64,000 nt of DNA from Mobula birostris (Eukaryota). The notes beneath the pieces were generated by a model, which saw nothing but the letters and a program-made list of their open reading frames with translations, was not told the origin of the DNA and did not search any database. The stretch spans positions 178,460,057-178,524,056 of the forward strand of contig NC_092374.1 in NCBI RefSeq assembly GCF_030028105.1. Direction: 5' to 3'. Positions within the stretch are counted from its first letter, which is position 1, and every line of letters starts with the position of its first letter. A program made the translations under genes and the position numbers. Of this stretch, positions 1-64,000 are shown one piece after another.

Positions 1-2210
1 TATATTTTATGCCCTGATTAATAAATCCTGTAGGCTTTCTTTACCACCCTGTCTATCACTTTGAAAGAGCTGATCAAGTAGCTCCATTCTTCTCTTACAC
101 GCCTCTGAACGTTTCTTTCTTCAAAAAACATGTCCCATGTTCTTGCTGAAAGTTATTATTTACAAGGTTACAGTATCTTCAGATTTTCTCTTGTTTGTGT
201 TCAGTCGTAAGAAGCAATTATGAGTTATGGGCCAAAGAAACATAATAGACGCTCAAGGAAAGAAACAACTGAGAAGTGATTCGGCCTATGGGTCAAGACC
301 TTCCTGGCTGAGAAATGACTGATATTCAGAGAAGTCATAGACCCTTACCGAACAAAAACAGGCCCATCTGCACAACTGGTCTATGCCAACCAAGATTCCT
401 AACATGGCCCATATACTACCAAACATTTCCTGTCTATCTACTGGTTCCAGTGATTTTTTTTTGTTTAAAATGTTGTTAATGTAGCTGCCAAAACCATTTT
501 CTCTTGCATCTCCTTCCCTGTGCTGACAACTTCTGCTTGAGAATGTTGGCCCTCCGGTTTCTATTATATTTTTCACTAATCACCTTAAACCTTTGTCCTA
601 AAGTTCCTGATGCCCAAATCCTGGAAAAGAGATTGTGCGTTCATCCTCTCTATGCTCTTTATGATTTTATACGTTATTCTATATATCTCAACCTCTTACA
701 TTCAAGGGAAAATAATGGCAAGCTATGCTACTTCCCCTTCTAATTCAAGTGTACCTTTCTTGGCAACATCCTTGAGAATATTTTGTACACCTTTTCCAGT
801 TTAATGACTTCCTTCCTTTGTCAATATGCATAAGATCACCCCATTCTCCTCAGCTCCAGTGAATAAGACATCGCCCGCACCATACATGCTTTCTTCTTCC
901 CCCATCTTCTGCTGAGCAGAAGGTAAGGAAGCCTGAAAGCACACACTGATGATCAAGGACAGCTTCTATTTTGCTGTTATAACAGTATTGTAGAGTTCCA
1001 TAGTACGGCACATTTAACCTTTGATGTCACGATCAACCGTATTGTGGCCCTTGCTCCTTACTGTGTGCCTGCTCTCTACTTCCTCTGTAACTGTTACAAG
1101 TTGCTTTGCATTCTGTTATTTTTGCCCCTTGTATTATCTCAATGTGCAATTGTAATGCAATTATCTGTGGATGGCATGCAGTACAAAGATTTTTCAGTGT
1201 ACCTTGGTACATGTGACAACAATTTAAAATATTACCAATTTACCAATCTTTACTTGGTGAGTAGGAGCCGGGGAGCCTCGTGGTGCAGGTCCTTTGCTGG
1301 GGCTGATGGTGACACTTACGATGATGATTAAAGTGGTGTAGAGGAGCAGCAAGGAGAGAGTCAAGACTTTAGTGCAGGTGGGTAAACACGCAGGTCCTTT
1401 CACTAATCCTGCTTGCCGTCACAGTATTGCTCAACCAATCTCTTCTCGTTTTCCTTTTGCAGGTGGGTGTTTGGCCCAAATCTCAAGCTCAGCTCTGAAC
1501 ACAAGCTGGATCCTCTGCCTGGTTTTGTGATTAATGGTTCAACACTTAAGCAAGCTTAGTGTTGGCTCCAGTGCGGGAAATGCTTAGCTGAATCTTCTGC
1601 CACCTTACAGCTCGTCTGTTTTGCAATGTTATAACTTTTTCTTACATCTCACTCAGCGATCAGGTTTCAGTGTTGTGGTGTGTTGAAGTTTCAACTTCTC
1701 ATTCGTAAAGCCCTACTTGACCTGAATAGCTCTTCCCAACCCTAACGCCAATGCAATACTGTATATCAGACCATTGGTGTGAGGAACTACTGCCAAGGCA
1801 AGTTAGTGGGATAAAGCAGTGGAAGATTTACTGGGCATTTGGAAAGACCTGAATGGAAGAGTGAATTCCTGTTGTGAACTCTGGATACCTAAGAAGAATT
1901 CTTCCCTTAATATGAGATTGGGAGGGTCCAACATTTTCTTTAAAATAGGAACAGAAACCCCTGTATATTGGTGCAATTTGGGTTGATGTAGAGTTAAAAA
2001 TTAATCTGAGGTTCATAGAGTGGTGTAAATATGCCCACTATCCCTGCTGGCGGTTTGGACAGATCTGTGTTCTTTCCTCTGGAGTGTTGGAGGCATGGTA
2101 AGCCTGATGGGCATTTATATAATCCTCAGCAGCACCAGACAGAGGGTAGTCAGTCTTTTTCCCAGCCTAGAAATGTCCAATGTTAGAGAGCATCACTTTA
2201 GTTTAAAGGA
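1..2210 (+). repeat. Copy 1 of an inverted segmental duplication (partner ~15560-18290, minus)
   Basis: Colinear similarity by eye through a CR1 piece, unique intron sequence, antisense CR1, sense LINE tail, tail exon, mini-intron, 3' UTR and a further CR1 piece. Confidence 0.85.
1265..1341 (+). CDS. Last coding exon of a plus-strand paralog ('gene A'; upstream exons outside the window): GAGEPRGAGPLLGLMVTLTMMIKVV*
   Basis: Acceptor tggtgagtag| at 1264; 77 nt to TAG (1339-1341), identical in length to gene B exon 5. Donor CAG|GTGGGT at 1378, 85-nt intron to ttttgcag (1462). Flanks align with the gene B flanks. Confidence 0.75.
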
Positions 2211-2589
2211 GTTGTTCTTTTTTAATATGCTAAGTCTGGTAGATGCCTGGAATGCATTACCAGGCGTGATGGTGCAAACAGACATCATACTGGTCATTAA
2301 AAGGCATTTAGACAGACACATGGACCTGTGAGAACGAAGGGATAGGGACCATGCGCAGACAGATACTTAGTTTAATTAGGCATCATGAATAGCACGGTCA
2401 TTATAGGCTGAAGGGCCTATTGCAGTGCTGTAATGTTTTCTGTTCTAAGGTCTAATGCGGTTATTTCCCTGGATCATGTGTACTGTTTGCTATTATGACT
2501 GAAGTGTCAGCCTTTGCTATTGCCTTGTCGATATCACTGGTTGGGTCGAGGAGGACTCTCAGCTTGTTATCTGAAGGCACTATCACACA

Positions 2590-2720
2590 GCAAGTAGAGC
2601 AAAGCCTCTCTACTCCAGTGACACGGGTTCAATCCTGATCTCCAGCATGGTCCGTGTGGAGTTTGCACATTCTTCCTGTGACGGGTCATGGTCTTCTCAT
2701 CCAGAAATATCTTGGTAGAC
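2590..2720 (+). mobile_element. tRNA-derived SINE fragment (V-SINE/HE1-like)
   Basis: B-box-like GGTTCAATCC followed by gtgtggagtttgcacattct...tgtgac; a related antisense piece lies at ~30960-31060. Confidence 0.5.
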
Positions 2721-3489
2721 ATTCAGACATCATGAGGCATGGGATCCATAGAAACCTGTCTGCATGGATACGGAATTGGCTTGCCCAAAGAAGGCAGAGG
2801 GTGGTAGTGGTTGGAACGTATTATGTCTGGAGGGAGATTGAACAGTGGAATGTACAGCATAGGAACAGGCTATTTGACTCATAATTTGTACCAAACCAAT
2901 TAAAAAGCAAATCAAAAACACCCAAACACTAATCCGTCCTACCTACATTGTCCATTTCCCTCCATCCTCCTTATATCCATGTGCCTATCCAAACGTCTCT
3001 TAACTGCCTCTAATGTGTTTGCCTCTACCACCATGCCAGGCATCCACAACTCTCAGTAAAGGAACACCTCTCACGTCCCCCTTGAACCTACCCCATCTCA
3101 CCTTCAATGCATGCCCTCTGGTATTAGACATTTCAACCTTGGGAATGGATACTCTCTGTCCACTCTATATATGCCTCACACAATCATGTAAACCTCAGTC
3201 AGATCTGCCCTCATCCTCTGACGCTCCAGAGAAAGCAACCCAAGTTTATCCAGCATCTCATGTTAGCACACGCCCTTTAAACCAGGCAACACCCTGGTGA
3301 AGCTCTTCTGCACCCTCTCCAAAGTCCCGACATCCTTTATATAATGGGGCTACCAGAACTGTCTGCCATACTCAGGATGTGGCCGAACCAGAGTTTTATA
3401 AAGTTGCAGCATAACCTCCTGATTTTTGAACTCATTGCCTCCACTAATAAGAGCAAACATTCCATTGCCTTCTTAACCAATGTACTGTT

Positions 3490-3800
3490 CACAGCTGAAT
3501 TTAAAGTGCTCCAGCACTTGGATCCAAACATGCAGAATCCAAGTGTGCTTGCCTCTTCACAACTCAGGAACTTGGCGTTAATAGTTAATGTGATAAATAT
3601 TTCAACATTTATAAAATATTTCATCCTGTCTGAAAGATAAAGACAAGCATTGATTCAGGAGAAATTAAAAACCTGCTCTAATTTTACTCCATCTGGAATA
3701 AACCAATCAGAATTACTGATACGTGTAGTTAAACTATTAAAATACCATCGAGATAAAGACAAACATTGATTCAAATAATTATCCAGGAGAAATTAAAAAA
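3490..3800 (+). repeat. AT-rich ~300-bp segment duplicated in direct orientation at ~6970-7260
   Basis: Shared cagctgaatttaaagtgct...cagaatccaa...tgcttgcctctt...aagataaag.caagcatt...gagaaattaaaaa..tgctctaattttactccatctggaa. Copy 1 also has an internal ~45-bp duplication. Confidence 0.8.
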
Positions 3801-4189
3801 CATACTTTTCCAGTACACTGTGGAATTGATCCTTAAACATCCTTCACATGTCTAATGTGGACTTGTCAGAGGAGGGTGTTTCCAATTAGCACTTCTTAGT
3901 TCCTGCCTAGTGCCCTCATAATTTAGTCTACTCTAATTTAAAACTCTCCACAAGGACCATACCTAACTTTATCGATACCTGTACTTATACTGAAAGTTGA
4001 GAAGTAGTGGTCACTGCTCCCTAACTGTCCCCATCCACTGAAAGATCAGTCACCCGGCCAGGCTCATGACCCAACAGCAGGTCCAATATGGCCTCTCCAC
4101 TCATTGGACTGTCCGCATATGGATTGAAGAATCCTTTCTGAATACACTGAACAAATTCAACTCCATCTGGCATTCATACCCTATATTCC

Positions 4190-6740
4190 CTCTGACCTTC
4201 ACCTGTCTGGGGCAGAAAGTTCAGTCCTCAGCAAAGGCCTTCCCTTTGTATCCCGCACCCACTCCTCAGTGAATTCCATGACCGCTATGATACTGAGCTC
4301 TTCCTCTGCCGCTTCCTTCTCCGTGCCTACTTCTTTGGCAAGGACTCTCCAGCTTGCACTGATAAGTCCTTCTCCCGTCCAACCCTCCTCCTCTTCCTGG
4401 ACTCCCTGCTTGGGTCTCCTGCCTGCTCTATATCTTTTCATTGCTAACTGCCTACGAGACATCAACCGTCTTGACTTTACCACTCCTCTCTCCAATCCTA
4501 ACCTCACCAACAAACCCACAGATAAGTGCTGTTCTGTAGTAGTCTGACAGAGTGACCTTTACATTTGTGAGGCCAGTCAACAACTCTCAGACACCTCCTC
4601 TTATTTACCCCTCAAACAGACCCCACTAAGGAGCACCAGCCCATTGTCACCTGCACCATCACTGACTTTATTAACTCTGGGGGCTCCCATCCACTGCCAC
4701 CAACCTCATAGTTTCCTTACCCCACACCTCCCATTTCTACCATCTTCCCAATGCCCATCAACCTGCCTGTCCAAATAGAACCATCGTTTCTTCTGGTTCC
4801 TGCCCCACAAAATTTATATCTGCATACCTTGACTTTGTTTCTCCCCCCAGTTCAGTCCCTTCCGACCTATATCTGTGATACATCACACGCTCTTGATCTT
4901 TTCAATGACTTCAAGGTCCCTGGCCCTGGTCATCTCATTTTCACTATGGGTGTCCAGTCCCTATGCACCTCCATCCCCATCAGGCCTCAAAGCCCTCCTT
5001 GCTGGACCCCAGACCCAACCAGTTCCCTTCCACCACCACTCTACTCTATCTGACAGACTTGTTCCTCACTCTCAATTATTTCTCCTTTGTCTCCTCCCAC
5101 TTCCCCCACAAAAGGTGTAGCCATGGGGATTTGCATGGGGCCCAGCCAATGTTCCCTCTAATTTGTAATGACCAGTGTGCACAAAAATCTTGTGCTGTGC
5201 AATTTTTTACTCAGTGACAACTACATGTGCGCACTAAATAACTTCGTCAATAGAAATAGCATAAATAAGCCTGCAGGCAAATCATTGCAATCTCTACGTT
5301 GTCAAAACTGTCTGCTTCAGAAACTGTAAAATGAAATGTGATTGCGAACAATCATAAAAAATATTTAGCATGCCAACAAGGTAGAAGGTAGAAGGTGACA
5401 ACCTTCTTTTGCACAATTTGAGTTCCTTTGTGTGCTAGTAGCAAAAGATGTGTGCACTTCACGGGGAACATTGGTCCCAGCTATGCCTGCCTTTTTGCTG
5501 GCTACGTGGAACACTCTATGTTCCAAGCCCTCATCGGTATCACTCCCCAACTTTTCCTACGCTACATCGAAGATACATTAGGGCTGCTTCCTGCACCCAT
5601 GTAGAGCTCATTGACTTCATCAACTTTGCATCCATCTTCCACCCTGCCCACAAATTTACCTGATCCATTTCCAACACCTCCCTCCCCTTTCTCAATCTCT
5701 CTGCTTGTATCTCTGGAGACAGTTTATCCACTGAAATCTTTTATAAACCCACTGATTCTCACAGCTACCTGCACTGCACCTCATACCACCCTGTAACTTG
5801 TAAAATTGCCACTCCTTCTCTCAAATCTTCCATCTCTACTGCACCTGCTCTCAAGATGAGGATATTCATTCTGGAACAATTGAAATGTCCTCCTTCTTCA
5901 AAGAAAGGGGCTTTCCTTCCTCCACAATCAATGCTGCCCTCGCCCACATCTCTTCCATTTCACACATGTCTGCCCTCACTCCATTCCCCCATCATCCTAC
6001 CAGAGATAGGATTCCTCTTGTCCTCACCTACCAACCCACCAGCCTCAGCATTCGGTACATGATTCTACGCAACTTCCACCATCTCCAACAGGATTCCACC
6101 ACCAAGCACACCTTTCCCTTCACCAGAAAAAGCAGGAATTCCCAGGGCCACCCATTTCAATTCTACTTCCCCTTCTGATGTGTCAGTCCATGTCCTCCTC
6201 TGCTGCCATGATGAGGCCTCACTCAGCTGGAGGAGTAATATCTTATATTCTGTCTGGATAGCCTCCAACCTGATGGCATGAACATCGATTTCTTGAACTT
6301 CTAGTAATTGACGCCCCCTTCACCATTTCCCGTTCCCGTTTCCCTCTATCACCTAATCTGCTTACCTGTCCATCACCTCCCCTGGTACTCCTTCTCCTTC
6401 ACTTCCCTCCATGGCCTTCTGTCCTCTCCAAGCAGACTTCCCCTTCTACAACACTTTCTCTCTTTCACCAGTCAACTTCCCAGCTCTTTACTCCACCCCT
6501 CACCCTCTCCAGGTGTCACCTATCATCTACTACCTTCCACTTCTTCCTCCCCTCCCCTAACGTCATACGCTGACTTCCCATCTCTTTATTTCTAGTCCCA
6601 ATGAAGGGTATCGGCCCAAAATGTCAACTGTTTACTCTTTTCCATAGATGCTTCCTGTCCTGTTGAGTTCCTCCAGCATATTGTGTGTATTATTTTGATT
6701 TCCAGCATCCGCAGATTTTCTCTTGTATGTGATTCAACCC
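4190..6740 (+). mobile_element. Degenerate Penelope-like retroelement interrupted by a hAT MITE
   Basis: RT remnants (FTMGVQSLCTSIP, LTLNYFSF, DFINFASIFHP) and the family 3' end shared with copies at ~28540-29190, 36590-37170, 40780-41230 and 54500-55570. Confidence 0.7.
5147..5473. mobile_element. Non-autonomous hAT-type MITE (327 bp)
   Basis: TIR CAATGTTCCC (5147) / GGGAACATTG (5464-5473); 8-bp TSD GGCCCAGC / GTCCCAGC (7 of 8 match). Confidence 0.85.
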
Positions 6741-7339
6741 CACCTGAACCCCTTTCACTAAGAAGGTCCCAGTTTGTATAAGGGAAGTTGAAATCCCCCA
6801 TGACAATAACATTTTTAAAAATCAAATGATTTTTATTTAGTTATTAACTACAGAAATTTATTAAATTAGAGGAAAATCTAAAATGATTTATAGAAAATCT
6901 TTAAAAATTGAAATTCAACCCCAAATTGCACATTACCACATGGCAAACATGTTTCAATGACAGAACACATCGCAGCTGAATTTAAAGTGCTGCAGATTTT
7001 TGGAACTAGACATTCAGAATCCAACACTGCTTGCCTCTTTCACAAACTCAGTATCTCAACTTAAATGATGGTTAATATGATGAAAATTTAATCATCTGTA
7101 AAATATTAAGTCATGTCTAAAAGATAAAGGCAAGCATTCATTCAAATAATCTTCCAAGAGAAATTAAAAATGTGCTCTAATTTTACTCCATCTGGAAAAA
7201 ACCAACCAGAAAAACCGATACAGTTATGCCATGAAAATACCATCAAATACTCTCCTTCTCTCACATAGAAAGAATTGTGCAACCGGCAAGATGTGATTTG
7301 AAGAAGTCAGTACACCAATGAACTTTCTGGGATTAATCA

Positions 7340-10060
7340 TAGAGTCATGGAGAAGTACAGCATAGAAACAGGCCCTTCAGCCCATCTAGTCCATGCCAAA
7401 ACCATTTAAACTGCCTATTCCAATTGACCTACTCCGGGACCATAGCCCTCCATATCCCTACTCTCCACGTACCTATCCATACTTCTGTTAAGCATTGAAA
7501 TTGAGCTTGCATGAACCACTTGTGCCAGAAGCTCATTCCACACCCTCACAATGCCCTGGGTGAAGAACTTTCTCCTCGTGTTCCTCTTAAACTTCTCACC
7601 TGTCACTCTTAAGCCAGGTGTAGTACCAGCCAACCTCAGTGAAAAAGAAAGCCTGTTTGTATTTACCCTATCTATGCCCCTCATAATTTTGTATACCTCT
7701 ATCAAATCTCCTCTCAGTCTTCTAAATTCTAAAGAATACATTCCTAACATATTTAATCTTTCCTTATATCTCAGGTCCTCTTACCCTCCCCCTCCCCCAT
7801 ACTCTTGTAGATTTTCTCTTTCAACCTTGTTTACATCTTTCCTGATTAAAACTACACACAATGCTCCAAATTAGGCCTCCCCAACATTTCATACAACTTC
7901 AAAATAACATCCCATCTTCTGTACTCAATACTTTGGTTTATGAAGGCCAAAATGTCAAAACCTTCCTTTACAACACCATCTACCTGGAACACCACTTTCC
8001 AAGAATAATGGACCTGTATTCCCAGATCCCTTTTTTTTCTAACACACTTGTCCGTGCCCTACCATTGACTGTGTAAGACCTACCCTGGCTGGCCCAGCCA
8101 AAGTGCAACCCCTCACACTTGTCTGCGCTAAATTGCATCTGCCATTTTTCAGCCCACTTTTCCAGCTGATGCAGATCTGTCTGCAAGCCATGATAACCTT
8201 CCTCACTGTCCACTACACCCCAAGCCTTGGTATCATCCACAAATTTGCTGATCCAGTTAACTACATTATCATCCAGATCATTGATATAGATGACAAACAA
8301 CAAAGGACTCAGCACCGATCCCTGCAGAACACCACTAGTCACAGGCCTCCAGTCAGAGGTGCAATTGTCTACCACTGCTCTCTGGCTTCTCCCACAAAGC
8401 CAATGACTAATCCAATTTACTACCTCATCCTGAATACTGAGCAACTGAATCTACTACACATGAAGCCATGCTAACTATCCTTAATTATTCCATGTCTATC
8501 AAAATACTTGTATATCCAGTCCCTTAGAATACCTTCCAATAAATTTTCCACAACTTATGTCAAACTCACCGACCTATAGTTTCCTTGTTTCTATTTATAG
8601 CCTTTTCTAAACAGCAGAAACTAAACACTGGCTATCCTCCAGTCGTCTGGTACCTCTCCTGTTGTTAAGGAGGTTTAAAATATCTCAGCTAGGACCCTGG
8701 CAAGTTCTGCACTTCCCTCCTATAGGGTCTGAGCGAATATCTTGTAAGACCCTGGGATTATATACACACTGATTTCCCTCAGGGTAACAAACACCTCCTC
8801 CTCTATAACCTGCAAAGGGTCTGTGAAGTTGATGCTGCTTTGCCTCACTTCTATTGACTCTGTGTCTGTCTTCCGAGTAAATACAGATGCAAAGAATGTA
8901 TTGAAGATCTCCCTCATCTGTTTCAGCTCCACACATGGATTACTATTCTGGTCTTCCAGAGGACCAATGTTGTCCCTTGCAATCCTTTTGCTCTTAACAT
9001 ATCTATAGAATCCTTCGGGATTCTCCTTCACCTTCTCTGCTTGAGCAACTTCATGTCTTCTTTTAGCCTTCCCGATTTTTTTCTTGAGTGTTCTCTTGCA
9101 CTTCTTATACTCCATAAGCACCTCATTTGTTCCTCCCTGCCTGTGCCTGCTAGACACCTCCTTTTTCTCTTAACCAGGGCCTCAATATTTCTTGAAAACC
9201 AAGGTTCCCTGCACCTGTTATCTTTACCATTTATATGACAAGTACATACAAGCTTTGTACTCTCAAAGTTTGTTTTTGAAGGCCTCTCACTTTCCAAGTA
9301 CACCTTTGCCAGAAAACGGCAATTCACAATCCACACTTACCAGATTCTTTCTTATACCACCAAAATTAGCCTTTCTCCAATTTAGAATCTCAGCCCGTGC
9401 ACTAGACCTTTCTTTTTGTATATTTACCTTGAAAATAATGGCATTATGGGCATTGGATGCAAAATGTTGCCCTATACAAACTTATGTCACCTGCCCTGTA
9501 TCATTTCCTAACAGCAGATCCAGTATCTATAAGACCGTAAGACACAGGAGCAGAATTCGGCCATCTGGTCCATCAAGTCTTTTCTGACATTCAATCATGG
9601 TTGATTATTTTTTCTTCTCCTCCTCAACCCCAGTTCATGGCTTTCTCCCTGTAACCTTTGATGCCATGTCCAATCAACATCCTATCAATCTCTGCCTTAA
9701 GTACACCCAATGACCCGGCCTCCACAGCAGCATGTGGCAACAAATTCCACAAATTCACCACCCTTTGAGGGGAATGGCCACAGGGGTGCTCTGCTCTAAC
9801 TGCCTATTTCCATTTCTACTAACAGTCACCCAGCTATTCACCTGCAATTTCAGGGTAACTACTTCCCTGTAACTTTGATCAGTTATGTCCTCACTCTCCC
9901 GTACAAGCCAAAGGTCATCCAGTTGCTGCTCCAGATCCCTAACATGGTCTTCAAGGAGCTGCAGGCAGATGCATTTCATGCAGATGTAGATCTCCAGGAG
10001 ATTCTGGGTCTCCCAGTTCTCCAACATCTGGCACGAAGAGCGCATCACAGCTATTTAAAT
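7340..10060 (-). mobile_element. Degenerate CR1 LINE (ORF1 remnant, ORF2 RT fragments, 3' tail)
   Basis: Fragments SGVLQGSVLSPLLFVIYINDLD...ISKFVDDTK (7980-8444), YSLEFRRLRGDLIEVYKIM (7415-7750), ORF1-like LQLLEDHVRDLEQQLDDL (9755-10048). Confidence 0.88.
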
Positions 10061-10289
10061 GGTACAGTAAAAGAGGAAACAAAAAACAAAAAGGAAACCT
10101 TAACAGACGCTTCATAGTCCAACCCAACCTCAGCTTAAAAGTATATTGCTTAAAGGGAAATTACACGCTGCAGATTGCAGTGAGAATAATTCAAAAGAGG
10201 TATATTTAGAAGTATTGTACATAGCCCACAAAATGTCACCGTGATTCACCGGCACCATATTGTAACCTCACCAAACCCCAGTTTTAGAG

Positions 10290-11020
10290 TCACCCCATAA
10301 TGTCTGTGTGGCATATCATGGCGAAGGCCTTTTCCTGGACCAACCTGACATGGCAGACATCCAGCCCTCTCTTCTGCACGTACTCGACGATATCCCTGAG
10401 TAGCTCGAGTCTGTCAGAGATCATCCTGCCTGGTGCAGAATACTGAAGAGAAGTGCTGCGGGAGCTCTGCACTGTCAGAGCAGCGGTATTTCGTAACTTC
10501 AGCAGTGATCGGAGACAATACTGAGAGAGCACTGCAGAGTGAAGCGAACGGCACTGATGGGCTTGTTGAGGTCTCTGTCGGTCAGCGTCGACCGTGGATG
10601 TGGCATCCTAGCTGTCTAGATACGCAAGCCTGTGCAGTATAATGTGGAGAACGAGTTGTTGCCCATGTAGCAAGCTCCCTCTCTCCAGGCATCTGCAGAA
10701 CCGAAAGGAGCAACAGGGACCGATACATTTTGGCAGCAGCTGCTTCGCAGGATTTGCCAGTCAGCGATAAACTCAACGTAGGGACTGTAGCTCCAGATTT
10801 TCCCTCATGGGTTTACTCCCAAAGCCTTCCCCATGAGTGGGTATAGCTGCAAGGCAGCAGAAGTTTGAGATCAGAGTTTTCCCTCTCCTAGATAAATTGC
10901 CAACCACGGCTGACGAGACACTTTTCCTGAAGGGACCGGTTTTAAAGTGCCAGTAACGCAGCTTTGGTCCTTCTCCTGGCAGTAGAAACAGTTCCGCTGG
11001 GCTTGGTAGCCACACATGAA
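10290..11020 (-). mobile_element. Tx1/L1-like LINE RT fragment
   Basis: PGRMISDRLELLRDIVEYVQKRGLDVCHVRLVQEKAF resembles the Tx1-clade RT motif GRxIxDNxxLxRD...xLDQEKAFD; frameshifted. Confidence 0.6.
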
Positions 11021-11485
11021 GATCAGGAACTGGACTTGGTTGTCAGGCTATTTGAGTCGCACCCCACTGGGAGAATTTAATAGATAGGGGCAGCTCATTC
11101 CCATTACCACCCCGGCGACAACAACCTTAAGGAACTAAGCGATGAACGTCTGCACTGTTAGAAGAGCAATAAAGTAACACTCCAATAATCACCTAACTGG
11201 CTTTTCAGAGATCACAAAGGTTCAGTATCCGGCTCACCAGGTAATATTTGCCGGGTTCCCTCTCACTCACTGAAACCCTGCTTCCTCCGTTCCATTTTGA
11301 AACCCGTTTCCTGCGCATCTTTTCTACTTGCCTGGTTCATGACAAAATGTATTATCAGATTATGTAATATTTCTTTAAAACGAGATAGGAGGCTGGTGAG
11401 ATACCAATACAAATAATCCTGAGAACCTGCTGATCGAACCCCACCAGATAACCCCAGAACACTGGGTTATCAGGGTTTTAATGTG

Positions 11486-12081
11486 CAGGTCGTCCCCGGG
11501 TTACGACAGGGTCCAGGTCCTGAGAACTGGCCATCACCCGGGTTCCTTTGTGTGTGGGGGAGGGTTGTGGGAACAGAAGAAAGGGGAGAACGATGCAGAC
11601 ACGGGAACAGCGGCCGCCAGAGAGTTACATCCATGCCTCGGTGTCCCTGGAGAAGGTGTATACATGTATACACGACCATTGCTTTTTCAGGGACTGGTGG
11701 GCACCTCAGGGGCTCATGTGTGTTTTGGACAGTCATGACCGTATTATAATATGAAACTGTAAATAGTGTGTATGTCCTGTAAAATGTATAATATTGATTG
11801 TAATCATACGAATAAACCTTGGTTTAAAAATAACGTGCGCCCATCAGCTGGCCTTGTTGACTCAGTGAGAGATGGAGCGAGTCTGCTCAGCTCTACACAG
11901 AGCCCAATTAGTGCGACTTTGGGTGGGGAGAGTGCAGGCACGGTAGATGCCCCGTACCCTCCCCGCAGAAGGTGCCTGTAGCTCCGTATAAGCTCCTATC
12001 CACCTTGGTCTGGCAAATGCACGATTCCATGAGTGTTTATAAGTGTCCATAAATCGGGCGTTTGCAACTGGGGAGTGCCTG
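11486..12081. mobile_element. TcMar-Tigger-like non-autonomous DNA transposon (~600 bp)
   Basis: Imperfect TIRs CAGGTCGTCCCCGGGTTACG (11486) and CAGGCACTCCCCAGTTGC (reverse complement, ending 12081); TA TSD not intact. Confidence 0.55.
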
Positions 12082-12929
12082 TTCCGCGAACATAAAAAGA
12101 GAACCCCCAAGAATTCCAGCCTCAGCACAAGCAAAGTGCTGAAGGAAATCCACAGGCCAGGACCCAGGTGAATCTCGACCGCATTCCCTCCATAGTAAGA
12201 CCTGTGAAGCTCCGATATCCCAGTGCGCTCAAGACTTCAGAGGAACCAGACTATCAGAATTTCACGAGTACTGAATGTAACCCAATGTAATATCCCAATG
12301 CGTTTTCAACTCTTTTAAAGATCTTACGCAATGTTATGATAAATTTTCCTGTGACCCCGGAAGAGTGCACGGGATTAAGAGCCTGGTCAATTTCCAGGGA
12401 GCCTGGCATCCGGGACCCTAACAAGTTTCTGGGGAGGCCGAGAACGGGAACTCCGGTACTGTTCCGGGGACCCTGTCAATTTCAGTAGAGAATAACGGAC
12501 AGAGTTTGAAGGGAACTCAGAAAATAGACATTGAAGGGAAAACAGAAGTAGAGACCCAAGGGAGTCGCCTCGAACTATGGGAATTGAGGCAACGGTGAGG
12601 TTCGGGGAGCAAGGGAAGTGTTATCTGCGACCCAGATACTGAAACATCAGATTAATCAAAATCTTACCTTGTATATCTCCTCCCTGGAGTATGAACGCAC
12701 AATTTTTGGACAAACCTAAATGAACTTATTCACGAAATTTCAATTTGACTGAAAGTTTCCTATAATTTTTAAAACAATTTTAAAGCAATTTTAGTACCTC
12801 GCTCACTTTAGAGCTGAGCTTCACGGTTGAGTTTGTGAGCCAAATCTAGTGATCTGGCTTTAGCCAGTGTGGTCAGAGCCTGACCACGCTTGCAGGCTCT
12901 TCAAGAATGTGCTCAATTTCCCACTTCTG

Positions 12930-14500
12930 TTCAAAGTAATGTTATCATCAAAGTATGTATATGTTACCATATACAACCCTGAGATTGGTTGGACATACAC
13001 GGTGAATCCAAGAAACACGATAGAATCATCAAAGGTCTGCACTCAACAGGAGGGAAAAACAAAAAAACTGCAAAAAACTAACTAAATAAATAAATACGCA
13101 AGCAACAAATACAGTGTTGAGAACATAAGATGGAGGGACCTTGAAAGTGAGTTCATAGGTTGTGTGAACAGTTCAGTCATGGAGTGAGGGAAGATATCCC
13201 TTCCGGTTTAAAAGCCGAATAGTTGAGGGGTAGTGACTGTTTCTGAAGCTGGTGGTGAAAACCCTGAGGCTCCTGTACATTCTTGCTGATGGCAGCAGAG
13301 AGCAGAGAGCAAGGCCTGGGTGGTGGGCATCCTTGATGATGGATGCTGCTTTCCTGCAGCAGCTCACCATGTAGTTGTGCTCACTGGTACAGAGGGCTTT
13401 AACCGTGATGGACTAGGCTGCATCCACTATTTGTTTGTAGGATTTTCCATTCAAGGGCATTAGTGTTTCCATAATAGGCTGTAATGCAGCCAGTCAATGT
13501 ACCCTCCACCATCCAACTGCAAATGTTTATCAATGTTTTAGATTTTATGCCAAATCTTCACAAAATTAAGGAAGTAATGGCACTTACTGCAAGACCCAGG
13601 ACAGATCATCTGAAATAATAGCACCGAGGAATTTAAAGTCTCTCCACATCTTATCCCCCGATGAGGACTGGCTCACAGAGCTCTGGTTTCTTCCTCCTGA
13701 AGTCAATAATCAGCCCCTTGATCTTGCTGACATTGAGTAAGAAATTGTTGTTGTGGTGCCACTCTGCTAGATTTTCAATCTGCCTCCTACATGCTAATTC
13801 ATCACCGCCTTTGATTCAGCCAACAAACTTACATATGGCATTGGAGCTGTGCATAGCCGCACAGCCAGAAGTATAAAGCAAGTACAGCAGGGTGCCCTGC
13901 ACATAGCCTTGTGGTGTATCTGTGCTGATGGACATGTTGCTGGCAATCTGAACTGACTGGTGTTTACATGCCAGGAAATTGAGGATCCAATTGCACACGG
14001 AGATATTAAGGTCAAGGTCTTGAAGCTTATTGATTACTTTGGAGGGGGTGATACTATTAAATGCCTATAAAGAGTATTGTGATGTATGCACCTTTGCCGT
14101 CCTGATGTTCCAGCGTTGAGTGAAGAGCCAATGAAATGGCATCTGTAGTGGACCTGTTGTGAAGGTGTGCAAATTGGAATGGATCCAAGATGTTTCTCAG
14201 ACATGAGTTGATATGTTTCATCACTAACCTCTCAAAATACATCATCTCAGTGGATGTAGGTGCTACAGGATGATGGTCACTGGGGCAGGTTACCACATTC
14301 TTCTTTGGCACCAGTGAGGTTGAAGCCTGCTTGGAGCAGATCGGTACCTCAGACTGCTGAAGTGAGAGGTTAAAAGCTTTAAGTGAACACTCCAGCGACA
14401 TGATCACCAGGGGTCTTTAGTACTCGGCCAGGTGCCCCATCGGGGCTGGATGCTCTCTTGTGGGTCAACTTCCTGATGAATGCTCTCACAGCAGGTCTGT
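12930..14500 (-). mobile_element. Rex1/Babar-like LINE fragment
   Basis: Remnants LDPFQFAHLHNRSTTDAISLALHSTLEH and CCRKAASIIKDAHHPG; same family as 43330-46446. Confidence 0.8.
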
Positions 14501-16084
14501 GACCCTCTTCACGTTCACTTCTCAGGAATGGATTTCATTCATGATCCGTGTGGTATCTTTGTCGTGAAGCTGTGCAACATAGGAGGAACAATAGTATGGA
14601 ATGCAGCATCTTCTGTGCTGAGTCATCAATGTACAGACAGAGGGCGACACCCGGAGTGCTGCACTGCTGGGCTCAGTCCTAAGAATGCTGCACGCAGAGG
14701 CCAGTGTTGAGGGAGTGTTGCATTGTCAGCTGGCAATATTACCCTGTCAGGGGGGCAGGACTGAGGAAACACTGTACCATTTGAAAGAGTAATATGAAGC
14801 AAGTGCTCCACTGTAACAGGACATTCCAAGGAAGTGCTGTAACAGCAGAGGTGCGCGCTGAGACAGTTAAAGGGAGATACTGAGAGACTGCGCTACTGTA
14901 AAGATTGATTTTAAGGAAGCACTGAAAGAGAGATATTGAGGGAGAACTGTTCTGTTGAGAGACAGTGCAAGGGGAGCACTGTGCAACTGGAGAGGTTGTG
15001 CCAGTCTCCACTGTTGTAACTAAGGTTCTGATTCACTTTAAGAAGTGGATTGTCTGAAGAAGGACCATTGCTGATGGGCTGCTATAGTGTCGAAGGTGCA
15101 ATGCTTGGGCGCATGTTCCCCCTGGAGAGCGCATGTTTAGAGACTCAGTCTTGGGAAAATGTTGCAGTATCACATGTCTGCATTTTTAGAGGGGCTGTGC
15201 TGATCATGGAATATAATTTCATTATTGTGTTCATTTTTGGCCACTTCATATAGGAAGGATGTAGAAGCTTTAGATAGGGTGCAGTGGAGATTTACCAGGA
15301 TGCTGCCTGGATTAGTGAGTATGTCTTATGAAGATAGGTTCAGTGAGCTAGGGCTTTTCTCTTTGGAGCAAAGAAGGATGAGAGGTGACTTCACAGAGAT
15401 ATAAAGACGGTAAGAGGCATAAGAAAAATAAATTGAGTGGATAGCCAGAGTTTTCCCATGGTGGAAATGGCTAATATGAGCAGGAATAATTTGAAGATGA
15501 TTAGAAGAAACTATAGAGGGATGTCAGAAGTAAGTTTTTTTACAATGTAATTGGTGCAATTAAAATTTGATGTTTCTAGTCTGTGGAAGAAACTGACTAT
15601 CTCATCTCTATATGTCTCTCAGGATTAAATCTCCATCAGGTCTGCCCAAAACCTCTAATGCTCCAGAGAAAACAATATGAGTTTGCCCAACAATACAACA
15701 GGGAAAGTAACCATATTTATTCCATTGTATAATCCTCAAATTTTGTACTCTCTCATTCACCAAATTGCCACAGCATCCCAGAGTTTCTGCTCATATTATA
15801 AACTAAATGTTGGACCCTGCCAATCTCCAATGAAGAAAAGAATTACTCTTGGCTGTCCAGTGTTCAAAACAGGCATTCATACTTCAGGGTAACGATTTGA
15901 CATATGGCGTTTGTGGTGGAATTAGGACTGGAGAGGGACCTTACAAATGAGTGTCAAACATCAGTGCACTGCAAGACTGAAACTTGAAATCTTTCTCAGA
16001 TGTAAGAAAAAATTTAAAACATAGCTAAACAGGAGTTGGTCAAAGCAGCAGAAGATTCAGCCAGCAAGTTCCCACAGTGAATGT

Positions 16085-16735
16085 AACACTAAACCTATCT
16101 TCATAGAGGGATCAGAAGTGGAGAGAATGAGCAATTTCAAGTTCCTGGGTGTCAACATCTCTGAGGATGCAGCTATAAAGAAGCCAAGACAGCGGCTGTA
16201 TTTCATTGGGAGGTTGTGGTGATTTTGTAGGTCAACTAAAACACTCGAAAACTTCTACAAATGTACGATGGAGAACATTTTGACTGGCTGCACCACCATC
16301 TCTTATGAGGGACTACTGGATAAGTTTGAAATAAATTGCAGAAACTTGTAAAATTAGTCAGATCTATCAGGGGTACCAGCCTCCATAGTATCCAAAATAT
16401 CTTCAAGGAGCGATGCCTTAGGAAGGCTACATCCACCACCACCCAGGACATGCCCTCTTCACACTGGAGCCATCAGGAAGGAGGCACAGAAGCCTGAAGG
16501 CACAGCTTCTTCCCCTCTGCCAGCCGATTTATCAATGGACATTGAACCCATGAACACCACTTCCTACTTCTTTTATTTCTGTTATTTTGCACTACTTATT
16601 TTAACTTAACAGCCATATATATACTTTATATAACTCAGTTTTTTATTTATTGTAAATTTCATTGTACTGCTGCTGTAAAGTTAACAAATCTCACAATCAA
16701 TGCCAGTGATATTAAATCTGATTCTGATTCTAAGC
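16085..16735 (+). mobile_element. Rex1-like LINE 3' fragment inserted antisense into the last exon / 3' UTR of gene B
   Basis: Family 3' end with (CTGATT)n tail near 16718-16732; it interrupts sequence that is continuous (caagcttagtgtt) in the plus-strand paralog. Confidence 0.8.
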
Positions 16736-16933
16736 TTGCTGAGGTAAACCTGTTTGAAGCTGCACCCTGTGTTCAGAACTGTGCTTGAGTTAGAGCCAAA
16801 TGCTGATCTGCAAAGGAGAAAAGAGAGGAGATTGAATGTACAGTCTAATACTGTCACAGCAAGCAGGTTTAACAAAGGCATCTGTACGTTTACCCACCTC
16901 CAGTGACGCCTTGGTTCTCTCCTTGCTGCACCT

Positions 16934-17010
16934 CTACATCACTCCAAAGATTATCGCAAACACAGTCATCAGCCCCAACACAGGACCTGCACCATGGGGC
17001 TCACCAACTC
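16934..17010 (-). CDS. Gene B exon 5 coding part: GVGEPHGAGPVLGLMTVFAIIFGVM* (hydrophobic C-terminus, GPI-signal-like)
   Basis: Acceptor tggtgaacag| at 17011, phase 1, TAG at 16936-16934. The exon continues 36 nt to donor GAG|GTGGGT (16897), followed by a 90-nt intron to acceptor ctttgcag (16808). Homologous exon at 1265-1377 (+). Confidence 0.8.
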
Positions 17011-20000
17011 CTGTTCACCAAGTAAAGATCGGTAAATGTATAAATTATTTTATTATTGTCACCAGTTACCAGGTACAGTGGAAATACATGTTTTGCATTC
17101 CATCCATACAGAGCATTACATCAGGATATTAAGGTTGTACAAGGGAAAACAATAACAGGATGCAGAGTAATGTATTACTTTTATAGAGGATATGTGGTGC
17201 TAGCTGGCACTAGGATGCAAGACCATTAAAAGTTAGATTGTGAGGTCAGATGCCTATCTTACTATGTTTGGGTCCACTCAATTTTCTCACAGGAGAAAGA
17301 CAGAAGTGTTCATTGATCATAGCAGTACATTCTGTCAGGCTTTTGTATCTGTGCCTGATGGGAGCTGGGAGAAGCGGGGGTGGGTGAGGGGTGGGTGCCG
17401 GGGAGGGTAGTCCTGGGTGGGTAGTATCTTATATATTGGAGGATAGGAGAATGGAAGGTGTTTTGAGGAAGGAAGGATGTCATTAGGATGGAAAGGATGC
17501 AGAGGAGATTCACAAGGATGGTGCCAGGAATGGAATGCTTGAGAAATAAGGAGAGACAAGATAGGCTGGATTTTTTTCCCTGGAGTGTAGGGGGCTGAGC
17601 TATAGAGAGAAGTATATAAAATTTTGAGGGGCATAGAGAGAGTGCACAATAATTTTTCAGGGCTCCTGATGGTATAGGTTTAAGTTAAGAGAGAAAAGAT
17701 ATAACAGGAACCTGAGTGGCAACATGATGGTCAATTTATGGGTGCCAGAAAAAGTGGTTGAGGCAGACAAGTTAGCATCTTTTAAAAGGTACATCCACCA
17801 GTACATGGGTCTAAAGGGTTTAGGGAGATATGGGCCAGGATAAATGGGACTTCTTTGAATGGAAATCTTGATTGACAAAGGCGTGTTGGACTGAAGGGTC
17901 TATTTCTCTGCTGCAGAATTCTACGAATCTATGACACTCAAACACCCGACAGCCAGGCAGTGACCACTTGACAGTCAGGTCTTCCCCACAGTCCCAATTG
18001 CTTCTTAGTTGTTCTTTCTGTTGAGTTCTTACTATATTTCTTTGACCAACTGCTCAACTGCTTCTGTAACATCTGGTGAGCAGAAGGAACAGATTTAATT
18101 CGAGTGATAAAAGAGCACAGTATATAATAACTTCCAAAATGGAAATGGGATATGTTCTTGGAATTAAGAAATTTTCAGAGGTGTGTGAGAAGGAGTGGGG
18201 CTACTTGAGCAAGTCATTCAAAGTAGAGGACAAGGTGGTGAAGATAGCCTACAGGATGCTGGATTTCATTGATCAGGGCATAGAATTCAAGAGAAGGGAA
18301 CTTATGGTGCAGCTTTATGGTGGAGATTCTTGATTAGGTCTTTCAAAGAGGTAAATAGGGTGGTGAAGGAAGTGTATGAGATACCAATTATCAGTGCATA
18401 GAATACAAGGGCATGGGAATTATGGTACAGCTTTATAAAACATCGGTGAGGCTACATTCTGAGTATTGTTTACAGTTCTGGTCACCAGAGCAGAGGAGAG
18501 ATGTGATTGCATTGGACAGAGTGCAGAGGAGATTCACCGGAATGTGGCTCAGATGGAATGGGAAGAGAGAATAGATACACTGGTTTTGTTTTCTTTAGAT
18601 GGGAGGAGACTGCTGGTGGACCTGATGGAGTTATGCAGAATTATTAGGGGTGTAGATAGAAAATACATAGAAAATGTTGGAAGAATTTTTTAAAATATAT
18701 GTTATTTCTGTTTTTGCACTATTTTAAAATCTGTTCAATATACATATATATAATTACTGTAGTTGATTTACTTACTTGTTTTATATTTTTTCTATATTAT
18801 CATGCATTGCATTGTTCTGCTGCTGCTAAGTTAACAATTCTCACAACAGATGCCAGCAACAATAAACCTGATTCTGATTCTGAAGAATGCTACAGGTTTT
18901 ACTTGCTGCAGTTTATGCTTCCACTTCATGTGTTTGCTTGAACAGTAGTAAACCCTTCCCCATAGTAAAGGTGCCTATAACTCGAGGTAGGTTTAAGATA
19001 ATGACTAAGAGGTTTATAGGGAATCTACAGAAGCATACTTTCACCAAGGGGGTGTTGGAGTTGGGAATGGACTGCCTGAGGAGATAGTGGAGGCAGAAAC
19101 CGTCATAATTTTCAAGACGTATCTAGATGAGCAGTTGAATCATCAAGTTAAAGAAGGGGACGGGCCAAGTGTTTATGAGAACTAGAGGGTTTGCATGAAT
19201 CGGATTTGCATGAATTAGGTAGACTGAAGAGCCTCCTTCTCTGCTGCATGAGTCCATGAACCACCACAGGCAGAATGAAGCAAATTCTGTACCGTACAAT
19301 GACCTACCTCCCTTCACCATCAGGGCCTTTGGCAGGCTGCTGTGCTCGACATGACAAGTATAGATGTTCGGGTCATTGCCCTGCAGCTCAGTGACTAGTT
19401 CCATCCAGTATGTATCATTGTAGTTTGGTAGCACAGTCATGTTGTAGCCCTCAGAGACAACCTGCCCATTCTTCAGCCAAGTGGCATTGATAGCTCGGGG
19501 GTAGAAGGGAGTGATGATGCACGAGAGACTCTCGCCTTCAATAGCTGTTGGCCTCCTTGTCAACACCTGAACCTCTGGAGCAACTGGGGAAGGATCAAAA
19601 ATTATGTCACCACCTCAACACAGGCTGATGTTACCTTACTGTTACAGACTGAAGTTACAGTGTTCAATGTTGGGATTACTCTCACATCCTTCACTGCCTC
19701 AGAATGTGATCTGCCTCACTATTACACTCACCATCTAATCTGAAATCAGCCTCCCCAGCCCAAGCTCATGCAGACTACAGACAGAGATTACGTTCATTCA
19801 TCGGGCAGGTCCAGATCAAGGTCACAAGCACTATTCCCAATCCAGCTGTCGTGCAATATCCCAAATTCAGATCATCCTCAAACTGCAAGATGGAGAATGC
19901 CCTCAGCACAGCAGCGGTGATCAGAAGGTCCCTCACTGCCCCAGACCGGGAGATCAGTCAATGTCTCCATTTGGGAGCGCCCTCACTCAAAGATTCAAAG

Positions 20001-23000
20001 TAGATTAATTTCCAAAGTGTTTATACAGAATACAACTCTGAGGTTTATCCTCCGATGCAGCAAAGGAACAAAGAGGTACCAAGGAACCCGTTCAAAGAAA
20101 ACATCAAACACCCAACATGCAGAGAGAGAACAGATTGCACAAACAGCAAAAAGTGAGCTAGCAACACAGAGGATATCAAACATCCAAGCAGGGGTACTTT
20201 TGTTCTTAATTGTCCATTCCTCATCTGTTAGGGCATCGTAGTGTAGTGAGAATGACTCCAGAGGCAGTGTCTCATACTGTGTGTGAGATGTGAGTATTCT
20301 GGGAGACATGCAGTCTCTCGGATAAACACATCTGCACCAGGTGCGTCAAGCTGCTGCTCCTCAGAGAATGTGTTAAGGAACTGGAGCTGCAGCTCACTGA
20401 CCTTAGCTTCATATGGGAGAAAGAGGAAGTGATAGATAGGAGCTACAGGGAGGTAGTCACCCTTGGTTGCAGGAGATTGGTAGACAAGTGACTGACCGGA
20501 GAAGGAGGGGAAATGCACAGCCAGTGCAGAGTACACCTGTGGTCATACCCCTCAATATAAATGTACCACTTTAGATACTGTTGAAGGGGAAAACCTACCG
20601 GGGGTAACCACAGTGACCTCCTCTCTGGCACTGAATCTGATGCTGTGGCTCAGAAGAGCAGAGAGGTGAAGAAGACTTCAGTGTTGATCGGAAATTCCAT
20701 AGGCAGAAGAACAGAGACAAGATTCTGTGGGCACGATGGAGACACCCAGGTGGTATGTTGCCTCCCAGTTGCCTGGATCACGGATGTCTCAGATCAGGTC
20801 CATTGCATTTTCAGGAGGGAGGGTGAGCAGCCAGAAATCTCGGTGCATCTCGGCACCAATGAGAGGGGTCGATAAGTTGAGGAGGTCCTGAAGAGAGATT
20901 TGAGGGAGCTGTGTAGAAAGCTGTAAAACGACCTCCAGGGTAGTAATCACTGGATTTCTGTCTGTGCCAAGTGCCATTGAGGGTAAGAATAGTATGATTT
21001 GGCGCTGTATGTGTGGCCAAGGAATTAGTGGAGAGGGCAGGGGTTCTCTTCTGGAATAAGGTCGATGAACTTGTAGCACAGTTACAGACTGGCATGTATG
21101 ATTTTGTGTGGTAATACCATTCAAGGATACACATCGTGTCAAAAGGGTAGACAAATGCGGAGGCATTGCTCTGTTGGTAAAAAATGAAATCAAATCATTA
21201 GAAAGGTGATGTAGGGTCAGAAGATATTGAATCATTGTGGGTAGAGCTAAGGAACTTCAAGGGTAAAAAGACCCTGATGAGAGTTATATACAGACCCCTA
21301 AACTGTAGTAAGGATGTGGTCTACAAATTACAATGGGAGATAGAAAATGCATGCCAAATGGGTAATGTTACAATAGTTGTGGGGAATTTCAATGTGCAAG
21401 TAGATTGGGAAAATCAGTTTTGTGCTGGATCCCAAGAAGTGGAATTTCTAGAATGCTTGCGGGATGGCTTTTTAAAGTGGCTCATGGTTGAGTCCACTGG
21501 GGTATCAGCTATTCTGGATTGAGTGTTGTGCAATGAACCAGAATTGTTTGGAGAGCTTAAGGTAAAGGTACTCTTAGGAGTAAGTGATCATAATATAATA
21601 GAATTCACTGTCCAATTTGAGAAGGAGAGCTAAAGTCAGATGTATCAGGATTACAGTGGAGTAAAGATAATTACAGAGGCATGAGAGAGGAGCTGGTCAA
21701 AATTGATTTGAAAATAACACTGAAAGGGATGGTGGCAGAGCATAAATGGATGGAGTTTCTGGAAGCAATTCAGAAGGCGCAGGGTATGTACAAACAATAG
21801 AGGAAGATGTATTCTAAAGGCGAGATGACACAAGGTAGGTGGCCAATGAGAAGTCAAAGCAAACATAAAAGCCAAAGAGATGGCATATAATAGAGCAAAA
21901 ATTAGTGGGAAGTTAGAGAATTGGGAAACTTTTAAAACCCAGCAGAAGGCAACTGAGAAAATCATTAAGAAGGATCAGATGGAATATAAGAGTAAGCTAG
22001 CCAATAATAAAGAGGATGCAAAAAGTTTATACGGATAGAGAAGGTGTAAAAGAGAGGTGAGATTGGATTTTGGACTGCTGTAAAATGATGCTGGAGAGGT
22101 AGTAATGGGGACAACAAAATAGTGGATGAAATGAGGAAGACAGTAGCAGTATGCTGGAAGCTTGAGAGTGTCAGGGGAGCAGGTGTGTGTGTTAAGTTGC
22201 CATTACTAGACAGATATTTCTTGGGAAAAGGAAAGGTATTTAGGTCACCTGGACAGATGGTGTACCTGCTAGGATTCTGCAAGAAGTGGCTGAAAAGATT
22301 ATGGAGGCATTAGTAATGATCTTCCAAGAATCTTTAGATTCTGGAATGGTTCTGGAATGTTTGAAAATTGCGAATATCTCTCCACTCTTCAAGCAGGGAG
22401 AGACACAGAAGCAAGGAAATTATAGGCCAGTTCGTCTGTCCTCAGTTGTTTGGAGTTGATTGTTCAACATGGGATTTTGGGGTACTTGGAGGCACATGAT
22501 AAAATAGGACATAGTCAGCACGTTGGAATTCTTTGAAAAAAATAACAAGCCGGATAGACAAAGGAGAATCAGTGGATGTTGTGTACTTAAAGTTGTGACA
22601 TAGGTAGAACAAGGAAAGAGGTACTACTGAGGGAATTTGAGCAACTAGGGACTAAATTAAAAAGCAGAACAAAAAAGGTGGTAATCTCTGGATTACTACT
22701 GAGCCACGAGCAAATTGGCATGGGGTTTAGAAGATTAGAGTGTTATATGCAGGGCTGAAGGATCGGTGTGGGAGAAGTAGGTTTGATTTCATAGGAAATT
22801 GGCACCAGTATTGGGGAAGGAGGGAGCTGTACCAATGGGACAGGCTCCAGCTGAACTGTGAAGGGACCTGGCTGCTCGTGAATCGCATAACCAGGGCTGT
22901 GCGTAGGGCTTTAAACTAAATTGTAGGGGATGGGTTTAGTAGGGGGAATGGGTTCAACAGATCAGAAATGTATAGATAAAGTAAAAGAGAAAACTGTGGC

Positions 23001-26000
23001 TAAACATAATGACAAATCAAAAGATAAAAAAGAGAAAAGTAAGGGTGGAGTAAAGAAAAGACAAGTGCAAAAGAGAAAAAGATTACAAGATTTTAAAAGC
23101 ACAATGAGTGAAATGGCACTTTATCTGAATGCCCGTAGTATTCAAAATAAGGTCAGTGAACTTTCGGCACTAATCACTACAAAGGGGTATGATTTCATGG
23201 GCATTACAGAATTGTGGTTGCAGGGTGGAGAGGATCGGGAAGTGAATATCCAAGGATATCAGGTAATATGGAAGGATAGACAGGAATGTAAGGGAGGTGG
23301 GTTAGCGGTCTTAGTTAAGGATGAGATCAGGGTGATTGTGAAAGACGATGTAAGATCTAATGAGCAGAATTTTGAATCCATCTGGGTAGAGATTAGGAAT
23401 AGAAAAGGGAAAAAAATCACTGGTGGAAGTTGTCTATCGACCACTGAATTATAACATTATGGTGGCACAGGCAATAAACAGACAAATATCTGTGGCATGT
23501 GAGAATGGAACAGCGGTTATCGTGGGGGACTTTAACTTGGGTATAGATTGGGTGAATCAAGTTGGTGAAGGCAGTCTTAAGGAGGATGTGATAGAATGCA
23601 TCCATGATGGCTTTCTTGAACAACATGTCACTAAACCTACAAATCTTAGATCCGGTCCTGTGCAATGATCAGGTAAAATTAGTGATCTTGTAGTTAGGGA
23701 TCCTCTTGGAAAGAGTGATCACAGTGTGATTGAGTTTCTCGTACAAATGGAGGGTGCAATAGTTCGATAGAAAACTAGTGTATTACTGTATGCCTAAACA
23801 GTGTAGACTACAATGGGATAAGGGAGGATTTGGCTTGTGTAGACTGGGAACACAGGCTATATGGTGGGACGGTTGAGGAACAGTGGAAGACTTTAAAAGA
23901 GATTTTTCACGGTGTTCAACAGAAGTATCTTCTAGTTAAAAGTGGGGAGCAAGTAAGTTAGCAAGGGTGGGAAATGAAAGAAAGCATCAAACTAAAAGCT
24001 CGTTTGTACAAATTTGCCAAGAGCAGTGGGAAAATGCAAGATTGAGAAAACTTTAAAAAGCAACATAGAACCACTAAGTGAGCAGTGAAGGAAGGGAAGA
24101 TAGACTATGAAAATAAACTAGCACAAAATATAAAAGCAGATCATAAAAGTTGTTATAATTATATAAAGCAGAAAAGGGTGGCTTAAGTGAACATTGGTCC
24201 CTTGGAAGACGAGAAGGGGAATTAATATTGGGGAATGAGGAAATGGCAGAGGCTTTAGATCTACGTTGTGTCGGTCTTCACAGTGGAGGTGGCGGGCACG
24301 TCTAACATGCCAAAGACAGATGTTATGGATGCAATGGGAGGCAAGAACCTGATACAATAGCTATCACTAAAGAGGTAGTGCTGAGCAAACGTGTGGGCCG
24401 GAAGATAGCTAAGTCCCAGGGTACTGAAAGAAATGGCAGAAGTTATAGTGAAGGCTTTGGTGATAATTTACCAAAATAGAACAATAGAGTTGGGGCTAAT
24501 GTATTAGCATGGATAGAGGATTGGTTGACTAATAGAAAGAAGAGAGTTGGGATGCCTGGGTGTTTCTCTGGTTGGCAGTCAGTGGTGAGTGGTGTGCCAT
24601 TGGAGTCTGTGCTGGGCCTGCAACTGTTTACGATATACATTAACGATCTGGAAGAAGGGGGCTGAGTGTAGAGTATCTAAGTTTGTGTAAGGTATGGAAG
24701 CATCTGGAATCTTGTCAATAAGGTCTATGCAGGAACTCTTGACTCCTGAGAACTGCTGAATTGCATGTATTTTAAGGTGTAAAAGACCATGCTTGTGCTC
24801 ACTTTAGCAGAGTCTTTTAGTGGGCTCTCCATGGTCATGTAAGTAAGTAATTAAACTGAATACTGGGGTCTGTGTCCTTGTTTAATCAGCAATAGTAAAT
24901 TTCTGTGACACTCAGAGTAGAGGGGCATCCTTTTAAAAAGGAGATCAGGAAATATTTCTTGAGCCAGAGAGCAGTACATCTGTGGAATTTGTTGTTACAG
25001 CCAACTTGGCAGCTGTGGAGGCCACATCTTTACTATATTTAAAGCAGAGATTGATAGATTCTTTATAGTCACGACATGAAGGGATACAGGGAGAAGGCAG
25101 GACATTGGAGCTGTAAGGGATAATGGACCAGCATGATGAAATGGTGGAGCAGACTCGATGGGCCAAATGGCCCCATTCTGCTTCTGTATCTTATGGTTTT
25201 ATCAAGTCTAGATGTACTCAGTTTAGTTCAGTGCCTTGCCACTAGCCAAATGCAGGCCGCAGATTGTCTTCGCTGAAACGCCCAGTGCGCACTGATGCAC
25301 CCTGATCAAACCACTTAGAAACAGCAAAAAAAGGGTAACCAGAATCCAGAAATACATGAACCCTAAAGTCCCCCAGAAAGAGTCACAATCACGAGCCTCA
25401 CCGATCAATCCCTGCAATGTGGAACCCAAGCCTCCTGCACTTTCCTCCAACAGCAGCTAGTAAAAGGGAGAGGAATACCAGCCAAACGCGGCAGATGGCG
25501 CCAAATACCAGCCTGGCCTCCGCACTTGGCCTCGTCCACTTCAGCCTTGCTCAATACCCCAGCCAGAGAGAAGCAATGGAGCCAATCATGGGCTCACAGT
25601 CCACCTCCAGGTCTGCAGGCCGTACACTCCAATCAACTCACTGTTTCAAATTAGGAGATCCCTCATTACTACAGATTGGGAAACCCTAACCATTTTGTTT
25701 TGTGAGCTCCCTCTCTTTCCCGTATGAGGAGATCCCTCTGCATCTCTGATTGGAAGCTTCCTTACTGTCCAGATCAGGAGATTCCTCTCTGTCCCAGATT
25801 GGGAACACCATCAATTTGTTAGATCATCAAATCCTTCAGTATCCTGAATCATAACAGCCCACACCATCTCGGTCTCAGAGCCCCATAATCGTCTCAGACT
25901 GAGGTATCCTTTATGTTGCTGAATTGGGAGTTCCCTCTCCATCACAGGATGTTCCACTTGCCTTGCCTTTCCAATGCTTCTCTTCCAAGCTGAACAACCC

Positions 26001-29000
26001 TTTGCAAATACCAAGTGCAGTTACTCTTCAATGCAGTCACGTCAGTGAAACTGAGTTGGCTCAATTGATCATTGAACATTGCTAGGAAACCGGTGCCATT
26101 GCATTTCAATGTGTTCAAATCACAGCTGATCTCTCCGATATCCGGGACATTGATTTTTAGAATCGCGTTGACCGTATCTCCAGATTGTGTGCAGCCCCAG
26201 AGTGCCTGTATGTAGCTGAAGCCTGTAAATTACCAACAGATTAATTAACATTAATGGCTGAAGCTTCCAATACTAGATAATGGTCTGGTAAATACGTAAA
26301 TGCTATGTGACTAAGAGGTGCACAAAGTAGTGGGTCACGGTCAGCGACTGTGTACAGTTAAGGCCGAGAGCATGGGGTGAAGTGTCCTATATAGAACATT
26401 TGTCAGTGTGTGGCACAGATCACAGGGTCTGGTGGAATCAGTAATCAATGTGAGCAACTGTCTACACGGCAAGGTGGGAGGGGAAAGTTTAAAGAGATTC
26501 AATTTGTCATTAACGAATGGCAATGTTTCCCAATGTGCAGTGAAAAGCATTCGGATTGGTTACATCACAGCCGGTAGGTAAACTCCAAAGCTCTGAAAGA
26601 CAAAAGGCTGCGGGGGTGCTGGGCTCAACCAGGCCCATCACAGGCACAGCTCTCCCCATCGTTGAGGACATCTGCAGAAGGCAATGTCCCAGGAAGACAA
26701 CATCCATCATCAGGAGCCACACCCTCCCTATCATCCAGGACATACTCTCTTCTTGATGCTACCACTAGGAAGGAGGGACAGAGGCCAAAGGACCAACACC
26801 TCAGGCTCCAAAAAGAGCTCCATGCCCAATACCACCAGGTTCTTTAACCAACCAGAAAAGCCTTAACGAGACCCTAGATTATATTCTTCTCTCTCTTAAT
26901 TTTGCACAAATATTGTTACATTTATTTTGTTGTATGCCTTTGCACATGTGCGGGTTGTACATATTTATTTAAAATTGACTCCATGCTAACATGTCCTGTA
27001 ATATACCATGCTGCTGCTGTAAGACAGTAATTTGATGGCATTTGTACCCTGTGTATGTCAGCCTATGATCAGAAATAAACTTGAGCTTGAACTTATGCGG
27101 AGTGCACAGTACAGAGATCACGTTGAAACACTGTGCAGTGCACAGTACTCTACATACAAAGCAGGGGGCACATTGAAGGACTCTGTCGACATGTGGGTCG
27201 GAGCAGGGGCTCACAGTGAGAGACTGCGCTGTACAGTCTGCGCTGAACCACGTCCACTGCAGAGAGTTACGGCGGAGAATTGTGAAAGCAACGTGTTTGT
27301 ATTCAGTGTCAATAAGCACAGAGTGTGCAACACAGCAGTTCTGGTCACTCTGTGACGGTGAGGCTTTGGAGTAGGTGCAGAAGATGCTTACCAGATGCTG
27401 CCTGGATTGGACAGCATGTGCAATAACAAGTGATTTGACCAATTTGGGCTGTTTTCTCTGTTTCAAAGTTGACAGCTGGTATAATTTTTCCCTCAGTTGA
27501 AATGTCTAATGCAAGAGGGCATGGAAAAGGGGATATGTTCAATGGAGATGTGCAGGGTAAGACTATTACAGAATGGTGGGTTCCTAAATTGTGCTTCCAG
27601 GGGTTGTGGTAGTAGCAGATACAAAGAGGGTGTTCAAGAAGCTTAGGCGAGCAGGACATGGACATTGTGTAGGCAGAAAAGATGAGATTAGTTTGGTATT
27701 TGATTATTAATACAATTAGTTCAGCAGAACATTTTGGGCCAAAGGGCCTGTTCCTGTGTTGTAGCATTCTAGGTCTAATGCATGGAGTCCCCGCACCGAA
27801 TTAGATCTGGAAAGCATCATTGTGGCAGGTGACTAGATAAGAACCATGGACGTCTTAGTTCCAACCATCCTAGACTGAAGCATCCCCAAGTCTGGAGTTG
27901 GGGAGTAGGCTTAGGATTAGGGTTTGAGCCAGGCAAAGCCTGTATGGACAGTGGGTTTGATTTTCACTGTTTCTCTGAAGAGATCATTGGGGAATGAGGA
28001 CTGGATAATCAGTTTATTTTGAAGGGTTAGAACTTACCCAGATGATTAGGATGGAATTCTTGTAATTGGAGTTAAGGAAGGTAGAGAGCAGAATGGAGAT
28101 TTGAGAGATTTGAAAGAGTGAAGGACTTTAAACTTGATACAGCATAATCAGATCTAATAGAAGATCAAGATATTGGCAATATGCAAGTCACTGTGATACT
28201 CAAAGGGTAGTGGGGGTCAAAGACACTCACTAATCGATGAGGGTAATTGCTTCAGATATGTCGAGAGGAGCTCATGAAGCCGATCGGCTATTTCTTTCTG
28301 TTCTTTCCAGTAGTCGGTCGATAAGCCATCTGCGATCCACTGGTACTTGACTTCTACTTCACGGAGTGTGCTGTCGTAGTAGTCTGTCTGCAAGTCATTG
28401 AGCATCCCAATCCTGAAGGAAACTGGTATTTCATGAATGCTGATGGGTTGGAAGTAGTGATATGTCAAGCTGTATGCGCCTGAGTAAAAGGACAGAGAGA
28501 GTGTCAGAAAACAACAAAGGATGCTCACAATTTATAAGGCAGAAATTGGGAGTTTGATGACATACTCGCCACTTGAATGGATTAATACACATCCAAACAG
28601 ACATCCTACTGGATCAGGCAGCACTCCCACCCCTCTTTATTAGCTCCCCAAACACGACCAACCAACACTATGAAAACTTGCTTCACTGCTCTGGCCATTT
28701 ACAAAATCCTAAGCAGATACTCACCGAAGCCAATCTAACAGAACGACCCAAACCCCAGCACAAAGGAGGTCAAGGGCAGCAGGGAAACAGGAGCCCCAAC
28801 TCCCACTATAGGGTTGCTTCTAAGTCAGAGGCAACCATAATGGAATATGAGTCCACCATGATAGAGCGGAAGCCAAGTTTCAAGGAGAAGCAGAAGACAA
28901 TTCCGGGGCACCAGTGTAGAAATTCTCATCATCGCAACAAAGGTGACAGAGAAAGAGCACAGAAAAGAGGTAGTGGAGTCCCACAAGAGGCAGAGTGGGA

Positions 29001-32000
29001 GGATGAAAAGTAAAGATAGTTGTGGCAGTCTGCATGTTGACAAGGACATTTGCGAATGCAATCAGGATAGGAAAGACTTAGATATGCCCTGTATGAAGAG
29101 GAAAATAGGCTAGGAATTGGGAGCAAGGAAAATGACAATTTCCAGTTCTGTCTGAGTGTGGGGAGCAGCACCAATGCAGTGATCAATGTCAAAGGAAAGG
29201 AGCTGAGTGATGTAGCCCAAGGATTGAAAGTTAGCAGTCATTTCAAGAGGACAAGAATATAAAAGCAAAGGTGTGATGTTAAGACTTCAGGAAGCACTGG
29301 TGAGGCCTGTTGTGGAGTATTGTGAGCAATTCTGGGCCCCTTAGGAAGGATGTGCTGAAACTGGAGAGGGTTCAAAGAAGGTTCATGAAAATGATTCCAG
29401 GATTGAAAGGTTTGTCACATAAAGAGCATTTGATGGTTCTAGGCCTGTGTTCACTGGAATTCAGAAGAATGAGGTGGGACCTAACTGAAACCTGTCAAAT
29501 TGTGAAAGCCCTTGATAGAGTGAATGTGGAGAGGATGTTTTCTATGGTGGGAGAGTCGAAGACCAGAGGACACAGTTTCAGAATAGAGGGGTGTCCTTTT
29601 AGAACAGAGATGAGGAGGAATTTTTTTTAGCCAGAGAATGGTGAATCTGTGGGATCCTTTGCCACAGGCAACTTAGCAGCAGTGGAGGTCAAGCCGTTAT
29701 GTATATTTACGGCAGAGGTTGAGAGATCCTTGACTGGTCAGGACATGAAGGGATACAGGGAGAAGGCAACAGATTGGAGCTGAGGGTAAAATTGGATGAA
29801 ATGGCAGAGCCGACTTGTTAGGCCAAATGGCCTAATTCTGCTCCAATATCTTATGGTCTTATGGTAACAAGACTGTTCCAGGTATCCAAGTGCAGAAGAG
29901 ATTTTCCAGAATGCTTCCTGGATTAGAGGCCATAAGAATTGAATTGAATTGACCTTATTACTTACATCCTTCATATACAAGAGGAGTAAAAACCTTTACA
30001 TTATGTCTCTGTTCAAATGTGCAATGTAGAATTGTAGTAATTTATAATAAATATTATGTACAACAGGACAGTCAATATGACATAGAAATACAATTGCATC
30101 AGCATGAACTAAGCAGTCTGATGGAAGAAGTTGTCCCGGAGCCTGTTGGTCCTGGCTCTCATGCTGCGGTACCATTTCCCAGATGACAGCAGCTGGAACA
30201 GTTTGTGGTTGGGTTGACTCGGGTCTCCAATGATCCATCGGGCCATTTTTACACACTTGTCCTTGTAAATATCCTGAATAGTGGGAAGATCACATCTCCA
30301 GATGAGCAGGGCTGTCCTCATCACTCTCTGCCGAGTCCTGTGATTAAGGGAAGTACAGTTCCCGTACCAGGCAGTGATACAGCCAGTCATGATGCTCTCA
30401 TTAGTGCCCCTGTAGAAAGTTCTTAGAATTTGGAGAGGGGCCATACCAAACTTCTTCAACCGTCTGAGGTGAAGGAGATGCTGTTGTGCCTTTTTCACCA
30501 CACAGCTGGTATGTTCAGACCATTTGAGATCCTCGGTGATGTGTATGCGGAGGAGGAGTTGTTCTCTGGAGTGACAGAGACTGAGGGAAGATCTGATAGA
30601 CGTTTATAAGATTACAAGAGCATCCCAGGGTCAAAATATCTAACACTAGAGGGCACATATTTCAAGTGAAAGGGAATAAATTCAGAGGATATTTGTAGGG
30701 CAATGTTAATTTTACAGAGTGGTAAGTGTCTGGAATCAGCTGTGAGGGCTGGTGGTGGAGGCAAATACAATGGAGGTAGTTAAGAAACACTTAGAAAGGC
30801 TCATGAATTGCAGAGAATGGAAAGATATGGACACTGGCAGAAGGGTTTAGATTAGTTACACATTTAGTTACCGGTTTAATTAACTTGGCACAACATCTTG
30901 GGCTGAAGGGCATATCCCAGTTCTGCACTGCCCGGTGTTGTCATCTCAGAGAAAGATATCATAGGATTCCCCTGGTTGCTCTGATTTCCTGACACACCCC
31001 AGAGATGGGTGGATTGGTAGGCTAATTGGCTGCTGTAAATCACCCCTGAGGTGTGTGTGAGTGGTGGCATCTGGGAAGGTGTTGATGCGAATGAGGGAAG
31101 AATAAGATTAGATGAGTGTAAATGGGTGTTTGATGGACCCAGGAGGACAGTACTGACTCTGCAGGAGAATCACTTTCTTTAAAATCTTGACATTACTGAC
31201 TAGCTGCATCAAAACCTGGGACAGAATCTACAATAGACAGGAATACAAGAGCTCAGAGAATGGTGGTCACAGCCTGATCCACCATGGGCACATCCTACTC
31301 CAACACTAGCAGTATCTACAGGAGGCACTGCTTCAAGAAGGCAGCATCTACCATCAAGGATTCCCATCATTCGCATCGTGCAGTCTTCTTGCTGCTACTG
31401 TCGGGCAGGAGGGACGGAAGACTGGCATCCCACAACATCAGGTTCAGCAACAGCTGCTTTCCTACAGACATCAGTTCTTGAACCAACCTGCACAATCCTA
31501 ACCCTGCAACAGCAATGAAACACTACAGACTGCCTCTTGCACCTTTCAGACCATAAGACATAGGAGCAGAATTAGGCTAATCAGCCCATCGAGTCCTTTC
31601 AGCATTCCATCATGGCTGAATCCAGATCCCACTCAACCCCATACACCTGCATCCTCGTCATATCACGATCAACTTCCGCCTTAAATATATGCACTGACTT
31701 GGCAGCCCGTGGCAGAGCATTCCACAGTTTTAACGCTCTCTGGCTAAAATAAATTGCTGCTTACTTCTTTTCTAAAGGGCCACCCCTCAATTTTGAGGCA
31801 GTGCTCTCTAGTTCTGGATACTCCACCACTGGAAACATCCTCTCCACATCCACCCCTACAAGTCCTTTCAACATTCAGTAGGTTTTAATGAGATCACTCC
31901 ACATTTTGCTAAACTCCAGTGAGTACAGGTCCAAAGCTGCCAAATGCTCTTCATACGTTAACCTCTTCATTCCCAGAATCATCCTCCTGAACCTGCTCTG

Positions 32001-35000
32001 TGCTATCTCCAATGATAACACATCCTTTCTGAGATATGGGGCTCAAAACTGTTCACAATGCTTTAAGTGTGGCCTGATTAGTGTCTTATTATTATCTCCT
32101 GGCTTTTCTTGAAAGATCATGTCCAATGCATTTGTTATCTCTTCAGCAACCTCTCTCAAGTTTCTGGGACATAGTCCATCTGGCTCAGGTGACTTACCCA
32201 CCTTAAGACCTTTGAAGTTGGCTAGCACTTTTTCCTTTGTAAAAGCAAAACACCCACTCCTGCTCTCTGACACTCACGGACCTCTGGCACACCGCTAGTG
32301 TCTTCCACAGTGAAGACAGATGCAAAGTACCCATTAAGTTCCTTTGATAAGTCTTTGTCCCACATTACTACCTCACCAGCATCATATTCCAGTGGTCTAA
32401 TATCAACTCTCACTTCCCTTTTATTCTTTATGTAACTGAAAAAACTGTTGGTGTCCTGCTTCATATTATTGGCTAGTCAGCCCTCATATTTCATCTTTTC
32501 CCTTCTTATAGCCTTTTTAGCTACTTTTTGTTGGATTTTAAAAGTTTCCTAATCATCCAACTTCCCACTCACATTTGTTACCTTATACATCCTTTCCTTG
32601 ACTTTTATGCAGTCCTTAGCTTTCTTTGTCAGCCATGGTTGCCTAGCCCTGCCATTCGAGAACTTCTTCCTCTGTGGCACATATCTATCCTGCGCCTTGT
32701 GAACTATTCCCAGAAACTTCAGCCATCTCTGCTGTCATCTCCACTAGTATTCTCCTTCAATCCACCTGGGCAAGCTCCTCTCTCATGCCTCTGTAATTCC
32801 CTTTATTCCATTGCGATACTGACGCATGTGCGTTATGCTTCTCCCTCTCAAATTGCTATACGAATTCAATCATATTTTGATCACTGTCTCCTAAGGAATC
32901 CTTTATGTTCATCTCCCTAATAAGATCTGGGTTATTACAGCATATCTGTAGATGTGAACTTCCCACTATTCAGGACATTTACAAAGACAAGTGTGTAAAA
33001 AGGGCCTGAAGGATCATTAGGGATCTGAGTCACCCCAACCACAAAATGTTCCAGCTGCTACCATCTGGGAAACGGTACCACAACATGAAAGCCAGGACCA
33101 AGAGGGACAGCTTCTTGCACTCGGCCATCAGACTGCTTAATTCGTACTGAATTTCTATGTTGTACATACTATTTGTTATAAATTACTATAAATTACACAT
33201 TGCACCTTTAGATGGAGACTGACGTAAAGATTACGAAGGATGTAAGTAATAAAGTCAATTCAATTCAATTCAATACACAACACTCAATCTAAGATAGCCT
33301 TCCCCTGAGCAGGCTCAAGCACAAGCATTCTCTGACCCTATGTCACCTCTTTCTAAAGATGTAATTCCATCTCTTACCAACAGAGCCATACCACTGCCTA
33401 TGCCTTTTTGCCTGTTCTTTCCTTCCAAAGTATATCATTTGATGTTGTGACAAAACTGCCAAGTTATCAGAAGATTGGTGCCGATAAGAGAAACAATGGG
33501 GGAACATTCGGGAATGCTAATGGGGAACGAGAGAGATTAACAAAAAGGGGGGCACAGTTCTGAGTATTGTCAAGACGGGCCGCTTTGAACCTGAAACTGT
33601 TTGAAGTCTGATGGACAGGCGATACCCCAGCAGGGGGATAAAAGGGACAGTTTCGCTAAGGCAAATCAGACACCACGACACGACGGGACAACGAGACCCT
33701 GGAAGTGCGTTGTGCCCCCACAAGTTGGTGGAAGTTTTGGAGGTCTGCTCACGGGACCAGCCAAAGACGCACAGGGTGGGAAGGTAAGAGTCGGCGGGAG
33801 CCTGGTGTGTGTGTCCGCCCTTGCCTGGGTGCCGGGTTCACCGCAAAGGAACGACCGTATCTGGAACGTAGGGGTCACAGTCGGTGACCTCACAAGACAT
33901 TACAAAGGACTCGCCTGAAAGCTAACTGCGAGGAATATCGAAGGTCTGTTTGGAATCCGATTTGAATATTCGTTCGCTCTCTCTCTCTCCCCGTCCCCAC
34001 AACGGCGCAACAGCGATTACTGCGAACTGAGCTGAACTAAATTGAACTGAACTTTGCGTCACTTGAAACTAATCATTTACCCCTAGACTGCGATAGAGCT
34101 TAATTGATCCTATTATCCTAGTTCTGTGTACATGCGTGTTGTATCATTGTTAATCTGTTGCATTTATATCCTTATGATTAGAGTACTGTGTTGCTTACTT
34201 CTTTAATAAAACTTTCTTAGTTCCAGTAATCCAGACTCCAACTAAGTGGTCCACTTCTGCTGGTTTGGCAACCCAGTTATGGGGTACGTAACAATGTTAA
34301 GGTCCCAAATTTGGTCTTTTTTCAGCCACAGTTCCGTGATCCCCACAATGTCACGCAGAAAAATCTCTAATTGCACCTCGAGTTCATCCACCTTATTCCA
34401 AATACAGCACCTTCAGTCCTGCATTCTTCACCCTTTTGAATGTTGCCTCTGTGGTACAACTTAACTCTTTGCTCTGTCTGCAATTGTACCCAATCATTGG
34501 CTTGTCCTTCCTTACATACGTTACACCCATCCGTGTTTTTCTTTTTTGCATCTACAGAATCACCCATCTGTCCCCCTGCCTACAGAATCTCCTATTACTG
34601 CTGCCACCCTCTTCAGTTCCGTACCCCTCTGAGCCACAGGGCCAGACTCAGTGCCAGAGGCACGGCCACTGTTGCTTTCCGGTGTACTGTTGCGACTGGG
34701 CATCTCTGATTCTGTTTTTTTTTGCTCTGATGTCTCAATCTGCAGTAATTTTTGTTCATTGACTTGCATAAACTTTCCGTAACTGTCATTGCGTGTGCCC
34801 TGAATATGCCTGATGTAATGCTGCTGCAAGCGAGATTTTCATTTTATCCATGTCTAACCATTCTTATGCATATGACAATAAACTTGACTGAACGTGACCT
34901 CTCTGAACGTTCTAAATTCCCTGTTACCTAAGGTAACTGAAACTGAGCAATATTGTTCTTTGCGATTTATTGCTTCTATTTTTCTGCTTCCTTTTTCATT

Positions 35001-36051
35001 GTATTTTCTGTAAGCGCCAGTGCAGACACAGAACACTCTCCCATAGTCTGCCATGTGTAAACATACTGACCAACCACCCCAACACCAGAGCTTTGACGAA
35101 CTCGCCACTCATGTCCACTGGCAACGGCCTCCACTTCCCGCTGCATCATTTGGCATGAGCGGTGTTAACCTGGCGATTTTACAAAACCTCCCAGAAGTCC
35201 TTATACATAACATGCATCAATGTTCTGCCAGTCTATTACCACAGCAATCACCAAAACTTAGAGCCAACTCTTGATGCACTTTGTAAATAGAAAGAAAAAG
35301 TTCTGACAATAGTCAACAGGCCAGGCAGTATCTGGAGAAAAGAGGAACTGTTAATGTCTCAAGTTAAAGACGGAAGGTTCCGATAGCATGCAAGGACAGA
35401 GAAACAGGGCTAATGTTTAATGACCAAGGTGGAAATCTTGCAACAGTTCGGGTAGCATCTGTTGGGAGACAAAGAATGAATGTTTCAGATTCGGGAGCCT
35501 GAGTCAGAACTTGGAATGAGAGAAATCAAGTTAGTTTTTGTTAGCAGAGAAGTCATTCACACATAAGGCACAGAAAGAGGCCACTCGGACAGCTATGTGT
35601 GTGCAGACCCTAGAGGAATGGGTAGAACAGGGGTATTTCTTTGGTATTGTGAAACAGACTGACGTAACGTGGCAGTTAAGGGATAGTTAAACTCAGATTA
35701 ATTGCTTTAATGTGATGCCTCTGTTAAGACTGTGGGACTTTCCTCTTTGGGAACTGGCGATAGACCCCAAACTACCCACCGCTGAAACATATTCAAGGAT
35801 CATTTTGCCCCGAGTTTATCGACTCCAGAAATTTCACAGGAGTGAAATCAGAACACAGGAGTGCGATGAGTTCGTCCTGCCGTCTAATGGAGCAACTGCC
35901 AGGAACTCCAAAAGATTTAAAGGTGAATTTCCCGACACAACCCCCGACCATCGCCGTCACATACCCTCGCCTCACCTGCCTGTTGTCCCGCGACAGAGCA
36001 GAGAGATAACGCGGTGACAAGGAGCGATACCGGTCCGGTCCAGCTCTCCAT
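16934..36051 (-). CDS. Complete spliced nonclassical MHC class I-like heavy-chain gene ('gene B'), 5 coding exons, 939 nt, 312 aa
   Basis: Exons 36051-35976 (76 nt), 28479-28231 (249), 26222-25962 (261), 19583-19308 (276), 17010-16934 (77). All introns are phase 1 with AG acceptors; the joined CDS is 939 nt with no internal stop. Domain order leader-alpha1-alpha2-IgC1-hydrophobic tail is that of class I. Confidence 0.88.
19308..19583 (-). CDS. Gene B exon 4: alpha3 Ig C1-set domain (92 aa)
   Basis: VAPEVQV...LSCIITPFYPRAINATWLKNG...YTCHVEHSSL shows the IgC1 C-x4-FYP, W and YxCxVxH motifs. Acceptor ttccccag| at 19584, donor G|GTAGGT at 19307; 276 nt. Confidence 0.93.
20240..22590 (+). mobile_element. 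Degenerate CR1 LINE including ORF1 with an SGNH-esterase-like domain (gene B intron 3)
   Basis: VLIGNSIGRRTETRFCG...VCCLP...VHLGTNE (20645-20875), endonuclease fragment WVELRN...IYRP...VGNFN (21235-21522), RT remnants. Confidence 0.85.
22600..24690 (+). mobile_element. Second degenerate CR1 LINE (ORF1 end plus ORF2 endonuclease/RT)
   Basis: ALYLNARSIQNKVSEL...GITELWL...GGGLAVLVK...IWVEIRN (within 22930-23454); VVYRP...GDFN (23423-23668). Confidence 0.85.
25962..26222 (-). CDS. Gene B exon 3: divergent MHC class I alpha2 domain (87 aa), not represented in the ORF track
   Basis: Hand translation SFSYIQALWGCTQSGDTVNAILKINVPDIGEISCDLNTLKCNGTGFLAMFNDQLSQLSFTDVTALKSNCTWYLQRVVQLGREALERQ has Q96, WGC (C101), C164 and the typical ...LER end. 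Acceptor aatttacag| at 26223, donor AG|GCAAGT at 25961. Confidence 0.85.
28231..28479 (-). CDS. Gene B exon 2: MHC class I alpha1 domain (83 aa)
   Basis: GAYSLTYHY...GMLNDLQTDYYDS...QWIADGLSTDYWKEQ... matches the class I alpha1 pattern. Acceptor ttttactcag| at 28480, donor A|GTGAGT at 28230. Overlaps ORF 28217..28528. Confidence 0.9.
31550..34560 (-). mobile_element. Degenerate CR1 LINE in gene B intron 1, carrying a nested LINE 3' piece (~32940-33275) and a solo LTR
   Basis: RT remnants (GLKVGKSPEPDGL, FFSYIKNKREVRVDIRPLE); CR1 sequence resumes on both sides of each insertion. Confidence 0.78.
33446..34293 (+). mobile_element. Solo LTR (848 bp), antisense to gene B in intron 1
   Basis: Termini TGTGACA...GTAACA, perfect 4-bp TSD ATGT (33442-33445 / 34294-34297), TATA-like gataaaaggg, AATAAA near 34204; CpG-rich. 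Confidence 0.88.
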
Positions 36052-36470
36052 TGCGACAACTCCTCGCATCGACTGAACCCTGATCGTTAGTCAGTGAAGT
36101 GCTGAGGGTGGAATTAGATTCACAGACGCGGCTTGGGGCAAACAGGGTAAACAGGTGCAGCCAGTAGCTGAAACTCCTCCTACAGAAATGACTGTGTGGG
36201 CAACGGAGTGTCGGCTGGTCGCGGGAGGGAGAGGAGCCAAACCACTTCCTGTTGTGTTGCAACAGATCCAGCGAGAGGAGATTTCAGGAACCTCCGAACA
36301 GCCCGAGGGAAGCTGCTCCGCACAAAACTTCTCCAATCACTAGGTAAAACAAAACTTCCAGAAGAGCTGGACGGGTCAGGCGGCAGATGTGAAGGAAAAT
36401 GCAGTGTCAACCCAAAACGTCCACTGTCCAGATCGCCTCCGCAGCTGCGGCCTGACCCGCTGATTCATAG
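35640..36470 (-). promoter_or_regulatory. CpG-rich promoter / first-intron region of gene B with candidate factor sites
   Basis: Non-repetitive and locally CpG-rich around the leader exon. GGGACTTTCC (kappaB consensus) 35734-35743; TGACGTAA (CRE-like) 35660-35667; ACAGGAAGTG (ETS, minus) 36252-36243; CCAATCA 36333-36339. Motif matches only. Confidence 0.5.
35976..36051 (-). CDS. Gene B exon 1: signal peptide MESWTGPVSLLVTALSLCSVAGQQA
   Basis: ATG at 36051-36049, hydrophobic core, phase-1 donor G|GTGAGG at 35975; lies in a non-repetitive CpG-rich stretch. Confidence 0.82.
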
Positions 36471-37178
36471 TCATACTTCATGAAACAGGGCTGGTCAGGG
36501 AATGATCACAGAATAGTGTTTTTCGCTACTGGACAGGGAGCGGCCAGGTTCACTGAGAGAGCTCCTCAATTATTATAGCAGAGTCCCCCACCCCAGGGTC
36601 TCAGAAGATTGTCAAGAGTCTCCTACACCATCACTGACCTTATTAACTCTGGGGATCTCCCATCCACTGCCACCAACATAGTACCTGCCCCCGTACAACC
36701 CGTTTCTACCAACTGCCCAGGATCCACAACCCTGCCTGTCCAGGTAGACCTATTGTTTCTGCTAGTTCCTGCTCCACTGAACGTATGTCTGCAGACCTCT
36801 ACTCAGTTTTATCCCCCCACCCCCATCCCCGTTCAGTCTTTACCCACCTACATCCTTGACACTTCACACCCTCTTGATCTTTTCAATAAATTCAAGTTCA
36901 CTGGACCTGATCATCTTATTTTCACTATGGATGTCCAACCCTATACACCTCCACATCCCACTAGAATGGCCTCAAAGTTCTCCATTTCTTTCTGGACACC
37001 AGACCCAACCAGTTTCCCTCCATCACCACTCTCCTCCACTGAGTGAAACTGTTCCTCACTCTCAATAACTTCTCCTTTGGCTCCTCCCTTCAAGTAAAAG
37101 GTGTAGCATGGACACTTGTATGGCTCCCAGCTTTGCTTGCATTTCGGTTGGCTACGTGGAATAGTCTATGTTCTAACC

Positions 37179-38230
37179 CAGCGGTCCCCAACCACCGGGC
37201 CGCGGACCGGTAGAGGGCCGCAAGGTAACGATATGATTTAGCGATATGAGTCATCTGCACCTTTCCTCATTCCCTGTCACGGCCACTGTTGAGCTTGAAC
37301 ACATGTGAGGTCATTACCCGGGCGTCTTCCATGTCAGTGCGGGAAGGAGATCAGCTCCTCGAACTTGCAAATGACGGCGGGCTGAAAAGTATGTTTGACA
37401 TAGCATCTCTGCCGGCATTCTAGATCAAAGTCAAGGCTGAATATCCTGAGATAGCCGCAAAAGCACTGAAAATGTTGCTTCCATCTCCAACATATCTTTG
37501 CAATGAATGCGACGGGAACTAAATTGCGGAATAGACTGGACATAAGGAACTCCTTTTGAATATCGCTGTCTCCCATCACCCCTCGATGGCACCATTTTGT
37601 TGCAGGGAAACAAGCCCAGGGCTCCCACTGATTCAGTGATATTGGTGTGTTGCAATGATTTTATATGTTCATACAGGGAAAATATGTGCTGTGTGTTTAA
37701 TATCCAAACGTTACTTAAAATGTTGTGATACTATTGACTTATATAACCGTTTAACAATTACAGAATGGAAACAGGCGATCTCGGTCCTTCTAGTCCGTGC
37801 TGAACGCTAGTCTCACCTAGACCCACCGACCTGCACTCAGCCCATAAACCTTCATTCCTTTCCTGTTGATATACTTATCCAATCTTTCTATAAATAATAA
37901 TATCGAACCTGCCTTTACCACTTCTACTGGAAGTTCGTTCAACACTTGCTTCAAGCTCCCCTGATAATTAACTTATCTCTATATTCATGCGCGGAAAATA
38001 TGCGCTGTGTGTTTAATATTAAATTCGTTAGATAAACCCTTTTAGAAACGAAATTGAGTGTATTAGCCAAATATCACCTATATTCCGGTTGTGATTAATA
38101 TCCCACAACCTCTGAACAGAATCGCCGAAAAGGACTTGTTGGGGAAAAGAAATCAGCACGTATACGCATGCGCACTGGTGCCTGCGCAACGCTTCATGGA
38201 GAGCTGTAAGGCCCACCTGATTGGGGACGG
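37179..38230 (+). mobile_element. hAT Charlie/Buster-like DNA transposon remnant with a transposase C-terminal fragment
   Basis: 5' TIR-like CAGCGGTCCCCAACC; decayed IKVKAEYPEIAAKALKMLLP...RNRLDIRN...SLSPITPRW...GKQAQGSH* (~37420-37632). Right end uncertain. Confidence 0.7.
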
Positions 38231-41200
38231 AAGTGCAAAGAAAGAGAGGGAAAGAACTGGTTTCACTCTCAATAATTTCTCCTTTGGCTCCTCACTGCGC
38301 TCTCTCCCTTACTTGCACTTTGCGCTCTCCTGGTCGGTTGGAGTACTATGTGCAGTTCTACACTACAGCAAGTGTGTTATAGTACTGTAGAGGTGAGATG
38401 AGATTCACCGGGGGAGTTTCAGTTATGAGGAGAAACATAAGAGGCGGGATCTGTTTCCGTGGAACAGGAGAGATTAACAGAAGACATGACTCAGGTTTGT
38501 AAAGCTATTCTGGGGTAGAGTGTGTAGATTGCAGGATGCTACTCCTCATATCAAAGATACGAAAAACTAGAGGACATGGACTTGGGGTAAGGGGGAAGAA
38601 ATTTGGCAGGAAACCTTTCTCACCTAGAGAGCTGTGTGTACCTGGATCACCCTGCTGGAGTGGTGGAAGCGGAGTCAGCATTAGCATTGATGAAGAGTCT
38701 GTACAAACACTTGAATCACTCAGGTCCAGAAAGCTATGGACTAGATGCAAGGTGATGGGATAAACATGGATGGGTGCTGAACGCTTAGCATGGACATAGT
38801 GGGTCAAATGGCCTTGTTGATGATGATTATCTGTCCATGTGCTCTTCCACTCCCCAGTGTGCTCTCCCGTCATTACCCTTTGGGTGGCCTTCCTCCAGTT
38901 CTGCTACCTTTCCCACTACCCCCCCCCCACTCAAGTCATTCCCAATTCCCCTGCGTCCCAGCCTTTGTTGTATTTCAGAAAAGTTTCAGGGGAACATGAG
39001 GGGAAACTTCTTCATTCAGCCGACCGTGAGGGTGTGGAACAAGCTGACAGCGTAAGTAATAGATGTGGTTTCAATTTCACTGTATAAGAGAAATTTGGAT
39101 GGGAGGAATATGGAAGGGCATGGTCCAGGTGCAGGTTGATGCAACTGAGCAGTTTAAAAAGTTTGGCATGGACTAGATGGGCTGAATGGCCTGTTTCTGT
39201 GCTGTTGTTTTCTATGACTCTAGTGAGTTCAAAAACCAGGAAGTTGCAGCTTTATAAAACTCTAGTTAAACCACATCTGCAGTACTGAACACAGTTGAAC
39301 ACTGTGGTCTGACTGTGAAAGGATGTCAGGGATTTGGAAAGGGCGCAGGTTTACCAGAATGCTGCCTGAATTGGAGCACTATAACGAGAGAATGGACCTA
39401 TCACCTTTTCTTAAGCGGCAGAGGTTAAGGGGAGATCTGATAGTGGTTTATAAGATTTTGAGTGTGAGACTGAGAGTAAACAGACAGTAAAACCAGAGGG
39501 TATGCATTTAAGGTGAGAGGGTGTAATTTCAAACAGGATGTGACGGGCAAGTTTTTTTACGCTGAGAGTGGAGGGTGCCTGGAATGTATGTCTTGGGGTG
39601 GGGGTAGAAGCAGACACATTAAAGACCTTTAAGAGATGTTTAGATAAGCACATGAATGTGAGGAAACTGCATGGATATTGACATTGTGTAGGCAGAGGGG
39701 ATTATTTAGTTTGACATTTGATTACTAATTTAATTGGTTCGGCACAAATTGTGGTGCTGTCCTGTACCGTTCTATGTTCTATGTACAAAGGAAAACAATA
39801 ACAGGCATACAGCATGTAGTGTTAGTTACAGTAAAAGTGTACTGTGGGTAGATAATAAGATGTAAGACCAAAACAAATTCAATTGTGAGGTCCAGAAACC
39901 AATGTACCATACAAGTGGACTATTCAATTTTCTTGTAACAGTGGGCTAGAAGTTATATTTGAGTCTGGGGTACCTGCTTTCAGGCTTTTGTATCTTCTAC
40001 CTAACGGCAGGGGCAGAATGAAAATTCTAGGGTGCATGTGGTCTTTGATTGTGCTGGCTGCTTTACTGAGGCAGTGAGATGTACAGTATAGACATCTCTA
40101 CACATGGTGCCTAGTGTCCAGCCAGGGAAGACTAGCTCTGGAATGCACAAAATGCTTTAAGAATGCACATCTTAGTGAGCTCATTCAGAAAGGACACAGA
40201 CAGAAAGGAAGCTGGTGCCCACCAGGAAGAGCAGTAAGTGCTGGCTAGTTGTGTGGTCATTACACTCACAAACAGCTATACCATAAGACATAGGAGCAGA
40301 AGTAAACCATTTGGCACACTAAGTCTGCTCTGCCTTTCCATCATGACTGATTTATTAATCAACTCATTCCATCCTCCTGCCTTCTCCCTGACATCCCTAC
40401 GAGTCAAGAAGCTACCAACTTCTCCTTTAAATATACTCAATGACTAGCTCTCCACAGCCATCTAAGAAATTCATCCTCCTCTGTTCCCAAGTATGTCCTG
40501 TGGCTGTTCCCTTTCATCCTAGAATTACCCTACTATAGGAGGCACCCTCTGCATGTCCACTCTATTTAGGCCTTTCAATACTCGATAGGTTTCAATGAGA
40601 TCCCCCCCTGCCTTTCTTCTGAACTTCAGTGCGTATAGGCCCAGAGCCTTCAAGCATCCCTCATATGTTAAACCTTACATTCCCAGAGTCATCCTTTGGA
40701 ACATCTTCTGGATCCTCTTCAATGATGGCACATCTTTTCCTGGATAACTGTTCATAATATAAGCACAAGAGATTTTGCACATATTAGAAATCAGAGCTGG
40801 GAGGAACTCGGCAGGCCAGGCAGTATCTATGGAAATCAATAAACAGTCGATGTTTCAGACTGACACCCTTCTTCAGAACTGGGAAGGAAGGGGGAAGATG
40901 CTGGAATAAAGGTGGGGAAGGGGAAGGAGGACTAGCTAGATGGTGATAGGTGAAGTCAGTGGGTGGTAGAGGTAAAGGGCTGGAGAAGAAGGAATCTGAA
41001 AAGAGAAAAGAGTGGACCATGGGAGAAAGGGAGGAAGGAAGGACACCAGGATGAGGTGATAAGCAGGTGAGGAGAAGAGGTAAGAAACCAGAGCAGGGAA
41101 TAGAAGAAGAGGGAAGGGAGAGGAAGAAATAATACTGGGAGGAAAATTCGATGTTCATGCCACCATTTTGAAGGCTACCTGGACTTAATATGAGGTATGG

Positions 41201-41231
41201 CCCCTCCACATGCAGAGTGGCCTCACTGTGG

Positions 41232-44200
41232 TAAAACCCCTTTGTACTGGGCACCTCTGGAAATATACCCGTTAACCCCCTCACTGGACTCCACAGCAAG
41301 AAACCCACCTTTCTCAGGCTTCATACATCTAGAGCATATACAACTTTGCCCCGCCAAATCCGTGGTTAGGATGTCTCGCCATCCCATAGCCTGGTTTATG
41401 TGAATGCTGGGTGATTCACTGCACCTGGCAATCACCCGTCGGCAAGAATTAACAGATCATACACCGCATACATTATAAAGAAGTATATTTAAGAATGTTA
41501 ACTTCAGCAACCAGTTATTAAAGGAAAGAAAGAAGAAAACGAAGAAGGCGCATTATACTTAAACAGTTGCATCTTCACAGTGGAGCTCACATCTTCTAGA
41601 AGCCATTGATATACACACTGCATCTTCCAAATTTCACTTGAAATCCATCTTGAACAAACAGGCTCCCCCACTGGAGTGTTTGTCCTTCCTCCTCGAAGCA
41701 CCTTGTGCAACGGGGACAGCATCTTCAGCCATCTTCCCACCTTCTCCCAGTTCCCGCCAACAAAGACCTCAAACCATACCAGTGTCCCTCACAAAAACTC
41801 TCCACCCAGCGTTCTCTAGAACCTTCTCTGAATTCCTCCGTCCTAAATGACTGACACCACGTTCCAAATTTGAACAACAAAGCCCTTATCTCAGCTCAAA
41901 CCCAAACAGACTGAAAGTAGAACAGAACTGCGAAAATGAAATACCTATGGCGTAGTGGTAAAAATCTTAACCAGAGCTTTATTCTCCCACTCCCAAAAAG
42001 TAAAAAAAGTAGTCATGTCCTCATGACTTTGAAACTTATCAACCCATCCTTAATAGTTTTCAAAGGAATTTCCTGATGTCAGGACCTCCAATCCATTTGT
42101 GAGTGGTAGTGACATATCTCACTAGGGGGATAGACGCAACACTCTGTTACCCCAGTGCGACATAGGCCAACCTATCCTGACTCTTTGAGACCTCCTTATC
42201 CAATCTTCAGCTCCTCAAGTTTCATCCACCCCTTGTGACCCTTCCTGTCTGCTAAAGGGTACCTCTCACTTGTGTCTTCCGGTGGCTCAAGCCTCCCTGC
42301 TTCATGACCGAATATCCTCAGCTTCTGCTGGTGCTAACTGGCAAGACCTCTCTCAAAAAAGGAGTGTCCTCGGTTTCTCCTGAAGTGTGGCAAGTCAGCC
42401 TTGTCAATAGAAAACACATCTTCGGGTCCCAATATTTTGTCAATTAATCTTCTTTTCCATTCCTCAAACATTTTGGCAAGTTTGGGGTTCCTGTCACTCT
42501 AGCTATTCCACCAGGGTGTAAGGTGACAGGTTTAGACTGGGTACACCACATAGTTCCTCATTTCTGCTCAACATCCTGCTTAGGAGAAACTTGCACTTTC
42601 TCAACAGCAGCTCTAAACACAAGGTGAATGGACAAGGTTTTCAAAAAGTTCTCTCCATTTCTCTCCTTGCATTCTCCCGGGAGCCTTCTCACAATGCAGT
42701 ATTTGTTCCCACAAAAATGGAAGCTCTTACCTTTTTCAACTGGCTCTAGGCAGACCGACACTGGTGTGTCAATGGTTACTCAGTCACTCCAACATCTGCT
42801 TCCAAAAACTGCAGCTTCAGCAACAAGCAACCATCAGTACTAGGCCCCGAATCTCAAGGGCAGAGAGTGGCGTCAATGGTAAGTGCATCAAATATCAGTT
42901 GTACAAGGATCTATAAAGCAAAGTAACTTGAGAACCTGTGTCAAGTATGGCTCTGGCATAAACACCTTCAATCCATATGGTTACAGCAGAACTTGGCCCC
43001 TAAAACTTCAGGAATAGTGTTTGGTACTTAAGTATTTCCCTTGTTACACTGATGGGCATGTATCCTCTCTGAAACGCCAGCCCATTCCTTTACTGGGTCA
43101 CTCCGTAGTTTTACCTCTTTCCTTCTCTGCTTGATTAACCACTGATTTACTTTCTGAAGATTTTCCTCTCCTGCACACTCCTGCTTGAATTCTGTCCGCA
43201 ATCCTAACAGAGAATATCGGTCACTCTGGACAAGGGTCCCGCTCAGTAGCAGCCCTCGCCTTGGTACGTCCCACCAGAGGGTCCGGTTCATTTCAGCCTT
43301 GTCATTCTTGGTAGCAGCACCAATCGATATCATCTGAAATGTCTCGGCCCTCCGATCTTTCTCAACTTCTTACAAAGCCCTGCTTATGTAGCATTATTTT
43401 AAACTCCCTATACTGACTATCTTGCTGGAGAACATGCAGACACTGGTGAGTAAAATCGATGATCTTAGAGCTAAGGTGCTGAATCAGAGGGACATTAGGA
43501 CTGGGTGTGTCCTTTGTTTCACGGAATCCTAGTTAACCCCTTCTGTACTAGATTCAGCGATTCAGATCGATGGGTTTACTATACACCATGAGGATAGATC
43601 TAAGGAGTCTCTCAAAAGCAGAAGTGGAGGAGTATGCCTCATGATCAACCCTTCTTGGTGCACAAATATCAGTGCTGTCCCAATTCTGCTCACCAGACCT
43701 GGAATATCTAGCAGTTAAGTGCTGTCCTTTTTATCTACCAAGGGAGTTCTCTGGGGTCATTTTGGTAGCAGTTTACATTCCACCTCAGGCCAATGTCAAT
43801 CAGGCTTTAGATGATCTGAGCAATGGGATCAACATGCACGAAACAGTGCACCTTCATGCCTTCAAAATTGTTTTGGGAGATTTTAACCAGGCCAGTCTGA
43901 ACAGATCACTAAGCATTTACCATCAACAGATCACTTGCAATACCAGAGAAAACAACACACTGGACCATACCTACAACACCATCAAGAATGCCTACCATGC
44001 TATTCCATGCCCTCACTTTGGGAAGTCTGATCACCTGGCTGTACTTCTACTCCCTGAGTATAGGCAGAGACTGAAGACTGAGGACTGAGAAGGTATGGAC
44101 AAGGGAAGCACAGGAGCGCCTACAGGACTGCTTTTGAGTTGGTAGACTGGACTATATTCATGGATTCATCTTCAAATTTGGATTATGCTGCAGTTGTTAC

Positions 44201-47200
44201 CGATTTCATTAAAACCTGTGTGGATGACTGTGTGCCTGCAAAGACTTGCTGTACGTTCCCAAACCAAAAGCCATGGATGAACCAGGAGTTACATCATCTG
44301 CTGAAGGCTAGATCTGTGGCATTCTTCATCAAGTTATGGTATTGTTGCACTGTTGTAACTATATGTTATAATTATGTGGTTTTCTCAGTTTTTCAGTCTT
44401 GGTCTGTCCTATGTTTTGTGATATCACACCGGAGAAAATATTTTATCATTTCTTAATGCATGCATTACTAAATGACAATAAAAGAGGTCTGCATAATCTA
44501 ATAGTCTTCATAATCTAATCTAATCTAATCAAGTCTGGCAATCCAGGCCTGTACCAGAAAACCAGATTTGCAGAGGGTTATTTCAAAGGTGAAGGGACAA
44601 TTTTGAACGAGGTTGGAGGTGACATCGGATGCACGACAACTCCAGCAGGGTCTGCAAGACGTTACTTCCTACAAAGCAAAACCCAATAGTATGAATGGCA
44701 ACGATGCTTCACTCTCAGATGAACTCAACGCCTTCTATGCCTGATTTGAAAGGTAGAACACAATTACTGCTGTGAAGATCCCCGCTGCACCTGATGACTC
44801 TGTGATCTCCATCTCAGAGCCCGATATTAGGCTGCCTTTAAAGAGAATGAACCCTCACAAGGCGAAAGGTCCCAAAGGAGTACCAGGTAAGGCTCCGAAA
44901 ACCTGTGCCAACCAACTAGCGGGAGTATTCAAAGACATTTTCAACCTCTCACTGCAACGGGCGGAAGTGCCCACTTGCTTCAAAAAGGCAATGATTATAC
45001 CAGTGCCTAAGAAGAATAATGTGGGCTGTCTTAATGACTGTCACTCGGTAGTACTGTACTCACATCGACAGTGATGAAATGCTTTGAGAGGTTGGTCATG
45101 ACTAAACTGAACTCTTGTCTCAGCAAGGACCTGGACCCATTGCAATTTGCCTATCGTCTCAATAGGTCTGCGGCAGACACCATCTCCATGGCTCTCCACA
45201 TGGCTTTAGACCACCTGGACAACACAAACACCTATATCAGGATGCTGTTCACCGAATACACTGTAGCTCATCATTTAATACCATCATTCCCACAACCCTG
45301 ATTGAGAAGTTGTGGAACCTGGGTCTCTGTACCTCCCTCTGCAAATGGATCCTTGACTTCCTAACCGGAAGACCACAATCTGTGCAGATTGGTGATAACA
45401 TCTCCTCGCTGACGATCAACACTGGCGCACCCCAGGGGTGTGTGCTTAGCCCACTGCCCTACTCTCTACATACACATGACGGTGTGGCTAGGCACAGCTC
45501 AAATAGCATCTATAAACTTGCTGATGATACAACCATTGTTGGTAGAATCTCAGGTGGTGATGAGAGGGTGTACAGGAGTGAGATATGTGAACTAATGGAA
45601 TGGTGTCACAGCAACAACCTGGCACTCAACGTCAGTAAGATAAAAGAGCTGATTGTGGACTTCCAAGAAGGGTAAGACGAAGGAACACATACCAATCCTC
45701 ACAGAGGGATCAGAAGTGGGGAGAGTGAGCAAGTTCCTGGGTGTCAAGATCTCTGAGGATCTAACCTGGTCCCAACATATTGATGTAGTTATAAAGAAGG
45801 CAAGACAGCAGCTATACTTCATAAGGAGTTTGAAGAGATTTGGCATGTCAACAGATACACCCAAAAACCTCTATAATTTTACTATGAAGAGCATTCTGAC
45901 AGGCTGCATCACTGTCTGGTATGGGGGGGAGGGGTGTGGGGAGGGACTACTGCACAGGATCGAAAGAAACTGCAGAGGGTTGTAAATCTAGTCAGCTCCA
46001 TCTTGGGTACTAGCCTATACAGTACCCAGGACATCTTTAGGGAGCGGTGTCTCAGAAAGGCAGCATCCATCATTAAGGACTTCCAGCACCCAGGGCATGC
46101 CCTTTTCTCACTGATACCATCAGGTAGGAGATACAGAAGCCTAAAGGCACGCGCTTAGCGATTCAGGAACAGCTTCTTCCCCTCTGCCGTCCGCTTCCTA
46201 AATGGACATTGAACCCTTGCACACTACCTCACTTTTTTTAATGTACAGTATTTCTGTTTTTTGCACATTTAAAAAAAATTATTCAATATACATATACTGT
46301 AATTGATTTACTTGTTTGTTTATTTATTATTGTTACTTTTATTTTTTTTCTCTCTTCTAGATTATGTATTGTATTGAACTGCTGCTGCTGAGTTAAGAAA
46401 TTTCACATCACATGCCGGTGGTAATAAACCTGATTCTGATTCTGATCGGGGGTCGCTTTAGCAACAGAAGTTACTACTAAGGACAGTGCCCTGCTGACGG
46501 AGGCCTCCTGCTCCTCCATTGCATTTTCCTCCTAACTTCACAGCTTTACTTGGTAAAAGATGGAGGAGGGGGCATCTTACGGGTCATTCGAATAAGTAGA
46601 GCAATCATGTCATGTGACAGTGCACCCTTCACAACTTGCTCCATCCTCAAGCAATTTCTCTGAGACAGTTGAATGCTCCTTTTGTGGCACAAACAGTGGA
46701 GTGGATTCTTCAGCCAGAAAATGAAGGCAGATAACTTCTCTCCTTCCTCCTGGAATGTGTGCCTAAGCTTCATCCTAAGATCAGCTGCACTTCCAGCAGT
46801 GCCATACGTATCTTCCCGGGCTTGCAGGTAATTAGCTGACTGGGCTAATGGGTTTTCTGTCTTGGGTACCCTTATGATATCAGCCATGGCCCCTTAATTT
46901 CTCCATCACTCTCAGTTTTTTTCATATTATCTGAGCACTCCAGTATCTGAGCCCAGCCCAAACCCCACATTCTGCTTCCCCATCGGGTGTAGGTTTGGCC
47001 ACAGTGAACACTTCCAGCCTACAATAACTTTAGCTCTCCACAGATAGACTTTTGCATTTATCAACCAGTGATGCAATAGCCAAAATGAGCCCAGAATTTA
47101 AATCAACAGCTAAAGTATTCATTTAGGCCTATTACATCAGATATCCCCTCCCCCTCACCCGCAGAAACAAGAGCAACTTTTCTTTAAAGCCTTCACCCTC

Positions 47201-48450
47201 AGCTACAGGAAACTTGACTTTCAACTCAGCACCCTTGTCTACACTTCCCCTTTCTCTGAAAATATGGATGGCTCATGGCCCTGCCTCTCCAGGTACTCCA
47301 GTGGTGCTAGGCAGATCCACACCCGTTATGTCAGCTCTAGTCTGAACGAACTCCTCATCTTTCGCCTCTGTTTGCTCCATGATCATAGCTTTCCCTAATC
47401 CTCCAACAGTACTTAAAACCCGAATCAACAGTGCATCTGGGCTGCAGGTACCCAACCCACTCAGAATACAAGCATTAGTTACAGGCAATGTCTTTGAATC
47501 GCACCAAAACTCAATCACTGCACGTCCATGAGCACGTATCTTAATTGCTTTCCTGGACAATAAATTAACGCAGGCTTAAACACAAAACTCACATAATCAA
47601 TTCTTAGGGCAGTCACACAGCTTTCAATGAATTCATTCCAGGATGATGCTCCCACAATGAAACCCCTTTGTACTGGGCATCTCTGGGAATGTGGCTCATT
47701 AGCCCCTCGCTAACAGCCGCGGGACTGTGGCAAGAAACCCACCTTTCTTAGTCTTCATACATCTAGAGTGTATACAACTTTGGTCCCGCCAAATATGTGA
47801 GGTTGTGAAGTCTCGCCAACGCAAACCACGGTTTGTGTGAATGCTGTGTAATTTACTGCCCCTGACAAGAAGTAACAGGTCGTACACTGCATGCAATTGT
47901 AAAGAAGTATGTTTAAGAATGTTAACTTAAGCAACCAGTTATTTAAGGAAAGAAAGAAGAAAACAAAAAAAGGTCCATTATACTTAAACAGCCACATGTG
48001 CACGGTGGAGCTTACATTTTCCAGAAGCTGTTGTTTTCGATGTACACACTGCAACTTCCGAATGTCACTCGAAAATCATCCTGAACAAACAGGCTCCCCC
48101 ACTGGAGTATTGGTTCTTCCTCCTTGAAGCCATTCATCTGCACAAAGCACCTTATGCAACAGGCGCGGCATCCTCAGCCATCTTCCCTCCTGCCTTCTCC
48201 CCGCTCCTGCCAACAAAGACCAAGACCCACACCAGTGTCCCTCACAAAAACTGTCTGCCCAGTGTTCTCTAGAACCTTCTCCCAATTCCACCACCCTGTC
48301 TGGCTGACACCACATTCTGTAGTAGAACAACAAAGCCCCTTATCTCAGCTCAAACACAAACAGACTGAAAGTTGAACAGAGTGCTCTTACAGAACTGCTA
48401 AAATGAAATCCCTACAGCATAGCAGTAAAAATATTAACCAGAGCGTTACA
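41232..48450 (-). mobile_element. Internally deleted Ty3/Gypsy LTR retrotransposon (PNMA-like gag, protease, integrase C-terminal stub)
   Basis: LTRs ~47658-48450 (TGTAAC...TTTCA) and ~41232-41982. Gag remnants IEFWCDSK..NACILSGL (47560-47273) and YGTAG...FQEEGEKLSAF (46887-46546). Protease ILDTGSQVTLLY (~42950-42915); RRSQRVR-DRLAY stub (~42200-42160); purine tract before the 3' LTR; TSD GTGG/GTGA. Confidence 0.85.
43330..46446 (+). mobile_element. Rex1/Babar-like LINE (endonuclease plus RT, frameshifted) nested in the Gypsy element
   Basis: LEYLAVKC.PFYLPREFS.VILVAVYIPP...GDFN (43672-44088), [11 protein letters not shown]...KLADDTT (45310-45675), (CTGATT)n tail. Confidence 0.88.
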
Positions 48451-49840
48451 GTGACAGAAGAGGAATGGGAATTGTGGAGAAAAATTAAAATGTTGGCCAC
48501 CGGGAAATTCTGCTTTTGGTGGATAAAGCGGAGGTGCTCGACGAAGCAGTCCCTCAGTTTATGTCAGATCACACCAATATACAGGAGGCCACATCGAGAG
48601 CACCTAATACAATAGAATACCTAAACAGATTCACAGGCTACCTGGAAGGACTGCTTGGATGGTCATGGTGAGGTAGAAGAGGACAAGTGAAAGTCTATCT
48701 CTGTTAAGGAGGCGGGAAGATGGGGTGAGTGTGGATGTCCAAAAAGAGAGCAAAACATAGTACTTTATACTTTATTGTCACCAAACAATTGATACTAGAA
48801 CGTACAATCATCACAGCGATATTTGATTCTGCGCTTCCCACTCCCTGGAGTACAAATTGGTAGTAAATATTAAAAATTTAAATTATAAATCATAAATAGA
48901 AAGTAGAAAAATGGAAAGTAAGGTAGTGCAAAAAAAACCGAGAGGCAGATCTGGATTTTTGGAGGGTACGGCCCAGATCCGGGTCAGGATCCGTTCAGCA
49001 GTCTTATCACAGTTGGAAAGAAGCTGTTCCCAAATCTGGCCATACGAGTCTTCAAGCTCCTGAGCCTTCTCCCAGAGGGAAGAGGGATGAAAAGTGTGTT
49101 GGCTGGGTGGGTCATGTCCTTGATTATCCTGGCAGCACTGTGCAGTGTAAAGTGAGTCCAAGGACGGAAGATTGGTTTGTGTGATGTGCTGCACCACGTT
49201 CACGGTCTTCTGCAGCTTCTTCCGGTCTTGGACAGGACAACTTCCATACCAGGTTGTGATGCACCCGAGAAGAATGCTTTCTACAGAGCATCTATAAAAA
49301 TTAGTGAGGGTTTTAGGGACAGGCCAAATTTCTTTAGTTTTCTCAGGAAGTAAAGGCACTGGTGGGCCTTCTTGGCAGTGGACTTGTCACAATGGCAGGG
49401 GCATAGGGAGCAAGGGTGGGCCCAAATGCAAGACACATTTTGTGAGGTTACTTAGATTTAGTTTATTGTTCAATACCAGGAGAGCAAGGCACAAGCAGGA
49501 AATAGTGAACTGGACAAGGACTCAGGACTACGACTAGGCTGGGACCGAGGGTCTGGGCTTGGACTCGGAATCGGCTCCCAGAACTAGAGGAGACATAAAC
49601 AGGCTAGGGTATGGACTCCGAGCCCGAGACTGGGCAAGGACCAAGTACCTGGGTCTTGCCTCGGGCTCGGACCCCAGAACCGGGCATGGACATGACATGG
49701 GCTAGGGAGAGGAGGAACATGGAAAACAGAGCCTTGGTCTCGGGAGAACAGGTACATTGAACCATGGGCACATACACAGAACAGAGAGCCAGGACCCCTC
49801 CTTGGGTACAGGACATAGGGCCGGGACTCATGAATCTCCG

Positions 49841-50200
49841 CGGGGCAACGGCAAGACGGCCTGACTTACCCCACGGAGGTGAGAACAAGACACGACAAGA
49901 CATGCAAGACATGTCCCCCCCATGGGGCAACGGCAAGACAGCCTGACTTACCCCACGGAGGCAAGGACAAGACAAGACAAGATACGACTCCCTGTGGGGC
50001 AACGGCAAGACGGCCTGACATACCCCACTGAGGCGAGGACAGGACAAGACAAGACATGACTCCTCGCAGGGCAACGGCAAAACAGCCTGACTTACCCCAC
50101 GGAGGCGAGGACAGGACAAGACATAACTCCCCGTGGGGCAACAGCAAGACGGCCAGACTTACCCCACGGAGGCGAGGACAAGACAAGACAAGACCAACAC
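49841..50200. repeat. Five tandem ~70-80-bp units inside the solo LTR
   Basis: Core ggggcaacggcaagacggcctgacttaccccacggaggcgaggacaagacaagaca; a further ~35-bp unit (ccaggacttgact) occurs three times at ~50341-50440. Confidence 0.9.
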
Positions 50201-50646
50201 GAATGAACACCAGACAGTACCTATCTAGCTCCGGTGATGGAACTGGACCGAAGTGCAGGCAGGGGCAGCAAACGAGGGCTAGAGGCGAGAGGGGCAGAGA
50301 AGGGATTCAGACAAGGGGGTAGGGCAAGAATCACAGACCGCCAGAGCCAGGACTTGACTCAGAACTGGGATGCCGCCAGGGACAGGACTTGACTTGGTGC
50401 TAGAATGCCCCTAGAGCCAGGACTTGACTTGGTGCTTCCGGGTAGTGGTGAGCTCTTGACTCAACCCAGGAACAGTAGACAGTGGTTCTTGATTCCCTCC
50501 AGTGGGTTAACTGACGGACCCACTTCAGTGAGGAAACTTTGCAGGCTCGCTTTGGCGAGGTATCTGGACTGGGTTGCTCCGGTGAGGAAGGGCGAAATAC
50601 CAGCACTCGCGATCGGCAGATACAAGGCTTGCTCCGGCCAGATGAC

Positions 50647-52477
50647 CATAGAACCATAGAACCATAAAAACTACAGCACAGAAACAGGCCTTTTGGCCCT
50701 TCTTGGCTGTGCCGAACCATTTTCTGCCTAGTCCCACTGACCATATCCCTCCATACACCTCCCATCCATGTATCTGTCCAATTTATTCTTAAATGTTAAA
50801 AAAGAACCCGCATTTACCACCTCGTCTGGCAGCTCATTCCATACTCCCACCACTCTCTGTGTGAAGAAGCCCCCACTAATGTTCCCTTTAAACATTTCCC
50901 CCCTCACCCTTAACCCATGTCCTCTGGTTTTTTTCTCCCCTTGCCTCAGTAGAAAAAGCCTGCTTGCATTCACTCTATCTATACCCATCATAATTTTATA
51001 TACCTCTATCAAATCTCCCCTCATTCTTCTACGCTCCAGGAAATAAAGTCCTAACCTATTCAACCTTTCTCTGTAACTGAGTTTCTCAAGTCCCAGCAAC
51101 ATCCTTGTAAACCTTCTCTGCACTCTTTCAACCTTATTTATATCCTTCCTGAATTTTGGTGACCAAAACTGAACACAATACTCCAGATTCGGCCTCACCA
51201 ATGCCTTATACAACCTCATCATAACATTCCAGCTCTTATACTCAATACTTTGATTAATAAAGCCCAATGTACCAAAAGCTCTCTTTACGACCCTATGACG
51301 CCACTTTTAGGGATTTTTGTATCTGTATTCCCAGATCCCTCTGTTCTACTGCACTCCTCAGTGCCTTACCATTAACCCTGTATGTTCTACATTGGTTTGT
51401 CCTTCCAACGTGCAATACCTCACACTTGTCAGTATTAAACTCCATCTGCCATTTTTCAGCCCATTTTTCCAGATGGTCCAAGCCCCTCTGCAGGCTCTGA
51501 AAACCTTCCTCACTGTCTACTACACCTCCAATCTTTGTATCATCAGCAAACTTGCTGATCCAATTTACCACATTATCATCCAGATCATTGATATAGATGA
51601 CAAATAACAATGGACCCAGCACTGATCCCTGTGGCACACCACTAGTCACAGGCCTCCACTCAGAGAAGCAATTCTCTACCACCACTCTCTGGCTTCTTCC
51701 ATCGAGCCAATGTCTAATCCAATGTACCACCTCTCTATGTAAACCTAGCGACTGAATTTTCCTAACTAACCTCCCATGTGGGACCTTGTCAAAGGCCTTA
51801 CTGAAGTCCATGTAGACAATATCCACTGCCTTCCCTTCATCCACTTTCCTGGTAACCTCCTTGAAAAACTCCAACAGATTGGTCAAACATGACCTACCAC
51901 GCACAAAGCCATGTTGACTCTCCCTAATAAGTCCCTGTCTATCCAAATGCTTGTAGATTCTGTCTCTTAGCACTCCCTCCAATAACTTACCTACTACTGA
52001 CGTTAAACTCACCGGCCTATAATTTCCCGGATTACTTTTCGATCCTTTTTTAAACAACGGAACAACATGAGCCACTCTCCAATCCTCCGGCACTTCACCC
52101 GTAGACAGCGTCATTTTAAATATTTCTGCCAGGGCCCCCGCAATTTCAACACTAGTCTCCTTCAAGGTCCGAGGGAACACTCTGTCAGGTCCCGGGGACT
52201 TATCCACTTTAATTTTCCTCAAGACAGCAAGCACCTCCTCCTTTTCAATCTGTACAGTTTCCATGGTCTCACTACTTGACTCCCTCAATTCCATAGATTT
52301 CATGCCAGTTTCCTTAGTAAATACAGACGCAAAAAACCTATTTAAGATCTCCCATATTTCCTTTGGCTCAGCACAAAGCCGACCACTCTGATCTTCAAGA
52401 GGACCAATTTTATCCCTTACAATCCTCTTGCTCTTAATATACTTGTAAAAGCTCTTTGGATTATCCTTCACTTTGAC
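50647..52477 (-). mobile_element. Relatively intact 5'-truncated CR1 ORF2 (RT) nested in the solo LTR
   Basis: ORFs 51293-52471 (392 aa; YMDFSKAFDKVPH, GVPQGSVLGP, KFADDTK) and 50728-51267, separated by one frameshift; (CATAGAAC)n tail. Confidence 0.93.
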
Positions 52478-54499
52478 ATTGGCACACCGTACCTTTGATG
52501 ACTTTGCAGACGCTCCCGCACCGAACGGCTGAAAGCCGGAGACTATAAACTACCGGTTCAGCCGAATGTTAATTGCCTCTAATCGCCAAAGTTGAGGGAC
52601 ACGGGAAAACAGGGAATCAACGGTTCGGATCGTAACATAAACAAGGTAAATTTAAAGGGACCCCGATCCCGACCATGACAGGACTCTGCTTGGTTGGACC
52701 AAGTCAGGTCATTTGTGATACTGACCCCAAGGAACTTAGAGCTTTTGACCTGTTCCACTTGCACACCACTGATGTAAATTAGGTCGTGCGGTCCGCTACT
52801 CCTTCTGAAGTCAACAACCAATTCCCTCATCTTGTTGACGTTGAGGGATAGGTTATTGTCTTCGCACCATGCCACCAGGTTCTGAATTTCCTCTCTGTAC
52901 TCAAACTCATCATTACCCGAGATATGGCCTACAATTGTTGTATCATTGAATTTGATGGAAACTTGGCTACACAATCATGGGTGTACAGTGAGTACAGCAG
53001 GGGGCTGAGTCCACAGCCTTGTGGGGCACCGGTGCTCAGAGTGATTGTAGAGGAGAGCTTGTCCCCTATTTTTATAGCCTGGGTCCTGTCTGTGAGGAAG
53101 TTGAAGATCTAGCTGCAGATCTGAGTGCTAAGGCCCAGGTTCCGGAGCTTAGGAATCAGTTTATTTGGAATGATGGTATTAAAGGCAGAGCTGTAGTCAA
53201 TGAAAAGGAGCCTTACGTATGCATCTTTATTCTCTAGGTGTTCTAAGGAGGAACGTAGGGCCAGAGAGATGGCATCTGCCATTGACTTGTTGCTCCAGTA
53301 GGCGAATTGTGAAGTGTCGAGGTTTACGTGTAGGCTGTGGTTAATGTGTGTCATAGCCAATCGCTCGAAGCACTTCATAGCGATTGATGTCAGAGCCACA
53401 GCTCGATAGTCATTCAGGCATGCTACCTTGCTCTTCTTCGGCACCGGGATTATCATTGCCTTCTTAAAACACAAGGGGATCTTAGACTGAAGCAAGGAGC
53501 AGTTGAAGATGTCAGCAAACACTCCAGCTAGCTCGCTTGCACAGGCCCGGAGAACCCGTTCCGGGACGCCATCTGGGCCCATCGCCTTCCTTAGATTTAT
53601 CTTCAGGAAGGCCCTTCAAACGTCCTCCTCAATGACAATGAATCTTGACACCACCAGGTCCAGTTCATCCAAAGGGAACGGGATGCTCCTCTTCTGTTCG
53701 AATCTTGCGTAGAATACGTTAAGTTCCTCAGGAAGAGAAGTACCACAGTTATTGATATTCCCAGCCTTTTCTTTGTGCCCAGTGATCTCATTTAGACCCT
53801 GACATTGTCCACTGGCATCCCTCTGGTTAGTGAGGTAGTGTTCATGGGTTGATTCAAGGTCCATTCAGAAATCTGATGGCAGAGGGGAAGAAACTGTTCC
53901 TAAAATGTGTATGTTTGTCTTAAACCTCCTCCATGATGGTAGCAATGAGAAGAGGGCATGTTCCTCTCCTGTCACGCATCCTCTCCTGGATCCACCTATC
54001 ATTTGCCACTTCTTCCCACCTCTTTAAACTGATTATCATCTCTCTAACTTTCAATAAAGATGAAGGGTCTCTGCCCTAAATATTGACTGTTCATTTTCCC
54101 CCTCAGATGCTGCCTGGTTGCTGAGTTCTTCCAGCATTGTTTCTTCCTGTTTACCTCATCTCTTTGATTCTGTTTGTGCTGCTTCCTGTTCTCAGATCAC
54201 CGCTCAGCAATAGCTAGAATGTGGGTAAACCTGTTAGACTAGTGGAGGGGTTCTCAAAAAACAATTTTAATGTCAGGGAATAATGGCTAAAAACACACAT
54301 ACAGTGTGAACTAAGGAACTCGGGAGGTCAGGCAGCATTTATGGAAGGAAGTGAGCAGTCAAAATTTCTGGTCAAGACACTTTTCTTCCTCTCTTGCCTT
54401 CTCCATCTGCCTATATTCCTCCTTACTGTTACGCACTACTGTCTGCCCGCTCTTGCTCCACCCTGCACCACCCAGTTACAAAATTAGAACTGTTTAAAT

Positions 54500-55570
54500 G
54501 TCATTACCTTATATGTTGTGAAATGGGCTTTCCCTTCCCCTATCATGGATGCTGATCTCACCCACATCTCCAACATTTCCCAGGCATCAGCACTCACCCC
54601 ATCTCCCACTGCCATAACACGGGTAGAGTTCCCCTTGTCCTCACTGACCACCCATGAGCCTCCATATCTGACACATCATTCTCTCCAACGTCTGCCATCT
54701 TCAATGGGACCCTGCTATCAAACACGCTTTACCTTACCACCTCTCCACTGTCTGCAGGAATTTCTACCTCCATGATTCCTTTGTCCATTCATTCTTCCTC
54801 ATAAATCTCCCTCTTGGCACTTATCCTGCAAGTGGCAGAAGTTCTGTACTTGTCCATTCACCTCCTCCCTCACCTCCATTCAGGACCCCAAACAGTCCTT
54901 CCAACTGAGGCAACACTTCACTTGTGAATCTATTGGGGCCACGTATTGTATCCGGTGCTCCTAGTGTAGCAGCCTCTACATTGGTGAGCCCTGACGCAGA
55001 TCATGGGTCCTCTTTATGAAGCAGGTCCATCAGCAAAACGCAGAATTTCCCAGTAGCCAACCATTTCAATTCCTATCCCCATTCCTGCTCTAATGTTGGT
55101 CCACGGCCTCCTCTCCTGCCACTCTGGGTCCTCTCTCAAGTTGGAGGAGCAACACCTCGTATTTCGTCTAGGTAGCCTCCAGTCTGATGGCATGAACATC
55201 AATTTCTCCAACTTCCGGTATTTGTTTTCTCTGTCCCTTCCCTTTTCCTCATTTCCCCAATCTGGTCTCTTTTCCTCCTCACCTGGTACCCTCCTCCTTC
55301 CTTTTCTCCTATGACCCACTCTTTTCTATCAGATTCCTTCTTCCCCAGCCCTTCACGGTTTCCACTCATCACCCCCCAGCTTCTCACCTTACCCCTCCCG
55401 CACCCACCTGGAATACAACCTTCTAGCTGGTCCTCCTCCCCTTCCCCCCACCTTCTTATTCTGGTTTCATCCCCCATCCTTCTCAGCCCTGATGAAGGAT
55501 TTTGGCCGAAATGTCGACAGTTTAATCATTTCCATACATGCTGTCTGACCTTCGGAGTTCCTCCAGCAGT
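54500..55570 (+). mobile_element. Penelope-like element 3' part with a GIY-YIG remnant
   Basis: Decayed HFTCES...YCIRCS.CS.LYIGE motif at ~54910-54990 and the family 3' end. Confidence 0.72.
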
Positions 55571-55899
55571 TTTTGTGTGCTGTTGTGAAATTTCTTGCTT
55601 TGTGGCTAAGACCTAAAGATTGCTGTGAGTTACAGAATATATAAGTAGAGCAAAAAAAGGAATAATGAGGTAGTATTCATGGATTCATGTAACATTCATT
55701 AATCTTAATCCAGAAGTGAAGAAGCTGTTCCTGCATCACAGAGTGTGGGTCGTGGGCCTCCTAAAACATTGGAGCACCCATTGCTGGAATGAACACTGTT
55801 AGAGAGTTAAAGGGGGAATGGGAACGAGAGTGCCAAAACAGATAGTGGAGAGGTTGAGGAGACAGATTTTGTTAAGACCTCAGACTGAGCCAGGAATCA

Positions 55900-57460
55900 A
55901 AAGATTGAGCATGGTGCAACTAATGTCCTCAACTCCGTATATTCAATTCAAGAAGAATATTCCTTGCGACCTGCAGCCTGGTCATCTTGGAGGCTGAAAT
56001 ACACAAATGTTTCCAATGAGTGGGCAGTCGCAAGGCTTCGAGACCAGATGGCCTCCCTGGCCGGGTACTCAGAGTGTGCTCGGCACAACTGGCTGGTGTG
56101 CTTACAGACATTTTTAATCTCTCCCTCGCGCAGTGTAGAGTGTCCTCCTGCTTCAAAACATCCACTGTTGTTCCTGTACCGAAAAAGCCCAAGGTAACAT
56201 GTCTGAACGACTGGCGTCCTGTAGTAATAAGCAAATGCTTTGAAAGGCTGCTCAAGGACTGCATCTGCAGTTTGCTACCACGTAAACTGGACCACCTACA
56301 ATTTGTCTACCGACTCAACTGATTGACAGACGATTAGCCACAGCTCTTCACACCAGGAAAAGAGGGATGCTTATGTGAGCATGCTGTTCTTGGTCTACAG
56401 TTCAGCATTCAACACCATAATTCCCTCCAGGCTCGACAGGAAGCTCAGAGACCTCAGCCTTCACCCTACTTTGTGTAGCTGGATCCTGGACTTCCTGTCA
56501 GATCATTGGTAGTTTGTAAGAGTGGGCTCCTTCACCTCTGCCCCTCAACCCAAATGCCCCTCAGGGCTGTGTCTTAAGCCCCCTCCTTTACTCTCTGTAT
56601 ACCCATGACTGTGTCACTACCCACAGCTCCAATCTGCTGATTAAATTTGCTGACCACACTACAGTGATTGGCCTTATCTCAAATAACAATGAGGCAGCCT
56701 ACAGAGAGGAAGTCATCACCCTGGCACAGTGATGTCAAGAAAACAACTTCTCCCTCAATGTCGCAAAAACAAAGGAGCAGGTTGTGGATTACAGGAGGAA
56801 TGGAGACAGGCTAACCCCTATAGACATCAATGGATCTGGGATTGAGAAGGTGAACAGCTTTAAGTTCTTCGGCATCCACATCACCGAGGATTTCATGTGG
56901 TCTGTACACGCCAGCTGTGTGGTGAAAAAGGCACAACAGTGCCTCTTTCACCTCAGATGGTTGAAGAAGTCTAGTATGGGCCCCCAGATCCTAAGAACTT
57001 TCTACGGGGGCACAATTGAGAGCATCCTGACTGGCTGTATCACTGCCTGGTCTGGGAAGTGTACTTCCCTCAATCGCAGGACTCAGCAGAGAGTGGTGTG
57101 GACAGCCCAGCGCATCTGTCGATGTGAACTTCCCACTATTCAGGACATTTACAAAGACAGGTGTGTAAAAAGGGCTGGGATCATTGGGGACCCGAGTCAC
57201 CCCAACTGCAATCTGTTCCAGCTGCTACCATCCAGGAAATGGTACCGCAGCATAAAAGCCAGGACCAACAGGCTCCGGGACAGCTTCTTCCACCAGGCCA
57301 TCAGATTGATTAATTCATGCTGATACAAGTATAGTTCTATGTTATATTGACTGTCCTGTTGTTCATACCATTTGTTATAAATTACTATAAATTGCACATT
57401 CTACACTTAGACAGAGACGTAACGTTTTTACTCCTCAGGTATATGAAGGATGTAAGAAAT
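55900..57460 (+). mobile_element. Rex1/Babar-like LINE RT and 3' end
   Basis: [23 protein letters not shown]...CFERL (56020-56322) and the 56784-57323 C-terminal fragment. Confidence 0.85.
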
Positions 57461-59466
57461 AAGGCCAATTTAATTCATAAGAAAGGCAGATGAGCTCGGA
57501 GCATGGATAAGATATTGTATAAATCAGTGAGACATTAGTTGCGGGAGGGTCATGACAGGCAGCTCAATGTTCTGGAGTTCTGCTGTTTCAGATGCGACAG
57601 TGCAGGGGGAATTAAAGGGGGAGGAGTGGCATTAATAGTCAGGGAAAATGTCACATCAGTGCTCAGTCCGGACAGACTGGAGGACTCATCTAGTGAGGCT
57701 TTATGGGTGGAACTGAGTAATATGAAAGGTGTTTGTGTTAATGTGGCTATATTATAGACCACCCAACGGACTATGGGATTTAGAGGAATAAATTTGCAGA
57801 GAGATCGCAGACTGTTGCAAGAAACATTAAGTCGTTATAGTAGGTGATTTCAACTTTTCATAGAGTTTATCAAATGTGTTCAGGAAAGTTTCCTTAATCA
57901 GTACACAGAAGTCCAATGAGAGAGTGTACAATACTTGATCTGCCTTTAGGGAATGAGACAGGGCAGGTGACAGAAGTTTGTGTAGGAAAAAGCTTTGCAC
58001 CTAGTGCTCATAATGGCATTAGTTTCAAAATAAATATGCAGAAAGATAGGTCTGGTCCGCAGGTTGTGATTGGAGAAAGGCCAATTTTGATGGTATCAGA
58101 AAGGATCTGGCAAGTGGGAACTGGGACAGTCTGTTTTCTGGCAAAGGTGTACTTGGCAAATGGGAAATCTTCAAAAGTGAAATTTTGAAGTCCAAACAAG
58201 AGAAACTTCTGTCAGGTCTCCCTTCAGCCTTTGATAATCCAGAGAAAACAGCCCTAGTTTATCCAAACCCTTCTTATAGCTCATGCACTCTAATCCGACA
58301 GTGTCCTGGTGAACCTGTTCTGCACCCTCTCCAAAGCCTCCACAACTCTCTTGTAATTTACTCACAGAATAAATGAACACTGATGACGTGTCATAGACAC
58401 TCCCTTGTTTCTAGAGCTGTGGATCTCCACAACTCCAATCAGGTCTGGCAGTGCATTCAGAATCAGGTTTTATATCACTGGCATATATGTTGTGGAATTT
58501 GTCATTGTGGCAGCAGTTCAATGCAATATATAGTAAACACAAACTATAAATTACAATAATAAATATATATAAAAAGTTAGATTAAATAAGTGGTCAAAAA
58601 GAGAGCCAAAAAAAGGGGAGAAATATAATAAGAGAGTGTACATGGGTCATTGTCCATTCAGAAATCTGATGGCAGAGGGGAAGAATCTGTTCCTGAAACA
58701 TTTAAGTGTGTGTCTTCAGGCTGCTGTACCGCCTCCACGATAGTAGCAATGAGAAGAGGGCATGTCCTGGGTGATGGGGTCCTTTTTGATAGATGCCAGC
58801 TTTTTGAGGCATTGTGCTTTGAAGATGTCCTTGATGCTGGGGAGGCTAGTGCCCCTGCTGGAGCTGGCTCGATTTGCAACTTGCTGCGGCTTTTGCTGAT
58901 CCTGTGCAATGGCACCACCATATCAGACAGTGATGCAACCAGAGGCTGAATGTGTACCGCTACCAGGATGACAGCAGAAAACACCCTCATAAATAAAGCG
59001 TACAAAATTTGACCACTAGATGTTCCATGTTGGGTGAGCAGGTTTGAGACGAGACTGCCATGTTTGTGCAGCACAATGAAAAGTCTCAGCTATTCTGTCC
59101 TTGTGGTGAATAGTGAAGCCCACAGGTAGGATGAACCATACTTCCATGAAGCAAAGTACACAGAAGACCCTGATGTCCCTCTGGTACTGCAATTTTGCTG
59201 TGAGGTCTTCATTTTATTTTCCAGAGATCATACATTCACCAGTAGGATAGGTGGAAGTAGGAGTCTAAGGGCTCCATATTTTAATCATACCTGCAGACCT
59301 TCCTGTTTTAAGAACAGGTTCATCCCCCCTGCCATCAGATTGCTGAAAAGTTCATGAACGAATGAACATCTCACTAATTGTCTTTTTGCTGTTTATTCAG
59401 TTCATTCCTCATGTATAATAACTTTTTATGTGTCCCACTGCACTGCTGTAACAAAACAAGAAATTA

Positions 59467-59712
59467 CACACAGTGGCTATGTTATTAGGTACACTTGTAC
59501 ACCTGCTCATTAGTGCAAAGATCTAATTAGCCAATCATGTGACAGCAAAAGCATGCAGACATGGTCAAGAGGTTCAGTTGTTCAGACAAAACATCGTAAC
59601 AGGAAAGAAATGATCTTAGTGACTGTGACTGGAATTGTTGGTGCCACATGGTGTGGTTTGGGTGGAACCACATTTAACTCTTTCCTTACACTAATTAAGT
59701 GGCCACCTAGTG
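59467..59712. mobile_element. Tc1/mariner-type MITE (~245 bp)
   Basis: Imperfect TIRs cacacagtggctatgttattaggtac / reverse complement cactaggtggccacttaattagtg, flanked by TA on both sides. Confidence 0.7.
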
Positions 59713-60244
59713 TATAACGGCGATAATGAACCCGATCCTAATTCTGATCCTAAAAAACAAAGTCCTGCTGCATTTCCTCATGACTCGAGCTATTGGTTCC
59801 AGTTCAAACTAACACCATGGAATTAGTGGGGGCAACGTGAAACGTGCGGGAGGACGTGGCTGGCAGGGAACTGATCAGATGTTGAATGGCAGATGTTTAG
59901 CCTGACCTACCTTTGCGAGACAGTGTCTGGGCTCCGTACTCAAGATATTTCTTGAGCCACTCGACACAGATGTTCTCTGTGTAATGCTTTTTGTAGAGAT
60001 TGTTGCTATTGTCACTGTTCTACTTGTCCTTCGTGGTGATCGCGATGGTAGAGGTGGTGACCCAGGTGGCGTGCTCAGGGTCAAAGCTGATTAAGTCTTG
60101 GCCATTGAAGGCGAACTGGCGGACCCCGCTCACCGTTTGGTCGTCATTCAGCTGGCAGCTTGACGTGTACTGCAGGTAGTTCAGCCCTGGAGAAGGAGAA
60201 GACATCAAAACCTGGCCTCAGGTCACACCTGCATCTCGTACAAT

Positions 60245-60835
60245 AATGTCGAACTCAGGGGCATGGATCTCCATTCACCATTGTTCCCCATTACACACTC
60301 AATGTCCAATAACCACTTATTGCACACTCATTACCCTCCCACACAGCCATCTACTCACCATTATACTCCCAATCTGCCATCTACTCACCATTACACTCCC
60401 ACAGCCATCCACTCACTGTTACACCATGACATTGCCATATGGCCATATACACATTATTACCAACGTATTACATCCTCACATGGCCATCACTCACCATTAC
60501 CCACACTTTTCACTCTCATACAACCATCCACTCACTATTATATTTTCATATGGCATCCACTCACAACAGTCCCACCCAGCCATTACCCACCCATTACACT
60601 TGAATACAGCCATCTACTCACTTTTACCCACCCTTTAAATACCCAGATTGCAATCACTCATCATTACCCACCTATACACTCCCACACAGCCATCCACTCA
60701 CTATTACATACTCATTACAGTTCTACACACCCATCCGCTCACTATTACACACTCATTACACATATACATAGCTATCACTGATCATTATCCACTTATTACC
60801 TCCAACACAGACGTCAATTCATCACTGCCCTCCCA
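60245..60835. repeat. Degenerate C/A-rich minisatellite in the gene C alpha1-alpha2 intron
   Basis: Recurrent ~29-33-bp unit (cagccatcYactcaccattacactcccaca); gives spurious His/Thr-rich ORFs. Confidence 0.8.
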
Positions 60836-61049
60836 TTAGTCCTAACTTTGCAGTCACAGCCATTCCTCGTTCTGAGTCAGACATCATTCCTATTCATTAC
60901 ATTCCCAACATTACCATCTGCTCACCATTACGTAGCCTGGATCGCACACCCATTGTGCCTGTCCACTTACCATTTCCCGCCATTTTCATGTCACTGTCCT
61001 CTCTCCAATACACCATTGGGTTGCTCTCCCAATATAGTGGTCCGCTCCC

Positions 61050-62110
61050 ATTGAACACTACATGGCACAGAAAAACACCCTTTGGCCCACCTAGTCTATG
61101 CCAAACTATTGTTCTGCATAGCCGCATCGACCTGCACCTACACCTGCACCATAGCCCTCCATAACCATGCCATCCAGGTGTTCATCTGAACTTCTCTGAT
61201 GTTGAAATCAAACCTGATCATTCCACATTCGCAACCACCCATGTTCACCTGAGTACTTCATCTTTCACCTTTAGCCTATGATATCTAGTTCTAGTCTCAC
61301 CCGACCTCAATGGAAGAACACTGCTTATATGTACCCGATCTATAATACTCATAATTTTGTATATTTCTATCAAATCTCTGCTCATACTCCTATGGTCCAG
61401 GGAATAAAGTCCTAACCTGCTCAACAGTTCCTTATCACTTAAGTCCTCAAGTCCCGACAACATCCTTACAAGCTTTCTCTGCTCTCTTTCAACATTATCA
61501 ATATCTTTCTTGTAGGTACAGGAGGTGACCAGAACTGCACACAATCCCCCAAATTTGACCTCACCAATATCCTATACAACTTCAAATAACATCCCCACTC
61601 CTGTTCCCAATACTTGGATTTATGAAATCTGATATGCCAAAATCTCTCTTTATGACCTTACCCACCTGTAACATCACGTTCAAGGAATTATGGATAGGTA
61701 TTAACAATCCCTCTGTACTACCGCACTCATCAGTGCCCTACTGCTCACTGTGTACTGTATGTCCTACCCTAGTTCTCTCAAAGTGCAACACCTCGCATTT
61801 GTCTACATTAAATTTATCTGTCACTTTTCAGCTTTTCCTCCCATCCCTCCATCCGCACCACGGCTGGTCCAAATCCTGCATAAGCTTTGATAGGCTTTCT
61901 CACTGTCCATTATGCTCCCAATCTTGGGGGTCATCTTTAAATTTGCTGATCCAGTTTAACACATCATCATCCAGATCATTAATAAAGATGAAAATCAATG
62001 GATGCAGCACTGACCCTTGCAGCACACCTCTAGTCACAGGCCTCCAGTCAGAGAGGCAAACATCTCTGGCTTCTCTAATGAAGCCAGTGTCACATCCAAT
62101 TTACTATCTC
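61050..62110 (-). mobile_element. Degenerate CR1 RT and 3' end in the gene C intron
   Basis: YKKDIDNVEREQRKLVRML.GL...LGLYSL..R.MSRDLIEIYKIM (61245-61544). Confidence 0.8.
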
Positions 62111-64000
62111 AACTGAAGTGACTGAACATTTTCAATCAGCCTCACACATGGCTCCTATAAAAACAATGTGGGTCTGCATACAGTGTGAAGCCCATTCACT
62201 TTACAAGCATAATGATGCACGCACCTGTCATGCTTCTGTTGGTTGGTTGAATTGCTATCTGGAGGTTGGCCATGGACAGCTTGTGCCGATTGATTAGTCT
62301 CTGGGTCTCCTTCGTCCAGTAGTCACCATCCAGTTCTCTCTCCATCCACGGCTGTCTTGAAATGTCCTCCATAATACTGTTGTCAAAGTAGGTTATCTGG
62401 ACATCATCCAAAAGTCCAACGTGTACAAACTCAGGAAAATCCACATTTCCGGTCATCGAGGTGTAAAAATATTGCCGTTTGTGTGTCTCTGCCAAATACA
62501 AAACAACCACAACTTCATAATGAGGTCACATATCATGGCGATTCTCCTTCCTCATCTCCTGCCCCGCTAGTCATCAGTGATGTGCAAAGTTCAAAAAATG
62601 AACATATTCAACTTAGTGTTTGAAGGAAATCACTAAAACAGACAGACAGATGGAAGGGAAACACGTACAGTTCTGATTATTGCATTACAGGATACATGTG
62701 ACCACACTGGAGGGGTGTAAAGAAGAATGGCGGATTCTGTTTATGAGGAAAGACTGGAGAGGCTGTGTTTGTTTTTCTCGAGGCAGAGTAGGTTGAGGAG
62801 GGATCCAAAAGAGGTGTGTCAAATTATGAGAGACATAGAGTAGATAATGAGAACCTTTTCCCCATAACAAAGACATCCGAAGTAGACAGCATAAGTTTAA
62901 GGAGAGAGGAAGTTGAGAGGGGATCGAGGGAAATGTTTTCACCCAGAAGGTGAGGTTCAGGAACTTATTACCCTTCAACCATCAGACTACCTCAACACTG
63001 AACCAATTCCACAACCTATGGACTAACTGTCAAAGGCTACATCTAGTTTTCTCAGTATTATTTAATTATTATTATTTGTCTTTTTTCTTTTGTATTTGTA
63101 CATTTTGTCTCTTCTACACATTGGTTGTTTGTCTGTAATTGTATATGTGTAGTTTTCCGTTAATTATTGTGTTTCTTTTACTGTGAATGCCTGCAAGGAA
63201 GTGAATCTCAGGGTAGTATATGGTGACATAGTCATGCTTTGATAATAAATTTACTTTGAATTTTGAACTTTGATTGCAATTTGTAAAACACACTTTGAGG
63301 AGCGGATAGGTAATCTCAGAGACATAAAGGTGTCTGAATTCAGTAGACAAAATGCTAGTTCTCATGGGTGGGTTAGAGTGGAGAGTCATCAGCTTCAAAT
63401 TCCTGGCTGCCAACATCTCGGTGACGTTTCATGGGCATGGCACATAAATTAAATCATTAAAAAGGTCCATCAACATCTCTGCTTTCTGAGAAATTTAAGA
63501 TTTGCCATAGCACCAAAAATGAGAACAGACTTCTACAGGAGTACTATAAAGTATCCTAAATGGAGGCCTTATGATTAGTATGGCAATTCCAATGCAAAAG
63601 AACACAAGATGTGGCAGGGAGTAGTGGACATAGCTTGGTCTAAAATGGACACAGCCCTCCCGTCCACTGACAGCATCTACAGGAGGTTCTGCCCCAAGAA
63701 GATGGCATCTATCAGCAGCATCTTTTCAATCTTGGTCATGCCCTCCTCTGGGTTTTGCCACTGGGCAGGAGGTACAGAAGCCTGAGGTCCTACATCATCA
63801 GCTTCAGGATCAGATACTTTCCTACAACCAAGAGGTCCTTGAACTGACCTGCACGACACCAATCTACCTCAGCAATGGAGCAGTGCAGACCACCTCTAGA
63901 ACTATCCTGGTTTTATTGTTGATTGTGTTTTTTTTTGGAATAATGTCTCCTTTTTGCACATTTTTTCATTTCTATTCACCATCATATAGCTTACATATAA

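Follow-up and report, generated by a model that had tools for sequence, protein, structure and literature searches.

The locus raises the question of what a stop codon is doing in the membrane-anchor exon of two manta ray genes, directly behind a short hydrophobic segment and ahead of an intron. We analysed a window of 64,000 nt from Mobula birostris, in which gene A lies on the + strand and gene B on the − strand (Table 1). Reading the window directly, we find the layout that the first-pass annotation had described for both genes: the same 77 nt stand before the 36 exon bases behind the TAG, a GTGGGT donor and an intron of 85 or 90 nt. A self-comparison of the window placed the two tail sites inside an inverted segmental duplication (4-2185 versus 18286-15561) of 70-73% identity, and A and B are tail-to-tail inverted paralogs. 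An artefact of a high-copy repeat was rejected; the tail exon occurs twice only in the window, inside this one inverted duplication. A SINE-like core at 1189-1223 lies just upstream of the gene A tail exon and does not include the exon.

Table 1. Window coordinates of the gene A and gene B features, with the basis of each assignment.
Feature	Position	Strand	Basis or remark
Gene A tail exon, 113 nt	1265-1377	+	Direct window reading; opened by acceptor AG at 1263-1264
Gene A tail exon, coding part	1265-1338	+	Starts in phase 1; connecting peptide and hydrophobic C-terminus
Gene A stop, TAG	1339-1341	+	Unchanged in contigs of four runs
Gene A exon remainder, 36 nt (12 codons, RSSKERVKTLVQ)	1342-1377	+	Read as non-coding 3′-UTR
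Gene A purine-rich block, 17 nt, directly 3′ of TAG	1342-1358	+	Best-conserved piece of the tail exon
Gene A 3′-UTR intron, 85 nt, GT..AG, donor GTGGGT at 1378	1378-1462	+	Joint in runs X9, X10, X7 and X3
Gene A last exon, about 1.46 kb of 3′-UTR	1463-2925	+	Contigs; ATTAAA at 2899-2904
Gene B leader exon	35974-36069	−	tblastn span
Gene B alpha1 exon	28229-28483	−	tblastn span
Gene B alpha2 exon, cysteine-rich	25963-26220	−	tblastn span
Gene B alpha3 exon, Ig C1-set	19583-19308	−	Pfam C1-set, E 3.2e-14; ends in phase 1
Gene B tail exon, 113 nt	17010-16898	−	Residues 294-318 of P0160 map at 100%
Gene B tail exon, coding part	17010-16937	−	Window reading
Gene B stop, TAG	16936-16934	−	Window reading
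Gene B piece behind the stop, 12 open codons, RCSKERTKASLE	16933-16898	−	Window reading
Gene B purine block	16933-16917	−	Alignment with gene A
Gene B 3′-UTR intron, 90 nt, donor GTGGGT at 16897	16897-16808	−	Inferred by homology with gene A

Gene A is represented within the window by its tail exon and its last exon. Its hydrophobic C-terminus comprises 15-17 residues and ends in ...MMIKVV. The tail is identical at 24 of 25 residues to the NCBI model P0154 (Mobula birostris), the sole difference being a T>C variant at 1310 that is present in the RNA contigs. The other reading frames of this exon were rejected, as both hit a stop sooner. The idea that the TAG belongs to a splice acceptor yielding a soluble form was also dropped; a pyrimidine tract is missing at the site, and skate has not kept the frame. 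Gene B has five exons and an intact reading frame of 318 aa, and the NCBI model P0160 (Mobula birostris, 318 aa) matches its leader, alpha2, alpha3 and tail exons at 100% and its alpha1 exon at 98.8%. The phase-1 end of the alpha3 exon fixes the tail exon in the frame that runs into the TAG.

Aligning the contigs of four small public runs (X9, X10, X7 and X3) to positions 900-2700, we checked the splicing of gene A. Three runs belong to 'organism B', with contigs of at least 99% identity, and one to 'organism A' (95-99%). The runs are labelled 'RNA?', and X10 'probably DNA'; we read them as RNA from their spliced contigs, their zero depth inside the intron and their small size, since about 0.1 Gb could not assemble a multi-gigabase genome at a depth of 11-17. 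One contig per run carried the joint 1377→1463, of GT..AG type with exactly 85 nt skipped, in four of four runs and in both organisms. It was reported as 1372→1458 'cut +5' or as 1374→1460 'cut +3', each of which equals 1377→1463. The bin 1388-1448, the only one wholly inside the intron, had a depth of 0 in all four runs, assembled contigs being blind to rare unspliced or alternative forms. Every contig was identical to the window at the stop, keeping the TAG. An alternative donor before the TAG was rejected; such a joint is absent from all contigs.

The contigs also delimit the transcript on both sides of the tail exon. They begin at its acceptor (1263, or 1270 in X3), and in the three organism-B runs they carry 28-91 extra letters upstream of 1263 that do not match the intron, so the gene A tail exon is joined to an upstream exon. 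The same contig continues to 2700 in X9 and X10 and about 224-231 nt further, an end that is consistent with cleavage about 20-27 nt past the ATTAAA. For gene B, word shares in the RNA runs were 0.05-0.28, too weak for a firm statement on its expression. In skate, the transcript L002 reads ...GATAACAG|ATGAACATCC, which is the junction predicted from the Amblyraja genome. The possibility that L002 is an intron-retaining form was rejected; comparison with the Amblyraja genome identifies it as spliced, a point on which similarity scores gave no guidance. Splicing of the mini-intron, which the first-pass annotation had put forward for confirmation, is thus established for gene A by contigs from four runs and two organisms and for skate by L002 against the Amblyraja genome.

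To which family do these genes belong? Gene B has the architecture of a class I heavy chain, with a leader, alpha1, alpha2, an Ig C1-set alpha3 and an anchor exon. The best PDB match of its alpha1, alpha2 and alpha3 was 8gm8_A, an 'MHC class I protein' (E 2.6e-11, 4.2e-12 and 4.6e-24, respectively). The UniRef record of the 265-aa 8GM8 chain is from the nurse shark, Ginglymostoma cirratum, and the bamboo-shark member matched 8GM8 at E 1.2e-101. A tree of 19 sequences with three outgroup class I chains returned the lineage as one clade with 100/100 support. Within it, sharks formed the sister group of batoids, and the A-type copies (Mobula A, Hemitrygon and Hypanus) made up a clade apart from Pristis and the B-type expansions. 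A and B belong to the elasmobranch CD1-like class Ib lineage of the nurse-shark structure 8GM8. With at least five full-length Mobula birostris models in it, this lineage is multicopy in rays.

Sharks and rays have CD1-like, MHC-linked class Ib genes named 'UFA/UGA', with a crystal structure (PMC10751288; PMC12562908). The lineage of A, B and 8GM8 is the putative UFA, a name that we take from passing mentions in these papers (PMC10751288; PMC12562908); our literature search found no paper tying '8GM8' or any sequence to the name UFA. The published lineage (PMC10751288; PMC12562908) resembles the manta genes in its alpha1-alpha2-alpha3 organisation, its cysteine-rich alpha2 and its MHC linkage, and differs in being single- or low-copy, whereas the genes in rays are multicopy. 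Both papers (PMC10751288; PMC12562908) are silent on the C-terminus and the 3′-UTR, for which we document a tail-less end and an intron.

Performing a full HMMER search with the alpha3 exon and word-index searches, we collected 25 near-full-length members from 15 species. The batoids were Mobula birostris, M. hypostoma, Hemitrygon, Hypanus, Pristis, Amblyraja and a skate transcript, and the sharks were Cetorhinus, Carcharodon, Mustelus, Pristiophorus, Heterodontus, Chiloscyllium and Heptranchias. Predicted or odd isoforms were set aside (Narcine X2, the old Chiloscyllium and Scyliorhinus ab initio models, and the short P0001, P0003, P0167 and P0170). All 25 members are 309-321 residues long and share the same aligned end, 0-4 residues past an uncharged hydrophobic run of 13-21 residues. 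An open codon at the TAG position was found in none of these 25 members of 15 shark and ray species.

At the level of the genome, the TAG was invariant in five of five tail exons from four species, and each was followed by a GT donor. The distance from the stop to the junction is 36 nt in both Mobula genes, 41 nt in the thorny skate (Amblyraja, L004; 95-nt intron), 42 nt in the bamboo shark (Chiloscyllium, L001; 108-nt intron) and 41 nt in the sevengill shark (Heptranchias, L005; 123-nt intron, donor GTGAAC). From this distribution, the stop and the 3′-UTR intron are at least as old as the ancestor that sharks and rays share. As the stop occurs in sharks, skates and rays, it is a trait of the lineage and not a peculiarity of two manta paralogs. 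The first-pass annotation had held that the stop is common by descent, older than the A/B duplication and not a product of pseudogenisation, allowing that orthologs might mostly lack it. These views are upheld: the stop sits at the same aligned position in all 25 members, gene B has an intact five-exon model, and the gene A tail is transcribed and spliced.

We then asked what kind of anchor such a C-terminus would provide. Judged by eye, every member has a cluster of small residues 8-10 positions upstream of the hydrophobic end (GGVG or GAG in rays; G-V-S, G-S-S or G-G-S in sharks), with a spacer of 6-8 residues between the two. From this layout the C-terminus of the lineage is predicted to be a GPI-attachment signal, a reading to which we give somewhat better than even chances. 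A point against GPI is the Lys that A-type copies have three residues before their end. Our literature search on GPI-type tails of elasmobranch class I genes returned no paper. A comparable arrangement is that of mouse Qa-2, in which the stop lies in exon 5 and the downstream exons are untranslated. Qa-2 (Q7/Q9) is a GPI-anchored class Ib molecule, and its exon 5 is needed for the anchor (PMC6292030). It is like the elasmobranch lineage in that exon 5, or the anchor exon, gives a short hydrophobic end instead of a transmembrane segment and a tail. The origins are independent: that of Qa-2 is recent (rodent Q region), whereas the age of the elasmobranch stop is about that of sharks and rays. 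Qa-2 has a proven GPI linkage, which in the elasmobranch lineage is predicted from the sequence.

A tail-less transmembrane anchor would look identical in sequence to the GPI layout. The hydrophobic end of 15-21 residues could instead be a minimal tail-less type I transmembrane anchor, perhaps aided in the A-type by the near-terminal Lys or by a partner protein; we regard this as possible but doubtful. Counting the preceding GAGP, the uncharged run does reach 16-21 residues in most members, but some runs have just 13-16 residues. The Lys three residues from the end is kept in the A-type copies of Mobula, Hemitrygon and Hypanus, although most members have no basic stop-transfer residue past the segment. 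Further, the upstream small residues occur in every member, as they do in GPI signals, and Qa-2, the class Ib precedent with the same layout, is GPI-linked (PMC6292030). We keep the GPI-attachment signal as the preferred reading of this C-terminus.

The exon bases behind the stop open with the purine block, which stood out in the comparison between lineages. Its 17 nt showed a between-lineage identity of 0.78, with 10 of 17 columns invariant, as against 0.56 in the hydrophobic coding part and 0.43 in the middle of the intron. Since non-coding sequence would not stay alike over such a time without selection, this similarity points to selection. The block is probably an exonic splicing enhancer for a small exon and intron with a modest donor, GTGGGT.

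Stops that lie less than 50-55 nt upstream of the last junction are exempt from NMD (PMC8339359). The first-pass annotation had placed the stop of A and B at 36 nt, within the exempt distance, and this holds for both genes; all five genomic sequences, including those of skate and sharks, fall inside the 50-55-nt zone. With the stop 36-42 nt before the junction, the rule would leave no EJC behind the terminating ribosome (PMC8339359), and from it we infer that the mRNA is no expected target of EJC-dependent NMD. The assembled spliced transcripts fit such an exemption. Known mRNAs with a 3′-UTR intron in the exempt zone have the same geometry; here it has been kept across the age of crown elasmobranchs, with an exemption that follows from the rule. 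A more far-reaching reading would make the 3′-UTR intron and the purine block a post-transcriptional module that has been selected since the shark-ray ancestor, with an EJC 36-42 nt behind the stop boosting or regulating expression. We consider this reading unlikely. Its possible routes would be translation, ER targeting, or a switchable intron retention that alters the handling of the transcript.

The first-pass annotation had also read the 12 codons behind the TAG as a recognisable fossil of a stop-transfer sequence and cytoplasmic start, cut off when one TGG or TAY codon turned into TAG before the A/B duplication, which is weighed here as an event shortly preceding it. The idea has a basis in class I genes. 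Exon 5 normally encodes a connecting peptide together with a transmembrane segment and the basic start of the cytoplasmic part, as described (PMC2189523). The outgroup class I chains P0133, P0138 and P0112 have W followed by R/K at the membrane boundary, from which TGG to TAG is one transition, and the succession of exon, short intron and last exon resembles the class I exon 5/6 boundary. Against it, the stop is not recent, being at least as old as the shark-ray split, and the codons themselves do not behave as coding sequence. A run of twelve sense codons arises in random sequence with a probability of about 0.56, and five of the six frames of the two 36-nt pieces are open; the openness is no greater than chance. 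Between A and B, 8 of the 36 bases behind the stop differ, 7 of these 8 at codon positions 1 or 2. They change 6 of the 12 codons, all six non-synonymously and none synonymously. This substitution pattern is the opposite of coding constraint. In the 24 coding codons before the stop, dN/dS between A and B is about 1 (0.37/0.38), a stretch that is too short and in which hydrophobicity alone is constrained, so that the ratio carries no weight as evidence.

The frame likewise fails to persist between lineages. Both manta genes are without 5 nt that directly follow the TAG in skate, bamboo shark and sevengill shark, and the pieces behind the stop (36, 41, 41 and 42 nt) keep no frame between manta, skate and sharks. 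Because of this 5-nt indel, the manta reading RSSKER... lies in another frame than the probably ancestral one. Its basic look is due to the purine content, as purine-rich sequence gives R, K, E and S in any frame. The fossil frame thus fails, and we hold a recognisable fossil with a stop of such recent origin to be quite improbable. Judged by their sequence, the bases behind the stop are non-coding. Given the norm for exon 5 (PMC2189523) and the W-R/K of the outgroups, the simplest view is that exon remainder and intron are left over from a longer coding region. In this deeper sense the first-pass annotation may be right that a former coding region lies behind the stop, its mutational path being unreadable in the present sequence.

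That the genes are decaying pseudogenes, or that readthrough or an alternative donor bypasses the stop to give a tailed protein, is very improbable: we found no support for it beyond the odd short isoforms that NCBI lists for some relatives (P0003, P0169), and it is opposed by the intact frame of gene B, the expressed and spliced tail of gene A, the stop in 25 members, the joint 1377→1463 as the only one at the tail exon, and sequence past the junction that lacks in-frame conservation between A and B. We know of no readthrough motif that fits a TAG followed by A or T in purine-rich sequence.

Taken as a whole, we consider it likely that A and B represent a CD1-like lineage with an ancient tail-less stop, a GPI-like end, a spliced, NMD-exempt 3′-UTR intron and a non-coding purine block. 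Throughout this lineage, an old TAG directly past the short hydrophobic segment of the membrane-anchor exon ends the protein, a class I-like chain of the beta2-microglobulin type, without a cytoplasmic tail. Its small residues, 6-8-residue spacer and 13-21-residue hydrophobic end would direct GPI attachment. What remains of the old exon (36-42 nt) survives as 3′-UTR together with the short intron, which is still spliced, and the last exon, and the purine-rich block would act at the RNA level as a splicing enhancer for the small exon and intron. Of these points, the anatomy, the splicing, the stop found across the family and the absence of a conserved frame are observed; GPI anchoring, exemption from NMD and the enhancer role are predictions.

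Parts of this account were known: the gene family, which is barely published, class Ib anchor-exon stops that give lipid-anchored or tail-less forms, and the textbook NMD rule. What we add is direct splicing evidence for the 3′-UTR intron, its conservation in sharks, skates and rays alike with the stop staying inside the exempt window, and the conserved purine block; we also refute the fossil frame.

The anchor-exon stop, for all its resemblance to a lesion, defines a whole class I-like lineage and is very old, and genes of this lineage should not be flagged as truncated or as pseudogenes in annotation. With its stop, 36-42 nt and short intron, the arrangement provides a clean case in nature of a 3′-UTR intron that is tolerated in the NMD-exempt window, over a span about equal to the age of sharks and rays, and the small conserved purine element is open to experimental test. 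The majority of CD1 isoforms combine a transmembrane segment with a short cytoplasmic tail that carries a tyrosine sorting motif; in the elasmobranch lineage, in contrast, the tail is absent. Mammalian CD1, a lipid-binding class I-like molecule, is the reported functional analogue of the shark and ray lineage (PMC12562908), which has been proposed as the cartilaginous-fish counterpart of CD1. The missing tail bears on how far the 'shark CD1' analogy reaches: for a CD1-like molecule without a sorting tail and probably GPI-anchored, the route to lipid-loading compartments must differ from that of most mammalian CD1.

In the skate (Amblyraja; L004 30525-30530) and the sevengill shark (Heptranchias; L005 33945-33950), the last exon begins with ATGA, so that the TAG frame, when read onward, meets a TGA one codon past the junction. 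In the manta and the bamboo shark, the same frame stays open for 5-11 codons further. Judging from these sequences, the frame downstream of the junction is likewise not conserved among the manta, skate, bamboo shark, and sevengill shark.

Checking the public runs read as RNA, we find variable positions in the gene A tail exon. A T>C change at 1310, which converts Val to Ala within the hydrophobic end, and a synonymous G>A change at 1335 were both present in the RNA contigs of runs X9 and X7 and absent from X10. The NCBI model of Mobula birostris (P0154) has the same state at 1310 (C) as the X9 and X7 contigs. Organism A, one of the two sources of the runs, exhibited G>A at 1333. These differences at 1310, 1333, and 1335 are allelic or species variants, and none of them affects the stop of gene A.

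Four short segments around the gene A tail matched many unrelated RNA contigs at ~91% identity, with both contig ends loose. Their appearance suggests the cores of an interspersed repeat, either SINE-like or of another kind. The reverse-transcriptase-like open frames are numerous in the window, one among them being 418 aa, and the DNA between the genes, like gene B's long introns, consists largely of transposon remains.

Coordinates of repeats, duplicated blocks, and the solitary exon in the window
Feature	Position	Strand	Location	Evidence
Short repeat-like segment	1189-1223		Intron just 5′ of gene A tail exon	RNA contig matches
Short repeat-like segments	2242-2274, 2613-2645, 2650-2682		Gene A 3′-UTR	RNA contig matches
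Second conserved block of inverted duplication	4-301 vs 18286-17977		Intron between α3 and tail exon, genes A and B	
Reverse-transcriptase-like open frame, LINE or Penelope type	7983-8450	-		
Reverse-transcriptase-like open frame(s), LINE or Penelope type	43645-46155	+		
Reverse-transcriptase-like open frame, LINE or Penelope type	51296-52549	-		
Reverse-transcriptase-like open frame, LINE or Penelope type	53112-53615	-		
Reverse-transcriptase-like open frame, LINE or Penelope type	56733-57320	+		
MHC class I α1-like exon, solitary	62199-62525	-		Pfam MHC_I, E 1.3e-12

Among relatives, some NCBI isoforms lack α2, lack α1 and α2, or carry a different hydrophilic C-terminus (P0169 in Narcine; P0003 in Mobula; P0001/P0170 in Hemitrygon and Hypanus). 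They are possibly soluble forms or model artefacts. Translating a candidate mini-exon (18029-18085) in the duplicated intron block, we saw no convincing open frame and no resemblance to the Narcine isoform's alternative C-terminus.

The solitary α1-like exon shares only ~32% identity with the α1 of gene B, and the part of the window from 28.5 kb to 62 kb yielded no α2 or α3 exon to match it. Possibly this is an orphan exon; alternatively, it may belong to another class Ib lineage with undetected exons.

What the first reader, a model, noticed from the sequence alone, without database searches (positions are those of the whole stretch)
16934..36051. Intact, highly divergent MHC class I-like gene with no cytoplasmic tail and a GPI-anchor-like C-terminus
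Seen: five phase-1 exons join into a 312-aa ORF (leader-alpha1-alpha2-alpha3) ending in ...GVGEPHGAGP-VLGLMTVFAIIFGVM*. That is small residues (G-A-G), a short spacer and a 15-residue hydrophobic stretch at the extreme C-terminus with no basic stop-transfer residues. Known: this is the layout of a GPI-attachment signal; GPI-anchored class I-family proteins are known in mammals (Qa-2, ULBP/RAET1, MILL). I do not recall one among the named cartilaginous-fish lineages (UAA, UBA, UCA, UDA, UEA, UFA). Inference: a possibly undescribed GPI-linked nonclassical class I lineage, which would have to signal through a partner or act as a ligand.
Basis: partly seen in the sequence, partly recalled or inferred. 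Interest (0 to 1): 0.9.

Follow-up and report, generated by a model that had tools for sequence, protein, structure and literature searches.

The report
Manta ray UFA gene, GPI-like tail
This is an intact manta-ray copy of UFA, an already known shark and ray class I-like family thought to bind lipids like CD1. Its short tail-less hydrophobic end, found in every shark and ray relative examined, looks like a GPI-anchor signal, but this has not been tested.

Summary
Five phase-1 exons on the minus strand (36051/36069 to 16934) join into an open class I-like reading frame. It is identical to RefSeq XP_072113436.1 of Mobula birostris, which starts six codons earlier (318 aa).

The lineage is not undescribed. 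All three ectodomain exons match PDB 8GM8 best, and that entry is titled 'shark nonclassical MHC class I, UFA'. In a family tree the gene sits among ray co-orthologues of the single-copy shark UFA genes. UFA has expanded in rays, to at least five and probably seven loci in the manta.

The tail-less end is a trait of the whole lineage. All 25 full-length relatives tabulated, from 14 named species plus one skate mRNA sequence, have a small-x-small triplet. It lies 4 to 10 residues before a C-terminal uncharged stretch, usually of 13-15 residues, that ends at an aligned stop. Skate mRNA contigs carry this end uninterrupted.

GPI anchoring is the best reading (about 0.6). A tail-less transmembrane anchor is not excluded. 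No GPI predictor, Mobula transcript or bench test was available.

The scan had already noted the same kind of tail on the neighbouring paralogue (s1-145112).

The parts
35976..36069 (-). Exon 1: start codon and signal peptide. RefSeq uses the ATG at 36069.
   Evidence: the mature N-terminus is inferred from alignment to the first residue of 8GM8
28231..28479 (-). Exon 2: alpha1 domain, short (83 codons), with AG acceptor and GTGAGT donor
   Evidence: 8GM8 E 3e-11; MR1 about 1e-4
25962..26222 (-). Exon 3: alpha2 domain with four cysteines, followed by a GC-AG intron (donor GCAAGT at 25961-25956)
   Evidence: the only significant PDB match is 8GM8, E 4e-11; GC donor kept in 5 paralogues
19308..19583 (-). 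Exon 4: alpha3, an Ig C1-set domain. Its last base begins the split codon for G294, the proposed omega residue.
   Evidence: C1-set 6e-15; 8GM8 3e-24
16934..17010 (-). Exon 5: terminal exon. It completes the G294 codon, then encodes V-G, the spacer E-P-H-G-A-G-P, a 15-residue hydrophobic end and the stop (16936-16934). The 3'UTR continues in the same exon.
16572..16651 (-). Two AATAAA polyadenylation signals, 282 and 356 nt after the stop
1264..1341 (+). Terminal exon of the neighbouring A-type UFA paralogue. It lies tail-to-tail with gene B and has the same layout and the same stop position.
18029..18085 (-). Candidate alternative terminal mini-exon in intron 4 (AG acceptor, phase 1, 13 codons then stop, hydrophilic). 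No use of it is shown.

Best explanation
Gene B is an intact manta-ray (Mobula birostris) member of UFA, the elasmobranch nonclassical MHC class I lineage. Reviews describe UFA as CD1-like and lipid-binding. The gene encodes a signal peptide, an alpha1/alpha2 platform with an extra cysteine pair in alpha2, a C1-set alpha3 domain, and a 24-residue C-terminal peptide encoded by the last exon. That peptide most likely acts as a GPI-attachment signal. This would place a roughly 263-residue ectodomain in the outer membrane leaflet, with no cytoplasmic sorting or signalling motif. The protein would then act as a displayed ligand or antigen-presenting molecule and not as a signalling receptor. Shown here: the gene model, UFA membership, conservation of the tail, and the spliced skate mRNA. 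Inferred: GPI attachment, the omega site, association with beta-2-microglobulin, and lipid binding.
For: Gene model: it equals RefSeq XP_072113436.1.

UFA membership:
- The whole protein matches 8GM8 at 7e-61, against 8e-29 for 9CH4 (UGA) and 2e-28 for MR1.
- The alpha2 exon has no significant PDB match other than 8GM8.
- PDB titles name 8GM8 as shark UFA and 9CH4 as shark UGA.
- 8GM8 is the nurse-shark sequence P0033.
- In a 27-sequence family tree, sharks have one copy per species in roughly species-tree order. Rays form one clade (100/100), and gene B sits in a Mobula subclade (99/93).

Tail:
- All 25 full-length relatives tabulated have a small-x-small triplet (mostly G-V-G or G-V-S), 7 to 10 residues (4 in the two skates) before a C-terminal stretch usually of 13-15 uncharged residues (21 in skates) that ends at an aligned stop. 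They come from Lamniformes, Carcharhiniformes, Orectolobiformes, Heterodontiformes, Pristiophoriformes, Hexanchiformes, Rajiformes, Rhinopristiformes and Myliobatiformes. The Torpediniformes isoform X1, read separately, ends the same way.
- The uninterrupted hydrophobic run is 10-15 residues outside skates, and the AF2 C-terminal helix covers residues 304-317. That is short for a plasma-membrane span.

Transcripts:
- Two contigs of about 1.3 kb from sequencing runs SRR13269337/8 carry the whole 316-aa skate CDS uninterrupted, with the stop and 203 nt of 3'UTR.
- The skate tail and the start of its UTR align colinearly with manta genomic DNA across the stop.
- The skate cluster holds 42 sequences. 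All 15 listed are 316 aa, and 14 of them sit on mRNA-sized contigs.

Other points: an N-terminal signal peptide is present. CD1-like lipid binding of UFA and UGA is stated in PMC10751288 and PMC12562908 as unpublished or a personal communication.
Against: - No validated GPI predictor could be run, and there is no biochemical evidence in any species.
- A 19-residue Kyte-Doolittle window over the end scores 1.5-2.1, so a transmembrane predictor would probably also call it a helix.
- A-type paralogues and some sharks have K, R or E two to four residues from the end.
- V or L at omega+1 is acceptable, but the exact omega site is not conserved in position across sharks.
- No Mobula transcript was found, and the RefSeq model may rest on homology.
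- Gene-wide dN/dS against the closest paralogues is near 1 (0.75 and 1.28, small counts), so relaxed constraint on this particular copy is not excluded.
- The tree has no outgroup.
Confidence: 0.6

Rival explanations
1. The same UFA gene, but the hydrophobic end is a short, tail-less type I transmembrane anchor that is not cleaved or exchanged for GPI.
For: The last 19 residues average Kyte-Doolittle 1.5-2.1. AF2 draws a C-terminal helix at 304-317 (low confidence). Skates have a 21-residue uncharged stretch. Conservation of the tail fits either kind of anchor.
Against: Outside skates the uninterrupted hydrophobic run is only 10-15 residues and follows a Gly/Pro-rich segment. No basic stop-transfer residues follow it. 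A conserved small-x-small triplet sits at the usual omega distance. From established knowledge, single-pass plasma-membrane spans average over 20 residues, and tail-less hydrophobic C-termini preceded by small residues are typical GPI signals.
Confidence: 0.25
2. The main product is soluble. Either alpha3 is spliced to an alternative hydrophilic terminal exon (such as the mini-exon at 18085-18029), or the anchor signal fails and the protein is secreted or degraded.
For: RefSeq isoforms X2 and X3 of the Narcine orthologue replace the hydrophobic end with hydrophilic ends. A phase-compatible mini-exon with an AG acceptor is open in gene B. It is also open, with the stop at the same place, in the A-type locus L004.
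Against: No annotated Mobula isoform uses the mini-exon. Among the recent paralogues it is no better conserved than the surrounding intron. The X1 isoforms and all skate mRNA contigs examined carry the hydrophobic end.
Confidence: 0.07
3. Gene B is a recently duplicated, drifting or unexpressed copy, so its features say little about function in the manta.
For: There are at least five, probably seven, UFA loci in M. birostris. Whole-gene dN/dS is 0.75-1.28 against the nearest paralogues. No Mobula transcript was found.
Against: The ORF and all splice sites are intact. Alpha3 dN/dS is 0.32-0.53 against close paralogues and 0.36 against the A-type copy (Fisher p 0.01 for the A-type comparison). 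The excess of replacements is concentrated in alpha1, as expected for diversification of a ligand-binding domain, though weakly supported (p 0.08).
Confidence: 0.08

Closest known systems
Nurse shark UFA (PDB 8GM8, 'shark nonclassical MHC class I, UFA')
   Same: It is the best match in alpha1, alpha2 and alpha3 (E 7e-61 overall; about 39% identity in the family alignment). It shares the four-cysteine alpha2 pattern and the short alpha1, and the family tree fits orthology.
   Different: Gene B is one of several ray paralogues, whereas sharks show one copy per species. The crystallised construct ends after alpha3, so the nurse-shark tail itself was not seen. Other shark UFA proteins have the same kind of tail, with a spacer three residues longer.
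Shark UGA (PDB 9CH4)
   Same: It is the second-best solved relative (E 8e-29, Z 19.8). Reviews pair it with UFA as CD1-like, MHC-linked and lipid-binding (PMC12562908).
   Different: It is much more distant, and the alpha2 exon does not detect it. Its C-terminus was not examined here.
CD1 family (mammals, birds, reptiles)
   Same: The proposed working analogy is a class I fold presenting lipids. The Atlas language-model neighbours are CD1a and CD1b-like clusters (a lead only), and RefSeq auto-names some orthologues 'CD1d-like'.
   Different: By sequence it is no closer to CD1 (CD1c 9e-23) than to MR1 (2e-28). CD1 molecules are type I transmembrane proteins, and most (CD1b, c, d) have tyrosine-based endosomal sorting tails. 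This protein has no cytoplasmic residues at all.
GPI-anchored class I-family proteins of mammals: Qa-2 (H2-Q7), MILL1/2, several ULBP/RAET1
   Same: A class I-like ectodomain ending in a hydrophobic peptide without a cytoplasmic tail. The anchor type is known for those proteins from the literature (my own knowledge).
   Different: They are unrelated lineages within the class I family that arose in mammals. ULBPs lack alpha3. Here the feature runs through a whole lineage shared by sharks and rays, so it predates their split.
MR1
   Same: RefSeq's automatic name for this gene is 'MHC class I-related gene protein-like', and MR1 chains are the next-best PDB matches after UFA and UGA.
   Different: Similarity is only at the level of the class I family. 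The alpha2 exon finds no MR1. The review PMC12562908 lists MR1 as absent from cartilaginous fish.

Membership tests
Elasmobranch UFA lineage (MHC-Ib) | Closest similarity to the reference UFA sequence in all three ectodomains, clearly above other class I lineages | tested here: met
   8GM8 (titled UFA) is the top hit for alpha1 (3e-11), alpha2 (4e-11, the only significant hit) and alpha3 (3e-24). Whole protein: 7e-61, against 8e-29 for UGA and 2e-28 for MR1.
Elasmobranch UFA lineage (MHC-Ib) | Groups with shark UFA in a phylogeny | tested here: inconclusive
   The family tree of 27 sequences follows the species tree, and nurse-shark UFA falls among the sharks. No non-UFA outgroup could be fetched: the alpha3-region search returned only family members.
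Elasmobranch UFA lineage (MHC-Ib) | Maps in the MHC-Ib cluster next to beta-2-microglobulin (PMC10751288) | tested here: inconclusive
   Met for the sawfish co-orthologues. P0009 and P0013 lie at CM019888.1 13.256-13.291 Mb, inside loci listed in that paper's supplement about 0.17-0.2 Mb from B2M. For the manta, the only evidence is another class I alpha1 exon in the window. Flanking marker genes were not examined.
Elasmobranch UFA lineage (MHC-Ib) | Hydrophobic, lipid-binding groove | not testable with these tools
   This is stated only as unpublished or a personal communication in PMC10751288 and PMC12562908. The AF2 model (pLDDT 69.5) gave no coordinates to analyse.
GPI-anchored protein (attachment signal) | N-terminal ER signal peptide | tested here: met
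   A hydrophobic leader precedes the residue that aligns with residue 1 of 8GM8. This was judged from the sequence; no predictor was run.
GPI-anchored protein (attachment signal) | Small residues at omega and omega+2 | tested here: met
   G294-V-G296 in gene B. A matching triplet exists in all 25 full-length homologues tabulated.
GPI-anchored protein (attachment signal) | Spacer of about 5-10 residues, then a hydrophobic stretch of about 10-20 residues running to the very C-terminus with no cytoplasmic residues | tested here: met
   Gene B has a 7-residue spacer (E-P-H-G-A-G-P) and 15 hydrophobic residues before the stop. Across the family, spacers are 7-10 (4 in the two skates) and tails 13-15 (21 in skates).
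GPI-anchored protein (attachment signal) | Positive call by a validated predictor, or PI-PLC sensitivity | not testable with these tools
   NetGPI, PredGPI and big-PI are not available offline, and no experimental data were found.
Classical peptide-presenting class I | Conserved residues that hold the peptide termini | not tested
   Inspected by eye only. The alpha1 tyrosines corresponding to Y7 and Y59 seem to be present, and the alpha2 set (T143, K146, W147, Y159, Y171) seems to be absent. No residue-level alignment to a classical chain was made.
CD1 family | Sequence membership (Pfam MHC_I_3 / closest to CD1) | tested here: not met
   CD1c scores 9e-23, below MR1. The alpha1 and alpha2 exons alone hit no MHC Pfam family. 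A precomputed MHC_I_3 hit is recorded only for P0001. The resemblance is functional, according to reviews.

The most novel reading that the evidence does not exclude
UFA, the CD1-like lipid-binding class I lineage of sharks and rays, is GPI-anchored throughout the lineage, and has been since before sharks and rays split. That would make it the oldest known GPI-linked member of the MHC family. It would be an antigen-presenting molecule that lacks any cytoplasmic sorting motif, sits in the outer leaflet, and in some rays also has alternatively spliced soluble forms. I could not tell whether this has been reported; no paper in the searchable library mentions it.
Probability: 0.3. Interest if true: 0.6.

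Novelty: new member of a known kind. Interest (0 to 1): 0.4.

Why it matters
If UFA really presents lipids as CD1 does, its mode of membrane attachment decides where it can pick up cargo. Most CD1 isoforms use a tyrosine motif in the cytoplasmic tail to reach late endosomes. A GPI-anchored UFA could not do this. It would be confined to the secretory pathway, the cell surface and the recycling routes used by GPI proteins, and it could be shed.

The end is shared by every shark and ray order sampled, which says the anchor type is part of the molecule's function and not an accident of one gene.

The expansion of UFA in stingrays, mantas and sawfish contrasts with a single copy in sharks. Replacements among the manta copies look concentrated in alpha1. 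Together these suggest ray-specific diversification of ligands or receptors.

For annotation, RefSeq's automatic names (MR1-like, HFE homologue, CD1d-like, Q7-like) hide the fact that these genes form one lineage.

Tried and rejected
- Pfam on the alpha1 and alpha2 exons alone gave no MHC family. The exons are short and divergent, so this is not evidence against class I.
Its spacer is one residue, and its first position is H, W or R in several sharks.
- A possible internal donor in the tail exon (GGA|GTGATG) leading to hidden cytoplasmic exons was rejected. The skate mRNA reads straight through to the stop and UTR, and the stop is aligned in all homologues.
- The alpha3-region protein search, meant to fetch outgroup lineages, returned only family members, so the tree is unrooted by any outgroup.
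- An Atlas search with the last 34 residues gave only scores of 0.81 or lower and is uninformative.
- Six literature searches for the primary UFA paper or any mention of GPI in shark class I found nothing beyond two papers that cite UFA as unpublished or a personal communication. The two J Immunol papers on the shark nonclassical class I lineages (cited in PMC12562908) are not held.
- Intron conservation does not single out the mini-exon.
- P0008 turned out not to be the window's neighbouring gene A. It lies 1.45 Mb away.
Full report
**The observation**

Reading the minus strand gives five exons:
- leader, 36051-35976
- alpha1, 28479-28231
- alpha2, 26222-25962
- alpha3, 19583-19308
- tail plus stop, 17010-16934

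Every intron is phase 1 and every acceptor is AG. Donors are GT except after alpha2, where the donor is GCAAGT.

An in-frame ATG 18 nt upstream (36069) adds six residues. With it, the protein is letter-for-letter P0014, RefSeq XP_072113436.1 of Mobula birostris, 318 aa. The locus is CM057560.1 at about 178.48-178.50 Mb.

The GC donor is present in all five M. birostris paralogues examined, and the same boundaries reproduce the RefSeq protein P0010 exactly. It is therefore a conserved GC-AG intron and not an error. The window contains no N runs.

**What the gene is**

The alpha3 exon is an Ig C1-set domain (Pfam 6e-15). Each ectodomain exon, searched alone against PDB sequences, has 8GM8 chain A as its best hit: alpha1 3e-11, alpha2 4e-11, alpha3 3e-24. 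For alpha2 it is the only significant hit. The whole protein scores 7e-61 to 8GM8, 8e-29 to 9CH4 and 2e-28 to MR1.

The structural comparison returned the entry titles:
- 8GM8: 'Crystal structure of shark nonclassical MHC class I, UFA', released 2024-11-27
- 9CH4: the same title for UGA, released 2026-03-18

The 8GM8 sequence is listed in UniRef as a Ginglymostoma cirratum protein (P0033).

Two papers describe UFA, and with it UGA. [quoted passage not shown] So the gene belongs to a lineage that specialists have named and crystallised.

**The family**

Word-based searches seeded from those relatives found the rest.
- Sharks show one gene per species: Cetorhinus, Carcharodon, Mustelus, Pristiophorus, Heterodontus, Chiloscyllium, Heptranchias and Ginglymostoma.
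- Rays show one gene (Amblyraja, Leucoraja, Narcine), two (Pristis) or many (Hemitrygon, Hypanus, Mobula).

In a maximum-likelihood tree of 27 sequences, sharks and rays separate at 100/100. The shark part broadly follows the species tree, with nurse-shark UFA next to Chiloscyllium. Within the clade of sawfish, stingray and manta sequences there is an 'A-type' clade and a larger clade that contains the Pristis genes and the 'B-type' genes. Gene B sits in a Mobula B-type subclade (99/93), at most 88% identical to its nearest paralogue. No outgroup could be fetched, so the rooting rests on the shark-ray split.

In M. birostris the annotated copies lie at 176.94, 177.01, 178.48 (gene B), 178.60 and 178.74 Mb. 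In addition, a 581-aa RefSeq model (P0049) fuses two near-identical A-type genes that flank gene B on the other strand. The terminal exon of one of them is in this window at 1264-1341, plus strand. That makes at least five and probably seven loci.

The two sawfish copies lie at 13.256-13.291 Mb of CM019888.1. They fall inside loci listed in the supplement of PMC10751288, about 0.17-0.2 Mb from B2M, among genes marked MHC-Ib. This agrees with that paper's statement of where UFA maps.

**The C-terminus**

The last exon encodes two bases of the G294 codon followed by 24 residues. In gene B (318-aa numbering) the end reads K292-G-G294-V-G296, then E-P-H-G-A-G-P, then 15 hydrophobic residues, then the stop. 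The codon of G294 is split across the alpha3/tail junction.

I tabulated the 25 full-length homologues from 14 named species plus one skate mRNA sequence. Every one has:
- a triplet with small residues at the first and third positions, mostly G-V-G in rays and G-V-S, G-L-S or G-S-S in sharks;
- a distance of 7 to 10 residues (4 in the two skates) from that triplet to the C-terminal stretch;
- a C-terminal uncharged stretch of 13-15 residues (21 in the two skates) that ends at an aligned stop.

Narcine isoform X1, read separately, ends the same way. This is the standard layout of a GPI-attachment signal: omega and omega+2 small, a short spacer, and a hydrophobic end with nothing after it.

On that reading the last exon encodes almost exactly the propeptide that would be removed.

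A 19-residue hydropathy window over the end scores 1.5-2.1, and the uninterrupted run is 10-15 residues outside skates. The AF2 model draws a low-confidence helix at 304-317. Fourteen or fifteen residues is short for a plasma-membrane span, and no basic residues follow. Even so, a tail-less transmembrane anchor cannot be excluded from sequence alone.

**Is this end really expressed?**

For the manta I found no transcript. For a skate I did:
- Two contigs of 1336 and 1315 nt from runs SRR13269337 and SRR13269338 carry the complete 316-aa CDS without introns, the stop, and about 200 nt of 3'UTR.
- The cluster holds 42 sequences. All 15 listed are 316 aa. One is Leucoraja erinacea XP_055521808.1 and the other 14 sit on contigs of 1.1-1.35 kb.
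- The skate tail and the first part of its UTR align colinearly with manta genomic DNA across the stop.

So the exon is terminal, and the weak internal GT in the tail exon is not used in the skate. Two AATAAA signals follow the manta stop at 282 and 356 nt.

**Alternative ends**

RefSeq isoforms X2 and X3 of the Narcine gene replace the hydrophobic end with hydrophilic ends, so soluble forms may exist in some rays.

It has an AG acceptor, is phase-compatible and is open for 13 codons. It is also open, with the stop at the same place, in the A-type locus L004. Among the recent paralogues it is no better conserved than the intron around it, and no annotated manta isoform uses it.

**Selection**

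- Against the A-type copy, alpha3 has dN/dS 0.36 (Fisher p 0.01).
- Against the two nearest paralogues, alpha3 is 0.32 and 0.53.
- Against those same two, alpha1 is 4.8 and 1.3, resting on only 1.5-4 synonymous differences (p 0.08 and 0.8).

This fits a functional gene with a diversifying alpha1, but the support is weak.

**Mechanism and confidence**

The gene model and UFA membership are shown. I infer that the protein enters the ER, pairs with beta-2-microglobulin, and is cleaved at G294 and transferred to GPI. It would then be displayed as a ligand or lipid-presenting molecule without any cytoplasmic motif.

My weights are about 0.6 for GPI anchoring, 0.25 for an uncleaved tail-less membrane anchor, and the remainder for a mainly soluble product. 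Separately, I put the chance that this copy is drifting or unexpressed at about 0.08; that reading can hold together with any of the three. No GPI predictor could be run offline.

**Novelty**

The gene is annotated and its lineage is named and crystallised. What I could not find in any searchable paper is a statement on how UFA is attached to the membrane. The primary structure paper is not in the library, so I cannot say whether the authors already describe it.

The same kind of end was noted by this scan on the neighbouring paralogue (s1-145112). I confirmed that exon.

Noticed in passing
window 62199-62525 (-), 59900-60217 (-): An alpha1 exon of a different, more classical-like class I gene (best PDB hits 5H5Z at 1e-16 and 6LUP, another chain named 'MHC class I protein', at 4e-12). 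Alpha2-like pieces follow in two different reading frames, and no alpha3 was found in the window. It is probably a class I fragment or pseudogene next to the UFA genes.
   Followed up: partly
window 1264-1341 (+) and beyond both window ends: RefSeq XP_072115050.1 (581 aa, 'uncharacterized protein') is a fused model of two near-identical A-type UFA genes on the plus strand. They flank gene B, which lies inside the model's span on the other strand. This looks like an annotation artefact of a segmental duplication.
   Followed up: partly
window 18029-18085 (-); L004 15230-15307: A candidate alternative terminal mini-exon (13 hydrophilic codons then a stop). It is open in gene B and, with the stop at the same place, in a distant A-type paralogue. 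Narcine RefSeq isoforms X2 and X3 also end hydrophilically.
   Followed up: partly
window 25956-25961 (-); L004-L007: The intron after alpha2 is a GC-AG intron (GCAAGT). It is conserved in all five M. birostris UFA copies examined, including the divergent A-type.
   Followed up: yes
window 28231-28479 (-) against L005 and L006: Replacement changes among the recent manta paralogues are concentrated in alpha1 (dN/dS 4.8 and 1.3) while alpha3 is constrained. Counts are small (p 0.08).
   Followed up: partly
window 7980-8444, 30109-30501, 48883-53582, 56784-57323: Reverse-transcriptase and related retroelement ORFs (RVT_1; the ALKBH8_N-like domain) fill the introns and intergenic DNA.
   Followed up: partly
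P0017-P0022 (Hemitrygon, Hypanus): Some stingray UFA paralogues have lost the extra alpha2 cysteine pair and carry a four-residue deletion there. One (P0020) also lacks the cysteine equivalent to Cys164.
   Followed up: no
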